Source: an uncultured Verrucomicrobiae bacterium
GTDB taxonomy: Bacteria > Verrucomicrobiota > Verrucomicrobiia > Limisphaerales > Palsa-1400
DNA: 64,000 bases
Direction of reading: 5' to 3'
Assembly (NCBI GenBank): GCA_963707025.1
Contig: CAVPOM010000004.1
Coordinates: 768,001-832,000 of the forward strand
Shown here piece by piece: positions 1 through 64,000 of the stretch (positions are counted from its first letter, which is position 1; the number at the start of each line of letters is the position of its first letter). The notes under the pieces were generated by a model. The model made no database searches and was not told the origin of the DNA. It was given only the letters and a program-made list of their open reading frames with translations. Made by a program: the position numbers and the translations under genes.

Positions 1-1473
1 ATAGGGATTCGTATTGACAATGCTGCCCAGGGCGACGCGCAGCGCGACACTGGTGTCCGAACTGAAGTTGTAACCCAGGTCGGTAACGCCGCCGGAGTCG
101 TTGGGGGAGGTGTTGGTGATGTAGGTGGTGTAGTTCAGGGCGGCGGAGTTGGTGCCGGTGGAGTTGGTGCCGCCGGAAAGAATGGAGTTGGCCAATTTCA
201 AAGTGCCCCCGGTGCGGGCCAGATCAAAACCGGGAGTCAGGCCGACGAGGCCATTGGACTCGCTGGTGGTGCTGATTCCCGCGGCGCCGCCCGTCAAGAA
301 ATTGGTGGCCAGGGTGCAGTTGCGCACCAAGGTGAGAGCCGCCCCGCTGGCCAGACCGCCGCCGGTGGCGGAACCGCCGTTGCCGGCAGGCGCGAAGACC
401 AGGCTGGAATTGCCGCCCCCGGCGCCGCCCTGGCAGGAGTTCATATTGAAAGTGGTGTTTTCGATAATAGCGATATTGGTGGAACTGGTCAGAGCCAGGC
501 CGCCACCATAGGCATAGCCGCCGGACTGGCCGAAGCGACTGGTGCTGCCGGCCACCGCCGTGTTGTTGGCGAACAGGCAATTCGTCATGCAAAGCGGCCC
601 GGAAGCCAGGACGGCGCCGCCGACACAACTGCCGCCAGTTCCGCCCGAACCGGGATTCCCTGAGAATGCGCCGGCAGCGGGGGTCCCGGCGGTGCCGCCA
701 CTGCCGGCCGTGCAGTGGTTTCCCGTAAATGCCGTGGCGACGAGAATATTGGTTGGACCGGTGCAGACGATAGCGCCTCCCACCGCGTCGCCACCGTTGC
801 CGCCGCTGCCGGCGTTGCCGCCGAAAATACCTCCACTCTGGACGCCGTTGCCGCCATTGCCTCCGTTGCCGCCTTCGACGCTGTTATTGTCGAAAATGCT
901 GTAAAAAACTTCCAGTGTGCCCTGGCTCACAATCGCTCCGCCCGACGCGCTCAACCCATTGCCCCCGCTGCCCCCGTCGTTGTTGCCCGGGAAGCTGCCG
1001 TCCGTTCCGGGGACTCCGGCGAAGTTGGTGGCGCTGTTGCCACTGAAGACACAGTTGCTGACGAGGAGCGTTCCACCCACGTCATTCAAAATGGCGCCGC
1101 CTGTGGTGTTGAGGCCGCCTGAAATGGTCAGGTTGACCAGCGTCAGCGAACCGCCTTTGTAAATATGGAACATCGGACCGTTGCCGCTGACGCGGTTGAT
1201 GGTCGCGGTATTGGTGGTGCCATCGAGATTGGTGACGGCATTGAGAACGACCGCGTTCGAGACCTGTAAAAGCTCCGTTGCGCCGGAGAAGTTGACGGTG
1301 AGGTTGCTGGCGAAGATGCTCATGCCGCCCCGGCTCACCGCAGCACTAAGGTCGCTGAAATTGGTGATGACGGGGGGCTGCGCGGAAGCCGTCAGGGCGC
1401 AGCCAAGCCCCAGCGCAATGCAGGGGAGCAGGGCCTTGGCGCGGGCGAAAATCCTTTTCACCTTTGTTTTCAA
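1..1473 (-). CDS. Large secreted Gly/Asn-rich beta-helix-like repeat protein (3' end runs off window)
   Basis: Open frame from TTG 1473 (or GTG 1461) to position 1, absent from the ORF track. Signal peptide (LLPCIALGLGCALTASAQ) and repeated GGAI..FxxN and GGNGG motifs. Confidence 0.75.
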   Translation of the reverse strand, partial: MKTKVKRIFARAKALLPCIALGLGCALTASAQPPVITNFSDLSAAVSRGGMSIFASNLTVNFSGATELLQVSNAVVLNAVTNLDGTTNTATINRVSGNGPMFHIYKGGSLTLVNLTISGGLNTTGGAILNDVGGTLLVSNCVFSGNSATNFAGVPGTDGSFPGNNDGGSGGNGLSASGGAIVSQGTLEVFYSIFDNNSVEGGNGGNGGNGVQSGGIFGGNAGSGGNGGDAVGGAIVCTGPTNILVATAFTGNHCTAGSGGTAGTPAAGAFSGNPGSGGTGGSCVGGAVLASGPLCMTNCLFANNTAVAGSTSRFGQSGGYAYGGGLALTSSTNIAIIENTTFNMNSCQGGAGGGNSSLVFAPAGNGGSATGGGLASGAALTLVRNCTLATNFLTGGAAGISTTSESNGLVGLTPGFDLARTGGTLKLANSILSGGTNSTGTNSAALNYTTYITNTSPNDSGGVTDLGYNFSSDTSVALRVALGSIVNTNPY

Positions 1474-1553
1474 GCGGCTATATTGATAACAGACTCTGAT
1501 GAGTTAAACAATGAGACTCTGAAAAGTTTCGTTGATTCGGGTGATTTCGCGCC

Positions 1554-1763
1554 ATGAAACTCTTTTACACCGGACCGGCGGTGAACGCCGAATTGCTCAT
1601 GGTCATGCTCGAAAAGCACGGCATCGCCGGCCGCCAGGAATGGGTGCAGCCCGGCGAGCCGGAGGAGGGCGATTTGAACCGCCCGGCCAGAATCCTGGTG
1701 CCGGAGGCCGATTACGACCGCGCCTTCCAATTATTCTACGCCGAGCGCGAGGACGAGCTTTAG
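1554..1763 (+). CDS. Small hypothetical protein, DUF2007-like
   Basis: 69-aa ORF with AELLMVMLEKHGI...ILVPEADYDRA pattern. Confidence 0.6.
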   Translation: MKLFYTGPAVNAELLMVMLEKHGIAGRQEWVQPGEPEEGDLNRPARILVPEADYDRAFQLFYAEREDEL

Positions 1764-1815
1764 CGGCATGAATATCCTTTATTATTCGCATTCCGGGGGT
1801 TAGGCTTCCCCGGTT

Positions 1816-2962
1816 ATGTTCGAGAACATCAAAGCGCAGCTGTCCGCCGCCGGGGAGAAATTGGTCCATTTGCGGAGGTTTCTTTGACGTGCCGGGCGTG
1901 GAGAAACGGCTGGGCGAACTGGACGGGCTGATGGCGGCGGACACCTTCTGGAAAAATCAGGAAAAAGCCCAGGGCGTGATTGACGAGGCCAACGGCTTGC
2001 GCCGAAAAATCGAACCGCTCCTCAAGGCCGAACAACAGATGGATGATTTTCACGTCATGGTTGAACTGGCCGAAGGCGAACCGGAATCCGAGCAGGCCAG
2101 GCACCATACCGATTTGGAGCGCGACCTGGCGAAGTTCAGCAAGGACCTGGACAGCCTGGAGTTGAAGGTTTTTCTCAACGGCCCGCACGACCGGAACAAC
2201 TGCATCCTGAGCATCAACTCCGGGGCGGGAGGGACGGAGGCGTGCGACTGGGCGGACATGCTCTTGCGCATGTACCAGCGCTGGTGCGAAGCGCGGGGCT
2301 GGGAAATCGAGGTGGAAGACGTGCTGCCGGGGGAATCGGCGGGGATCAAGAGCGCGACCCTGCTGGTGGAGGGGGAATGCGCCTACGGTTATTGCAAGGC
2401 GGAGCGGGGCGTCCACCGCCTGGTGCGCATTTCGCCCTACGACTCCAACAAACGGCGGCACACCAGTTTTGCCAGCGTGGATGTGATTGCGGAAATTGCC
2501 GAGACCAATGCGGACATCGTGCTGCCGCCGGCGGAGTTGCAGGTGGACACCTATCGGTCGGGCGGCAAAGGCGGACAAAATGTCAACAAGGTGGAAACGG
2601 CGGTGCGCATCACCCATCTGCCCAGTGGATTGATCGCGGCCTCGCAAAGCCAGCGTTCCCAGCACCAGAACCGCGCCACCGCCATGCGCATGCTCGTCTC
2701 CAAAATCTACGCCAAGCGCTTGGACGAGCAAAAGGCGGAGATGGAACGTTTCTACGGCGAAAAGGGGGCCATCGGCTGGGGCCAGCAGATTCGCAGCTAC
2801 GTCTTCCAGCCTTACCGCATGGTCAAGGATTTGCGCACCGGCGCGGAAACCAGCAATGTCCAGGCCGTGATGGACGGCGATTTGGACCTGTTCGTCAACG
2901 CCTGGCTGCGCGCCGGCTGCCCGGTCAAGCGCATGGCGGGGGTGAAGGAAGAGGTGGAGTAA
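1816..2962 (+). CDS. prfB: Peptide chain release factor 2, +1 programmed frameshift
   Basis: ATG 1816 (MFENIKAQ...RRFL) ends at CTT TGA C (1882-1888) after an internal GGAGG. The +1 frame continues with GGQ and SPY motifs. Confidence 0.97.
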
Positions 2963-3028
2963 GGGAGTGATGAAGTGATGGAATGATGAAGAATGCCCCA
3001 CCCAATACTCCATCACTCCATCACTCCG
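2963..3028. repeat. Short-period (8 bp) imperfect inverted repeat
   Basis: GGAGTGAT-like units facing CCAATACTCCATCACTCCATCACTCC. Confidence 0.6.
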
Positions 3029-3044
3029 TTTTCCTCTCTTCTTC

Positions 3045-3848
3045 ATGAACATTCTTGACACTATTGTCGCCCGGAAAAGGCTCGAAATCGCCCGGCTGTC
3101 GGCGCGTCCCATCACGGCTTCCGCCCTGAAAGCGGCGCTGGAAAAGAGGGGCGGCCGGCGTGATTTTTTTGGCGCGCTCCAAGCCGCCGGGCCCGGCGCG
3201 ATGGCCCTCATCGCTGAAGTCAAAAAGGCCTCTCCCTCCGCCGGCGTGATCTGCCCGGATTTCGATCCGGTGCGGCTGGCGCGGGCCTACGAGGCCGCCG
3301 GGGCCAACTGCCTTTCGGTCCTGACGGACGAAAGCTTTTTCCAGGGGTCGCTGGAGGATCTGCAGCGGATTCGCGCCGCGGTGAAACTGCCGCTCCTGCG
3401 CAAGGACTTCATCCTGGATGCCCGGCAGATTCTGGAGGCGATTGAGGCGGGAGCGGACGCCATTCTGTTGATTGCGCGCATTCTGACGGGAGCGGGGCTG
3501 CAGGAGTTGCACGGGCTGGCCAGCGCCGCCGGACTGGCCGCGCTGGTGGAGGTGCATGACGAGGCGGAGATGGACCGCGCCCTCGCCCTGGGGGCGAACC
3601 TGATCGGCGTCAATAATCGCAATCTCGAAACCTTCACCGTGGATTTGGCCCTGACCGGGCGGCTGGCGGCCCGAATCCCGGCCGCGGCGCGGGCGGGCAG
3701 GGTGCTGGTGGCGGAGAGCGGCATTGACCGCCGGGCCGACGTGGAAGGCCTGCGGCGCGCCGGAGCCGGGGCCATCCTGGTGGGCGAATCGCTGCTGAAG
3801 AACCCGGCGGGCATCGCCGCGAAAATCTCCGAACTGCTTATTCGTTGA
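3045..3848 (+). CDS. trpC: Indole-3-glycerol phosphate synthase
   Basis: IAEVKKASPS, LSVLTD, LRKDF, GVNNRNL, VAESGI motifs. Confidence 0.96.
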   Translation: MNILDTIVARKRLEIARLSARPITASALKAALEKRGGRRDFFGALQAAGPGAMALIAEVKKASPSAGVICPDFDPVRLARAYEAAGANCLSVLTDESFFQGSLEDLQRIRAAVKLPLLRKDFILDARQILEAIEAGADAILLIARILTGAGLQELHGLASAAGLAALVEVHDEAEMDRALALGANLIGVNNRNLETFTVDLALTGRLAARIPAAARAGRVLVAESGIDRRADVEGLRRAGAGAILVGESLLKNPAGIAAKISELLIR

Positions 3849-4956
3849 TGTCCTGCAAAATGGCCAGGCCGGATTCGACGGCCTTTTTGACCTGGGTGGC
3901 GCGGGCCACAGCCGTGTCGGAAGTTTCGCCGCGGAAGGTGGTCATGGTGGTTTTGAGGGCGGCGATGACTTCTCCATTGCGGTCGCGCAACGGCAGGGTC
4001 ACCTCCACCGAGTCGGTCTGCTTGAGATAGAAGATGCGGCCATTGGCGATGACATCCGCCTCCGTTTTGCCGCCGGGCGATCCCAGGTCGGGGTCCATGC
4101 CATCGGCCACCACCACGGGCATGGGGGAGTTCTTCAGGGCATAGACTTTCAAGCCAAGGAGACGGGAGTTCTTTTTCATCACCTCAGCCACGACCGTCTG
4201 GATCAACGGCACGCGCGCCGTGTACTCAATCCGGGTATCGGCAAAGTAAGCAACCGTGTCGCCCGCCGTCCAAAAGCCGGTCTTGCCGGCGGCAAAAGTG
4301 CTGTCGTTGACCGCGATATCGTTGGTGGGGTCGCCGGGCCGAACCGGAGGAATCATAAGTTTTCCATTCAAAAAGCCGCGGATGCTGTTGCCGGCGCATT
4401 CCAACCGCAATTCCTGCCAGCCATCCTGCGCAATGGGGAGTTGCACGCCGATGCCCTGGGCATCGTAGCGGACGCCGCGCACCACGCGGTACCAGAGCAG
4501 GTTTCCCCGGGTGCTGGCGCGGAGGAGATAATAATTGTTTTCGTCCTGGACGCGAAAGGCGATGCCGGCCTCGGGCGCGGTGGTGCCGCTGACGATCTTG
4601 AAGCGGGTTGTCAAGGTGAAATTGGCGAAGGTTTCATTGGTGAAGAGCAAGAGCGGGGAATGGCTGGCGGCGGGGTCCGGGGAAGAGCCGGCCAGAACGG
4701 TGAGTTTGGCGGTGGCCACCGGGGAGTTGGGCAGGTTGGTCAGGAGGGGCGTCATGGCCAGGGCGACCGGGACGTCCATGACCTTCCAAACGCCCGGCCG
4801 GCCGGGTCCCGATACCAGGCTGGTGAAGCCCGGGGGAATCCGGCCGGCCTGGAATTGGCCGAAATCAAATTTTATTTCCGCGGCGGAGGCCAGGAGCGCC
4901 GCCCCGCCCAGGAGGGAGGGGAGGATGAAACGGGTGATCCGGGCCGCGCGGCTCAT
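3838..4956 (-). CDS. Secreted protein with concanavalin-like/DUF1080-like domain
   Basis: Signal peptide; AGIAFRVQDENNYY, WQELRLEC and GKTGFW motifs. Confidence 0.6.
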   Translation of the reverse strand: MSRAARITRFILPSLLGGAALLASAAEIKFDFGQFQAGRIPPGFTSLVSGPGRPGVWKVMDVPVALAMTPLLTNLPNSPVATAKLTVLAGSSPDPAASHSPLLLFTNETFANFTLTTRFKIVSGTTAPEAGIAFRVQDENNYYLLRASTRGNLLWYRVVRGVRYDAQGIGVQLPIAQDGWQELRLECAGNSIRGFLNGKLMIPPVRPGDPTNDIAVNDSTFAAGKTGFWTAGDTVAYFADTRIEYTARVPLIQTVVAEVMKKNSRLLGLKVYALKNSPMPVVVADGMDPDLGSPGGKTEADVIANGRIFYLKQTDSVEVTLPLRDRNGEVIAALKTTMTTFRGETSDTAVARATQVKKAVESGLAILQDINE

Positions 4957-6828
4957 TCAGTAAACCATGTCCGCCACGGTGCGGTTGGCCGGGATGAAGG
5001 GGATGACATGCTCGGTGTAGGGACAAATCACGTCCAGCAGGAAGGGCTGGTCGGAATCGAGCATGCGCTGGATGGCGGGGCGCAGGTCTTTTTTATACAT
5101 GACGCGCTCGGCGGGGACGTTGAAGCTCAGAGCCATGGCCACGTAATCGGGGTAAATCTGGCGGCGGCGCTCGGGATCGCCCAGGTAGGTGTGGCCGCGG
5201 TTGCCCTGATAGAAGTTGTCCTCCCATTGCACGACCATGCCCAGGTGCTGGTTGTTCAGGATCATGACCTTGGCGGCGATCTTTTCAATGTGGGCGGTGG
5301 CCAGTTCCTGCACGTTCATGAGGAAGGAGCCGTCGCCGTCAATGTCAATGACCTGCTGGTCCGGGAAGGCCACCTTGGCGCCCAGGGCGGCGGGAAAGCC
5401 AAAACCCATCGAGCCCAGCCCGGCGCTGGTGAGGAACTGGCGCGGGCGGTTGAATTTGTAAAACTGGCCGGCCCACATCTGATGCTGGCCCACTCCGGTG
5501 GTGATGATGGCTTCGCCGCGGGTCAATTGGTAAAGCTGCTCAATCGCCATTTGCGGGAGGATCACTTCGCTTTCCCGGCCCTGCAGATGGTCGCGCATGT
5601 GCTCGGATTGGGCGACCTCGTCGGTGACGCCGTAGTGAAAGGGCGCGCGTTGTTTCCACTCGGCGATTTGGGCGTGCCAGGCGGAAAACTTTTTCTGGAT
5701 GGGGCGCTGGCGGATCATGCCGTTCAGGCGCGCCAGGGCGTCCTTGATGTCGCTCTGCACGGCGAGGTGGACCTTGCGGTTTTTCTGGTGCTCGGATTGG
5801 TCAATATCAACGTGGACGATGGTTCCGTGCTTGCAGAACTCGTCCACCTTGCCGGTGACGCGGTCGTCGAAGCGCACCCCAAAGGCCAGGAGCAAATCGG
5901 CGCCCGGCTTGAGTTGGACCAGGGGCTGGTCCGGGGTCTTGCGCGGCTGGAATTCGCCGCTGACGGCCCAATTGGCGAAGGCGGCGCCATGCATGCCCAG
6001 CCAGCGCAGGGACAGTTCATCGGTTTCGGGGAAGGCCCCGCAACCCATGATGGTAGTGGTGACGGGAATTTGGGTGGCCTGGACAAACTGCCGCAGCTCG
6101 GCCGAGGCGTTGCCCGTGATGATGCCGCCGCCGCAATAAAGGACGGGCCGCTCCGCCTTTTCGATCAAGCCGATGATTTCGTTGAGGGCCAGATCGTCGG
6201 CCCGCTTGACGGGATCATAGCCGCGGAGATGGATTTGGGCGGGCCAGACGGGCTGAGTTTTGCTCTGCTGCAAATTCTTGGGAAAATCAATCAGGACCGG
6301 GCCGGGCCGGCCGGAGCGGGCGATGGCGAAGGCCTCCTTGACGATGCGGGGAATGTCGTTGACATCGGTGATGAGATAACTGTGTTTGACGACGGGGAGG
6401 GTCATGCCGAAAATGTCGGTCTCCTGGAAGGCGCCTTTGCCGATCATGGCCTGGGTCACCTGGCCGGTGATGGCGATCAGCGGGACGGAATCCATGTAAG
6501 CATCGGCGATGCCAGTGACGAGGTTGGTGGCGCCCGGCCCGCTGGTGGCCATGCAGACGCCCGCCCGGCCCGTGGCGCGGGCGTAACCGCCGGCGGCGAA
6601 GGCTCCGCCCTGCTCATGGCGGGGCAAAACGGTGCGGATGGCGGAGCGGGTGAGGGCTTGATGGATTTCCATGCTGGCCCCGCCGGGATAGGCGAAGACA
6701 CATTCCACCCCTTCGCGTTCCAAGGCCCGGACCAGGATGTCGCTGCCCGGCATGACCTGGCCCAGTTCCGGGCGGGGGGCGGCCTTTTTTGGCGTCGTTC
6801 GTTTTGCGTTGGCGATCTTTGTGCTCAT
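4957..6828 (-). CDS. ilvB: Acetolactate synthase large subunit
   Basis: FAYPGG, RHEQG, TSGPGATN, GVGQHQMW and the ThDP motif GDGSFLMN. Confidence 0.95.
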   Translation of the reverse strand: MSTKIANAKRTTPKKAAPRPELGQVMPGSDILVRALEREGVECVFAYPGGASMEIHQALTRSAIRTVLPRHEQGGAFAAGGYARATGRAGVCMATSGPGATNLVTGIADAYMDSVPLIAITGQVTQAMIGKGAFQETDIFGMTLPVVKHSYLITDVNDIPRIVKEAFAIARSGRPGPVLIDFPKNLQQSKTQPVWPAQIHLRGYDPVKRADDLALNEIIGLIEKAERPVLYCGGGIITGNASAELRQFVQATQIPVTTTIMGCGAFPETDELSLRWLGMHGAAFANWAVSGEFQPRKTPDQPLVQLKPGADLLLAFGVRFDDRVTGKVDEFCKHGTIVHVDIDQSEHQKNRKVHLAVQSDIKDALARLNGMIRQRPIQKKFSAWHAQIAEWKQRAPFHYGVTDEVAQSEHMRDHLQGRESEVILPQMAIEQLYQLTRGEAIITTGVGQHQMWAGQFYKFNRPRQFLTSAGLGSMGFGFPAALGAKVAFPDQQVIDIDGDGSFLMNVQELATAHIEKIAAKVMILNNQHLGMVVQWEDNFYQGNRGHTYLGDPERRRQIYPDYVAMALSFNVPAERVMYKKDLRPAIQRMLDSDQPFLLDVICPYTEHVIPFIPANRTVADMVY

Positions 6829-6864
6829 ATATTTACGTGTGACTGGCGGCCGCGGCTAATGACC

Positions 6865-6896
6865 AAAAAACCCACGACCGTTGCCAGCCGTGGGTT
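6865..6896 (-). terminator. Attenuator terminator hairpin upstream of ilvB
   Basis: Minus strand AACCCACGGCTGGCAACGGTCGTGGGTTTTTT forms a stem-loop with U tract. Confidence 0.85.
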
Positions 6897-6912
6897 CTTG
6901 TCAAAAATTGCT

Positions 6913-6993
6913 TCAGGCGCGACAAGTCCCGGCGGCAGGGCCGTCCGTTACGACGACCACCACAGAACCGATATCGCCCAGCAGCGCATTCAT
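6913..6993 (-). promoter_or_regulatory. ilv leader peptide MNALLGDIGSVVVVVTDGPAAGTCRA
   Basis: 26-codon ORF with five consecutive Val plus Leu/Ile codons, directly before the terminator and ilvB. Confidence 0.85.
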
Positions 6994-7119
6994 TAACATA
7001 CTGCCAAGGATAAGGGGAGGGGCCGGGGAGGTCAAGCGCGGATTTTAGGGTCATGATTTGGAGGCGGAGCCTCAATCTTGACATGCTACCGCCATACAAT
7101 GACATTCCTCTTGAATGTT

Positions 7120-7443
7120 ATGAGCAAAAGCAAAGCCCGACTCGACCCGGTTCATCCGGGCGACGTGCTCCGCGAGGATTTTATGAAGCCGCTGGGCCTG
7201 TCTTCCTACGCGGTGGCCAAGGCCATCGGGAGCACGCCCATTGCCATCAGCGAAATCATCCGGCGCAAGCGCGCGGTGAGCGCGAAAATGGCCCTCAAGC
7301 TGGGACGGCTCTTCAACGTCTCGCCAGAAGTGTGGATGGGCATTCAGGCCGACTACGATCTGGAAATCGCCCGCCAGCGCAGCGAAGCCGGCATTTTCCG
7401 GCGGGTGCATCCGCTCAAGGTGAGCGAACCGGTTGTGGCGTGA
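7120..7443 (+). CDS. higA: HigA-family antitoxin (no adjacent toxin seen)
   Basis: HPGDVLREDFMKPLGLS...MALKLGRLFNVSPEVWMGIQ. Confidence 0.88.
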   Translation: MSKSKARLDPVHPGDVLREDFMKPLGLSSYAVAKAIGSTPIAISEIIRRKRAVSAKMALKLGRLFNVSPEVWMGIQADYDLEIARQRSEAGIFRRVHPLKVSEPVVA

Positions 7444-7504
7444 AGGCGCCAGGGCAAGTCGGACCGCGCACGCCATGATAACTACTTGGAAGTGGATGGC
7501 CAAT

Positions 7505-8251
7505 TTAAGGCTTGGCGGCCGGTTCTTTCATGCGCTTGGCCACGATCTCGGTGGTGGCAAAATCGCCCACTTTGCGGGTGAGCTTGATTTCGTCGCCGGC
7601 GACTTTGCCGGTGTAGTCAATGTCAATGTCCTGGTCCTGAATCTTGAGCGGTTCGGTGAAGGAGATGTCGCTGCCGGTCACTTTTCCTTTGATCTCGGTT
7701 ATCGTTTTTTGGTCTTCCACTTCGCGGGTGGCTTTGCCGGTGAGCTTGTCGCCGTCGAGCTTGAATTCGTAAGTGTATTTTTGGTGGCCGACCTGGCTGT
7801 CGAACTCGGACTGCCACTTGCCCGTCACGGCCACGGCGGAGGCCGGAGCGGCTTCCTTCTCGCGTTTGGCGACGATTTCATTGCTGCCGAAATCGCCGAC
7901 CTTGCGCGTGAATTTGATTTCATCGCCGGCGACCTTGCCGCTGTATTCGATGCGCAGGTCGTCCTGGTCTGGGTTCTTGACGATTTCGACGAAGGAAATC
8001 TCGTCGCCCTTGATTTTGCCGTCCTGGACCGCGTTGGTGGCTTTTTCGCCGTCCCGGTCGCGGAAGCATTTGCCGGTGAGCTTGTCGCCGTCGGCCTTGA
8101 ATTCGTAGGTGTATTTCATCTGGCTGTCCTGGACTTGAAATTCGGCTTTCCACCGGCCGTTGACATCGGCGGCGCGGAGCGGGCCGGACAGGCCGAGGAC
8201 CAGGGTGGCGGCGAGAATTGCTTTTGAGAGAGTCATTGAGTTCATAGGCAT
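7505..8251 (-). CDS. Secreted protein with two internal repeats
   Basis: Signal peptide; duplicated V.GKW..EF...KYTYEFK.DGDKLTGK...YxGKVAGDEIK.TRKVGDF domain. Confidence 0.8.
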   Translation of the reverse strand: MPMNSMTLSKAILAATLVLGLSGPLRAADVNGRWKAEFQVQDSQMKYTYEFKADGDKLTGKCFRDRDGEKATNAVQDGKIKGDEISFVEIVKNPDQDDLRIEYSGKVAGDEIKFTRKVGDFGSNEIVAKREKEAAPASAVAVTGKWQSEFDSQVGHQKYTYEFKLDGDKLTGKATREVEDQKTITEIKGKVTGSDISFTEPLKIQDQDIDIDYTGKVAGDEIKLTRKVGDFATTEIVAKRMKEPAAKP

Positions 8252-8306
8252 TTTTTGATTGAACTGGGTTGCGGGAATTCTTCCCCCGCTGGCCGGAAAA
8301 AGTCAA

Positions 8307-9239
8307 TCATGGATCGGCGGCCGCCAGGAAATCCTGGTAAGCGCGGGCCAGGCCGGTGGGGAGATCAATCTTGGGTTTCCAACCCAGGGCAAAAATGCGC
8401 GAGCTGTCCAGCAGTTTGCGCGGGGTGCCGTCGGGTTTGGAGGTGTCCCAGACGATTTCGCCCTGGAAACCGGTGACGCGTTGGACCAGCCCGGCCAATT
8501 CCCGGATGCTCAGGTCGCTGCCGCAGCCGACGTTGATGGGTTGTTCGTCGCTATAGTGCTGCATGAGAAAAACACAGGCGGCGGCCAGGTCGTCGGCGTG
8601 GAGGAACTCGCGCAAGGGCGCGCCCGTGCCCCAGCAGGTGGCGGAGGGGGCGCGGGAGCTTGTGGCTTCGTGAAACTTGCGGAGCAGGGCCGGCAGGACA
8701 TGGGAGGTCTGCAAACCGTAGTGGTCGTTGCTTCCGTAAAGATTGGCCGGCATGGCGCAGATGAAATCGGAACCGTGCTGGCGGCGGCAGGCCTGGCAAA
8801 GTTTGAGGCCGGCAATTTTGGCGATGGCATACCATTGGTTGGTCGGCTCCAGCGGGCCGGTCAGAAGATATTCCTCCTTGAGCGGCTGGGGGGCGAGCCT
8901 GGGATAAATGCAGGAGCTGCCCAGGAAGAGCAGTTTGGCGACGCCCGAGCGCCGCGCATTTTCGATGAGGTTGTTTTGAATCTGGAGATTTTCCAAAAGA
9001 AATTCGGCGGGCTGATTGTGGTTGGCGAGAATGCCGCCCACTTTGGCGGCGGCGATGAAGACATATTCCGGTTGTTCAGCGGCGAAGAATTTTTGGACGG
9101 CAGCGGCATCGAGCAAGTCGAGTTCGCGGCGGGTCTTGCCCAGCAAGCGTTTAAAGCCCTGGCGTTGCAGTTCGCGCCATAAGGCGCTTCCGACCAGCCC
9201 GCCGTGGCCGGCGACATAGATTCGTGCATCCTGCTTCAT
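8307..9239 (-). CDS. fcl: GDP-L-fucose synthase
   Basis: [41 protein letters not shown]. Confidence 0.95.
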
Positions 9240-9541
9240 AGGCCAAGCATCGCGGTGTGCCGTGTGGCGCGCCGCGACGGCATGCCAAAGTGCCGTGCCG
9301 GCCGGAAATTAACCATGAAAAAGCAACGGCGACGATTTATTCTTTAAAAGAGATCGAGATTCAGGTTAGGATTAAGAACGGGAGACCGCCACCCCGGAAA
9401 GTGACCTGCGTCCGCGGGGGAAAAGTGGGGAAACGGGGGCTGGACATCCGGGGACTGGTGTGGTAGTCATTTCAGTTCTGTTCGAAAACAACGGTAGATA
9501 AGGGCGGGCCGCTGGCTCGCTGCAACCTAGCGCAACTACAA

Positions 9542-10591
9542 ATGAAATTCAGACCTATCTCTCTTTTAATGGCGGGGCTGCTGTCGTCTGGGGCCATGGC
9601 CCAGCCGGCGGCCGTCCCTCCTGCCAACGCCAACCCCGCGCCCGCGCATCCCACCCTGGCCCCGCCCGCCGAGGTCAAGCCGGCAGTGGCGCCGGACAAG
9701 GGGCAACTGAGCGATGCGGTGGGTGTTTATTACGCCAACAACATGAAAAACGATCTCATGGGCAAACTCGGCCTGGAACCGAAGGTGGACCTGGATCTGG
9801 ACAGGCTTTTCGCCGCGTATTCAAATGTGCTGGCCGGTTCTGCAACGACCCTGAATACCCAGGAAGCCATTAAGGTCCTGCAGCAGCAGCAGGCGTATGA
9901 GAAGGGAAGGGTTCAGGAGGAGGTCAAGAAGATAACGGCGATGGGGCCGGAGAACAAGGCCAAAGGCGAAAAATTCATGGACGACATCGAAAAGGCGCCC
10001 GGGGTGACCAAGTTGGCCAGCGGCTTGGTCTATAAGGTGATCAAAGAGGGCGAGGGCGTGAAACCGGCGGCGACGGACATGGCGACGGTAAGTTTCCGCG
10101 CCACGCTGGTGGATGGCACGGAGGTCTGGAAGATGGAACACGCCTCCATCCCTGTGACCCATCAGTTGATACCCCCGGGGGTGACGGAAGCGCTGACCCT
10201 GATGAAAGCCGGCTCGCATTGGACGGTCTATCTTCCCTACCCCCAGGCTTATGGCGAGAAGCCGGGCATCTCCGATCCAAAACGCGGGTTCAAGGTCGGC
10301 CCGTTCTCCGCGCTGATTTTTGACCTGGAATTGGAGTCGGTCCAACCCAGGCCGGCCCCGCCCGCTGGGGCACCAGCGGGGATGCGGTCCGGCGGGCCGA
10401 TGACCATGCCGCCCGGCACCCCAGTCACGCCGCCGGTCACCACCGTTTCGCCGCCGGTCACCAGTTCTTCCATCGTGCGCGTGCCCTCTGCCGAAGAGAT
10501 GCAGAGGGGCGAGAAACCCCGAGTCATGACCGACGCGGAGATAGAGGCGGCGAAGAAGGCGGCGCAAACCAACGCACCCGCTCCGAAGTGA
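9542..10591 (+). CDS. FKBP-type peptidyl-prolyl isomerase (FkpA/Mip-like)
   Basis: Signal peptide; SGLVYKVIKEGEG, EALTLMKAG, QAYG, LIFDLELESV. Confidence 0.85.
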   Translation: MKFRPISLLMAGLLSSGAMAQPAAVPPANANPAPAHPTLAPPAEVKPAVAPDKGQLSDAVGVYYANNMKNDLMGKLGLEPKVDLDLDRLFAAYSNVLAGSATTLNTQEAIKVLQQQQAYEKGRVQEEVKKITAMGPENKAKGEKFMDDIEKAPGVTKLASGLVYKVIKEGEGVKPAATDMATVSFRATLVDGTEVWKMEHASIPVTHQLIPPGVTEALTLMKAGSHWTVYLPYPQAYGEKPGISDPKRGFKVGPFSALIFDLELESVQPRPAPPAGAPAGMRSGGPMTMPPGTPVTPPVTTVSPPVTSSSIVRVPSAEEMQRGEKPRVMTDAEIEAAKKAAQTNAPAPK

Positions 10592-10686
10592 GCGGCGGCT
10601 GGCGTCTGCCCGATGCTTGACACTCCGCGTCCGGGTTGTCAATTTCTACTGCCCGCCCTACCAACCAAGACTGGACGCCTCTCCCG

Positions 10687-12006
10687 CTATTTCGGCGGGG
10701 CGGCGGGCGCGGTGTTGGTGACAGCCAACGCGGTGTTGGTGGCGGGCGCGGCGATGTTGGTGGCGGGCGCGGCGATGTTGGTGGCGGGCGGCACGTCCAA
10801 AAGGCCGGGCATTTCCGCGTCCGGCTTGGACCGGCCGGGCGGCTCGGCGCCGGTTTTTGCGGCGGGGGTTTCTTCTTTTTTATCAACGAAAAGTTGGGAG
10901 CGGTCGCGGATCAAGGGGTCCACCAAACTGGGAGTGACCAGGTAAACCCACTGGGCGAAGGACTTTTCCTTGGCGAGCTTGTCCTTCAGTTCCTTGGTTT
11001 TGTCCTGGAATTCCTTGTCCAGTTTTTGTTTGTCCTCGGGTTTTTCATCCTTGCCGGCGGCGCGCTCGGCGGGGATGTCGGCGGCCACGGCTACTGTCAA
11101 GTATAAATTATTCTCGGGCGTCTTGCCCCCAACCTTCAGGTTGTAGGTGAAATGGTCGAAGGTGCCCAGCGTCACGGCCAGGGGGTGGTCCAGGCCGGTC
11201 ACGGCGGGGGCGGTGTTGGAGGCGACGTCCACGAAGCTGGCGTAGCTGAGGGTGCCGGCCAGGGAGGAGACCTTGTTGGAATCGAGCACCTCGCCGGCGT
11301 TGGTGGCGGCCAGGACCCAGGGGGCGGACTCGGATTCGCGGGTGAGTTTCCAGGAATTGGTCGCGTTGGTGGAGACGAGGGAGACGGATTGAAGCTTGTC
11401 AATTTTGAAGAAATCGCGGTCCAGCCAGGATTCGGGGTTGACCTCGATGGAGTCCAACGTGTCGGAGACGAGAAGAAGGTCTTTGGGGTCATTGGAGAGC
11501 AGGAGGTAGCGGCCATCGGGATATTCACCGCCGCCGCCAAAAGGGGATGGGCTGGTGGATTGTTGGGTGTGTTTTTTGCCGAGGAGAAAGGATTGGATGG
11601 TTTTGCCCTGTTTGTCCATAAACTCGACCAGCGTGCCGGAGTTGGTCCCTTTGCCGGGCGGCTCCAGTTCCATGCGGCCCAGTTGGGAGGGGCCGATGGT
11701 CTCGGACTGGGAAATTTTCAGGTCGAGCATTTTAATGAGCAAGTCGCGGATTTGGGAGAGGTTGGCGGGATAATCGGCCCGTTCCTGCACGCCCCAGACG
11801 CCGTCTTTGGCGGCCAGGTGGAGGTCGGAGGCGGCTTTGACGTGGATGGTGGCGACGTCGTTGAGGGGGAAGTCGGGGAAAAGCTTCTGGCCCATCTTGC
11901 CCTGGGGCCGGGACCAGGAGCTGTCTTTGTGGTTCATCAAAACCAAACCCGCGCCACCCAGAATGACGAGCGCGAGGAAAATCAGGATCAATTGTTTGCG
12001 ATTCAT
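10687..12006 (-). CDS. DUF4340-like protein of Gld-type ABC operon
   Basis: ATG 12006 with N-terminal TM segment, last gene of ABC/GldG cluster; C-terminal PATNIAA repeats. Confidence 0.7.
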   Translation of the reverse strand: MNRKQLILIFLALVILGGAGLVLMNHKDSSWSRPQGKMGQKLFPDFPLNDVATIHVKAASDLHLAAKDGVWGVQERADYPANLSQIRDLLIKMLDLKISQSETIGPSQLGRMELEPPGKGTNSGTLVEFMDKQGKTIQSFLLGKKHTQQSTSPSPFGGGGEYPDGRYLLLSNDPKDLLLVSDTLDSIEVNPESWLDRDFFKIDKLQSVSLVSTNATNSWKLTRESESAPWVLAATNAGEVLDSNKVSSLAGTLSYASFVDVASNTAPAVTGLDHPLAVTLGTFDHFTYNLKVGGKTPENNLYLTVAVAADIPAERAAGKDEKPEDKQKLDKEFQDKTKELKDKLAKEKSFAQWVYLVTPSLVDPLIRDRSQLFVDKKEETPAAKTGAEPPGRSKPDAEMPGLLDVPPATNIAAPATNIAAPATNTALAVTNTAPAAPPK

Positions 12007-13901
12007 TTGGCCGCGGTTCTTTTGCGTTTCACAACAGAGAGGACAATGCCGGTCAGGGTTACCAGGGCGGGCACGGCGCCGATGTTGAGGGCCCGGATCC
12101 TGGTTTCGAGAGAGTCGGTGTCTTTGCGCAGGTTTTTCTGGACTTGCCGTGTTTGCTTCCTGTAGTCGGCCACGGCGTCCTCGAATTTCTTCAGTTCGGC
12201 GCGCTGCTCCGGGGAGAAGAAACCCTGCTGCGCGGCAGCGGGTTTGCTGGCCTGCAATTCGTTGATCTTTTGCTGGGTGGCGTTTTGCAACGTCTCCAAT
12301 TCCTTGAGTTTGTCCTGCCATTGCTTGCCGGCGTTGGCCTCCAGTGCCTGGAGCCGGGTGAAGGGGCGGTTGAGGCCGCCCCGGCTGCGGACGGCGATCA
12401 AATCGCTGTCGCCGGCCAGTTGCTCGACGGCATTGAGGAGAAGGTTGATGTTGCCGTTGACGGGTTGGGCGATGCGAAGGCTGCCCAGGTTGCCCACGCT
12501 GAAGGCAACGTTGTCGGCCAAAAAGTCGGTGTCGGCCACCAGAATGACGGCGGTGTTGGGGGATTGTTTAAGCAGGTTGGTATCCGTGGCGGCCGGCTTG
12601 GGTTCGTCCTTGCCCGGGGTGGTTTCGGGGGGCATGCCTTCGGGAAAGGCGGTTTTGAATTTGCCGGTGAGACGGAGGGCGAGGGCGTAATGGAGGCCGG
12701 TGCCTTTGAAGTCTTTGAGAATCTGTTCGCCGTTCATGCCGGCGGTGATGCTTTCCACCAATTCGGCGTTGGTGGAAGTTTGCGCCAGGACGGTTTCGGT
12801 CAGGCCCTCGGCCGGCTTGCCGGTGAAGGCGCCGGGGAAGGGGAATTCGAGGGTGTCAATCTGGCTGGTGACGGGGTCGTCTTCGTTGACGCCGGCGCGG
12901 GTGACGAGGGGAACGGTGGGCATGGCACCCTGGGGAAAGCGGACGCAAGAGCTGGCGTCGGCGACAACTTTGTTCGCGTCCATGTCCAGGCCCCAGGCTT
13001 TGAGGAGTTTGGGCAGGGAGGATTGGCCGGAGCTTTCGCCCAGGACTTGGGCCATTTGGTCGTGTTTTTGATCGAAGAAGGCGTGCGGGTCGAGAAAGGC
13101 GATCATTTTGCCGCCGCGCATGACGAATTGATCCAGGGCGAATTGGGCGGCGTCGGTGATGTCGCGCGGATGATCCACGATGAGCACCTTGATCTTGGCG
13201 TCAATATTGGTGGCGGTCATGGGAACTTCCTCCACCGTGTACTCTTTTTTAAGTTCGGAGACAAAGACGGCGGGTTGCTGGGCCTGCTGGCCCATGCGCT
13301 GGAGCATGGGATTGGGCTCTTCGCCCATGACGGGCAAGGCGCTCATGAGGCCGATGGTGGCGGGTTCCGGATTGATGACGCGGCTGATAGCGCGGGAGAT
13401 TTCGTATTCGAGCAGCCGTTCGCGGCCGGGATTGCGCGCGATGTCCAACCAGGAAGGGATGGCCACTTTGTTGTCAAGCTGGCTGATGCCCAGGCCCAGG
13501 TAAATGTGATCGCCGCCCATTTCAATGGACTGGCCTTCCACGCCGTTGAGACGGGCGGAATCCTCCGCGTCGGAATCGGGTTTGGGATCGTATTTTTCCA
13601 GGAGGATCCGGCCTTTGCCGGCCTGCTCATATTCGCCCAGGAGATCCTCGATTTCCTGGGCGTAAGGCTTGAGTTCGGGGGGCATGTCGGCCTGGCTGCA
13701 ATAATAGCGCAGGGTGACGGGGGAATCGAGTTTGCCCAGGATGTGGCGGGTGCCGGCGGAGAGGGTGTAGGCCTTTTCGGCGGTCAGATCCAGACGCGTC
13801 TTGAAGGCGCTGGTGACGACATAGAAGGCGATGAGGAGGACGAACATCGCCGCCACGCCGGCGGTGGAGTAAAGAATGGCTTCAACGTTTTTTTCCTTCA
13901 T
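12003..13901 (-). CDS. GldG-like ABC transporter auxiliary component
   Basis: RLDLTAEKAYTLSAGT, LEYEISRAI, LDQFVMRGG; likely ATG at 13901 within the longer listed ORF. Confidence 0.85.
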   Translation of the reverse strand: MKEKNVEAILYSTAGVAAMFVLLIAFYVVTSAFKTRLDLTAEKAYTLSAGTRHILGKLDSPVTLRYYCSQADMPPELKPYAQEIEDLLGEYEQAGKGRILLEKYDPKPDSDAEDSARLNGVEGQSIEMGGDHIYLGLGISQLDNKVAIPSWLDIARNPGRERLLEYEISRAISRVINPEPATIGLMSALPVMGEEPNPMLQRMGQQAQQPAVFVSELKKEYTVEEVPMTATNIDAKIKVLIVDHPRDITDAAQFALDQFVMRGGKMIAFLDPHAFFDQKHDQMAQVLGESSGQSSLPKLLKAWGLDMDANKVVADASSCVRFPQGAMPTVPLVTRAGVNEDDPVTSQIDTLEFPFPGAFTGKPAEGLTETVLAQTSTNAELVESITAGMNGEQILKDFKGTGLHYALALRLTGKFKTAFPEGMPPETTPGKDEPKPAATDTNLLKQSPNTAVILVADTDFLADNVAFSVGNLGSLRIAQPVNGNINLLLNAVEQLAGDSDLIAVRSRGGLNRPFTRLQALEANAGKQWQDKLKELETLQNATQQKINELQASKPAAAQQGFFSPEQRAELKKFEDAVADYRKQTRQVQKNLRKDTDSLETRIRALNIGAVPALVTLTGIVLSVVKRKRTAAK

Positions 13902-13915
13902 AGCTTTGGCAAATT

Positions 13916-14665
13916 TCAACCGGAGCGGTGGCTGCGGAGAATGACGCCCGTGGTGAAAAGGGAGAACCCAATGACGGAGAGGAAGAAAATGAAATCGCGC
14001 GAGTCCAGCAGCCCTTTGCTGAAGGTATTGAAATGGGTCATCACGCTGAAGGAGGCGACCAGGTTGACCAGCCAGGGCTTGTCCAGGAAGGATTGGAGGA
14101 ATTGGATGACCGGACGGAAGCCGCACAGGACCAGGAACAGGCAGATGACGACCGAGAGGATGAAACTGACGACCTGGTTGCGGGTCATGGCCGAGGTCAT
14201 GCAACTGATGGCCAGGTAGGCGCCGGCCATGAGGAAACTGCCCACGTAGGCGGTGAAGATGACGCCGTTGTCGGGCGAGCCGAGATAGTTGACCGTGATG
14301 ACGACCGGGAAGGTCAGGAAAAGGGCCAGGGCGAGAAAGAGCCAGGAGGCCAGGAACTTGCCGGCGATGGCCTGCCAGGCGGTGACCGGCATTGTCAATA
14401 ACAACTCCAAGGTGCCGACGCGCCGTTCCTCGGCCCAGAGGCGCATGCCAACGGCCGGCACCAGGAACAGGTAGAACCAGGGATGCCACAAAAAGAAGGA
14501 GCCGTCCAGGCTGGCCTGGCCGCGCTCGAAGAACCCGCCGAGGTAGAAGGTGAAAAAGCCGGTCAAGAGCAGAAAAATGACGATAAAGACGTAGGCGACG
14601 GGCGAACCGAAATAGCCGCTCAGTTCGCGCTTGGCGATGGTCTTGATGTTGCCGAAGGAGTTCAT
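13916..14665 (-). CDS. ABC-2 permease (GldF-like)
   Basis: KRELSGYF.SP.AY, MRLWAEERR.GTLELLLT.P. Confidence 0.9.
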   Translation of the reverse strand: MNSFGNIKTIAKRELSGYFGSPVAYVFIVIFLLLTGFFTFYLGGFFERGQASLDGSFFLWHPWFYLFLVPAVGMRLWAEERRVGTLELLLTMPVTAWQAIAGKFLASWLFLALALFLTFPVVITVNYLGSPDNGVIFTAYVGSFLMAGAYLAISCMTSAMTRNQVVSFILSVVICLFLVLCGFRPVIQFLQSFLDKPWLVNLVASFSVMTHFNTFSKGLLDSRDFIFFLSVIGFSLFTTGVILRSHRSG

Positions 14666-15621
14666 GGCGCGGCCTCCTTGCCCGTGTCCGGAAGGGTGAT
14701 GCTGCGGAAGACTTCGTCCAGACGGCCTTCGTCGGTGCGGACTTCCTCCACCTGCCAGCCGGAGGCGGCGGCGGCGACCAGGCGGGCCAGTTCGCCGTTT
14801 TGCTCGACCGTTTTGGGATAGACCCGGGCGCAGACTTTGCCTTTTTCCTCCTTGACGATGGTGGTTTTGCGGGCGCCGGGCAGGCTGGAGAGCCGTTCGA
14901 CGACGAGGTGTCCCGCCACGCCGCGGGCGATGAGCAGGACGGTTCCGGCCATTTCGGATTTGGCTTTGAGTTGCTGGGGCGTGCCGTTGGCCACGATCTG
15001 GCCCCGATCAATGATGATGGCCCGGGAACAGGCCGCTTCGACCTCCTCCAGGATATGCGTGGAAAAAATGATGGCCTTGCGCTCGCCCATGCGGCGGATC
15101 AAGCCGCGCACCTCATGTTTTTGATTGGGGTCCAGCCCGTCGGTCGGCTCGTCCATCACCAGGATCGGCGGGTCGTGAAGGATGGCCTGGGCGAAGCAGG
15201 TGCGATGACGGTAGCCTTTGGAGAGAGTGTCCACGCTTTGGAACCGGACCGATTGGAGGAAGCACATTTCGACAACGTCGTTGACCGCCTTGGTTTTGGC
15301 GCCGCCCCGGAAGCCGCGCAGTTCGGCGCAGAAGCTGAGGAAGCCCTCCACGGTCATGTCGGTGTAAGCCGGGGCATTTTCCGGCAGGTAGCCGATGAGG
15401 CGTTTGGCGGGGAGGGGATCGTTGACGATGTCAAACCCGCCGACGGTGACCTTGCCGGCGGTGGGGGGGATGAAGCCGGTGATCATCCGCATGGTGGTGG
15501 ATTTGCCGGCGCCGTTGGGGCCGAGAAATCCGAGCACTTCGCCCCGCTCCACCGTGAAGGAGACATCATTGACGGCCAGTTTAGGGCCGAACGACTTGCT
15601 CAAATGTTCAACTTTAATCAT
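14662..15621 (-). CDS. ABC transporter ATP-binding protein (GldA-like)
   Basis: GPNGAGKST, LSKG, DEPT. Confidence 0.93.
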   Translation of the reverse strand: MIKVEHLSKSFGPKLAVNDVSFTVERGEVLGFLGPNGAGKSTTMRMITGFIPPTAGKVTVGGFDIVNDPLPAKRLIGYLPENAPAYTDMTVEGFLSFCAELRGFRGGAKTKAVNDVVEMCFLQSVRFQSVDTLSKGYRHRTCFAQAILHDPPILVMDEPTDGLDPNQKHEVRGLIRRMGERKAIIFSTHILEEVEAACSRAIIIDRGQIVANGTPQQLKAKSEMAGTVLLIARGVAGHLVVERLSSLPGARKTTIVKEEKGKVCARVYPKTVEQNGELARLVAAAASGWQVEEVRTDEGRLDEVFRSITLPDTGKEAAP

Positions 15622-15799
15622 TCCAAATTCTCCGATGTTGGCCAGGCTGGCCTGGCATTAAACCGACTAATTAGCGGCGGCGGCGCTCAAAATCAAGTTT
15701 TCCCGGCCAACGGTAGTTTGACAAGATGGGGAAAAAATGTTCAATAATTTTTTTGCACGGATTTTCTCTTTTGGGGGCCACCCCCCTGGGGTCCGGAAG

Positions 15800-15856
15800 T
15801 GAAACTAGCTGAAACCAGGTGAAATTAGGTGAAACCAGGTGAAATTAACTGAAATC
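15800..15856. repeat. Six tandem 10-bp units TGAAAYYRRN
   Basis: TGAAACTAGC TGAAACCAGG TGAAATTAGG TGAAACCAGG TGAAATTAAC TGAAATC. Confidence 0.85.
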
Positions 15857-16130
15857 GAAGTGACATGAGTGAGCGGCGGCAAAGTTGCAGGGGCGGCCGC
15901 TTCCGCGGCGCCGCCGGCCTGCCCTGTTCTGACGTTTCTGCGCATGCCATCTTTTCCTTAGTCAGAGGGTAGCATTTAGGGGATGGGCATGTCAAATTTT
16001 ATTTTAGGTAAGAAGCGGGCGGTGGAACGGTTCAGGCGAGCCGGCCGAGGAGGATGACAGCCAGAACGGCAGCGGCGGCGGACCAAAACAGCGCCACAGA
16101 TGACGGTAAAAAGCCAGTTGTAACTCAGTT

Positions 16131-16379
16131 TCATGCCCCCTTCTTTGGGGGGGCTTGACCCGGGAGGGCAATTCCCTGCGGAGGATGGGCAGGCCCGTAG
16201 GGGATGAACGTGGCCCAGGTCTTGCCGGACTCCATCTCGAATTGCGCGGTGCGGCCCGGGATGGGCGGGATGTGGAGCAGGATATGGCAGCTTGGACATT
16301 GGATCTGCCGGCCGGAAAACTGTTCGTCACACAACAGGTGTTGCCGGCATTGGGGACATTCGAATTTGAAGTCGCTCAT
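16131..16379 (-). CDS. Small zinc-ribbon protein
   Basis: FKFECPQC...IQCPSC. Confidence 0.7.
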   Translation of the reverse strand: MSDFKFECPQCRQHLLCDEQFSGRQIQCPSCHILLHIPPIPGRTAQFEMESGKTWATFIPYGPAHPPQGIALPGQAPPKKGA

Positions 16380-16657
16380 GGGTGTTGGATTTTAAATTCA
16401 ACGGATACTAACGCGGCAGTGTCCCTGTTGCAAGGGGGCGAATTGGCGGCAAAATCACACACTGCGGATGCACCGCCGTCGTCTCACCCGCCTGACGAAT
16501 GCCTTTTCCAGAAAGCTGGAAAATTTTAAAGCTGCGGTCGCGCTTAATTTCGCGTATTACAACTTCTGCAAAATGCACTTGGCGATTCGATGCACCCCGG
16601 CAATGGCGGCAGGCATCGAACCGAGCCAATGGACGGTTGCGGAACTGGTTGAACGCT

Positions 16658-16966
16658 GTGGCGAAAAGAGAATATATCGAACGGTTGCAGAGCGTGATTT
16701 TACACCTCTACGCCTGCAAGGCGGCATGGGTTGAAACCGTGCCTGTCCATGAGGTCTTTCGCGGCCAGACAGCCTGGAAAGGCTTTGTGGAGGTTTTCAC
16801 CCTGTCTGGACACCCCAAAGCCAAGAAAGCCTACGCCTGGAGCCATGCAGAGGGCAAAGACGACAAGGGAGAGCGATTCGTGACCGTACTGGAAATACCG
16901 GCCGTCGAATCCCCGCAAACGGCGGTCAAAGTGGCGATTGCGGCGGAAGTGAGGGGGAAGAAATGA
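16658..16966 (+). CDS. Hypothetical passenger protein
   Basis: GTG 16658, VPVHEVFRGQTAWKGFVEVF...AYAWSH. Confidence 0.7.
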   Translation: MAKREYIERLQSVILHLYACKAAWVETVPVHEVFRGQTAWKGFVEVFTLSGHPKAKKAYAWSHAEGKDDKGERFVTVLEIPAVESPQTAVKVAIAAEVRGKK

Positions 16967-17127
16967 ACATAAAAGCACTATTGCCTAATGTTATGGTGGC
17001 GATGGTGTGCGCGGCTGGGTTGGTGTTCACTTTAATCACTCGCAGTATCTTCGGCGTCATTTTCTGGGCTATTGCCTTTTTTTGCTGCATTAGGTCGGCA
17101 ATCAAACAGGCAAAAAAGCCAAATTAG
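16963..17127 (+). CDS. 54-aa small membrane protein
   Basis: ATGA overlap with previous stop; two hydrophobic stretches. Confidence 0.5.
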   Translation: MNIKALLPNVMVAMVCAAGLVFTLITRSIFGVIFWAIAFFCCIRSAIKQAKKPN

Positions 17128-17244
17128 GACACTACCCAATGGCGGGCATTGGAGGCAGGGGGTGCCGATCACCCGTGGAGCTTGGAAGAAATCGTTAGAT
17201 TGCTGGCTTGAATTTCTATTGGCCGGGATGATAAGCTTAGTCAA

Positions 17245-17484
17245 GTGAAGCGGTACAGAGCATACGATACTGCGGCAGCCATTGTAACGGCAGCAGGGGT
17301 TCTTTCTCTGGTAGGCGTCTATCTCCCAATTCTCAACCCCGGATTTTACCAAGTCAGCCTGCACCAAAAAAGTCTTCCTTCGATTGGGCATTACATTATA
17401 GGGACACCAATTGCACTTTTCATCTTGGCCGTTGGCTGGCATTTGAATCGAAAAGCAGAGCAACTGAGGAAAAACGGGAAATAG
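17245..17484 (+). CDS. Small two-TM hypothetical protein
   Basis: 79-aa ORF between a second IS1-like C-terminal scrap (17161-17211) and an end motif at 17490-17506. Confidence 0.55.
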   Translation: MKRYRAYDTAAAIVTAAGVLSLVGVYLPILNPGFYQVSLHQKSLPSIGHYIIGTPIALFILAVGWHLNRKAEQLRKNGK

Positions 17485-17729
17485 AACTCCAAACTGTACC
17501 ACTGCCAAATGGCGGGTAATGGCCTAACTTGATGGTTGTAGTGTCGGCGTCCTGTCCGTCGTAGCCTTGGCGAAGGGGGATGTGCGCCCAGATCGAGCCA
17601 CAGGCTCGACGATACAACAAATTAGCGGCCCGCGCGAGGCACCCGGGCGGCACGCAATACCCGGGTTCGCGGAAAAAAGGCAGAACAAAAACTGGCGAAG
17701 CTGGCCATAATTTGCTATTCTAAAAGCAA

Positions 17730-20243
17730 ATGAAGCCCTTGCGCCGTTTGTTTTTCTTGCCCTGGCTGGCGGGAGCGCTCATTTTCGCATGGGAAAGCCC
17801 TGATGCGCGCGCGGACGGGACGGCGGGAGTGGCGCAATTTCACAAGAACGTCCAGCCCATTTTGCAGGAATACTGCTACGAGTGCCACGGGGACGGGATG
17901 AACAAGGGCGACGTGGCCTTCGATGAGTTGAACTCCAACGACGAGATTCTCAATCGCGAGTTGTGGAGCAAAGTGATGAAGTACCTGCGCGCCGGGATCA
18001 TGCCGCCGCCGAAGGCGCCGCGCCCCCGCGCCGCGGAGCAAAAGGTGCTGGAGGATTGGGTCAAAGGCGAGGCGTTCGGGATTGACCCGAAGAATCCGGA
18101 TCCCGGCCGGGTGACGCTGCGGCGGCTGAACCGGGTGGAGTATCGCAACACGATCCGGGATTTGATGGGGGTGGATTTCAACACGGATGAGGAGTTTCCG
18201 CCGGACGATACGGGCTACGGATTCGACGATATCGGAGATGTTCTGACGGTGTCGCCCCTGTTGCTGGAAAAATACATGGGTGCGGCCAGCGCCATTGTGG
18301 ACGAGGCGGTGCCGAAAGTGGCGAAGGTGATGCCGCAAGTCACGCTGGCCGGGAGCCGGTTTCGCGCCGGCGGGGCGGAGGCGGGCAGCGGCAGCCGGGG
18401 CGGGAAGCGCCGGGACACACCGCTGGGCTTGTCGTATTACGAGCCGGCGACGGTCTCCGCCTCCTGGAACGCGGAGCAGGCCGGGAGTTACCGGCTGGCG
18501 CTGGACTTGTCGGTGCGCGGCACGTTTGATTTCGATCCGGGCAAGTGCCGGGTCATTTTCAAAGTGGATGGGCGGGAGTTGCTGAGAAAGGAGTTTTCCT
18601 GGGAGGACAACAAGACCTTTCCGCCGTTTAATTTCCAGGAGCAATGGCAGGCGGGCGGGCATCAAATGAGCTTCGAGCTGGAACCTTTGACGCCGCTGGC
18701 ACAGAAAGTCAACTCGCTGGAAATGCGGATCAACTCCCTCACCATTCAAGGCCCGCTGGAGGAGAAGTATTGGCGGCGTCCAAAAAACTATGAGCGGTTT
18801 TTTACCAGGGATGCGCCTGAAGACGCGGCCGGGCGGCGGCAATATGCGCGGGAGGTGCTGGGCAACTTCGCCCGGAAAGCCTGGCGCCGCCCGGTGGATG
18901 GCAGGACGCTGGATCGTTTGGTGGCGCTGGCCGGCAGTGTCTCTGATCAGCCGGGGAGGAGCTTCGAGGCGGGAGTGGCCCAGGCCATGGTGGCGGTGCT
19001 GGCCTCGCCGCGGTTTCTCTTCCGGAGCGAGGCGGGTGAACCGACTGCCTCCAAGGAAGCCTACCCGTTGGTGGATGAATACTCGCTGGCCTCGCGGCTG
19101 TCCTACTTTCTGTGGTCCACCATGCCGGACGACGAGTTGTTTGGCCTGGCGGCGCGGGGTGAATTGCGCAAGAACCTGGGAGCGCAGGTGAAACGGATGC
19201 TGGCCGACCCGCGCTCCGAAGCGCTGGTGAATAATTTCACCGGCCAATGGCTGCAAGCGCGCGAGCTGGAGGGGCTGACAATTGACGCGCGGGCGGTGCT
19301 GGCCAGAGAACAGGGCGGCGGCCCGCGGGGCTTGAACCACGGAGGGAGACCGGCCAAGCCGGGCCTGGAGCTGGATGGCGAACTGCGCCACGCCATGGCG
19401 CGGGAAACGGAAATGGTCTTTTCCAGCATCCTGCACGAAGACCGCAGCCTCCTGGAGTTGATTGACAGCGACTACACCTTCCTCAACCAGAAACTGGCCG
19501 GGGCTTACGGTCTGACCAACCTGGGCGTGACCGGATCGGACATGCGCCGCGTCACCCTGCCCCCCGACAGTCCGCGGGGAGGAGTGCTGACGGAGGGAAC
19601 GGTGCTGGTGGTCACGTCAAACCCGGATCGAACCTCGCCGGTCAAGCGCGGGCTGTTTGTGCTCAACAATATTTTGGGATCGCCCCCGCCGCCCCCGCCG
19701 CCCAACGTGCCGGCGCTGGAGGCGGCGGAAAAAGATTTTCACGACCACGAGCCGACCTTGCGGGAGACGCTGAGCGCGCACCGGGACAGGCCGGAGTGCG
19801 CGTCCTGCCACTCGCGGCTGGACCCGGTGGGGCTGGCCTTCGAGAATTTCAACGCGCTGGGCCTGTGGCGCGAGCAGGAGCGCGGCCAGAAGATTGAGCC
19901 TGCAGGTCGTTTGATCACGGGCGAATCTTTCCAGAACGCGCGGGAATTGAAGCACATTTTGGCCGGCAACCATCGGGTGGAGTTTTACCGTTGTCTGACA
20001 GAGAAGATGCTCACCTATGCCACGGGCCGCGGCATGGAGTACTACGACACCGGGACGGTGGATGAGATCGTCCGGCGGCTGGAGGAGGACAACGGCCGGT
20101 CTTCCGCGCTGTTGACCGGCATCATCGAGTCGGCTCCTTTCCAAAAAGAGCGGCGCCAGGCCAACGCCACCTTGTCCGGCGCAGCCGAGCCTTCCAGAAA
20201 GAATCCTGCCGGCCCGACGGGCCGAAACCAATCCACACCATGA
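17730..20243 (+). CDS. DUF1592/PSD-domain cytochrome c-like protein
   Basis: CYECHG and CASCH haem motifs, LRRLNRVEYRNTIRDL, LSYFLWSTMPD, TSPVKRG. Confidence 0.9.
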   Translation: MKPLRRLFFLPWLAGALIFAWESPDARADGTAGVAQFHKNVQPILQEYCYECHGDGMNKGDVAFDELNSNDEILNRELWSKVMKYLRAGIMPPPKAPRPRAAEQKVLEDWVKGEAFGIDPKNPDPGRVTLRRLNRVEYRNTIRDLMGVDFNTDEEFPPDDTGYGFDDIGDVLTVSPLLLEKYMGAASAIVDEAVPKVAKVMPQVTLAGSRFRAGGAEAGSGSRGGKRRDTPLGLSYYEPATVSASWNAEQAGSYRLALDLSVRGTFDFDPGKCRVIFKVDGRELLRKEFSWEDNKTFPPFNFQEQWQAGGHQMSFELEPLTPLAQKVNSLEMRINSLTIQGPLEEKYWRRPKNYERFFTRDAPEDAAGRRQYAREVLGNFARKAWRRPVDGRTLDRLVALAGSVSDQPGRSFEAGVAQAMVAVLASPRFLFRSEAGEPTASKEAYPLVDEYSLASRLSYFLWSTMPDDELFGLAARGELRKNLGAQVKRMLADPRSEALVNNFTGQWLQARELEGLTIDARAVLAREQGGGPRGLNHGGRPAKPGLELDGELRHAMARETEMVFSSILHEDRSLLELIDSDYTFLNQKLAGAYGLTNLGVTGSDMRRVTLPPDSPRGGVLTEGTVLVVTSNPDRTSPVKRGLFVLNNILGSPPPPPPPNVPALEAAEKDFHDHEPTLRETLSAHRDRPECASCHSRLDPVGLAFENFNALGLWREQERGQKIEPAGRLITGESFQNARELKHILAGNHRVEFYRCLTEKMLTYATGRGMEYYDTGTVDEIVRRLEEDNGRSSALLTGIIESAPFQKERRQANATLSGAAEPSRKNPAGPTGRNQSTP

Positions 20244-21635
20244 AAACACCCATGAATCAAAACACGGCCGCCGCACGGCGGATGAACCTGAGCCGCCGGC
20301 GGTTTCTGCGCGGGCTGGGAGCTTGCATCGCCCTGCCGGCTTTTGAGTCTCTTGCCCCAATGCGCCTGCTGGCCGGCCCGGTGGCGGCGGCGGGAGCCGC
20401 GGGCCAGGCGGCGCCGGTCCGAATGGCGTTCCTCTATGTGCCCAACGGGATTATCCCGTCGGCCTGGTGGCCGGAAGGGAATGGGGGAACGGATTTTGAA
20501 CTGCCGCGCACGTTGCGGACGCTGCAGAAGGTCAAGGGCGAGGTGCAGCTCATCTCTGGATTGGAAGACCTCAGCGCCAATCCCGGCATGGACGGGGGTG
20601 GCGACCATGCGCGGGCTGGCGGCACTTTCCTGACCGGAGTGCGGATCAAAAAAACGGCGGGGTCGGACATTTTTGCGGGGGTTTCCTTCGACCAGTTGAT
20701 GGCGCAGCGGATGGGCCACCTGACGCGCTTTCCTTCCCTGGAATTGAGCTGCGATGCCATTCGCAAGGCGGGCGATTGTGATTCCGGCTATTCCTGCGCC
20801 TACGGATACAATTTGGCCTGGCGCTCGCCCACCCAGCCAGTCAGCCCGGATGCCAATCCGCGCCTGGTCTTCGAGCGGTTGTTCGGCGAGGGACCCGCCG
20901 GCCAGCGGAACATCAACCTGCAACGGCGGCAAAAGGAGCAACAATCCATACTGGACTTTGTGCTGACGGACGCCAAGGCGATGGAGGCCACCATGAACGG
21001 ACGGGACCGGCAGAAGCTGGATCAATACCTGACTAGCGTGCGCGAGATCGAGCAGCGCATCGAGAGGGCGGAGCGGATGCCCCTGGCCAACCCGGCTGGA
21101 GACGCCCCGGCTGGCATCCCTGCCAACTTCGGCGAGCACGTGCAGTTGATGCTGGACATGCTGCTGCTGGCCTTCCAGACCGATTCGACCCGCGTGGCCA
21201 CCCTCCTGCTGGCCGGGGAAGGGAGCAACCGCTCGTTTGCCGAGATCGGGATTTCGGAAGGGCACCATAATCTCACCCACCACCGAGACCAGCCGGACAT
21301 GATCGCCAAGGTGAAGGAGATTGATTTGTGGTATGCAACGCAGCTTGGAAAATTCCTGGAAAAAATGGACCGGAACCCAGGACGTCAACGGTCAATCTCT
21401 GCTGCACAACTCGATGATACTCTACGGTTCGGGCAATGCCGACGGCAACCGCCATACCCACACCAACCTGCCGATTCTGCTCGCTGGCTCCGCCGGCGGC
21501 GGCCTCAAGACCGGCCGCTATCTCAAAACCGAGCCGGCGCCCTTGACCAACTTGTTTCTGAGCATGGCGGACCGGATGGGTGTCCAGGGAATCGAACGTC
21601 ATGGTGATTCCACCGGGCGTCTGGCGGGGGTGTGA
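20240..21635 (+). CDS. DUF1552 (HxxSHH-like) protein, one frameshift near 21371
   Basis: Tat-like SRRRFL, GYSCAY, HHNLTHH. The C-terminus LLHNSMILYGSG...HGDSTG is in a different frame. Confidence 0.85.
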
Positions 21636-21658
21636 TTCGGAACGGCAAGACGGGCCAG

Positions 21659-21716
21659 ATTAGGATTAAGATTAGGATTAAGATTAAGATTAGGATTAGG
21701 ATTAGGATTAGGATTC
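21659..21716. repeat. ATTAGG/ATTAAG hexamer tandem repeat
   Basis: About nine units; shorter tracts near 9366, 40490, 46745, 50172, 55499. Confidence 0.9.
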
Positions 21717-21972
21717 AAGAGCCTGAGAAATGGCGGTGGTCATCGCCGGCGAAGGCAGACGCAAGATCGAGGATGGATTGCTACGGGCCGGCAGGCGCGG
21801 CCCGCAGCATCCCGATTCGGAATCGGGACGTGCCTTGGAAGAATGAAACAGCCTTCTGGCAATGCGCCCGGGCAACGAATGTTACAATTGGACGGCTTCT
21901 CCCAAGTCTTTGTGAATCAACCACATCAGATGCTTGAAGTTTTGTCGAGTTCGCCCCATATTATTGAAACTT

Positions 21973-23121
21973 ATGAAAACAGCGCGTTTGAAAAACATCG
22001 CGAGGGGCTGCGGAGCGGGTCTTTTGTTTTTAACAGTTTCCCAAACCGGCCTGGCCCAGGTGCCTGGTCTCGTGATGGGTCCCGTGATCAGCATCACCAG
22101 CCCCGCCAATCACGCCGATTTTTTCACGCCGGTGGATATTCCCATATTCGCTCGTGTGGAGGATGCTCCCCGCACCACCAACGTGGAGTTTTACGCGGGC
22201 ACAACGGACCTTGGTCCCGGTTTCAGTTTGGGGGCCGCTATACTGCCGCCGGCATCGCCGTTCTTAAGGGCTTGGCAAGAGCCGAGGCTCGCTTCTGTTT
22301 ATTGTCTGATATGGACCAACCCGCCAGGCGGTTCCTATGCTTTGACGGCCGTGAACACAGGCAGCAACGGCCTCGGAGGCTATTTAAGAGAGTATTTGTC
22401 CAGAACTTCCGCGCCGGTGAACATCACCGTAATGACCTCCACGGCCCCGAGGAACGGGCCGGACGTGGTGAGCGTGGTGGCCACGGATCCCATCGCGATT
22501 TCCGGGACCAATTCCTGGGTCTGGCGTAACATGCCCAACGCCACCCCGTCCTGGATCAACTGGCCGCCGCCCATTTGGCAGAGCTACACCAATTGGGGAC
22601 CCAAGGACGCCCTGTTCACCGTGCGCCGTTTCGGCGATGCCAGTGCCGGCCTGACCGTGACCTACAGCCTCGGCGGCACGGCCGCCAACGGCACCAACTA
22701 TGCCGCCTTGCCCGGGTCTGTCACCATTCCCGCCGGGATGGCCTACGCCTTGATTCCCGTCGTTCCTATTGACAACGGCCCGCCCTACACTCCCAAGACC
22801 GTTATTCTCACCCTGACCCCGGATACCAACGCCCCGCCGGCCTGCGTCCTTGGAATCCCGCGCCAGGCCGCGGCGGTCATCCTGCATGACTGGATTCGGC
22901 CTTTGCCATTCCTGTTGTCCGACGGCAGTTTTCATCTCAACGCCGGAGGCCCCGACGGCGCCTGGTTCGCCACCGAGGTCTCGACCGATTTGCTGAACTG
23001 GTCCTCCGTCGGCACCAACCAGGTATTCCAAGGCTCCCTGGATTTTGTGGACATGAACGCGCCGGGCAATCCAGTCCGTTTTTACCTGGCCATCCCCCAG
23101 CTCACTCCGCCGACGCAGTAG
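21973..23121 (+). CDS. Secreted protein with Ig-like/Calx-beta-like domains
   Basis: ISITSP...VEFYAG, LTVTYSLGGTAANG.NY..LPGSVTIPAG, and C-terminal STDLLNW...RFY. Confidence 0.7.
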   Translation: MKTARLKNIARGCGAGLLFLTVSQTGLAQVPGLVMGPVISITSPANHADFFTPVDIPIFARVEDAPRTTNVEFYAGTTDLGPGFSLGAAILPPASPFLRAWQEPRLASVYCLIWTNPPGGSYALTAVNTGSNGLGGYLREYLSRTSAPVNITVMTSTAPRNGPDVVSVVATDPIAISGTNSWVWRNMPNATPSWINWPPPIWQSYTNWGPKDALFTVRRFGDASAGLTVTYSLGGTAANGTNYAALPGSVTIPAGMAYALIPVVPIDNGPPYTPKTVILTLTPDTNAPPACVLGIPRQAAAVILHDWIRPLPFLLSDGSFHLNAGGPDGAWFATEVSTDLLNWSSVGTNQVFQGSLDFVDMNAPGNPVRFYLAIPQLTPPTQ

Positions 23122-23175
23122 CTTGCATCCGGCTGGCCGGGCAATCATCTCTCCGCCTAAAGCGCCATCATCGCG

Positions 23176-23520
23176 CTACCAACGGCGAAGGAAATGCGGG
23201 CGTGCCGCATGTACCCCCAGGCGAACCCGCGGATAAAAGTAAGGATAAACCAGCGGGGCAGGGACGCAACAGACTGGCGCCGGCGCCACGATCACGGGAG
23301 CCGGGGCGCAATAAGGCGCCACATAAACCCTTGGCGAATAGGCGTAACAGGCCGGCGGCGGACAGTATGCCACCGTCCTGCCGACCATGGTGCCGACGGC
23401 AAATCCGCCAACGACGCCTGCCGCCACCGGCCAGCCGCCGGCACGGGCATTGGAAACCCCTGCCGTGGCCAGGGTGAGAACGACCGCCGCAACCGCCGGG
23501 ACTTTCATAAGCTTTTTCAT
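23176..23520 (-). CDS. Small secreted Pro/Tyr-rich protein
   Basis: Signal peptide, GGWPVAAGVVGGFAVG, YAPAPVIV-type repeats. Confidence 0.65.
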   Translation of the reverse strand: MKKLMKVPAVAAVVLTLATAGVSNARAGGWPVAAGVVGGFAVGTMVGRTVAYCPPPACYAYSPRVYVAPYCAPAPVIVAPAPVCCVPAPLVYPYFYPRVRLGVHAARPHFLRRW

Positions 23521-23958
23521 ATTGATCCTTTGCATAAAACGTTGCTTTCTTTCGCGGATCCGATGCTTCCGCATCCGGCCCTGTTCCATCCGCGGCCCTC
23601 TGTCTTCCTATACGGTCGGATTGGGGTGATCTTGCACGCCATGGCGCCGGGAACGGGATTGATCGGTGGGAGGCGGGCGCGCGGGACACAGCCACCCTGG
23701 GATCAAACAAAGGCCGAGGCTCGAGGTCAAATCCGGCCGGGGGAATGCGGTCATCGTACTAATTACGTTGATTTCGCCGATTCTAAAAGCCGTCTTTCTC
23801 CCGCTGGAAACCTGTCATTTTCAGCCCGTCCAAAAGAGTGAGAAAGGAGATCTGCACTCGGGATGAACTGGGAAGGCATATTGCTGACCCGTTCGACCCT
23901 TCGATTGGTTTCGGGCTTGCTTATACCTCTTGGTAAGAGGTAAACTAAATTCAAAACA

Positions 23959-25155
23959 ATGAACATCGGCTATGAAAACTGGTGGTCCGGCGTGGTGCGA
24001 CTGGTGGCCGCTTCGGCCGCCCTGACGCTTTGTTCTTGTGCGGTTCATTCGCGCGGTGGGGACGGGCGATTATGGTTGAAGTCCACGATTAATGGAAAGC
24101 CCGCGCGCCTGGCCTTCGATACCGGGGCGGGCGTTCCCGTGCTCTTTGGCACGGCCCCCAAGAAGTTTGGCCTTTCTGTTACGAACATGCCGAATGTTGA
24201 ATCCCTCGGCCCCGATGTAATCCGAACTTTTACCGGGGAATGCAACGTGACGATTGAGCATTCGAAACTCCGAACCTGGTTTGGGGTTGTTGACGTGCCG
24301 CAGGGGATAGAATCGGATGCGGATGGCGTGCTGTGCTGGCGTTATCTAAAAGACAACATCATTGCCGTGGACGCGGTTCATGGAACCGTGAGCTTCTTGA
24401 ACTCGTTACCCCGAAAAGCGGCTGGTTGGACAAGACTCAGGCTCGTGACCAATTCCAATTCCGGTACGCTGATAATGACCGTGCCGCGGCCGGGCGACAC
24501 TCCGTACAGCGTTCTGGTGGATACCGGCTCCCGCCTTGGGGTTGCCCTTTTCCCCGACCAGTGGCAGGAGTGGAAGACAGCCCATGCAGACCAACCTGTG
24601 ACACTTACCGGTTCTGTTAATGCCTTTGATGGCTGGGTTGTGACAGAAGAAGGGTGGGCAAAAACACTGGCCATCGGCTCGTTATCGTTGACAAATGTCC
24701 CGGTAACGAAAGCCGACAAGCTTGATCTTCTACTCGGTTCCACCAATACCGTCGCAATGCTCGGAATGGAAGCGTTGAAACGGTTCGATCTGGTGATTGA
24801 CGGAAAAAAGGGCTTTGCCTACCTCCATGCCAAGGAGGGACCGCCGCCGCCATACGAATACAATCGTCTCGGAGCCGTTTTTGCGCCGCCAGATTTGGAG
24901 AGTGAGAATCTGGTGGCCAGCGTCGTTGCCGCCAGCCCGGCTTGGGAGGCGGGGATTCGACCCGGCGATGTTCTGACGCGCGTCGGGAACATGGATGTAA
25001 GAAATTGGCGCAAAGACCAGACCATTGGGCGGCGTCTCTGGCCGTTGCTGAGGCAACCGCCCGGAACCAAACTTGAACTTGCCGTGAGGCGCGGCGAAGA
25101 GCAAATCATCGGCCACGCTGTTCTGCGGCAAATTCTATCACCGGAGGCGAAGTAG
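23959..25155 (+). CDS. Double aspartyl-protease (retropepsin-like) plus PDZ protein
   Basis: Two DTG motifs (FDTGAG, VDTGS), LGMEALKRF, PDZ SPAWEAGIRPGD. Confidence 0.85.
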   Translation: MNIGYENWWSGVVRLVAASAALTLCSCAVHSRGGDGRLWLKSTINGKPARLAFDTGAGVPVLFGTAPKKFGLSVTNMPNVESLGPDVIRTFTGECNVTIEHSKLRTWFGVVDVPQGIESDADGVLCWRYLKDNIIAVDAVHGTVSFLNSLPRKAAGWTRLRLVTNSNSGTLIMTVPRPGDTPYSVLVDTGSRLGVALFPDQWQEWKTAHADQPVTLTGSVNAFDGWVVTEEGWAKTLAIGSLSLTNVPVTKADKLDLLLGSTNTVAMLGMEALKRFDLVIDGKKGFAYLHAKEGPPPPYEYNRLGAVFAPPDLESENLVASVVAASPAWEAGIRPGDVLTRVGNMDVRNWRKDQTIGRRLWPLLRQPPGTKLELAVRRGEEQIIGHAVLRQILSPEAK

Positions 25156-25268
25156 TAGAAAAGGGCACTATGTCGGTGTGTCGGTGTCCTCACTTTTTAT
25201 ACTCTTTAAATGAGAATCGGCGGTGGGAGAAAGCAGGCGGCGCGATCTCGCCTTTCCCACAAGAGCTC

Positions 25269-25417
25269 AAAATCCTCATTGCCCTTGCGCCCGCGCGCGA
25301 CCAACATCCAGCCATGCTGGCGCGTGTTTTATCCGCTGCGGTCAACGAAATCGAGGCCTTCACCGTGAAAGTGGAGGTCAATTGCGACTGGGGCAACGCG
25401 GTCATCGCGATTGCCGG
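25269..25417 (+). repeat. comM promoter/5'-end copy A (most diverged)
   Basis: ATG 25314 reads MLARVLSAAVNEIEAFTVKVEVNCDWGNAVIAIAG versus comM MLARVFSAAVNGIEAFPVEVEVNCGWGDTVVVIVG. Confidence 0.9.
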
Positions 25418-25472
25418 TTCCACTTTGCCCAAACAACCAACGGTTGGCCGCCCGCCACGCCGCCTGCGGCGC

Positions 25473-26972
25473 ATGCCGGTTTCTCGATTGCTGTCGTGGC
25501 TTGGCCGGTGGTCGCTTTTGTGCGGTCTTGGTTTCTTTCCTTCAATCTCGCGGGCAGCGTCAACAAATGAAATGATTTTGCGGGCCATGTCTGCGCTCCA
25601 GGCGGCCGCCCCGCGCGCCCAGTCCGATCCGGCCCGGCCCATTTTTCATATCACCGCTCCAGCCCAATGGATGAATGATCCCAACGGGCCGATTTATTAC
25701 CATGGCCTCTACCACATTTTTTATCAGTTGCATCCCTTCAGCGACGGAGATGGTCCCAAGTATTGGGGGCACGTCCGCAGCCGCGATTTGGTGAAATGGG
25801 AAGCTCTGCCCATCGCTCTGTGGCCTTCCACGGAGATGGGCGAAACCGGCGTCTGGTCCGGTTGCTGCGCCGTCAATGGCAGCGGCCAGCCGATGATCTT
25901 TTATACCAGCGTTGCCGCCGGACAATCTGCCCAAACCCACGCGGAACAGTGGGCGGCGCTGGGCGATGAAGATTTGATCACCTGGCGCAAATGTCCGGCC
26001 AATCCCATGCTTGCCGAATCCTTGCACGGGGCCAGGAAGATTTACGATTGGCGCGATCCCTTCATTTTTCACTACCGTCAGCGGACCTTTTTGGTGACCG
26101 GCGGCAACCTGAACCGGGCGCAAGGCGGACAGGCCGTCGTCAATATTTATGAGTCGGAAAATGCCGGGCTGACACAGTGGAAATATCGCGGCGTTCTTTT
26201 TCAAATTCCTGACGCGGAGGCGCGCACCGCCGAATGCCCCAACTTTTTCAATATCGGTGACCGTTGGGTCCTCCTGGTGTCCCCCTACGGCAAAGTGCAA
26301 TACTACGTCGGCGACTTTGACGCGGAAACGTGCCGCTTTCAATCGCGCGCGCGGGGCCTGGTGGATGTCGGGCCGAATTTTTACGCGCCAAACACCATGC
26401 AACTCGCCGATGGCCGGCGCATCATGTGGGGCTGGGTGAATGGTTTTCCGGGCGGCCACGGCTGGAAGGGCTGTCTGTCCCTCCCGCGCGTTCTGAGCCT
26501 GTCAAGCGATGGCCAACTGCGCCAAAGCCCCGCGCCGCAACTCCGCAAGCTGCGTGGCCCGGCCGTGATATGGCGAAACACCGCTCTGCGCGGCGATGGC
26601 GCCGCGTTTCGATTGCCGCAGACCAACGCGCTGGAAATCCAGGCTGACATTCTTTTGCGGACTTCAGACAGCGTTGTCCTTTCGTTAAGAAATGCCGCCG
26701 CCAACGCTTCGCCCGTCCTCATGAAGTTTAACGGTTCGGAATTCAAAATGGCGGACGCGGAAGGCCGGCTGTCCCTGGCCGGATCGGAACGAAAACTCGA
26801 CCTGCGCATTTTCATTGACCGCTCCGTGCTGGAAATCTTCGCCAACGATGCCTTGTGCGCGACGAAAGTAATTGCTCCGCTGGATGCCGGCGCCACGTTG
26901 CAGGTCAGTTCCCCGGACGGCTCCGCCCAGGCGAAGCTGGTCGAGGCCTGGCCCATGAAAACGATCTGGTGA
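25473..26972 (+). CDS. Glycoside hydrolase family 32 (beta-fructofuranosidase-like)
   Basis: WMNDPNG, WSG, RDP, ECP motifs; start uncertain. Confidence 0.92.
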   Translation: MPVSRLLSWLGRWSLLCGLGFFPSISRAASTNEMILRAMSALQAAAPRAQSDPARPIFHITAPAQWMNDPNGPIYYHGLYHIFYQLHPFSDGDGPKYWGHVRSRDLVKWEALPIALWPSTEMGETGVWSGCCAVNGSGQPMIFYTSVAAGQSAQTHAEQWAALGDEDLITWRKCPANPMLAESLHGARKIYDWRDPFIFHYRQRTFLVTGGNLNRAQGGQAVVNIYESENAGLTQWKYRGVLFQIPDAEARTAECPNFFNIGDRWVLLVSPYGKVQYYVGDFDAETCRFQSRARGLVDVGPNFYAPNTMQLADGRRIMWGWVNGFPGGHGWKGCLSLPRVLSLSSDGQLRQSPAPQLRKLRGPAVIWRNTALRGDGAAFRLPQTNALEIQADILLRTSDSVVLSLRNAAANASPVLMKFNGSEFKMADAEGRLSLAGSERKLDLRIFIDRSVLEIFANDALCATKVIAPLDAGATLQVSSPDGSAQAKLVEAWPMKTIW

Positions 26973-26999
26973 TGCTGCGCGCCCCATTCTTTGCTTAAG

Positions 27000-27108
27000 A
27001 AAACCGCATTGCCCTTGCGCCCGCGTTCCCCCAACATCCACCCATGCTGGCCCGTGTTCCGTCCGCCGCCGTCAATGGCATCGAAGCCCGCCCCGTCGAG
27101 GTGAAATC
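27000..27108 (+). repeat. comM promoter/5'-end copy B
   Basis: AAAACCGCATTGCCCTTGC...CAACATCCACCCATGCTGGCCCGTGTT...GTCGAGGTG. Confidence 0.92.
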
Positions 27109-27189
27109 AAGGCCGGATACCGGGGGAAGCCCAAGGTGGCTTACATCAAAGTCTCGCTTGAGGAACTGGCTTGAGGTATTTTTAAACCT

Positions 27190-27459
27190 ATGAAAGGAAA
27201 CACTGCGACGGTCGGTTACCGCTACATCACACGCCAGACGGGTGTGCGTGGCGGCCACTCCATCATCGAGGGTACGCGCGTCGGTGTCCACGACGTCATC
27301 AGCCTCCTCCAGAATGGTGAAACTGTGGACAGCGTGGTCACTCGGTGCTTCCCCAACATCACCCGCGCCCAAGTGTATGAGTGCCTGGCGTATTACGAGG
27401 ACCACCGCGGCGAGATTGACGTGCTGGTGGCTCGCCAGATGTCCGCGCCGACAGCGTGA
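27190..27459 (+). CDS. DUF433 antitoxin
   Basis: GVRGG.SIIEGTRVGV...VYECLAYY. Confidence 0.88.
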   Translation: MKGNTATVGYRYITRQTGVRGGHSIIEGTRVGVHDVISLLQNGETVDSVVTRCFPNITRAQVYECLAYYEDHRGEIDVLVARQMSAPTA

Positions 27460-27776
27460 AGTTCCTGCTCGACCACGACGTGCCGGATGACGCCGCCTTC
27501 TCGCTGGAGGCGCTGGGTCACGTCGTCGTCAAGCTGCGTGAAGTGCTGGGCGTCACCACCCCGGATGAGGAGGTGCTGCGGCTGGCTGGCGAGCGTGGCT
27601 GTGTGCTTATCACCTGTAATCGCGATGATTTTCTGGCTGCCGCCGGGCGCGTCGCGCACCACGGCATCATCATACTCATCCGCCGCAAGTCCAGGACGTT
27701 GGAGCGGGCGGCGTTGATCCGGCTGTTGGATTCCGCAGGGGAATCGGGCTTGAGCGGCAACATCAATTTCGCCTGA
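27456..27776 (+). CDS. DUF5615 PIN-like toxin
   Basis: KFLLDHDV...DEEVL...VLITCNRDDF; GTGA overlap with the antitoxin. Confidence 0.85.
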   Translation: MKFLLDHDVPDDAAFSLEALGHVVVKLREVLGVTTPDEEVLRLAGERGCVLITCNRDDFLAAAGRVAHHGIIILIRRKSRTLERAALIRLLDSAGESGLSGNINFA

Positions 27777-27857
27777 GCCACCTTTTTCAACGGATCGAAG
27801 GGTACCAGGCCATTTGGGAAAGCAGGTCACGCTCCCTCCCGCTTTTCCCAGCGGGGG

Positions 27858-27930
27858 CAAAAACCGCATTGCCCTTGCGACTGCGTTGGCCCAACCTCCA
27901 GGCATGGCGGCCCGTGTTTTCTCCGCCGCC
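27858..27930 (+). repeat. comM promoter/5'-end copy C (shortest)
   Basis: CAAAAACCGCATTGCCCTTGC...ATGGCGGCCCGTGTTTTCTCCGCCGCC. Confidence 0.9.
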
Positions 27931-27953
27931 AGGAAAAACTTCTTCTTTTGATT

Positions 27954-27977
27954 TGCCATTTGGCATGCCAAATGGCA
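27954..27977. promoter_or_regulatory. Perfect 24-bp palindrome, candidate TA operator
   Basis: TGCCATTTGGCATGCCAAATGGCA immediately upstream of the AbrB-type antitoxin. Confidence 0.65.
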
Positions 27978-27989
27978 TGGTTATGGGAA

Positions 27990-28241
27990 ATGGAAGCGGT
28001 TATTACGATGGATAAATTTGGGCGCATGGTCCTTCCCGGGCCAATGCGCAGGGCGCTCCAGATTTCCCGGCCCGCCGCCTTCAAGGCGGAAGTCATGGGC
28101 AACAAAGTGGAGCTGACTTTGGTCGCCCCGGAGCGAAGCGCGGTTTTGAAAAAGCGGCGGGGTCTGATCGTTGTTTCAACCGGCGGGCGAAAATTTAACG
28201 CGGCCGAGGCGGTGAGCGCCATGCGCGAGGAGCGATTCTGA
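27990..28241 (+). CDS. AbrB/MazE-type antitoxin
   Basis: ITMDKFGRMVLPGPMRRALQI. Confidence 0.8.
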   Translation: MEAVITMDKFGRMVLPGPMRRALQISRPAAFKAEVMGNKVELTLVAPERSAVLKKRRGLIVVSTGGRKFNAAEAVSAMREERF

Positions 28242-28660
28242 GCACCTATTTCGACACCTCGGCCCTGGTCGCTGCGATGGTTGAGGAGGAGGAGCATCAC
28301 GGTGCGGCCTTGAAGGCGCTCACCCGTCCCGGCGCCGCTTTTACATCCACTCATGCCCTCGCTGAAACTTTCGCCACCTTGACCAGCGGGCGCCTGGAGG
28401 TCCAGCTAACCCCGGTCGAGGCGGTACAAGTCATTGATGCGAACGTCGTCCGACGGCTTCGAGTCGTTGACTTGCGTTTGAGTGACTATCAGCAGGCGAT
28501 GCGAAACAGCCACACGGTTGGCGCGCGTGGCGGCGCGATTTTTGACATGTTGCATTTACAGGCGGCGCGCCGGGGAGCTGCGAAACGCATTCTCACCATT
28601 AACGTCCGGCACTTTCAAACATTCGCGCCTGACCTGAAAAACATCATCTCGCTGCCATAG
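28238..28660 (+). CDS. PIN-domain (VapC-like) toxin with CTG in the start position
   Basis: CTG-STYFDTSALVAA...LAETFATLT...IFDMLHLQAA...TINVRHF. Confidence 0.8.
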   Translation: MSTYFDTSALVAAMVEEEEHHGAALKALTRPGAAFTSTHALAETFATLTSGRLEVQLTPVEAVQVIDANVVRRLRVVDLRLSDYQQAMRNSHTVGARGGAIFDMLHLQAARRGAAKRILTINVRHFQTFAPDLKNIISLP

Positions 28661-28685
28661 CCTCGCAACACCCACAGCGGCTCTC

Positions 28686-28830
28686 GCAAAAACCGCATTG
28701 CCCTCGCGCCTGCGTTGGCCCAACATCCATCCATGCTGGCCCGTGTTTTCTCCGCCGCCGTCAATGGCATCGAAGCCTTCCCCGTCGAGATGGAGGTCAA
28801 TTGCGGGTGGGGCGACACCGTGGTCGTAAT
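28686..28830 (+). repeat. comM promoter/5'-end copy D
   Basis: ATG 28733 reads MLARVFSAAVNGIEAFPVEMEVNCGWGDTVVV. Confidence 0.95.
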
Positions 28831-29782
28831 GTTGTCTTGTGATCTCCCCCCCGGCTCTGGCCCGAACGGCTCCAAGTTGAGACTTGTCGTGTCTGCTTTC
28901 GAAATTCAGTCTTTTTTGTGGCGCAAAATGAATCCGATTAGGGACGCAGTTTAATCTGGGTCCCCGTTACGTAACGTGCATAATAGCCCTAGCCGAAACA
29001 ATATGGACTCAAATCGCGGAAATTTCCTTTGTTCCTCGTGGTTAATCATCAAGTGGCTGCTCCCGTTATCGCTGCTTCTCGCGACTGGTTGCAATGGAGG
29101 ATCCTCTTACGACATTATTTGGATAAATGAGTCAGACGTAAAGATCAATGATGTCAGCGCGCAAATTGGCCGCGAACAGGCTTCGTGCGGAGGCTTGATG
29201 GCGAAAGGACAAGCTGGTTACGGACTCTTTGTATTTCCATTGCCGGAAACGGCCTCCGTAACGTGGCGGGGTTCAAACGGGAACAAGCATGACGTGAAAG
29301 TTCAAGTGGCCAAGCTTGCCCCGCCCAATTTTAGACGTGGCACGGTCCAGTTCCGAATTCACGCAGATAATTCGGTGAGCGTGACATTTCGCATTTTTGA
29401 TTCGCCAGAGAAGCCTTCGCAAGAATACATTCCTAACGAATCATCAGAGCAACTCGCCCTTCGGAAGGCTGGGAATGCCCTGTTCGAAGCCATTGCCAAT
29501 GGAGACACAAACAGCATTCTGACGGCTTTAGCGGCTGGGGTTGACATTAATCGTCCGATCAATGGACTGAGAGGGTGGACTCCTCTGGGGCGGGCTGCCA
29601 GTACTGGACGGTTGGATGTGGCGAAACTGCTGCTCCAACGCGGTGCCAAGCCAAATAACGCCTTGTATTTTGCCGCTCGAGACGCAGATGCGGGGATGAT
29701 AAGTCTTCTCTCGAAGCAGGGAGCAGATGTTAACTTTGCCGAACCTGAACAGGATACCGCGCTTATCGTGGCCATCTCTAAT

Positions 29783-31276
29783 TGAGGTGGACCCCATCCT
29801 TTAGACCACGGAGCGCATGAAATAAGCGCGACTTTTGCCGATTGCTGTCATTACTAATTGTAGTTGACTACTGTTCATTCCGTGTTTCAAAACCCTTTCG
29901 AAAAGAGAGAACGAGCGATGCGGAGCACTGCCCGTCCTCCCTCTCCGTTTTCTTAGGGTTCTCAACTCTACCGCCGCAGGCGGTCTGATTTCAAGCCTTT
30001 TCCTGCCGCCTGCCTCTCTGTCAAGTGCTGCGATCGCTCCTGCCTCTGGCAGGTTGCATCGCTTCCCATTTGGCCGGTTGGGCTCCATGCGTGCCGGGAT
30101 CAAAATACGCGTCCGCCGGCGTCGCATAGCCCAACGCCTGGTGCGGTCGTTCCCGGTTGTAGCCGTCAAACCACCGGCCCAGTCCGCGCCCTGCCGCCAA
30201 CCCGTCGCCATAGTCTTGCAAATAAATGTCCTCATACTTGGCGCTCCGCCACAGCCGCTCGATAAACCGGTTGTCCATCCAGCGACCCCGTCCGTCCATG
30301 CTCACGTCCACCCCCGCCGATTCCACCGCATCGATAAACATCGGGGAGGTGAACTGCGATCCCTGGTCGGTATTGGAAATCAACGGCGCCTGACGCCCCG
30401 CCCGCAACGCCGCCTCCCAAGCGTCCACACAAAAGTCCGCCTCCAACGTGTTGCTCAAGCGCCATCCCAGCACGTAACGACTCCGCCAATCCATCACCGC
30501 CACCAAATACATAAACCCAGTTGCCATAGGCACATACGTAATGTCCGAACACCAAACCTGATCCGGTCCCGTCACTGCCAAATTGCGTAACAGATACGGA
30601 TAAATCTGGTGCCCCATCTCCCGCAGACTCGTCTTGGGCTTGGCGTAAATCGCCTCGATCCCCATCAACCGCAGCAGCCGCACCACCCGTTTGCGATTGA
30701 TGGTCAAACCCTCCCGGCGCAACAGCACGGTCAGTTTGCGGCTGCCATAAACCGGGTGGTCCAAATGCATCTGGTCCAACCGCCGCATCAGCGCCAGGTT
30801 CTCCTCTGTCTCCGGACAGCACTGGTAATAATAACTGCCACGGCACACCGCCAGCAGCTCGCACTGGCGCCGCACGCTGAGCTGCGGATCGGGAGCGATT
30901 AAACATGTTAAAGCCCCAGTTGCCTGGACTTTTTTTTAAGCCAGTCCAAGTCCACCGTCAGTTGGCCAATCTTCTCATGCAGTTGGGCAATCAACTGTTC
31001 CTGATCCTCCGTGCGGGGTTGCCCGGGCTCAAACAATTCGGGCATGTGATCCCGAATCGTCGCCCGCCACTGCGTGACCTGCGCCGGATGCACCGCATAC
31101 TCTCGCGCCAATTGCGCGACCGTCTTCAGCCCCACCAGGGCTTCGAATCCCACTTTGGCCTTGAAGGCCGCACTGTGTCTTTTCCGTTTTGCTTTCATAA
31201 GTCTGCTCTTTCTTATCTACAGCAAACCGGCAAAAATCGAAACTTACCTGTGGTCTAAAAATAGGGGTCCAGCTCA
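29783..31276 (-). mobile_element. IS3-family insertion sequence (1494 bp)
   Basis: TIRs TGAGGTGGACCCCATCCTTTAGACCAC and TGAGCTGGACCCCTATTTTTAGACCAC; 3-bp duplication AAT. Confidence 0.95.
30021..31198 (-). CDS. IS3 transposase OrfAB (-1 frameshift)
   Basis: OrfA 31198-30908; A8G slippery site at 30937-30929; OrfB with WCSDITY, DQGSQF, IERLWRS (DDE). Confidence 0.93.
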
Positions 31277-31659
31277 AATCATCGCATTGCCAATGCTCGC
31301 CAATTGCTCGACCTCGGTGCGAATGCAAACAAACCAGGGGTGAATCAGATAACTCCCATTCATGCTGCAGCCGTTCAGGGAGAGCTAGAAATTGCAGAGT
31401 TACTGCTTCAGCTTGGAGCAAACCCCAACACGCCAGATGTAGATGGTATCACTCCGCTGTCGATCGTCGGTCAGATCGTTCGAGATACGGCCGACGGTCC
31501 CAAGAGGCAACAGTACGAGAAGGTCATGAGCTTTCTGCGTCAGAGCGGGGCCAAGAAGTAATTCAATTTCTCCCAAACTTCACACGTCGTGCGGAGCAAA
31601 TTAGGCGTCAGTTCCTAAAAGAAAACAAGGGAAAGGAGACGGTCAATGGTTTTCTCATA

Positions 31660-32811
31660 TTATTCTTGATTGCGACCTGACGCCTCCCGGTAGATGGCTC
31701 CGGGCTTCAGCCGCTCGGCATAGGACATCAACATGAACATGGACAGTTGCGTCACCTTGGGCGCGCCATCGAAGACCGAAGATTCAAGTTGCCGCATGTC
31801 CTGGTCGCCCTTTGTCAACAATGTTTTATCCTGCGGGAGATGGCGGGAGAAGATGTATTCGTGAAAGGGCAGTCCGCCGAATTTCATGCCCCAGCCTTTG
31901 GTGACCGGCCAGGGCCGCTGCGCCAGGGGCAGGGCCTGTTGCCCGGTGATCCAATGGAAACACCAGGCGACATTGGCCGCCGCCGCTTCCTGGCGCGCCT
32001 GGTCCTTGATGATGAAGGGCCAGCCCGCCGAATAACATTCCATGACATACATGAGCATGGCCGGGCCTTGCTCGGAAAGCGGGAAGGGCTGGGGCTTGGT
32101 CAAATCCCACTGATCCAGCCAGTCCGTCACCCGCAGGGCGCAGTGCAGGTAACGCTCGTCGCCGGTCTCCTTGTAAAGCAGGAAGGAAAGGGAGCCAAAA
32201 ATGCCCGAACTGCACCACCATTCATCGCTGGATTGATGCCACAATCCGTCGGTCACGCCGCCGGAGGGCCTGATGTAATTGCTCATGACCAGCCCGGCGA
32301 ATTTTTGCACCGAGTCAACAAGATGTTGCCGCTCGGCGCCGGGGCAACGCACGGCGGTGGCCAGCACGGCCATGCCGATGGAGGAACTGTCCGCCACGTA
32401 CCAATCCCCATTGGTCTGGCCCGGCTGGCGGTTGTAGTGCATATAGTAGGCGCCGGCGGGAACCATTTTGTCTTGAAATGCAACCATCCGCCCGGACCAT
32501 TGGCGGGAGGCATCCAGATATTTTTGGTTGCCTGTCAAGTCGTAGGCGGCGCAGAGGGCGCGAACCGCATAGGAATCCACGAAGAAAGAGCCGGCGCTGT
32601 TGGTGTCGGTGACCTTGGCCGCAGCCAGGTCGCAAAGCTGGAGGAACTGGGCGCGGAATTCGGCGGGGGGAGCCTCCTGCGCGCGCGCCGACGCCAGGAG
32701 AAGGGCCGCCATCAAGGCCAGCGGGAGCCGGCGGGAGAAAAGGGGGAGGACCGGCCATGCGCTCAAAACTGGTGGCTGCTGGTGAGGGGGGAATTGCGTC
32801 GCGTTCGGCAT
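31660..32811 (-). CDS. Secreted hypothetical protein, possible (alpha/alpha)6 glycoside-hydrolase-like fold
   Basis: Signal-like segment; AYDLTGNQKYLDA and LYKETGDERYL repeats; start uncertain. Confidence 0.55.
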   Translation of the reverse strand: MPNATQFPPHQQPPVLSAWPVLPLFSRRLPLALMAALLLASARAQEAPPAEFRAQFLQLCDLAAAKVTDTNSAGSFFVDSYAVRALCAAYDLTGNQKYLDASRQWSGRMVAFQDKMVPAGAYYMHYNRQPGQTNGDWYVADSSSIGMAVLATAVRCPGAERQHLVDSVQKFAGLVMSNYIRPSGGVTDGLWHQSSDEWWCSSGIFGSLSFLLYKETGDERYLHCALRVTDWLDQWDLTKPQPFPLSEQGPAMLMYVMECYSAGWPFIIKDQARQEAAAANVAWCFHWITGQQALPLAQRPWPVTKGWGMKFGGLPFHEYIFSRHLPQDKTLLTKGDQDMRQLESSVFDGAPKVTQLSMFMLMSYAERLKPGAIYREASGRNQE

Positions 32812-32873
32812 TGGAAAACCATGACGCAAAGACCAAACCATGTCCAATTCTTTTAGGTCTGGGTCATTGTCCT

Positions 32874-33095
32874 GGGCGCATCTTGACACCGTTCTTAATT
32901 GTTGGGGAGCGCCCGCGCCTCGCGGGCAGTGGTCGGCGCCCTCGCCGACCACCCTTCCACGTTCAGCCTTCGCTTTCGCAGATGCCTGAAATCAAGACTG
33001 ACCGGCGAGGGCGCCGGTCAGCACATCCCGATTCCGAATCGGGACGTATGCTCCCCGTGCATTCCGGTTTGCAAGAACAGTGTTGAGATGTGCCC
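32874..33095. mobile_element. MITE-like element with REP-like interior
   Basis: Ends GGGCGCATCTTGACACCGTTCTT and GGGCACATCTCAACACTGTTCTT resemble the 49773 element; no target duplication seen. Confidence 0.6.
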
Positions 33096-33148
33096 CCAAA
33101 CCGCAATTCTCCAACCCCGCTCTTGACACGCGCCGCCCCGCCCCATAA

Positions 33149-34594
<1,446 letters not shown>

Positions 34595-34599
34595 TCCGC

Positions 34600-35010
34600 A
34601 TGCCCGCCACCTTAAAACTGGACATCGTCACCCCCGACGCCGTCACCTTTTCCGGCGACGTCGAAATGGTCACCCTGCCCGCGGTGGAAGGGGAGATGGG
34701 CGTCTATCCCCAGCATCTGCCCCTCATGACTCAACTGGTCCCCGGCGAACTCATCGTCCGCCGCGACGGCCATGACCTCTACATGGCCGTGGGCGACGGT
34801 TTCGTCGAAGTCACCGCCGACCATGTCGCGGTCCTGACCGACATGGCCATCCCGGCCGATCAGATTGATGAAGCCAAAGCCGAGGAAGCCCGGCAGCGCG
34901 CCGAAGCCCGCTTGGCCGAACACTTGGACGACGAACAAACCGCCACCGTCCACGCCGCCCTGGCCAACTCCGTGGCCCAACTGGCCGTCAAACGCCGCCG
35001 CCGCCACTGA
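34600..35010 (+). CDS. atpC: F1 ATP synthase epsilon subunit
   Basis: LDIVTPD, GEMGVYPQH, GFVEV; follows atpD. Confidence 0.95.
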   Translation: MPATLKLDIVTPDAVTFSGDVEMVTLPAVEGEMGVYPQHLPLMTQLVPGELIVRRDGHDLYMAVGDGFVEVTADHVAVLTDMAIPADQIDEAKAEEARQRAEARLAEHLDDEQTATVHAALANSVAQLAVKRRRRH

Positions 35011-35079
35011 TAACTTTGGAGCGGCGGTCTGCGGCCGCCGCCATTTTCCTTTGGCCCGGCCCGCCCCAACCGCCGGATC

Positions 35080-35841
<762 letters not shown>

Positions 35842-35842
35842 A

Positions 35843-37597
35843 GTGAACTGGGACCAACTCAAGACCATTCTCTGGCTGCGCTGGCGGCTGACGCGCAACC
35901 AGATGACCCGCAGCAAAGGCACCGCCGCCGTCGCCGCCATCGTGGCCGGGGGCGTCTGTGTGCTGGGCGGGGCCAGCTTCGTTGCGGCCTTGCTCGGCGG
36001 GATGCAGGCCCTGGCCCAGGCCAAACCGGTCGTCGTTTGGGCAGTCTGGTTCGGCGTGACTCTGCTCTTCCTGTTTTTTTGGATGATCGGCCTGCTCCAG
36101 GAAATCCAGCGCTCGGAGAGCATTGACCTCCAGCGCCTCCTCCATCTGCCCGTGGCCCTGGGCCAGATGTTCGTCATCAACTACCTGGCCTCCCATCTGG
36201 CCGTCAGCATCGTCCTCTTCGTGCCCGCGATGATGGGACTGGCCATTGGCCTGGCCATTTCGCGCGGCCCCGCCATGCTGCTGCTGGCGCCGCTGGCCTT
36301 GGGCATGGTCTGCATGATCAGCGCCTGGACTTATTGCCTGCGCGGTTGGCTGGCCATGTTGATGAGCAACCCGCGCCGGCGCCGCAATATCACCATGGCC
36401 ATCGTCCTGGCCTTCATCCTTCTGGGCCAGGCCCCCAACCTCTACTTCAACGTCTTTCACCGATACAATGTCCCCAAGACCAGCGCCTCGCCCCAACAAA
36501 CCAAACAACAGATCCAGGCGTGGAACAGCCACAATCAGCAAACGTTCGACCAACTCCGCTGGGTCCAGAAGTTTATTCCGCCGCTCTGGCTGCCGCTCGG
36601 CGCCCAGGCGCTGGCCGAAGGACGCGCCCTGCCCGCCTTGCTCGGCACACTGGGTTGCTTTGCCATGGCGGCGCTGGGCCTGCGGCGCGCCTATCGGGGC
36701 ACCCTGCGATTTTATCGCGGCGAATCCGGCGGGAAAGCCGCCGCGCGGATTGAACCCCGCCCCACACCGGCCGCCGGCCTGGCCCCGGCCAAAGCCGGAA
36801 GGCGTTTCCTCGAACTGCGCCTGCCCGGTGTGCCCGAACAAGCCGCCGCGCTCGCGCTGGCCACTTTCCGCTCCTTGCTCCGCGCGCCCGAAGTCAAAGT
36901 GGCGTGGGCGACTTCGATCCTCATCCCGCTGATCGTGGGCGGGTCGCTGCTGTTCCGCTCCACCATGAGTTTGCCCGAGGCCGCCAAACCCTTCATGGCC
37001 ACGGGCGCCGTGGTGTTCTCCGTCTTTATGCTGGTTCAATTCTTCGCCAATCAATTCGGCTTCGATCGCGACGGTTTCCGGGTCTTGATTCTTGCGCCCG
37101 CCGACCGGCGGCTCGTTCTGCTGGGCAAAAACCTCGCCTGCCTGCCCGTGGGCGCCACCTTCGGCCTGCTGCTCCTGCTGTTGATTGCGCTGCGGCTGCA
37201 CCTGTCCCCGTTGCTGCTCCTGGCCGCCCTTTTCCAACTGCCCGCCGTGCTCCTGCTGGCCGGCGTCGGCGGCAACATGCTCTCCATTCTCGTGCCCTAC
37301 GGCATTCAACAAGGCACGATGAAGCCGACCAAAATGCCCGGTGCGGCCATGTTGGTGCTGATGGGTTGCCACCTGCTTTTTCCCTTGGCCATGGCACCGG
37401 TGTTCGTGCCGCCGCTGGCCGGGTTTCTCTGCCAAATGGCCGGCGGGCCAAGCGCCGTGCTGGTCAACCTGATCCTCTCCGCCGCCCTGGCCGCGCTAAC
37501 GGCGTTGCTTTACTGGCAGGCCCTGGGTCCGCTGGGCCGTCTGCTGCAACGTCGCGAAACCAGGATTCTCGGCGTCGTGACCGCCGAGGTGGAATAG
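35843..37597 (+). CDS. ABC transporter permease (multi-TM)
   Basis: Many TM segments, NQFGFDRDG, adjacent to the ATPase. Confidence 0.8.
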   Translation: MNWDQLKTILWLRWRLTRNQMTRSKGTAAVAAIVAGGVCVLGGASFVAALLGGMQALAQAKPVVVWAVWFGVTLLFLFFWMIGLLQEIQRSESIDLQRLLHLPVALGQMFVINYLASHLAVSIVLFVPAMMGLAIGLAISRGPAMLLLAPLALGMVCMISAWTYCLRGWLAMLMSNPRRRRNITMAIVLAFILLGQAPNLYFNVFHRYNVPKTSASPQQTKQQIQAWNSHNQQTFDQLRWVQKFIPPLWLPLGAQALAEGRALPALLGTLGCFAMAALGLRRAYRGTLRFYRGESGGKAAARIEPRPTPAAGLAPAKAGRRFLELRLPGVPEQAAALALATFRSLLRAPEVKVAWATSILIPLIVGGSLLFRSTMSLPEAAKPFMATGAVVFSVFMLVQFFANQFGFDRDGFRVLILAPADRRLVLLGKNLACLPVGATFGLLLLLLIALRLHLSPLLLLAALFQLPAVLLLAGVGGNMLSILVPYGIQQGTMKPTKMPGAAMLVLMGCHLLFPLAMAPVFVPPLAGFLCQMAGGPSAVLVNLILSAALAALTALLYWQALGPLGRLLQRRETRILGVVTAEVE

Positions 37598-37626
37598 CCG
37601 CCATGCCCGGCATCGTCGCCGTCTGT

Positions 37627-39153
37627 TCACGTCCACAATTGTCTGTCCAGCGACCGATACTGGATGGCTTCGGCGATGTGATCGCCCGCCAGGTTCTCCG
37701 CGCCGGCCAGGTCGGCGATGGTGCGGGCCACTTTCAAAATGCGGTCGTAGGCGCGCGCGCTCAAATTCAAATCGGCCATGGCGAACTTGAGCAGCTCCTT
37801 GGTCGTCTCATCCAGCGCGCAGTAGCTCTTCAATTCGCGCGGCCCCATCCGGGCATTGCAGGTCACCGTCCGTTTGTGGGCAAAGCGGGCCTGTTGCCGT
37901 GTCCGGGCCGCCACCACCCGCGCGCGGATGGTGGCCGAATCTTCCCCCGTCCGTTCGCTGCTGATTTCGCGAAACTTGACTTGCGGCACTTCGATATGCA
38001 GATCAATTCGATCCAGCAAGGGGCCGGAGATGCGGCCCAGGTAATTCTGAATCTCGCGCGCCGAACTGCGCGACTCCCCCGGCATTTTTCCATCCGGCGT
38101 CGGATTCATGGCCGCCACCAGCATGAATTGGGCTGGAAAGGTCATGCTGCCGGCCGCCCGCGAGATGGTGACCCACCCCTCCTCCAGCGGCTGACGCATC
38201 GTTTCCAAAACGCCGCGTTTGAACTCCGGCAGTTCGTCCAGGAACAAAACACCGTGGTGCGCCAGCGATATCTCGCCGGGCGTGGGATTGGCATTGCCTC
38301 CCAGCAAACCGGCGTCGCTGGCGGTGTGATGGGGCGTGCGGAATGGACGGCGCGTGACCAGCGCCTGTCCGGGTTTGAGCAGCCCGACGATGCTGTGAAT
38401 CTTGGTCGTCTCCAGGGCCTCCTCCAAAGTCAATGGCGGCAGAATGGTGGTCAGCCGTTTGGCCAGCATGGATTTGCCGGTGCCCGGCGGACCGATCAGC
38501 AGCACATTGTGGCCGCCGGCCGCCGCGATCTCCAGGGCGCGTTTGACCGATTCCTGCCCCTTCACCTCCGCCATGTCAATTTCTTCGTCGTAAGGCTGGT
38601 CAAATATTTTGGTCAGATCCACCGTCGTCGGCTCGATCTTGATATCCCCTTCCAAAAATCCGACGGCCTCGCGCAGGTTGGCCACCGGAATCACTTTCAA
38701 TCCCTTGACCACCGCCGCCTCCGCCGCATTTTCCGCCGGCACCAGCAGCCCGGCCTTGCCTTCCGCGCGGGCCCGCCAGGCGACCGGCAAGACTCCTTTG
38801 ACCGGGCGAACGGCGCCATCCAGGGCCAACTCGCCCACCATCACAAAGTTTTCCAGTTGGTCGCCGCGCAACTGCTCGCTGGCCCCAAGCATGCCGAGGG
38901 CGATGGGCAAGTCAAAGCTCGGCCCTTCCTTTTTCACGTCCGCCGGCGCGAGGTTGATGGTCGTCCGGCCCATCGGAAATTTGAAACCGGAATTGGTCAG
39001 GGCCGTGCTCACCCGGTCGCGCGACTCCTTGACGGCGGCATCCGGCAATCCCACGATGACGACCACGGTGTCGCCCCACCCGCAATTGACCTCCACCTCG
39101 ACAGGGAAGGCTTCGATGCCATTGACGGCGGCGGAGAAAACACGGGCCAGCAT
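37627..39153 (-). CDS. comM: ComM/YifB Mg-chelatase-like AAA+ ATPase (intact copy E)
   Basis: IVGLPDAAVKESRDRV, NLAPAD, GPPGTGKS, LFLDELPEF, SGPLLDRID, LSARAYDRILKVARTIADL. Confidence 0.95.
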   Translation of the reverse strand: MLARVFSAAVNGIEAFPVEVEVNCGWGDTVVVIVGLPDAAVKESRDRVSTALTNSGFKFPMGRTTINLAPADVKKEGPSFDLPIALGMLGASEQLRGDQLENFVMVGELALDGAVRPVKGVLPVAWRARAEGKAGLLVPAENAAEAAVVKGLKVIPVANLREAVGFLEGDIKIEPTTVDLTKIFDQPYDEEIDMAEVKGQESVKRALEIAAAGGHNVLLIGPPGTGKSMLAKRLTTILPPLTLEEALETTKIHSIVGLLKPGQALVTRRPFRTPHHTASDAGLLGGNANPTPGEISLAHHGVLFLDELPEFKRGVLETMRQPLEEGWVTISRAAGSMTFPAQFMLVAAMNPTPDGKMPGESRSSAREIQNYLGRISGPLLDRIDLHIEVPQVKFREISSERTGEDSATIRARVVAARTRQQARFAHKRTVTCNARMGPRELKSYCALDETTKELLKFAMADLNLSARAYDRILKVARTIADLAGAENLAGDHIAEAIQYRSLDRQLWT

Positions 39154-39201
39154 GGGAGGATGTTGGGCCAACGCAGGTGCAAGGGCAATGCGGTTTTTTG
39201 C
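39154..39201 (-). promoter_or_regulatory. Putative comM promoter, possibly leaderless
   Basis: TTGCCC-17 nt-CAACAT then 6 nt to ATG, no SD; largely conserved in all copies (inference). Confidence 0.5.
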
Positions 39202-39336
39202 GCCCACAGGGAAGATTCCGTTTGGTGCTGCCAGGCACGTGTCCACCATCAACCAATTTCAACCTGAGGGCGGAGAAATGAAATAACTTGGCAATAGTGG
39301 GGAAAGGGTGGAAATTCAAAGCAACGAATTGAACTT

Positions 39337-39555
39337 ATGGCTGCTTTAACTTTAGATCGCGTTCTCACCGAAGCCGAAGCGTTGCCCGCGGACGAGCAGG
39401 AAATGCTCGAAAGCCTTTTGCGCCGGCGTCGCATAGAAACGTGGCGGCGGAAAACGGCGGTGGAGGCCAAGCGCACCATCAGAGCTTTTCGCGCCGGAAA
39501 ATTGAAAAGCCAATCGGCTGAAAGCCTCATCGCCAGCCTGCGCAAGAGCAGATGA
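39337..39555 (+). CDS. Putative antitoxin
   Basis: 72 aa, LDRVLTEAEALP.DEQEML; upstream of a RelE-like toxin. Confidence 0.7.
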   Translation: MAALTLDRVLTEAEALPADEQEMLESLLRRRRIETWRRKTAVEAKRTIRAFRAGKLKSQSAESLIASLRKSR

Positions 39556-39558
39556 GTC

Positions 39559-39843
39559 ATGGCCGAGCTTGTTGCCACGACCAAGTTTGAACGGGCGTTC
39601 CGTCGCCTGATCGGGAAAAACCCCGCGCTGCAACCGCAAATCGAAACGGCTCTGCGGCGGCTGACGGAAAACCCCAATGATTCCCGCCTAAAAACGCATC
39701 ACTTGAGCGGGCGACTGGCCGGACTACACGCCTGTTCCGCCGGTTACGATTGCCGGATTGTTTTTGCGCAGGAGAAACATCCCAAAACCGGCGCGGAAGT
39801 TTTGCTGCTCATCAACATCGGCTCGCATGAGGAAGTCTATTGA
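39559..39843 (+). CDS. RelE/YafQ-superfamily mRNA interferase toxin
   Basis: FERAFRRL...LKTHHLSG.L.G..ACS..YDCRIVF...NIGSHEEVY. Confidence 0.85.
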   Translation: MAELVATTKFERAFRRLIGKNPALQPQIETALRRLTENPNDSRLKTHHLSGRLAGLHACSAGYDCRIVFAQEKHPKTGAEVLLLINIGSHEEVY

Positions 39844-40060
39844 AACCCGAATTGGTCAGGGCCGTGCTCACCCGGTCGCGCGACTCCTTGACGGCGGCAT
39901 CCGGCAATCCCACGATGACGACCACGGTGTCGCCCCACCCGCAATTGACCTCCACCTCGACAGGGAAGGCTTCGATGCCATTGACGGCGGCGGAGAAAAC
40001 ACGGGCCAGCATGGATGGATGTTGGGCCAACGCAGGTGCAAGGGCAATGCGGTTTTTTGC
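39840..40060 (-). repeat. comM promoter/5'-end copy F
   Basis: About 221-bp direct repeat of 38981-39201 with about 3 mismatches by eye. Confidence 0.97.
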
Positions 40061-40118
40061 GGCTTCAGCACGGAAAGTGGGAATTGATCTGCCGGAAGAC
40101 CGCTGACCGACTCGCTCA

Positions 40119-40349
40119 CAATACTACCAAGCATACAACATTCGTGGTTGCTCGAAGATTGTCCTCAACGATTTCAGTGGAGCGCTCGCTGATTTGAATA
40201 TGGCTGTTCAGTTAAATCCGAATGATACGAGGAGCTATCGGCTTCGTGGCACGGCGTAGCATTTCTTAGATGATGAGGCAAGCGCGAAAGCGGACTTGGA
40301 TACAGCGGCCAAACTTGACACGCAAAACAGCAGCGTGAAGTTAAAATAG
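40119..40349 (+). pseudogene. TPR-repeat gene fragment with internal stop
   Basis: AYNIRGCSKIVLNDFSGALADLNMAVQLNPND..SYRLRGTA*..ASAKADLDTA; TAG at 40257. Confidence 0.65.
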
Positions 40350-40538
40350 GAAGCATAAATGTGTTTGTAGATGAGTGCAGGTCGGCCTCAGGGGTTTTGG
40401 AGAACCGTCTTCGATAGCGATTTCTTTCGCATGGGGATTTCATTCGTCGGGAGTCGGAACGCGGAGGGAGGATGAGGAATGGAGATTAGCATTAGGATTA
40501 GGATCAGGATTAAGACTAGGAGAATACATGACGGAGGA

Positions 40539-41642
40539 TTAGCGTTGGACGCGGGCGGCGGCGCCTTTGATTAGCTTTTCAACTTCGTCCTTGGTGGCCA
40601 CGGAGGTGTCGCCGGGAGTGGTCATGGCTAAGGCTCCGTGGGCGGCGCCGTAGTCAACGGCACTCTGGGCATCGCCACTGGTCATCAGGCCGTAGATGAG
40701 GCCGCTCGCGAAGCTGTCGCCGCCTCCGACGCGATCCAGGATTTCCAGGTCGGGATATTTTTTTGATTCGTGGAACTTCCCGGCCGCCCAGCAGACGGCG
40801 GCCCAATCGTTGCGGGTGGCGGTCTTGGCGGCGCGCAACGTGGTGGCGACAACTTTGAAGTTGGGATAGGTTTTGACGGCTTGCTCAATCATCCTTTTGA
40901 AGGCGGAGAGATCAATGTGAAGAAGATTTTCGTCCGCGCCTTCGACCTCGAAACCGAGGCTGGCGGTGAAATCTTCCTCGTTGCCGATCATCACGTCCAC
41001 GTATTGGGCGATTTCGCGGTTGACTTCCTGGGCGCGTTTTTTGCCGCCGATGCTTTTCCAGAGGCTGGGGCGGTAGTTGAGGTCGTAGGAAACGATGACG
41101 CCGTGCTGACGGGCTTTCTTGACAGCTTCGATGACGAGGGGCGGGGTGGTGTCGCTGAGGGCGGCGAAGATGCCGCCGGTGTGCAGCCAGCGGACGCCGA
41201 GTTTGCCGAAGAGGTGGTCCCAGTCGAAATCGCCGGGCCGGAGCTGGCTGGCGGCGGAATGGCCGCGGTCGGGGATGCCGACGGCGGCGCGCACGCCGAA
41301 ACCGCGCTCGGTGAAGTTCAAGCCGTTGCGGACGGAGCGGCCCACGCCGTCGAAGGGCGCCCATTTGATGAACTGGGTGTCCACGCCGCCTTGCAGAATA
41401 AAATCCTCCAGCAGGCGGCCCACTTCATTGTCGGCAAAAGCGGTGGCGACGGCGGTCTTCAGGCCAAAGCAGCGGCGCAGGCCGCGGGCGACATTGTATT
41501 CGCCGCCGCCTTCCCAGACGTTGAAATGGCGGGCGCAGCGGATGCGGCCTTCGCCGGGGTCGAGGCGGAGCATGATTTCGCCCAGGGCGAGGAGGTCGTA
41601 GCGGCAGGTGGCGGGATCGCGGAGTTGGAGGGGAGAGGGCAT
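40539..41642 (-). CDS. kdgK: PfkB-family sugar kinase (2-keto-3-deoxygluconate kinase-like)
   Basis: LGEIMLRL, GGGEYNVA, DLNYRPSLW, DRVGGGDSF. Confidence 0.8.
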   Translation of the reverse strand: MPSPLQLRDPATCRYDLLALGEIMLRLDPGEGRIRCARHFNVWEGGGEYNVARGLRRCFGLKTAVATAFADNEVGRLLEDFILQGGVDTQFIKWAPFDGVGRSVRNGLNFTERGFGVRAAVGIPDRGHSAASQLRPGDFDWDHLFGKLGVRWLHTGGIFAALSDTTPPLVIEAVKKARQHGVIVSYDLNYRPSLWKSIGGKKRAQEVNREIAQYVDVMIGNEEDFTASLGFEVEGADENLLHIDLSAFKRMIEQAVKTYPNFKVVATTLRAAKTATRNDWAAVCWAAGKFHESKKYPDLEILDRVGGGDSFASGLIYGLMTSGDAQSAVDYGAAHGALAMTTPGDTSVATKDEVEKLIKGAAARVQR

Positions 41643-41950
41643 GGGTGTGATGGGATAGGTTAGAGCGGATTAAAAAATGATGTAGCCAAAACGAAGCTCC
41701 TCCCTCTCCTCCTCGGCAGGAGAGGGCCGGGGAGAGGAGGCCTTTCGGTCGGCTTCCGTGCGGCTACAGTTTTCATGAAATTGCTCTAGTGTTGTGACTC
41801 GGCTCTACTGAAAGATGTGCCCGGCGAGTGAAAAGGTGGCGTATCCCAGCTCTTGGCAGGGTCGGCGCGCTGCGCCGACCGGGATCCCGATTCCGAATCG
41901 GGACGGCGTCCCTGCCTGGAAATGGATTAAAGGATGAAATCTCATGGTGG

Positions 41951-43048
<1,098 letters not shown>

Positions 43049-43060
43049 GGTGCTCTTGTG

Positions 43061-44017
43061 TCAAAATGAATTTGCCTGGGCGATGGGTTTTTGGCCGCCG
43101 AGGACGGCGATGAGGTTTTTGACGGACATGGTGGCCTGGCGCTGCACACTCTCGAAGGTGCGCGAGCTGACGTGCGGGGTGACAATGCAATTAGGCTCGC
43201 GCAGGAGGGGGTGATCGGCGGGCGGCGGTTCCTGGTCCAGCACGTCGGCGCCGTAGCCGCCCACCTGGCCGGAGCGCAGGGCGGCGAGCAGGTCGGCGGC
43301 ATTGACGATTTCACCGCGGGCGCAATTCAAAATGATGACGCCCTTTTTCATTTTGGCGAGGCTGGCGGCGTTGATCAGGTTGCGCGTTTCCGGGGTGAGA
43401 TTGGTGTGGAGCGAAATGTAGTCGGCGCCGGCGAAAATCTCATTGACAGTGGCGGCGTGCCGCACCCCCTGTTCGGCGGCGAAGGCTTCGTCCCAATGAA
43501 TGTCATGGCCGATGATGGCCAGGCCGAAAGCGCGGGCGCGGAGGGCGACTTCCCGGCCGATGCGGCCCAGGCCGATGATGCCCAGGGTCTTGCCCATGAT
43601 TTCGTGGCCGGTCTTGCGTTTCCACTGGCCCTGGCGGGTGGCGTCCACGGCGAAGAGGAAGTTTTTTTCCAGGGCGAGAAGGAGGAGGAAGGTCTGTTCG
43701 GCCACGGCGCAGTGATTGACGCCGGGGGTGAAGCAGACGGGGATTTTGAGTTCCGTGGCGGCCTGCAGGTCTATTTTGTCCAGGCCGATGCCGTATTTGC
43801 TGATGACCTTGAGGCGGGGCAGGGACTTTTGCAGCACGGCGCGGGTGATGGCGTCGTCGCCGCAGAGCAGGGCGTCCAGGTCGCCCACCAGTTCCAACAT
43901 GCGGGCTTCGGGCAGGGGGCCGCGCTGGCGGATGATTTCGTAGCCTTTGGAGGCGAGCAAATCATGGAACGATCCGGGGGTATCTTGAAAGGAGGTGGTG
44001 GTCAACAAGACTTTCAT
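43061..44017 (-). CDS. D-2-hydroxyacid dehydrogenase (SerA-like)
   Basis: GIIGLGRIG, NCARG, DVLDQEPP, TPH. Confidence 0.9.
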   Translation of the reverse strand: MKVLLTTTSFQDTPGSFHDLLASKGYEIIRQRGPLPEARMLELVGDLDALLCGDDAITRAVLQKSLPRLKVISKYGIGLDKIDLQAATELKIPVCFTPGVNHCAVAEQTFLLLLALEKNFLFAVDATRQGQWKRKTGHEIMGKTLGIIGLGRIGREVALRARAFGLAIIGHDIHWDEAFAAEQGVRHAATVNEIFAGADYISLHTNLTPETRNLINAASLAKMKKGVIILNCARGEIVNAADLLAALRSGQVGGYGADVLDQEPPPADHPLLREPNCIVTPHVSSRTFESVQRQATMSVKNLIAVLGGQKPIAQANSF

Positions 44018-44031
44018 GGGATGGCTTGGAA

Positions 44032-44937
44032 CTAAAGAAACTTCAAGGCCTGGCGGAGCCGGGCGCGTTCGGCGGCGGTGGGAATGAGCAGGGGGCGCCG
44101 CGGCGGGCCAACGGGGTGGCCGGCCAGGGCGCAGGCGGCTTTGACGAATTGGGTGTATTTGCCGCCGCCTTCCATCAGTTCCAGGAGGGGCAGCATGCGG
44201 AAGAACAGCTTGCGCGCCGCTGGGAAGTCTTTGTCAACCACGGTCAAATGGTAAAGGCTGGCGTGAGACTTTGGCAGCACGTTGGCCACGCCGCCGATCC
44301 AGCCGATGGCGCCCAGCATGAGGCTTTCCAGGGCAATGGTGTCGCAGCCGCAGAAGACGCCCAGGCGGTCGCCGCAGCGGCGGAGCAGTTCGGTGATGCG
44401 CGCCATCTCGCCGGTGCTTTCCTTGACGTAGCGGAGGTTGCGCAAGCCGGCCAGGCGCTCGATAAACTCGGGCGGCATGTCCACGCCGGTGCGGCCCGGG
44501 TAATTATAGAGGACGATGGGAATGCCGATGGCGTTGTTGACGGCGCGGAAATGGGCGAACAACTCCTCCGGCCGCGGCAGCGAGTAATAGGGGGCGGCCA
44601 GCATGACGCCGTCGCAGCCCAGTTGCTCGGCCTGCCGGGCAAAGGCGATGACGTCGCGGGTCGAACCGGCGTTGGCGCCGGCCACCACCGGGACGCGTCC
44701 GGCGACGACTTCCAGGGTGGTGCGGAGCACGCCCTCGCGCTCGTCGGCGGAGAGGGCGTAATACTCGCCGGTGCTGCCCAGCGGAACCAGGCCGTGCAGG
44801 CCCTGGCGGAGCAGGGCATCGGTGAAAGCGGCCAGGCGGGGGAAGTCAATTTCCTGGCTGGCCTTCATGGGCGTGACCGAGGCGGCAAAGACGCCGCGGA
44901 AGGTCCCGGCCTTTGTTGTGGGGGGACTGGTTTTCAT
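44032..44937 (-). CDS. DapA/NanA-family aldolase/dehydratase
   Basis: GSTGE, PYY, LYNYP, VKES. Confidence 0.88.
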   Translation of the reverse strand: MKTSPPTTKAGTFRGVFAASVTPMKASQEIDFPRLAAFTDALLRQGLHGLVPLGSTGEYYALSADEREGVLRTTLEVVAGRVPVVAGANAGSTRDVIAFARQAEQLGCDGVMLAAPYYSLPRPEELFAHFRAVNNAIGIPIVLYNYPGRTGVDMPPEFIERLAGLRNLRYVKESTGEMARITELLRRCGDRLGVFCGCDTIALESLMLGAIGWIGGVANVLPKSHASLYHLTVVDKDFPAARKLFFRMLPLLELMEGGGKYTQFVKAACALAGHPVGPPRRPLLIPTAAERARLRQALKFL

Positions 44938-44972
44938 TGGGGAATTCTGATCTTGGAATTGCTTATAGCTCC

Positions 44973-45050
44973 TCCAGTTCGTAACTGCTCGATTGCCAAA
45001 TAGCTTGGCGGCGGTCGCAGACCGCCGCTACAGTGCAAATGCGAACTGGA
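44973..45050. repeat. Short inverted-end element enclosing a REP-like hairpin
   Basis: TCCAGTTCGTAACTGC...GCAAATGCGAACTGGA around GGCGGCGGTCGCAGACCGCCGCTACA. Confidence 0.6.
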
Positions 45051-45172
45051 AATGGCATTAGAGTTCTTGAATTTCAAAACACGTTGTCGCCACGCGAGGT
45101 TTTGCCGCAATTGAAAATTGGCAATTGAAAATCTTCAATTTTCGATCTCCAACGGTCGGCGGCGCGGCCTCT

Positions 45173-46675
45173 TTAAGACAACTGCGTCCAGATGGTCTTC
45201 AGTTCGGTGTATTGGTAATGGGCAAAAATAGACTTGTCGCGGCCGAAGAAGCCGGATTGCTTGAAGCCGCCAAAAGGCGTGGTGGCGTCGCCCTCGGAGA
45301 AACAGTTGATGGAGACGGTGCCGGCGCGCAGGGCGCGGGCGACGCGATGGGCGCGGCTGATGTCCTGGGTATAAAGCGAGGCGGTCAGGCCGTAGGGGGT
45401 GTCGTTGGCCAGGGCGATGGCTTCCTCCTCGGTGTTGAAGGTGAGAATGGACAGGACGGGGCCAAAAATTTCCTCGCGGGCAATGCGCATCGAGGGCTTG
45501 ACCTGGTCGAAGATGGTGGCTTGGACGAAGAAGCCCCCGGAATTGGGCAAAGCGCGGTTGCCGCCCAGGGCGAGGCGGGCGCCTTCGTTTTTGCCGCTGT
45601 CAATGTAACCGAGGACTTTTTTGAGATGAGATTCTTCGATCATCGGGCCGATTTTGGTCGCGGGATCCAGCGGGTCGCCCACCAGCCATTCCTTGCTGGC
45701 CTGGAGCAACCCGGCCAGGAGCTTGTCCTTGAGCTTGCGGTGGACGATGAGCCGCGAGCCGGAACTGCAGTTCTCCCCCATGTTCCAGAACACGCAGTTG
45801 ACAACCTGGCGGGCGACGTAATCCAAGTCGCCGGCGTCTTCCAGGACGACCTGCGGATTCTTGCCGCCCAGTTCGAGCAGGACGCGCTTGAGATTGGAAC
45901 CGGCCGAGTAGTTGAGGAGCTGGCGGCCCACGTCGGTCGAGCCGGTGAAAGCGACCGCGTCCACGTCCATGTGCCTGCAGAGGGCGGCGCCAATGACGGC
46001 GCCGTTGCCGGGGACGACGTTGAGGACGCCGTCGGGAAGGCCGGCCTGGGCGGCGATTTCGGCCAGGCGCAGAGCGCTCAAGGAAGTCTGGCGGGCGGGC
46101 TTGACGACGACGCTGTTGCCGGTGGCGAGGATGGGGCCGAGCTTCCAGGCGGCCATCTGGATGGGGAAATTCCAGGGGAGGATGGCGCCCACCACACCCA
46201 GCGGTTCGCGCACGATCATGGCGACGTTGCCCGGCCCGGTCGGGGCGACCCTGTCATATTCCTTGTCCGCCGCTTCGGCGTGCCAGCGGAAACAATGGAC
46301 CGTATCGGGCACGTCCATGGTCAGGCAGTCGGCGATGGGTTTGCCGGCATCCAGGCAGTCCAGCAAGGCCAGTTCGCCCAGGTTCTGCTCGAGGAGGTCA
46401 GCGAAATGAAGCAGGAGGTGCTTGCGCTCGGCGGGGGAGCGTTTGGCCCAAACGCCTTTTGCAAAGGAGCGGCGGGCGGCCTTGACGGCCTGGTCCACGT
46501 CGGCGCTGTCGCAGGAGGCGATTTTGGCCAGTGGCTTGCCGGTGGCCGGATTGATGGAGTCGTAAGTCTGGCCGGAGGCGGCGCTGACGAATTGGCCGTC
46601 TATGAAGGCGCGGGTGCGGAACTTGAGTTTGGCGGCGGCGGCTTTAATGGCTTTTGATTCAAGTTTAAGGCTCAT
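45173..46675 (-). CDS. NAD(P)-dependent aldehyde dehydrogenase
   Basis: PWNFP, FTGST, LELGGK, GENC, EEIFGPV. Confidence 0.95.
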   Translation of the reverse strand: MSLKLESKAIKAAAAKLKFRTRAFIDGQFVSAASGQTYDSINPATGKPLAKIASCDSADVDQAVKAARRSFAKGVWAKRSPAERKHLLLHFADLLEQNLGELALLDCLDAGKPIADCLTMDVPDTVHCFRWHAEAADKEYDRVAPTGPGNVAMIVREPLGVVGAILPWNFPIQMAAWKLGPILATGNSVVVKPARQTSLSALRLAEIAAQAGLPDGVLNVVPGNGAVIGAALCRHMDVDAVAFTGSTDVGRQLLNYSAGSNLKRVLLELGGKNPQVVLEDAGDLDYVARQVVNCVFWNMGENCSSGSRLIVHRKLKDKLLAGLLQASKEWLVGDPLDPATKIGPMIEESHLKKVLGYIDSGKNEGARLALGGNRALPNSGGFFVQATIFDQVKPSMRIAREEIFGPVLSILTFNTEEEAIALANDTPYGLTASLYTQDISRAHRVARALRAGTVSINCFSEGDATTPFGGFKQSGFFGRDKSIFAHYQYTELKTIWTQLS

Positions 46676-46757
46676 AAAATACAGGGGTTAATGCTTGGCG
46701 AAGCATGAGCAGAGCCTGCCAGAAAACGCGCCGCTGTCAACCCGATTAAGATTAAGA

Positions 46758-46794
46758 GGGATCGGCGCGCAAGGCGATGACGGCCAGGGGCGGG
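46758..46794 (-). repeat. 37-bp exact duplicate of the glgB 3' end
   Basis: GGGATCGGCGCGCAAGGCGATGACGGCCAGGGGCGGG is identical to 47501-47537. Confidence 0.92.
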
Positions 46795-46848
46795 TTGGAG
46801 GACGAGGGCAATTGCAGGGTTGTCTTTCTCGCAAAGGTGGGTTTAATT

Positions 46849-47067
46849 ATGGGCATGAAAAAGCATGCCATCGTGGTGGTTGACCCGGAAATCATGAGTG
46901 GCGAGCCCTGCTTTGCCGGCACGCGTGTTCCGGTGCGGGCGTTGCTGGATTACATTGAAGGCGGCGAGACGCTCGACGAGTTCCTGGAGCAATATCCCAC
47001 GGTTTCGCGCAAGCAGGCGGTGGATTTTCTGGAACAAGGCAGCGAACGGCTGCTCGCCACCGCCTGA
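46849..47067 (+). CDS. DUF433 antitoxin
   Basis: DPEIMSGEPCFAGTRVPV...GETLDEFLEQYP. Confidence 0.9.
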   Translation: MGMKKHAIVVVDPEIMSGEPCFAGTRVPVRALLDYIEGGETLDEFLEQYPTVSRKQAVDFLEQGSERLLATA

Positions 47068-47073
47068 AATTCA

Positions 47074-47415
47074 ATGTGCGCCTTCCGCATCCTGCTGGAC
47101 GAATGTCTCCCGAAGGATTTGGCGCGTGAACTTCCCGGCCACACCGTCAAAACCGTTCCGCAAGCCGGTTGGGCCAGCGTCAGCAACGGCAATCTCCTTC
47201 GTCTCATCGCCGACTCCCACAAATTTGATGTGTTTTTGACCATGGATAAACGGCTCCCGCAAGAGAACCCAACCCGGCGGCTCCCTTTTGCCATTGTCGT
47301 CTTGCGCGCCAAGTCCAACTGAATGGTTCATGTCTTCCCCTTTGCACCGGAAATCCTGCGCCGCCTTGCCGAATTTCAGCCGGGTCACGTCTATGTCTTG
47401 ACGCAGCCGGATTGA
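47074..47415 (+). pseudogene. DUF5615 PIN-like toxin with internal TGA
   Basis: ILLDECLP...FLTMDK; TGA at 47320, then the frame continues for 30 codons. Confidence 0.75.
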
Positions 47416-47491
47416 ACGCGCCGAGCGGCCAGCACCACTTCGCGGGGTGAGGGAATTCGGTCGAGCCGCAGGCTCGACGCTCCACCTTGCG

Positions 47492-49708
47492 CTACGGGGC
47501 GGGATCGGCGCGCAAGGCGATGACGGCCAGGGGCGGGAGGGTGAGGGCGGCGGAGAAGGGCTGGTGATGGAGCGGTTGGGCCTCCGCGCTCACACCGCCC
47601 AGATTCCCCTGGTTGCTCCCGCCGTAAATTTGGGCGTCCGAATTGAGCACTTCCCGCCAGAAACCGCCTTGGGGCAGGCCGACGCGGTAGCCCACCCGCA
47701 GTTCCGGCGTCAGATTCAGGATCACGGCCAGACGGCCGCCGCCATCCTGCTGCTGGCGGATAAAGGAAAGGACGCTGTGTTCGGTGTCGGCGCAATCAAT
47801 CCAAAAAAAGCCGGCGGGTCGTAATCGGCGTCAAAGAGGGCGGGTTGGCCTTGATAAAACTGATTGAGGTCGCGCACCAAACGCTGCAGGCCGGCATGGT
47901 AGGGGCCTTGCTCCAGCAGCCCCCAGTCAATACTGGCGTTGGCGTTCCATTCCGAGGCACTGGCCCAGTTCGCAGCCCATGAATCAGCAGTTTTTTGCCG
48001 GGGAAAAGCCATTGATAGGCGAGCATCGCGCGCAAGTTGGCGAATTTCTGCCAGTCGTCGCCGGGCATTTTGCCCGCCAGCGAACCTTTGCCGTGGACCA
48101 CCTCATCGTGGGAGAAGCGGCAGGATGAAATTTTCAGTGAATATGATAGAGCATCGCGAACGTCAGGTCGTTCTGATGATATTTGCGGTAAATCGGGTCG
48201 CGGCTGAAGTAGCTCAGGGTGTCGTGCATCCAGCCCATGTTCCATTTGAAACGAGAAGCCCAGGCCCGCCCAGCTAGGGCGGGCGGGTGACTTGCGGCCA
48301 GGCGGTGGATTCCTCGGCCATGGTGATGACGCCGGGATGGGCGGAGAGCGGGACGTGGTTGAAGTTTTTGAGGAATTCCATCGCCTCCAGGTTCTCCCGT
48401 CCGCCGTATTGGTTGGGAATCCACTCGCCGGGCTGGCGCGAATAATCCAGGTAAAGCATGGAGGCGACGGCATCCACGCGCAGGCCGTCAATGATGAAAT
48501 CGTTCGCACCAGAACAAGCGCGTTGGCGACGAGGAAATTGCGCACTTCGTGCCGGCCGTAATTGAAAATGAGCGTGCCCCAGTCCTGGTGCGCTCCCTTG
48601 CGCGGGTCTTCGTGCTCGTAGAGCGCCGTGCCGTCGAACCGGGCCAGCGCCCAGTCATCGCGCGGGAAATGGGCGGGCACCCAGTCCATCAGCACGCCCA
48701 TGCCCGCCTGATGGAGGTGCGTTGACCAGGAATTGCAAGTCATCCGGCGTGCCGTAGCGGCTGGTCGGCGCATAAAATCCAGTCACCTGATAGCCCCAGG
48801 ACGGATAAAAGGCGTGCTCGGCCAGCGGCAGGAATTCGACGTGGGTAAAGCCCATCTGCCGGGCGTAGGCGGCCAGCGGCTCGGCGATCTCGCGGTAGTT
48901 CAACGATTCGCCGGCGCTTTTCTTTCGCCAGGAGCCGAGATGCACTTCGTAGATGCTCATCGGCACTGCGGAAGGGATTGCGCTGGCGGCGTTGTTCCAG
49001 CCAGGCTTTCGTCGCCCCAGGCGAAGCGGCGGTTGTCCCAGACGATGGAGGCGTTTTTGGGCGCGGCCTCGCAGAAAAAAGCCGTAAGGGTCGGTCTTGA
49101 GCACCAAGTCGCCCCGGGCGGTTCGGATTTCAAATTTGTAATGGGCGCCCTGGCCCACGCCCGGAATGAAAATCTCCCACACGCCCGAGGCGCCCAGCAG
49201 GCGCATGGTGTGGCAGCGCCCGTCCCAATGGTTGAAATCACCCACCACGCTGACCCGCTTGGCCTTCGGCGCCCAGACGGCGAAGCTCGCGCCCGCCACG
49301 CCGTCCAGGGTGCGCAGTTGCGCGCCCAGCTTCTCGTAAATGCGCCGTTCATTGCCCTTGTCCGAAAAGATACAAATCGGTCTCGCCCACGGTGGGCAGG
49401 AAGGAATAAGGATCGCGCCCCTGCTGGCTCGCGCCGTCGCGCCCGGTCAGGACAACGTCGTAGGCATAGACCCGGGTGGCCTGACGGGTGAACCCCTCGA
49501 ACAGCCCGGCGGGGTGGATTTTTTTCAGCTTGATGGTGGGGCGGGATTTTTCATGAACGGGCACAATGGCGGCCTGTTTGGCCTGCGGGGCCAAGACGCG
49601 CACGACCACGCCGGAGCCGTCGGCCAGCGTGTGCATGCCCAGAAGTTCATGCGGGGAGCGATGCTGGAGTTGCACCAGACTTTCGGCTTCTGCCTTTGTG
49701 AGAATCAT
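47492..49708 (-). pseudogene. glgB: 1,4-alpha-glucan branching enzyme with multiple frameshifts
   Basis: [63 protein letters not shown] spread over several frames. Confidence 0.9.
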
Positions 49709-49772
49709 GCCGGGCGCAGAGTAGCACGGAAAGGGCGGCGGCAAAGCGCAAAGTTCGGGCACCTAGCCGGGA

Positions 49773-49954
49773 GGGCGCATCTCGACACTGCTACGAGGGT
49801 CCGACACCCGAATAATACAGGAGTGCGCCCGTCCTCGGGCGCAGCAGCGTGAGAAAGTCGGCGCACCGGTGATCTTTCTGCGCACCCAAAAACTCCTGGC
49901 TTGCTGCGGCCGGGGACGGCCGCACTCCGCCGGTAGCAGTGTCAAGATGCGCCC
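49773..49954. mobile_element. MITE (182 bp)
   Basis: 22-bp TIR GGGCGCATCTYGACACTGCTAC (1 mismatch); 9-bp target duplication TAGCCGGGA; internal inverted REP-like pair. Confidence 0.85.
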
Positions 49955-49974
49955 TAGCCGGGACGATGCAAATT

Positions 49975-50133
49975 GAACCACGGATGAACCCAGATAAACA
50001 CCGATAAGGCAAGGCCATGACGGGCTTTCTCCTGGGGCTGGACTGAGCCACCCCATCGTGAGCGAAAGGAGCACGGGGAAATCTCCTTTTCTGGGCCGTA
50101 GGATCGGTGTCCATCCGTGTTCATCAGCGGTTC
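49975..50133. repeat. Imperfect inverted repeat of CACGGATGAA-like units
   Basis: GAACCACGGATGAACCCAGATAAACACCGAT...ATCGGTGTCCATCCGTGTTCATCAGCGGTTC. Confidence 0.65.
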
Positions 50134-50216
50134 TACTCTGCAGGGATGCGGCTCAGAGGTTTTCGGAGAGTAAGATTAGGATTAAGATTAAGATTGGGAG
50201 GAGGAGCAACGGAGGA

Positions 50217-50435
50217 CTAGCTTTGGCGGAAGGTGATGCGGGCCTTGCCGAGGTCGTAGGGGGACATTTCGACGTTGACCTTGTCGCCGACGCTGATGCG
50301 GATGAAATTCTTGCGCATCTTGCCGGAGATGTGGGCCAGAACCTCATGGCCGTTGGGCAGGGCCACGCGAAACATCGTCCCCGGCAAGACTTGGGTTACC
50401 TTGCCGTTCAATTCGATTGGCTCTTCTTTAGCCAC
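50217..50435 (-). CDS. infA: Translation initiation factor IF-1
   Basis: MAKEEPIE...[27 protein letters not shown]. Confidence 0.97.
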
Positions 50436-50537
50436 GATTCGAGATTTAGTTTCAGGATTCTAAGGTTGCAGCAGCCCGGGCTGTCCCAGGACGGCGGGCA
50501 AACCATGCCTGCCGGGAGGGCTGAAATCAAGGCAAAC

Positions 50538-52127
50538 TTAAAACGAATAAATGCGCCGCGACAGGCTGTGGCGCAAGAGGAAGCAGGCCAGCAGGGCAAA
50601 GGCGGAATAGCTGAAGAACTTGGCCAGGACAAGGACCGCATTCACCCCATCCCAGTCCTGGGAAGGTTGCACGGCCACCAAAACGAGATAAAAGGGAACC
50701 CACAGGGCAATCCAGGTCAGCACCGCCGCCGCGATCAAGTTTTTCACGCGCAAGGCAAAGTAGGTGGCGAAGACCGGCAGGCTCAGAAGAGCAAAGGCCA
50801 GGATAAATGCCACCGCGACAACAGCAGAAGAAGCTTCTTCAGTCCATTCGTTGCACAAAAAGAAGAGGGCCAGGACCAGGCCCGCGGGGAGGAATTGTTT
50901 CCACAAACCCCACACGCGGCCGAAGATAAGTTTGTTGACTGAAACCGGCGTGACCAAAATCAACTCCAGGGCGCCGCTGCGCTTTTCCTCCAAAAAACCG
51001 CTGACGCCGACAAAAGTGTAAAGTCCGGCCAGCGTCAGCAGCAAAGCCATGTTGATCATTTCACGAACCTCCCGGTCACCGTTGCCAGCCGCGCATTCGA
51101 CCAGCACAAAAGCCAGGCACAGGCCCCATTTGCCCAGGCGCGCTTTCCAGGAATACTGTTGCAGCCAGGCGATGGGGTTCCAATCCAGGGAGCGTTGCAT
51201 TTTGCGCCGGAACCGGCGTTGGAACAGCGGCGTGCAATAGCGCCGGAGCAAACTCTCGCGGCGGAGGGAGGGGACTTTGTCCTGCCAGGAGCGTTCGACC
51301 CGGCGCGCCGCGAAGCGGGCGACCAGGTAAAAGAACAGGAGCGTGACGGGCGGGCCGGTCCAACAAAGCGTTGCCCAGATTTTACCGAGGACAGCGGACA
51401 CCGAGGCCAAGGCGCTCCAACTGGCAAAACCCCGAATGTCGAGAAGCCCGGAGAAAATAGACATGGTTTCCAAACTGGCCCGCCACCAGCTCACTTCGTT
51501 GAGGATGGCGAATCCGCCCCGCCACCCGACGAGAAGGATGAACTGCAAAAGCTGTCCGTAGAGGAGCAGGAAGAGGGCTGAGAAGAGGAAGGCCAGAAGG
51601 AAGGCCGTGTTCCGCTCCCGGGCCAGGGAGGAGGCGAGCAAGCCGGCCGCCAGGCAGAGCACCGTGGCGCAAAACTCCAGGCTCAAGGCGCTGAAAGCGT
51701 CGAACCAAGTGATGCCGCCGGTCATGAAGGGAATGGTGAGGAGCGGCAGGACGGCCAGCCAGAGGGTCAAGGCCCGCAGCGCCTGGGCCAGCGCCTTGCC
51801 GGCGACAATGCCCCCCGCGCTCAATGGAGTCAAGAATAATAATCCCAGGGTCCCTTCCCGCTTTTCCCGCGCGATGCAGTCGGCCGCCAGGGCGGGCACG
51901 ATGAGGAAGATCAGGCCGAGCAGCAAGTTGTGCAGGCTGGCGAAAAGCCAGCCGCCCAATTGGTCGGCCGGTTTGTCCGATCTGGCCACGATATTCCAAA
52001 GGAGCAGCGTGCCCACGGCCACGCTCCAGAAGCGCAGGCGGTGGTTGACGGGCCGGCGCGCCCCTTCGCGCAGTTCGCGCTGCACGACAGGCCAGACGTT
52101 GACGTGGGTGAGCTTGCGTGGTTTCAC
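50538..52127 (-). CDS. ABC-2-type permease, tandem paralog 1
   Basis: WPVVQRELRE, ADCIAREKREGTLGLLFLTPL, EKRSGALELILVTP. Confidence 0.8.
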   Translation of the reverse strand: MKPRKLTHVNVWPVVQRELREGARRPVNHRLRFWSVAVGTLLLWNIVARSDKPADQLGGWLFASLHNLLLGLIFLIVPALAADCIAREKREGTLGLLFLTPLSAGGIVAGKALAQALRALTLWLAVLPLLTIPFMTGGITWFDAFSALSLEFCATVLCLAAGLLASSLARERNTAFLLAFLFSALFLLLYGQLLQFILLVGWRGGFAILNEVSWWRASLETMSIFSGLLDIRGFASWSALASVSAVLGKIWATLCWTGPPVTLLFFYLVARFAARRVERSWQDKVPSLRRESLLRRYCTPLFQRRFRRKMQRSLDWNPIAWLQQYSWKARLGKWGLCLAFVLVECAAGNGDREVREMINMALLLTLAGLYTFVGVSGFLEEKRSGALELILVTPVSVNKLIFGRVWGLWKQFLPAGLVLALFFLCNEWTEEASSAVVAVAFILAFALLSLPVFATYFALRVKNLIAAAVLTWIALWVPFYLVLVAVQPSQDWDGVNAVLVLAKFFSYSAFALLACFLLRHSLSRRIYSF

Positions 52128-52140
52128 ACGGCCGCCGGGT

Positions 52141-53782
52141 TTAGAAAGAATAGAGCCTCCGCAAAAGGCAGTGGCGCAGAAGGAAACAAGCCACCAAGGC
52201 AAGAGCGAAATTTCCCAAACTGTACGCCACAGAGATCCAGATCTCCGGTATGCTGTCAACATCGTGAATCACCATCTGAAACTGAAGCGCCCGGACAAAC
52301 AGCATGACAAAGACAAAGGGCAGATACAGCGCAACCCAGGTCATTCCCGCCGCCACAATCTGATTCTTGACGCGCAGGGCAAAATACAAGGCGAAGGCCG
52401 GCAGGGCCACAAATGCGGAAACAAAACTCAACGGCCCCCGGAGGTAATCGCTAAGAAACTCAATAATCCGGCCGTCCGAAAGAAGGCTGAATTTCAAAAC
52501 CCCGTGGACCCAAAGGATACCAACATCGGAAAGGGCAAGCATTAGAGCCGCCGGCAGGAATTGTTTCCAGACGCCCAACAGGCGGCCGAAGATAATTTGG
52601 TTGATTGCAATGGGAGTGACCAAAATCAATTCCAGCGCGCCGCTGCGTTTCTCCTGCGCAAAACTGTTGATGCCGGCGAAAGTCATGCCGGCCAAAATAG
52701 TGAATGATAATATTGGCAGGATTGGTTCGCCGAATCCATAGTAGGGCGGTGCGTTGCTCACGTACCCGGTTATGACGATGACCAAAGCCAGGCAGAGGAG
52801 CCATTTGATCAGCCGCGCTTTCCAGGAATACTGTTGCAGCCAGGCGATGGGGTTTCGATCCAGGGTCCGGCGCGTTCTGCGCGCGAACCAGCGTTGAAAC
52901 AGAGGCGTGCAGTATTTCCGGACCAGGCTCTCTTGGCGAAGGGAGGGAATTTTCTCATGCCACGACCTCGCCAGCCTCCACGCCGCGAAGCGGAGCAGGA
53001 GGACAAACAGAAGCAATGCCGGAAGCGGGCTTACCCAGAGAGTCTGGTGCCAAGTGTGAATAAATGGGACGGTCATTAGGGAGACGTTGAAGCTGCCGCC
53101 CGTGGTTGCATCCAACTCCGTCGGAAGGCCTGAGAGCAACATTGCGTAATCCTGCGGCCAATCAAAGATTAGAGGAACTCCGGCCAGGAACGAGAAGCAG
53201 GCCAAGGTACAGAAGACCGACACAATGATTGCCGCCAAAAGTAGCGCCACGACGAAGGCCGCGCCCCGGCCTTTGACCAGGGTCGAGGCCAGCAAACCCG
53301 CCGCCAGACACAGCACCAAGACGGAAAATTCCAGCGCGAGAAAAGCCGAGGCATCAGCCCATCCAATGCCTCCCATCACGAAGGGTATCGTCAGCACGGG
53401 CGCCACGGAAACCCACAGCGTCATGGCGCGCAAGGCTTGCGCCAAACCCTTGCCCGCCACGATCCCGCCCGCCGTCAACGGAGTCAGGAATAATAATCCC
53501 AAAGTTCCCTCCCGCTTTTCCCGCGCGATGCAATCGGCCGTCATCAACGGCACCACCAGGCAAATCAGCCCCATTAAAACAACATGCAACCCCGCGAAGA
53601 GATACTGGCCCATTACCTTATCCTGCTCATCCGGGTTGTCGGTTACTATGAAAACCACCACGAGAAGCCCGGCGGTGGCGGCGCCGACGCGCAGCCAGTA
53701 GTTAAAAGGCCAGGCGCGCCCCTTCGCGCAGTTCGCGCTGCACGACGGGCCAGGTTCCTCCTAAAAAGCGGTTCTTGGACAT
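52141..53782 (-). CDS. ABC-2-type permease, tandem paralog 2 (1-bp insertion near 53712)
   Basis: Same motifs as paralog 1; the N-terminal WPVVQRELREGAR is in another frame. Confidence 0.75.
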
Positions 53783-53822
53783 TCCTTCAACCTTCTTGCA
53801 AAGCAGCGCCTCCATCTTGGTT

Positions 53823-54515
53823 GGTAGGGCGCGCACTCCGTGCGCGCCGCGGCGGGCAGTCCCGGCGTGCCGGGACCCTGCCTCAGTTAATGTTCTTCTC
53901 CCCGTACCCCAAAGCAAGCAGAACATTAACTGAGGCAGGATAAGTTGGATGTAACGGGGTGTAACGGGTGCAATTTTCGTAAACCGTTGATAATCAACAA
54001 CTGTAACGGTGTAACGGGTGTAGCGCACCTCACCCTGCCTGCAAGTGTGGGCGTCCAACAAGTCGCCACCCAGGCAGTGCCTTAATTTGGTGTAGAGTCG
54101 AGCCTGTGGCTCGACTTCGGCGCACAGCGCCGACACTACAACAATGCATTTAAGGCACCACCGCCACCCACACTTGCTGGCCAACCGAAAAAACGAGTCG
54201 CAAGCCGGGTGCAGGACAAAATTCTTCACAAGCCGATGCTTGCGGGGTAGCGAGTATATGCGTCTCCATATACCCATGGCGCGCGCTACCCCTCTCTCTC
54301 CACGCGTGCGGGGAGAGAGCCGGAGAGAGGTGTTCCCTTAATCGTCCCACTCCTGCCGCGAAGAATTTTGTCCTGCGCCCCGCAAGCCTTTCCCGGTCGT
54401 CAATCGAGTCACGGCTTGACGGAGTCTCGCCCTGCCAAAATCAACGCCTCCACGTCGGGTGGTAGCGCGGGCACTCCGCTGCCCGCCGCGGCGCGCACGG
54501 AGTGCGCGCCCCACC
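53823..54515. repeat. Cluster of nested palindromic/REP-like elements
   Basis: 37-bp inverted repeat (53823-53859 / 54479-54515) and a perfect 20-bp IR (53877-53896 / 53920-53939), plus further hairpins. Confidence 0.8.
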
Positions 54516-54526
54516 TTTCCATCCGC

Positions 54527-55474
54527 TTATTGGGTTTCGCCGCGGGTGACGCGCAGGAAAACTTCTTCCAGCCCCAGTTCGTCCTCCCACAGGCCGGTGA
54601 ATTTGACGCCGCCATTGACCAGGGTGACGGCCAGGATGGAAGGGTCCACTTCCGGGTTGGCGAAGGTGACCTTGACCTGGCCGTCCACGGCGACGGCATC
54701 GGCCACGGTGGGGAGGGCCTTCAAAACGGCGATGGCCGGGGCGGGATCGCCTTCCGGGAGCACCCAATAAATCAGGCCGGTGGACATCTGTTGGCGCACG
54801 CCCTGCACCGGGCCGCTGTAGATGAGCTTGCCCTTCTCGATGATGGCGACGCGATTGCAGAGGGTTTGCAGTTCGCTCAGGATGTGGGAGGAAATAATGA
54901 TGGTTTTGCCCAGGCGCTGCAGTTCCTGGAGAATGGCCATCATCTCGATGCGGGCGCGCGGGTCCAGGCCGCTGGCCGGTTCGTCCAGGAGGAGCAGGCG
55001 GGGGTCGTGGATCAGGACGCGGGCCAGGCCGAGGCGCTGTTGCATGCCGCGGCTCAAGGCCCCGATGATGGCGCCGCGTTTCTCGGTCAAGCCCACCAGT
55101 TCGAGCACGTCGGCCACGGTTTTCTCGCGCTGGGCTGTCGGGATTTTGTAACAGGCGCCGAAGAAATCCAGGTATTCGGTGACTTCCATGTCCTTGTAAA
55201 CGCCGAAGAAATCGGGCATGTAACCGATGACATGGCGCACCGCGTCGGCCTCGCGCACCACGTCGTGGCCGAGGATTTTGGCGGTGCCGGCCGAGGGGGC
55301 CAGGAAAGTGGCGAGAATGCGCAGGGTGGTGGTTTTGCCCGCGCCGTTGGAGCCGATGAAGCCGAACAAATCCCCCTGGTTAATGGTCAAGTCCAGGCAA
55401 TTCAGCGCGGTGATGTTGCCGTAAAGGCGGGTCAGGCCGAGGGTGGCCACGGCGGGAATGGGCGGAGCGTCCAT
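54527..55474 (-). CDS. ABC transporter ATP-binding protein
   Basis: GSNGAGKTT, LSRGMQQR, LDEPASGLD. Confidence 0.93.
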   Translation of the reverse strand: MDAPPIPAVATLGLTRLYGNITALNCLDLTINQGDLFGFIGSNGAGKTTTLRILATFLAPSAGTAKILGHDVVREADAVRHVIGYMPDFFGVYKDMEVTEYLDFFGACYKIPTAQREKTVADVLELVGLTEKRGAIIGALSRGMQQRLGLARVLIHDPRLLLLDEPASGLDPRARIEMMAILQELQRLGKTIIISSHILSELQTLCNRVAIIEKGKLIYSGPVQGVRQQMSTGLIYWVLPEGDPAPAIAVLKALPTVADAVAVDGQVKVTFANPEVDPSILAVTLVNGGVKFTGLWEDELGLEEVFLRVTRGETQ

Positions 55475-55586
55475 AAAGGTTTAGTGGGGAGGGGGAAAGA
55501 TTAAGATTAAGATTAAGAGTAGGATTAAGGAGGGGCCATCGCGGTTTGGTTGGGCGGGCGCAAGAGGGGAAAGGGATTGGTTTCCA

Positions 55587-57900
55587 TTACTTGACAGGGG
55601 CGATCAGCCGGAGGAGCGTGTCGCGATGGGTGCGTCTGGCCGTGAAACGGTTGAGGGGGGCGGCCGGGGAATGGTCCGGGTCCCAGGCCAGCAGGATGGC
55701 GTGGTCCGCGCCGACATAACGGCTGAGGTCCAGGCTGTGAAAGACCTCGAAGTTTTGCCAGCCTTGCTCCGCCGGCCCGTTCATTTTGGCGAGGAAGGAG
55801 GCGGCCATGGCCCCTTCGGCGACGTTGGGGATGGCGACGGCATTGTTGCCGAAGTTTTGGCGCCGGGTTTGGACGGCGCTGCGAAAAGGCTGGGAGTATT
55901 GGTTGACGAAGTTGGCCAGGGACGTGCCGTCGGCGGGGTTGATGGTGAAGGTCTTGCTCTGGTGCGGAGGGAGCGCGCCCAGATTATAAAGGCGCTGGCC
56001 GAGCACGAGGCGGGCTTGGGGCAAGCTGCGGTCCGTCGTGTTTTCAATGGCCGCGGTCCAGCCGTCTCCCTGCCGGGTGACGGACAGGGTCAGCGGCACC
56101 GGCAAGGCCCGTTGCATCCAGTCGCTGACGTAAAGCTGGCTGGTCCAGACCGGGACAAAGGCCTCGGCGTCGAACCAGTTGCCGGTTTGGACGATGGAGG
56201 CGCCGCTGGTTTCCGAGCCGCCGCCGTAGTTGCCGCCGTATTCGCCGCGCAAGGTGGCGAAGGGCTGGACGCTGCCCAGTTGGTAATGGGCGTTGACCGG
56301 GGAATAAATGGAGAGATAGGTTTCCCCGCGGAGCACGGCGCTGGGCAGGTCCGGCTGCAGGTCGGGCAGGACATCCACCACGTTCAATTCGTTCCATTCC
56401 AATTCGCCGGCGCGCAGATGAAAGCCGATCAAATAAATCAGCCCGGAAAAGGCGACGACGTAGAGCGGAAAAGTGACCCAGGTCAGCATCTGGCGGTTGA
56501 TTTTTTTGAGCCAGGTACTGGTCCAGCGGCCCGATCACCGCCAGGTAGGCGACCAGCAGGGCCAGCAGCCAGGGCAAGGGCAGCTTGCGCACCTGCTTGC
56601 TGTCAATCATCGAGCCGAAAATGCCGTCGCTGCCCAGCCGCGGCACGTTCGGCGCATAGCCGCTGGCAGTCAGCCGGGCCAGCGGAATCTCGGCGAGCTT
56701 GGCCCAGAACCATCCGCGATTTTTCCACGAAATAAACGGCTCGCGCTCCGGACTGAACGTCAGAACGGTAATGCGCCCGCGTCCGCGCTCGGCCGTCACG
56801 GCCAGCGGCGCGGCGTCATCGCCGATCAAGGCGACGCCGTCGCGCAGGGTGCCGGTGAGCAAGGGCAGGGGCGCGGCTTCAAACTGGGGGTCGTCGGGCA
56901 GGTTGGCCGGGGAAGTCACGGCGGGTTCCAGGCCCGGGTTGCCTCTGCCTTGGATGGGCGCGCTCAGGCCGGGTGGGAGGGGGGACGGCTGCCCGCGGCG
57001 CCGGGCGGCCATGATGGCGGCATTGCGAGCGGCCATGGCGGACTGCAGGGCCGCCTCGGATGGATCGAACGGAGCGTTGGGGGATTGGAAGCGGGCGCTG
57101 GTCCAAGGCCCGCGCAGCCACTGGTCGAGCTGGGGATGGTTGTCCAGGTTGCGGGCGTCGGTCAGATCGCAGGGCATCAAATCGCGCAGCCAGCGGTTGC
57201 CGGTGATGTCGGAAATCTGCTCCACGCCCACGACCAGATGTCCGCCGTTTTGCAGCCAGGCGCGCAGGGCCTGGACTTGCGGCTCTTTCAAATCCAGCGC
57301 CTTGGCGGAATTGAGATACAACAGGTCAATGCTCTCCATGGGCAGCGGATTGTCCGGGAAGCTTTCGGTCTGGAGCCGGGCCGCGCCATAGGGAGAAGAA
57401 TTCTGGAAGCGGACGGACATGGGCAATTCGGGGAAGGAAGGCAGGCCTTGGACGGTGCGGCACAGCCCCGCGACCAGGGGCAAATCATGGGAGGTGACTT
57501 TGGCCCTCACCCCGGTCTGCTCGGCCCGGACTTTGCCGCGCTCATCCAGGAGGCGGACGTTCCAGACGCTGGCGGCGGTGAAGACGGGGATGACGACGCG
57601 TTTGAGAGTGCCGGTGGGCAGGTCCACCTTGACGCGGCGGATTTGCCCGCGGGCCAATTGCTCGGCGCTGACTTCGATGATGGCGTTGAAACCCGGCCCG
57701 TCGTTTTGAACCTCGCAGGTGATGGGAAACCAGCCCTGCTCGGGCAACAGGTAGTTGTAGCCGGGAATCACGTCGAAGCGCGGTGCTCCCGCCGCCTGGC
57801 TGGCCGGCCCGGCCAGCAGCGCCAGCAGCGCGGCGGCAAAGGACACAAGGAGGCGCTTGCCACAATGCAGACTGCGCGACATGACCAGTTTTGGCGTCAT
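55587..57900 (-). CDS. Large membrane-anchored ABC-associated protein (frameshift near 56515)
   Basis: Two ORFs join as ...IGPLDQY-WLKKINRQMLTWVTFP... if one base is removed. Confidence 0.7.
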
Positions 57901-58058
57901 TCCAAGGCGGTGACCAGCAGGATGTATAGGGCCGATTCCGGTCAATGCAAGGGCAAATGTGGCCCTGAAGATGATGTCCGATTATGACGCTTGAGCCGGG
58001 ATGGTTGTTTCACGGCGGGTTTTTCCGGCAGGCAGGGCCGCCATGCCTGGAAACCAGT

Positions 58059-58313
58059 TCAAATCCACTCGATATTAATAATGCGGAGTTCCCGCACAAA
58101 AGCATCAGGCCAAAAAGAGATCAAGAATGATCCGGCAACCTAGATCTGAATTGACCGGCCAGTGTCGTCCTTGCCCGCAAAATCACCTTTCTGCAACGGC
58201 TCGGCGGCGATTGCTTGGAGAGCCTGGATAAGCTTTTGGCGATGGCGGGGCTTGGTTCCCAGGAGAAAATGAACCGAGGTCTCGTTGAGCACGAACTGCC
58301 AGCTTTCACTCAC
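58059..58313 (-). pseudogene. Putative RelE/ParE-like toxin with internal TAG
   Basis: GTG start overlapping the upstream stop; 85 codons, ...GDF..KDDTGRSIQI*VAGSFLISFWPD..VRELRIINIE; TAG at 58142-58140. Confidence 0.55.
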
Positions 58314-58522
58314 AAGCCTTCAGCCTTGAGAGTTTCATGCAATCGTTCGGCCTGGGCGAGTGAAAACTTTTTGCCGCGGTCAATTTCCTGGTTCAACCGT
58401 GTGAGTTCAGACTGGTAGGCCGGATCATCTTTGCGGGCAAGATGCGTGAGGAACGCGGCCAAGTAGGCTCGCTCCTCCGGGGAGCTTTGCTCGATGCCGC
58501 GCTTTATTTCCTTCACTGTCAC
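58310..58522 (-). CDS. Putative antitoxin
   Basis: 70 aa, MTVKEIKRGIEQSSPEERAYLAAFL; coupled to the downstream toxin-like ORF. Confidence 0.55.
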   Translation of the reverse strand: MTVKEIKRGIEQSSPEERAYLAAFLTHLARKDDPAYQSELTRLNQEIDRGKKFSLAQAERLHETLKAEGL

Positions 58523-58590
58523 ATCGCAAAATTGCTTCGCACCGGGCGATTGTTCAAGCAGGTTTTGCGCGGGGAATGAATTTTCATTTC

Positions 58591-58711
58591 GAGACCTCTG
58601 GAAAACGCCTGTAGCGGCGGTCTATGACCGTCGCCATGCCGTTATTTCCCCTGGTTGGCGGCGGTCACAGACCGCCGCTACAATCGTGGACGCGCGTTTT
58701 GCAGAGGTCTC
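58591..58711. mobile_element. MITE-like element with IS5-like ends enclosing a REP doublet
   Basis: GAGACCTCTGGAAAACGC...GCGTTTTGCAGAGGTCTC, flanked by ATTTC on both sides. Confidence 0.7.
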
Positions 58712-58853
58712 ATTTCATATGAAATCGGTCGGACGGGCTGAAATCTCGAAAGCAACATTTGTGTGGCGGAGGCTTTTTTTCTGGAGTTAGGCGGGCTTTG
58801 TTTGCAATGTTGGCCATGCGCCAGGTGAACAGCTCATGGCGCGCGCTTAATTT

Positions 58854-60062
58854 ATGAAATCCGCTGCCCCTTGCGTTCTGGCGATAAACGGCGGCTCCTC
58901 CAGCATCAAGTTCGCCCTCTGCCAGGCGGGCGAAGGGCGGCGGCTGCTGGAGGGCAAGCTGGATCGCATCGGCCTGAGCGGCACGAATTTGGCGGCGCGC
59001 GACCCGTCCGGCCAGACCCGGTGCGCCCTGCCGCTCAAGGCGGCCAATCACGGCGCGGCGGCCGGTTTTCTTTTGGAGTGGCTGGCGGCGCAGCCGGGCT
59101 TCGCCGCCATCGCGGGCGTGGGCCACCGCGTGGTGCATGGCATGGCGCATTCCGAACCGGAGCGGGTCACGCCGGGGTTGCTGGCGGAATTGCATCGCAC
59201 CACGCCGTATGACCCGGATCATTTGCCACGGGAGATTGAGTTGATTCGCGCCATCCGCCGGCGTTATCCGAAATTGCCCCAGGTGGCCTGTTTCGACACG
59301 GCCTTCCACCGCACCATGCCGCGGGTCGCCCGATTGCTGGCCATCCCGCGCCGTTACACGACCAAGGGGATGCAGCGCTACGGTTTCCACGGTTTGTCCT
59401 ACGCCTATTTGATGGAAGAATTGGCGCGCCTGGGCGACGCGGCGGCCCGGAAGGGCAGGGTGATCCTGGCCCATCTGGGCAACGGAGCCAGCCTGGCGGC
59501 GGTGCGGGATGGCAAAAGCATGGACACCAGCATGGGCTTCACCCCGGCCGCCGGCCTGGTGATGAGCAGCCGTTCGGGTGATTTGGACCCGGGACTGCTT
59601 TCCTTTTTGTCGCGCACCCGGAACATGACGGCGTGGCAATTTGAGCAGATGGTCAACCACCAGTCCGGGCTGCTGGGGATTTCGGAGACCAGTTCGGACA
59701 TGCGGGACTTGCTGGCGCGGGAAGCCCGGGATGTCCGGGCGGCGGAAGCCGTGGCGCTGTTTTGTTACCAGGCCAGGAAGTGGATCGGCTCCTTCGCCGC
59801 CGTGCTGGGGGGAGTGGACACATTGGTTTTTTCCGCGGGCATCGGGGAAAATTGCCCGTCCATTCGCCGCCGGATCTGCGCGGGCCTGGGCTTTCTCGGA
59901 ATTGAATTAAACCCGGCGCGCAACCGGAAGAATGCCCCGCTGATTTCCTCCGCCGCCAGCCGGGTCGCGGTGCGGGTCATTCGCACCGACGAAGAACGCA
60001 TGATTGCCCGATCCGTCACCCGCCTTCTCCACCTCGGAGGAGGCAACCCCATTGAACCATGA
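58854..60062 (+). CDS. ackA: Acetate kinase
   Basis: [41 protein letters not shown]. Confidence 0.95.
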
Positions 60063-62428
60063 AGACCAATGCACTCACCCCGGAACTGCTCCGCCAAATG
60101 GACGCCTACTGGCGCGCCGCCAACTACCTGTCGGTCGGGCAGATTTATCTGCTGGACAATCCGCTGCTGAAACGGCCGCTGGCGCTGGCGGATGTCAAAC
60201 ACATGCTGCTGGGCCACTGGGGCACGACGCCCGGCCAGAACTTCATCTACGCCCACCTGAACCGGGTGATTAAAAAACATGATCTGAACATGATTTACCT
60301 GTCCGGCCCCGGGCACGGCGGCCCGGCGGTGGTGGCCAACACCTACCTGGAAGGGACTTACAGCGAAATCTACCCCGACATCAGCCAGGATGAGGCCGGG
60401 CTGCAAAAGCTCTTCAAGCAGTTCTCCTTTCCCGGCGGGATTCCCAGCCACGCTTCGCCGGAATGTCCGGGGTCCATCCACGAGGGCGGGGAGCTGGGCT
60501 ATTCGCTCAGCCACGCCTTTGGGGCTGTATTTGACAACCCGGATTTGGTGGCGGCCTGCGTGGTGGGCGATGGCGAGGCGGAAACCGGCCCGCTGGCCAC
60601 GGCGTGGCATTCCAACAAGTTTCTGGATCCGGTCACCGACGGGGTGGTGCTGCCGATTCTGCACCTCAACGGTTACAAGATTTCCAATCCGACTGTCCTG
60701 GCCCGCATCCCGCGCCAGGAATTGGAACAGTTGTTGCTCGGCTACGGGTGGCAGCCTTGCTTCGTCGAGGGCCATGAGCCGGATTTGGTGCACCAGGCCA
60801 TGGCCGCCGCCTTGGACACGGCCGTGGGGCGCATCCAGCACATTCTGCGGGAGGCGCGCCTTCACCACAACCCGGCGCGTCCGCGCTGGCCAATGATCGT
60901 CCTCAATTCGCCCAAGGGCTGGACCGGCCCGAAGGCGGTGGACGGCCTGCCCAACGAAGGGACATTCCGTTCCCATCAGGTACCGCTGTCCGTATCTGCG
61001 GCGGCACCGCCCGAACATCTGCAACAACTTGAGGGGTGGTTGAAAAGCTATCGGCCGGAGGAATTGTTTGATGAACGCGGCCATCTCAAACCGGAATTGG
61101 CGGCCTTGGCCCCGACCGGGCCGCGCCGCATGGGGGCCAATCCCCACGCCAACGGCGGGATGTTGCTGCGCGATTTGCGCATGCCGGATTTCCGCAACTA
61201 CGCCGTGGCCGTGCCGGCGCCGGGCACGCGCGGTCCCGGCGACACGCATGTGCTCGGCCGCTTCCTGCGCGAGGTCACCCAGTTGAACCGGGAGCAGCGG
61301 AATTTCCGCATCTTCGGCCCCGATGAGACGCTCTCCAATGGTTTGGAAGCGGTCTTTGAGGTGACGCAACGGCAGTGGGAAGGTGCCACCGTGCCCAACG
61401 ACGAGTTCCTCGCGCCGGAGGGGCGGATTCTGGAAATGCTCAGCGAGCATCAGTGCGAGGGCTGGCTGGAGGGCTACCTGCTGACCGGGCGGCACGGGCT
61501 GTTCAATTGCTACGAGGCGTTCATCCACATTGTGGATTCGATGTTCAACCAGCACGCCAAGTGGTTGAAGGTCACCGCGCACTTGCCGTGGCGGCGTAAG
61601 ATTGCCTCGCTCAATTATCTGCTGGCATCCCATGTCTGGCGGCAGGACCACAACGGCTTCACCCACCAGGACCCCGGCTTCATTGACCACGTCGTCAACA
61701 AGAAGGCGGAGATCGTGCGGGTTTACCTGCCGCCGGACGCCAACTGCCTGCTCTCGGTGATGGACCACTGCCTGCGCAGCCGGCATTACGTCAATGTCGT
61801 CATTGCGGGCAAGCACCCGTCGCCGCAATGGCTGGACATGGCGGCGGCGGTCAAACATTGCACCAAGGGCATCGGCACCTGGCCCTGGGCGGGCAACGAC
61901 CAGGAGGCCGGGCCGGAGGTGGTGATGGCCTGCGCCGGCGACGTGCCCACCCTGGAGACGCTGGCGGCCGTTTCCATCCTGCGCCGGCATTTGCCGGGGC
62001 TGAGAATCCGGGTGGTCAACGTGGTGGACCTGATGAAGCTGCAGCCGGACACGGAACATCCGCACGGTTTGAGCGACACCGATTTCGATGATCTGTTCAC
62101 CAGGGACAAGCCGGTCATCTTCGCCTTTCACGGTTATCCGTGGCTGATCCACCGGCTGACTTACCGCCGCACCAACCACGACAACATCCATGTGCGCGGC
62201 TACAAGGAAGAGGGCACCATCACCACCGCCTTTGACATGACCGTGCTCAATGATCTGGACCGGTTCCATCTGGTGATGGACGCGATAGACCGCCTGCCGC
62301 AAACGGGGGAGAAGGGCGTCTATCTCAAGCAGCAGCTTCAGGACAAACTGATCGAGCACAAGCAATACATCTGTGCAAATGGCGAAGACCTGCCGGAAAT
62401 CCGCAACTGGAAATGGAGCCAGCCCTGA
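60059..62428 (+). CDS. xfp: Xylulose-5-P/fructose-6-P phosphoketolase
   Basis: [30 protein letters not shown]. Confidence 0.96.
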
Positions 62429-62700
62429 GCCGGCCACCTGGGGTGAAGGCAGACCTCGAAGGCATCCTCCCATCCCAAATAGCGGGCATGACGAACACGC
62501 GAGAAGGCGGCTTCGCCATAAGGTTTCTTGAGTTGAACGGATGCTTTCATGTTGAAATCGTGCCTGAATACCTGCGGGCAGGCAATCCAATTGAGGCTGG
62601 CGGAGGGTGGCATCTGCGCCCCATCCGCGCGATTGCGGGCTTGACGCTGTTTTTGGAAGAGGCATGTTTTGCGGCCATGCGGGCAATCCAGCAGCAGTCA

Positions 62701-63483
62701 ATGGCCGCAGCATGGCTTCGGTGCGAGGCCTTCGCTGCGCTTGTCTTGCTCTTCTTTTCTTTCCAGGCGGCCCGCGCCCAGGACAATTATGAGATTCAAG
62801 TGTACGCCTCGGAAACGGTGGCGCCGGGTTCGACCATGCTGGAGCTGCACAGCAACTACACCATGGACGGCAGCCACGCGGTGGAGAACGGCGTGCTGCC
62901 CTCCGATCACGCCATCCATGAAACGCTGGAAATCACCCACGGTTGGAATCCGTGGTTTGAAACGGGTTTTTACGTTTTCTCCTCCCTCCAGCCCGGCCAG
63001 GGTTGGAACTGGGTGGGGGACCATCTCCGCCCGCGGGTGCGGATCCCGGAGGAATGGCACTGGCCGGTCGGGTTGAGCCTGTCGGTCGAGGCCGGTTACC
63101 AGCGGCCTTCCTACTGCCAGGACACCTGGAACCTGGAACTGCGGCCTATTATTGACAAGCAGGTCGGCCCCTGGTATTTCGCGGTGAACCCCGCCCTGGA
63201 AAAATCCCTGCACGGCTACGGGGCCGGGGAGGGGTGGGGTTTTTCCCCGGCCGTCAAGATCAGTTATGATGTGACGCGGGTCGTCACCGTTGGAGTGGAG
63301 TATTACGGGGACCTGGGGCCGATCACCCATTTCAGCAACTACACCGACCAGCAACATCAAATCTTCCCGGCACTGGACCTGAACTTCTCGAAGGATTGGG
63401 AGTTCAACTGCGGTTTTGGTTTCGGCCTGACCCACAGTTCGGACAATCTGCTCTTCAAGATGATTCTCGGCCGCCGCTTCTGA
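62701..63483 (+). CDS. Putative outer-membrane beta-barrel protein
   Basis: Signal peptide AARA-QDNYEIQVY; C-terminal KMILGRRF. Confidence 0.65.
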   Translation: MAAAWLRCEAFAALVLLFFSFQAARAQDNYEIQVYASETVAPGSTMLELHSNYTMDGSHAVENGVLPSDHAIHETLEITHGWNPWFETGFYVFSSLQPGQGWNWVGDHLRPRVRIPEEWHWPVGLSLSVEAGYQRPSYCQDTWNLELRPIIDKQVGPWYFAVNPALEKSLHGYGAGEGWGFSPAVKISYDVTRVVTVGVEYYGDLGPITHFSNYTDQQHQIFPALDLNFSKDWEFNCGFGFGLTHSSDNLLFKMILGRRF

Positions 63484-64000
63484 GCCTGGGGGAGGAGGCG
63501 GGCTGCGCCTGGCGGGCGAGGAGTTCCAGGCGGGAGTGGATGAATCGCTCGATGGCGGGCAGGGCGCATGGCTTGGTCAGACAGGGAACATCGTGACTGG
63601 AAAAGAAGCGTTTGGCATCCACCCCGATGATGTCGCCGGTCATAAACACCATCCGCTTGGCCAGGTCCGGATCGCGGCGCAGTGTTATTTCAAAAAGTTG
63701 CTCGCCGGTCAGGCCGGGCATGCGAAAGTCGGAGATGATGAGATCGAAGGCGGCCCGTTCCATCAGGGCCAGGGCTTCTTCGGTGCTGCTGCAGAATTGG
63801 GCGCGATGCCCCGTCATGTTCAGGTATTCGCAGATCATTTCCGCCAGGGCGGCTTCATCATCAATCATCAGAATGCGGGCGCCCTGCCGGGCCGCAGGGG
63901 CCGGATCGGGCGGGTGGGGCGTTGCGTCCGGCTCCGGCTCGGCCGCCGCCGGAACCGCCGCCTCATGGTCAACCATGCTGACGAGGGGGAGTTCCACCAC
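63455..64000 (-). CDS. C-terminal response-regulator receiver domain (partial, probably of a hybrid kinase)
   Basis: ILMIDDE, DLIISDFRMP, FMTG, KP. Confidence 0.85.
   Translation of the reverse strand: MVELPLVSMVDHEAAVPAAAEPEPDATPHPPDPAPAARQGARILMIDDEAALAEMICEYLNMTGHRAQFCSSTEEALALMERAAFDLIISDFRMPGLTGEQLFEITLRRDPDLAKRMVFMTGDIIGVDAKRFFSSHDVPCLTKPCALPAIERFIHSRLELLARQAQPASSPRLRSGGRESS

Follow-up and report, generated by a model that had tools for sequence, protein, structure and literature searches.

The comM gene is preceded by truncated copies of its own 5′ end

The window, by which we mean the whole 64,000-nucleotide stretch of DNA analyzed here, holds one intact comM gene (copy E, 37627–39200, minus strand; 508 aa, ATG at 39153), recognized by alignment and Pfam and headed by a conserved upstream region of ~47 nt. 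This region may be a leaderless promoter with −35 and −10 elements 17 bp apart; a sigma-70 consensus scan placed it below threshold and called no promoter. Using the coding-sequence numbering of copy E as the register, we found all six comM copies named in a preliminary description of this DNA in their places, and the order of divergence proposed there (A > B~C > D > F) was right, with identities of 0.76, 0.87, 0.94 and 0.99 to intact comM. A seventh, degenerate copy (Z) had been missed. The earlier cargo calls (GH32; DUF433/DUF5615; PIN; ankyrin; YafQ/ParE-like toxin) agreed with Pfam, the PIN partner being AbrB-like by eye and without a Pfam hit.

Copies Z and A to D lie on the plus strand, each followed by cargo on the same strand. 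The oldest, copy Z (23717–23854), consists of comM nt ~55–96 (23717–23758; nhmmer E-value 0.2), a type-1 attachment-site (att) arm (E-value 3e-12 with a profile that includes copy Z) and ~70 nt that belong to a shared element end or a dispersed repeat; it lies 5′ of a gene for an aspartyl protease with a PDZ domain (23959–25155; PF13650, PF17820) and is missing from the orthologous place in the congener G003. Copy A (25267–25412; nt −47 to ~99, 35 mismatches in 146 nt) comprises the upstream region and ~33 codons with a degenerate type-1 arm at its end, and its ATG (25314) is in frame with a GH32 hydrolase (25572–26972); the orthologous stump in G003 retains a clearer arm. Copy B (26997–27100; −47 to 57, 13 mismatches in 104 nt, identity 0.875) keeps the upstream region and ~19–20 codons up to a non-att junction, and precedes a DUF433/DUF5615 toxin-antitoxin-like pair (27190–27776). 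Copy C (27857–27930; −47 to 27, 10 mismatches in 74 nt, identity 0.865) keeps 9 codons behind the upstream region and is followed by the AbrB-like/PIN pair (27972–28660); three other stumps also stop at nt 27, but the sequence downstream of them differs. Copy D (28686–28848; −47 to 95, 8 mismatches in 142 nt, identity 0.944) runs through 95 nt to a GT core in codon 32 and continues into a type-2 attL arm (28828–28848). Its cargo is a low-GC ankyrin lipoprotein gene (29003–31561; GC 0.52 vs 0.63 in comM) split by an IS3 element (29783–31276) with a 3-bp target duplication. The earlier statement that no integrase is visible thus holds for site-specific recombinases, of which the window has none, but the IS3 element does bring a DDE transposase.

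Beyond a host block of GH76-like, atpD, atpC, ABC ATPase and permease genes (31660–37597) lie copy E and the youngest stump, copy F (39840–40059, minus strand; −47 to 173, 3 mismatches in 220 nt, 98.6% identical to copy E). Between them, an antitoxin-like gene and a RelE/YafQ-like toxin gene (39337–39843, plus strand) run opposite to comM, and the toxin stop codon forms the copy F junction with 5 nt of microhomology. Copies A to D are oriented opposite to E and F because the atpD–comM block, with E and F, is inverted relative to G003. Across the rest of the 6.96-Mb genome, the comM query gave just three weak 5′-region pieces of 35–45 nt, all on contig C4, and two weak matches of 32–42 nt to the 3′ end of the gene.

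One third of the stumps end in recombinase scars at codon 32

The preliminary description held the break points to be simply variable, unlike integrase junctions. This proved wrong for about one third of the stumps, which stop at comM codon 32 with serine-recombinase att arms. Stump ends fell at nt 90–110 in 37 of 95 cases (6.9 expected), and a shared element-end motif, which we call an arm, followed 33 stumps as classed and 32 upon inspection; 62 of the 95 had no arm motif. Within the window, codon-32 scars terminate copies D, Z and, in degenerate form, A. The GT core at nt 94–95 was seen in seven type-2 attL and three attR sites, and also in G175, a genome of another family; the exact core of type-1 scars is less certain than that of type 2. 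Type-2 attL and attR arms were palindromic at 15–19 of 21 positions (host attB control, 10 of 21), and the copy D arm matched the reverse complement of the attR arms of G002, G003 and G008 at 16–17 of 21. At least four distinct arm types occupy this site. Every attR half seen was without a replacement 5′ end, the right halves starting with a bare arm. The attB sites in comM published in PMC10083194 fall in the same I/V-V-G-L-P-D stretch as this site. Because the arms are palindromic around the GT core, a relative's element sits at that core and the published attB matches, the codon-32 ends are, on sequence comparison, attL scars of large-serine-recombinase elements. The remaining stump ends are one-off junctions, and many type-1 scars may descend by copying from a small number of ancestral ones, not from separate integrations.

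Two other readings of these ends were discarded. A ~90-nt conserved stretch 3′ of the scars had been read as one long attP arm, which was dropped when the distal portion proved to be a dispersed repeat in G015, and a Tn7-like (AbaR) insertion was rejected since the terminal 5 bp are repeated in inverted rather than direct orientation; Tns genes gave no hit among the scanned ORFs of the window and its relatives.

The recombinase is found beside the site in one relative outside the family

In G175, comM is split at the same GT core and a serine recombinase gene lies ~100 bp from attR. The arms of this element agree at 14 of 21 positions in register (2–7 when shifted), and up to 23 of 32 positions of its arm match scars of the family. 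Comparable breaks were found in G015, where a 59-kb recombinase element splits comM, and in G021, where a comM 3′ half begins at the same site. Wider loci and a protein search gave no recombinase gene beside a codon-32 scar within the family, the one such gene being that of G175, outside it; a PF07508 search of 31 genomes had hits in 21, none adjoining such a scar, and no conserved adjacent recombinase appeared among 147 neighboring ORFs of relatives. An IntI-type search returned nothing in the window and one 66-aa remnant among these 147 ORFs. By eye, a lone tyrosine-recombinase remnant near a scar resembles an unrelated RIT-type end.

No intact type-1 element was found whole. Viral contigs scanned with four arm or putative attP patterns yielded no match, a scan with the G175 recombinase no confirmed relative, and a comM N-terminus scan five loci, with a scar in none of the four checked. 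Order-wide, the arm patterns matched 8 and 2 of 401 genomes (a tally that takes in G334); three matches outside the family were inspected and attributed to chance.

Stacking at comM is a trait of one family

A comM gene preceded by a stack of dead comM starts and small foreign genes is a trait of one soil and peat family. Two or more comM 5′ hits were present in 21 of 30 family genomes, as against 1 of 30 genomes of other families. The control genes atpD, ntrC-like and yraN did not stack, and further controls, own-query searches in two other families, upheld a stacking specific to comM and to this family. Stump anatomy like that of comM was seen once at yraN, whose live copy bears a foreign N-terminus; two clpX 5′ hits taken for stumps were rejected as a small zinc-finger gene. 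Where stump and comM fell in the same fetched locus of a relative, the stump lay upstream and co-oriented (24 of 24). Of 72 stumps, just 24 had the comM of their own genome as best match. This genome shows a clear divergence gradient, but in G001 and G028 it is flat. Among 3849 genes tested here, ~30 had gene-end duplications of the same polarity, at least 9 of which flank toxin-antitoxin or restriction-like cargo.

Cassettes are shared among relatives

Each of the four window cassettes tested adjoins comM stumps in other genera. GH32 cargo also stands behind comM stumps in G003 (89%) and G024 (85%), the DUF433/DUF5615 pair 5′ of a comM stump in G025 (86%), and the AbrB-like/PIN pair immediately 5′ of copies of the comM upstream region in G008, G014 and G019 (86–92%). 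The nt-173 junction of copy F is the same in G001 and G008, junction and cargo being shared at 87–90%; copy F itself is 98.6% native despite this, and its near-identity to E could be due to gene conversion. The RelE cassette was found away from comM stumps too.

The sole close comparison, with G003, shows different cargo at the comM site. G003 keeps the junction from GH32 to copy B, but its copy B is 16 nt long, and behind it come another toxin-antitoxin-like pair and comM itself, so that copy B has been broken at different points by different cargo in the two congeners. This bears out one part of the time-ordered capture put forward in the preliminary description, in which the old 5′ end is left, cargo added, and upstream region and gene restored; the dedicated capture system that went with it finds neither an adjacent recombinase nor a common cassette site. 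Cargo ran with comM in 5 of 6 cases in the window; overall, orientation was 34:21 with an upstream region and 16:11 without one, and trapping of a promoter was set aside as the selective force, these counts showing no clear orientation bias tied to the promoter.

Discussion

The stack is most likely a record of mobile elements breaking comM and of the cell restoring the gene with a neighbor's copy. We regard a break-and-repair ratchet at this known mobile-element target as the best explanation, and a probable one. Its beginning is documented by the att anatomy: large-serine-recombinase elements integrate at the GT of codon 32, which splits comM and leaves the upstream region, 95 nt and an element arm behind as attL. 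The gene would then be restored without excision, when the broken locus recombines with a neighbor's DNA in which cargo, upstream region and comM follow one another. On the right, the crossover would be homologous and lie within comM; on the left, the joint would form either at the element end or within the old 5′ part, by way of microhomology, of a dispersed repeat or of a donor stump that matches. The element would thereby be lost, the old start would become a stump, and the small donor cargo would separate this stump from the new start. One-sided joining of this kind, where no element had come before, could yield the non-att stumps (B, C and F) as well as the single duplications scattered over other genes. 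Finally, and here part of the evidence is in hand, cassettes would be gained, lost and reshuffled by homologous recombination, because each is bracketed by comM 5′ sequence, and the same cargo and junction would therefore recur in other genera and at other positions. A late inversion of ~8.5 kb presumably split Z–D from F–E in this genome. Natural transformation is the likeliest route for the DNA, competence being putative; comEC, dprA and yraN are all present.

It is unlikely that comM was never broken and that the stack represents decayed, non-disruptive elements, each of which supplied a replacement for the upstream region and comM 5′ end and has since eroded to a few cargo genes. Some live comM upstream sequences are indeed unlike those of their own stumps (G018, G025 and G029), and the distal motif common after scars also occurs inverted before ~6 of 78 upstream-region copies. 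However, that motif is a dispersed repeat in G015, the attR halves come without a replacement start, the G175 and G015 elements are disruptive, and a palindromic attP cannot encode codons 25–31 as well; for type 2 this account was already weakened, and the non-att stumps have no place in it. Improbable, too, is an origin of the stack in genome-wide gene-end duplication: it would leave unexplained why comM alone stacks across the family and why at least four arm types meet at one site, while the ~30 duplications with their toxin-antitoxin or restriction-like cargo, and the lack of an arm motif in most stumps, speak for it.

Dedicated, integron-like capture, with a trans-acting recombinase inserting circular cassettes at the comM start for expression from a trapped promoter, appears very unlikely. 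The absence of a conserved recombinase among the neighboring ORFs weighs against it, as do the cassette ends, which share no common site, the orientation counts and the RelE cassettes away from comM stumps. In its favor, relatives have a common cassette pool in varying order, GH32 retains its upstream region in G024 where the stump is down to 3 codons, and two comM starts are fused in frame to cargo. An assembly artifact is barely credible: copies D and F are 97% inverted repeats over 143 nt, so a flip during assembly could explain the inversion and nothing more, but the copies differ by 1–24% and the junctions recur in independent assemblies.

Integrons place the newest cassette next to the anchor and draw on a shared, toxin-antitoxin-rich cassette pool, using IntI and an attC cassette site, with cassettes oriented with the promoter. 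The comM stack is likewise an ordered array with the newest cassette next to its anchor, but it has no IntI among the ORFs scanned, no attC-like common cassette site at the junctions compared and no clear orientation bias; it is not regarded as an integron. SXT/R391 at prfC leaves a displaced 5′ fragment upstream of a restored gene, the replacement start being brought by the element, whereas the elements seen here lack one.

Large-serine-recombinase elements in comM (Durrant et al., PMC10083194; Croucher et al., PMC4774983; Mazzamurro et al., PMC11472951) share the target gene and, for three published clusters, the codon stretch, with palindromic attP arms and a 2-bp core. Disruptive integration, as published, is seen in G015 and G175, whereas at the stacks the elements are gone and comM is whole; the consulted parts of these papers raise disruption and salvage by recombination and describe no scar stack. 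Insertion with long target duplication (Furuta et al., 2010, PMC2853133) likewise joins cargo to long, variable direct target duplications without a mobility gene, mostly in competent species, and the 220-nt direct duplication F/E around 640 bp, free of mobility genes, falls within its definition (>30 bp, insert <20 kb). Single restriction-modification gene events are described there; here, events recur at one gene across a family, cargo is mostly toxin-antitoxin and recombinase att scars make up one third of the ends. T6SS immunity arrays (Kirchberger et al., 2017, PMC5361080, and the Rhs arrays cited there) are also time-ordered, with a one-sided homologous anchor, no integrase and later spread of whole arrays by homologous recombination, but polarity is reversed here, a housekeeping competence gene attacked by elements serves as the anchor, and the cargo is unrelated to anchor function.

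Mobile elements that break comM blunt transformation, and rescue by recombination has been proposed; in the consulted part of the Acinetobacter study it was undetected above chance, recombination tracts over comM being no commoner than expected (PMC11472951). Throughout this family, the comM locus would preserve breakage and rescue in an ordered form that can be counted, making bacterial comM rescue testable, and the scarred locus becomes an entry point for toxin-antitoxin and other cargo common to genera. More tentatively, the stack may be adaptive twice over, with stumps that extend beyond codon 32, and so retain a complete attB, as decoys that take up comM-targeting elements and spare the live comM, and with the comM start as a recombinase-free homology adapter and cassette platform run by comM's own pathway. 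Decoy attachment sites are thereby suggested as a host defense. In G008, an attR lies inside a stump ending at the nt-173 RelE junction common to this window and G001. The G002 case is a right half whose end, at nt ~230, is a junction that G001 has in an unbroken stump. In both cases, then, the stump came first and it was the dead copy that the element hit. Copy F retains a complete attB around codon 32 and, in the decoy reading, is possibly an unhit decoy.

Truncated comM starts are stacked in the window

A repeat search of the window and BLAST of the genome recovered, as the preliminary description had it, five truncated comM copies, each made up of the upstream region and the start (hereafter stumps; A–D on the forward strand, F on the reverse strand) alongside the intact gene, copy E (ATG at 39153, reverse strand; 508 aa). 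A seventh, degenerate copy, Z, was found at 23717–23758. Aligned in register to E, identity was 0.76 over 146 nt for A, 0.875 over 104 nt for B, 0.865 over 74 nt for C, 0.944 over 142 nt for D and 0.986 over 220 nt for F, and mismatches within the 74 nt common to all copies numbered 16, 10, 10, 6 and 2, respectively, bearing out the order of divergence first judged by eye (A > B~C > D > F). Beyond the window, genome-wide BLAST found only three weak comM 5′ pieces of 35–45 nt. The cargo agreed with that originally listed, the ankyrin gene being interrupted by an IS3, and the window held no site-specific recombinase, again as described; five serine-recombinase matches lie elsewhere in the genome. 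Copy A is in frame with its GH32 cargo.

Stacking is a family trait specific to comM

Two or more matches to the comM 5′ query were found in 21 of 30 family genomes (one match in 7, none in 2); outside the family, where this query is less sensitive, 1 of 30 genomes of the order had as many. Native queries were therefore used for two of those families; one matched in 13/14 genomes, with a single extra copy of 42 nt across the start, and the other in 8/10, with a single truncated extra copy. Among controls, atpD had a second match in 1 of 30 family genomes, and an ntrC-like gene and yraN had a truncated extra start only in the genome under study (G000). From 60 loci selected for having comM 5′ matches, together with the window, we collected 95 distinct stumps (21 genomes), 61 of which start with the conserved upstream region. 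In relatives' loci also holding comM, stumps were upstream and co-oriented in 24 of 24 cases; the fetched stretches are biased to the upstream side, yet whole-genome matches agree on position. The clustering near comM envisaged earlier was found, except that three matches in G019 and G020 lie at distances of hundreds of kb. Cargo consisted mainly of toxin-antitoxin pairs and lone genes. Stacking is a trait of the family and is specific to comM.

Some related arrangements were also seen. Loci from different genera (L040 of G025, L082 of G026) share an identical comM start and stump, reflecting recent transfer or binning overlap. A comM-like N-terminus opens unrelated long genes at G000:C4:135987–138131 (L221) and L061:6101–7231, apparently as in-frame stump-cargo fusions. 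At G000:C4:419058–421324 (L222), 386 kb from comM, a peptidase-like gene (by eye) has a fragment of the comM upstream region on one side and a short stretch of comM coding sequence on the other, an arrangement that we read as an old dispersed cassette.

Stump ends at codon 32 resemble att scars

Stump ends fell at nt 90–110 in 37 of 95 cases, against 6.9 expected under a uniform spread over 10–300, and one of four shared downstream motifs was assigned to 33 stumps (1 spurious on inspection). In stumps followed by the second class of element-end sequence (type 2 arms, copy D included), seven left and three right halves join at GT in codon 32; their arms form inverted repeats matching at 15–19 of 21 positions (host attB control, 10/21). 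Inverted-repeat arms around a short core are the anatomy of large-serine-recombinase attP. About a third of stump ends are, as read from their sequence, att scars of such recombinases at codon 32. In the window, Z has a type 1 arm, A a degenerate type 1 arm and D a type 2 arm, and B, C and F stop at other junctions. Simply variable break points, as initially proposed, do not account for the ends concentrated at nt 90–110 with att arms. A dispersed intergenic repeat of ~60 nt (window 25178–25215; G015 L180, L191, L195–L197) adjoins toxin-antitoxin and other cargo, follows many att scars and is inverted before copy A.

In G175, which belongs to a different family of the order and serves as a positive control for the att reading, comM is interrupted at the same codon-32 GT, and a 551-aa serine recombinase begins about 100 bp from attR. 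The G175 arms match at 14 of 21 positions in register (2–7 when shifted), and the arm sequence matches family scars at 23, 19 and 16 of 32. In three rows of the Durrant supplement, attB sites lie in the same I/V-V-G-L-P-D stretch, with cores judged by eye, and comM is given as the target of 12.4% of site-specific integrases (PMC10083194). Within the family, comM of G015 is split at codon ~351 by a 59-kb ICE-like element (L147, G015:C1:1514812–1574049) encoding a 500-aa serine recombinase whose ORF overlaps attL; G021 has a 3′ half of comM matching this split. In incomplete assemblies, G002 and G024 hold comM pieces only and G004 none.

Gene ends are duplicated elsewhere in the genome

Among 3849 genes scanned for end copies within 15 kb, 5′-end copies were upstream and co-oriented for 12 genes (3 downstream, 2 opposite) and 3′-end copies downstream and co-oriented for 18 (5 upstream, 1 opposite), some matches being paralog artefacts. 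At least nine of these duplications border cargo identified by eye as toxin-antitoxin or restriction-like. At yraN, encoding a ComM partner nuclease (G000:C13:123361–125418; L228, L255), a native 5′ stump after rnhB is followed by cargo and then by a live copy whose N-terminus is foreign, the duplication spanning 132 nt at 95%. Such cases indicate that this lineage commonly undergoes insertion with long target duplication, comM being the extreme case. A DUF433 pair (window 46758–47537) lies between two exact direct copies of 37 nt from the 3′ terminus of a gene that is glgB-like by eye, a small case of the same.

Break and repair as the proposed origin of the stacks

The sequences show serine-recombinase att scars at codon 32, relatives in which such elements disrupt comM, the polarity of the stacks and the sharing of cassettes. 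Beyond this, we favor, with some reserve, a break-and-repair mechanism. An element would disrupt comM, and donor DNA laid out as cargo, upstream region and comM, probably arriving by transformation, would repair it through a homologous right joint and a left joint at microhomology, a dispersed repeat or a matching stump. Cassettes may later be gained, lost and shuffled by homologous recombination; clean excision or two-sided curing should leave no trace. G000 has comEC, dprA and yraN.

Elements might instead bring their own replacement start, but none of the right halves seen in the family and G175 has one; they therefore break comM, and this explanation is improbable. Generic duplication alone, which the insertions at other genes of G000 favor, seems no less improbable. 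The capture array first suggested retains its shared cassettes and polarity, but as a dedicated integron-like system it is very unlikely: the co-occurring recombinase sought among 147 ORFs near stumps amounted to one tyrosine-recombinase remnant, with no serine recombinase. An assembly artefact is hardly credible. Features of SXT/prfC, integrons and RIT provided the background for comparison. The stack is genuine, extends across the family and can largely be accounted for by known components; among the papers listed by searches of openly available full texts, we found no account of stacked comM 5′ stumps, nor of this combination.

Order of events and shared cassettes

The congener G003 shares stump A and GH32 with G000; next come only 16 nt of B, another toxin-antitoxin-like pair, and comM. 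Copy B was therefore formerly the live start, which different cargo interrupted at different positions in the two lineages. Z and its cargo are absent from G003, as deletion between repeats would produce. Since the atpD-comM block of G000 is inverted relative to G003, Z-A-B-C-D-F-E would most simply have been one co-oriented stack; alternatively, the inversion may be an assembly flip at the D/F repeat. A TPR-like gene remnant (by eye; 40100–40350) lies directly upstream of F, close to one inversion end, and atpD and atpC (33188–35010), after which come genes for an ABC ATPase and a permease, are separate from the other ATP synthase genes.

Each of the GH32, DUF433, AbrB/PIN and RelE cassettes has counterparts next to comM stumps of other genera (84–92% identity); for the ankyrin and protease cassettes, the fetched loci gave no match. 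The RelE junction at comM nt 173 is common to G000, G001 and G008, yet F is 98.6% native, suggesting either a recent re-entry that used the homology of the comM 5′ region or gene conversion. The time order proposed for the array applies to G000, with B broken twice across G000 and G003, but G001 and G028 have flat gradients. This counts against a universal clock, as does the finding that, with 21 references compared, the best-matching comM was that of the stump's own genome in only 24 of 72 cases.

Stumps as possible decoys

A type 2 attR in G008 lies inside a stump that stops at the shared nt-173 junction, and a right half in G002 stops at a junction at nt ~230 common with an unbroken stump of G001, so that the element there inserted into an already dead copy. 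Stumps extending past codon 32, F among them, may consequently serve as decoy attB sites, a tentative suggestion, as is selection for this role.

Other features were noted in the same genome. Short tandem arrays of 6-nt units occur at gene ends (window 9334–9383, 21634–21725, 40472–40533, 50150–50205 and 55481–55542), and 50866–53571 holds a tandem pair of paralogous segments that are 74–79% identical and lie about 1.66 kb apart. Between clpP and clpX, a 108-aa gene consists of two ClpX zinc-finger domains (G000:C6:92132–92458; L211).
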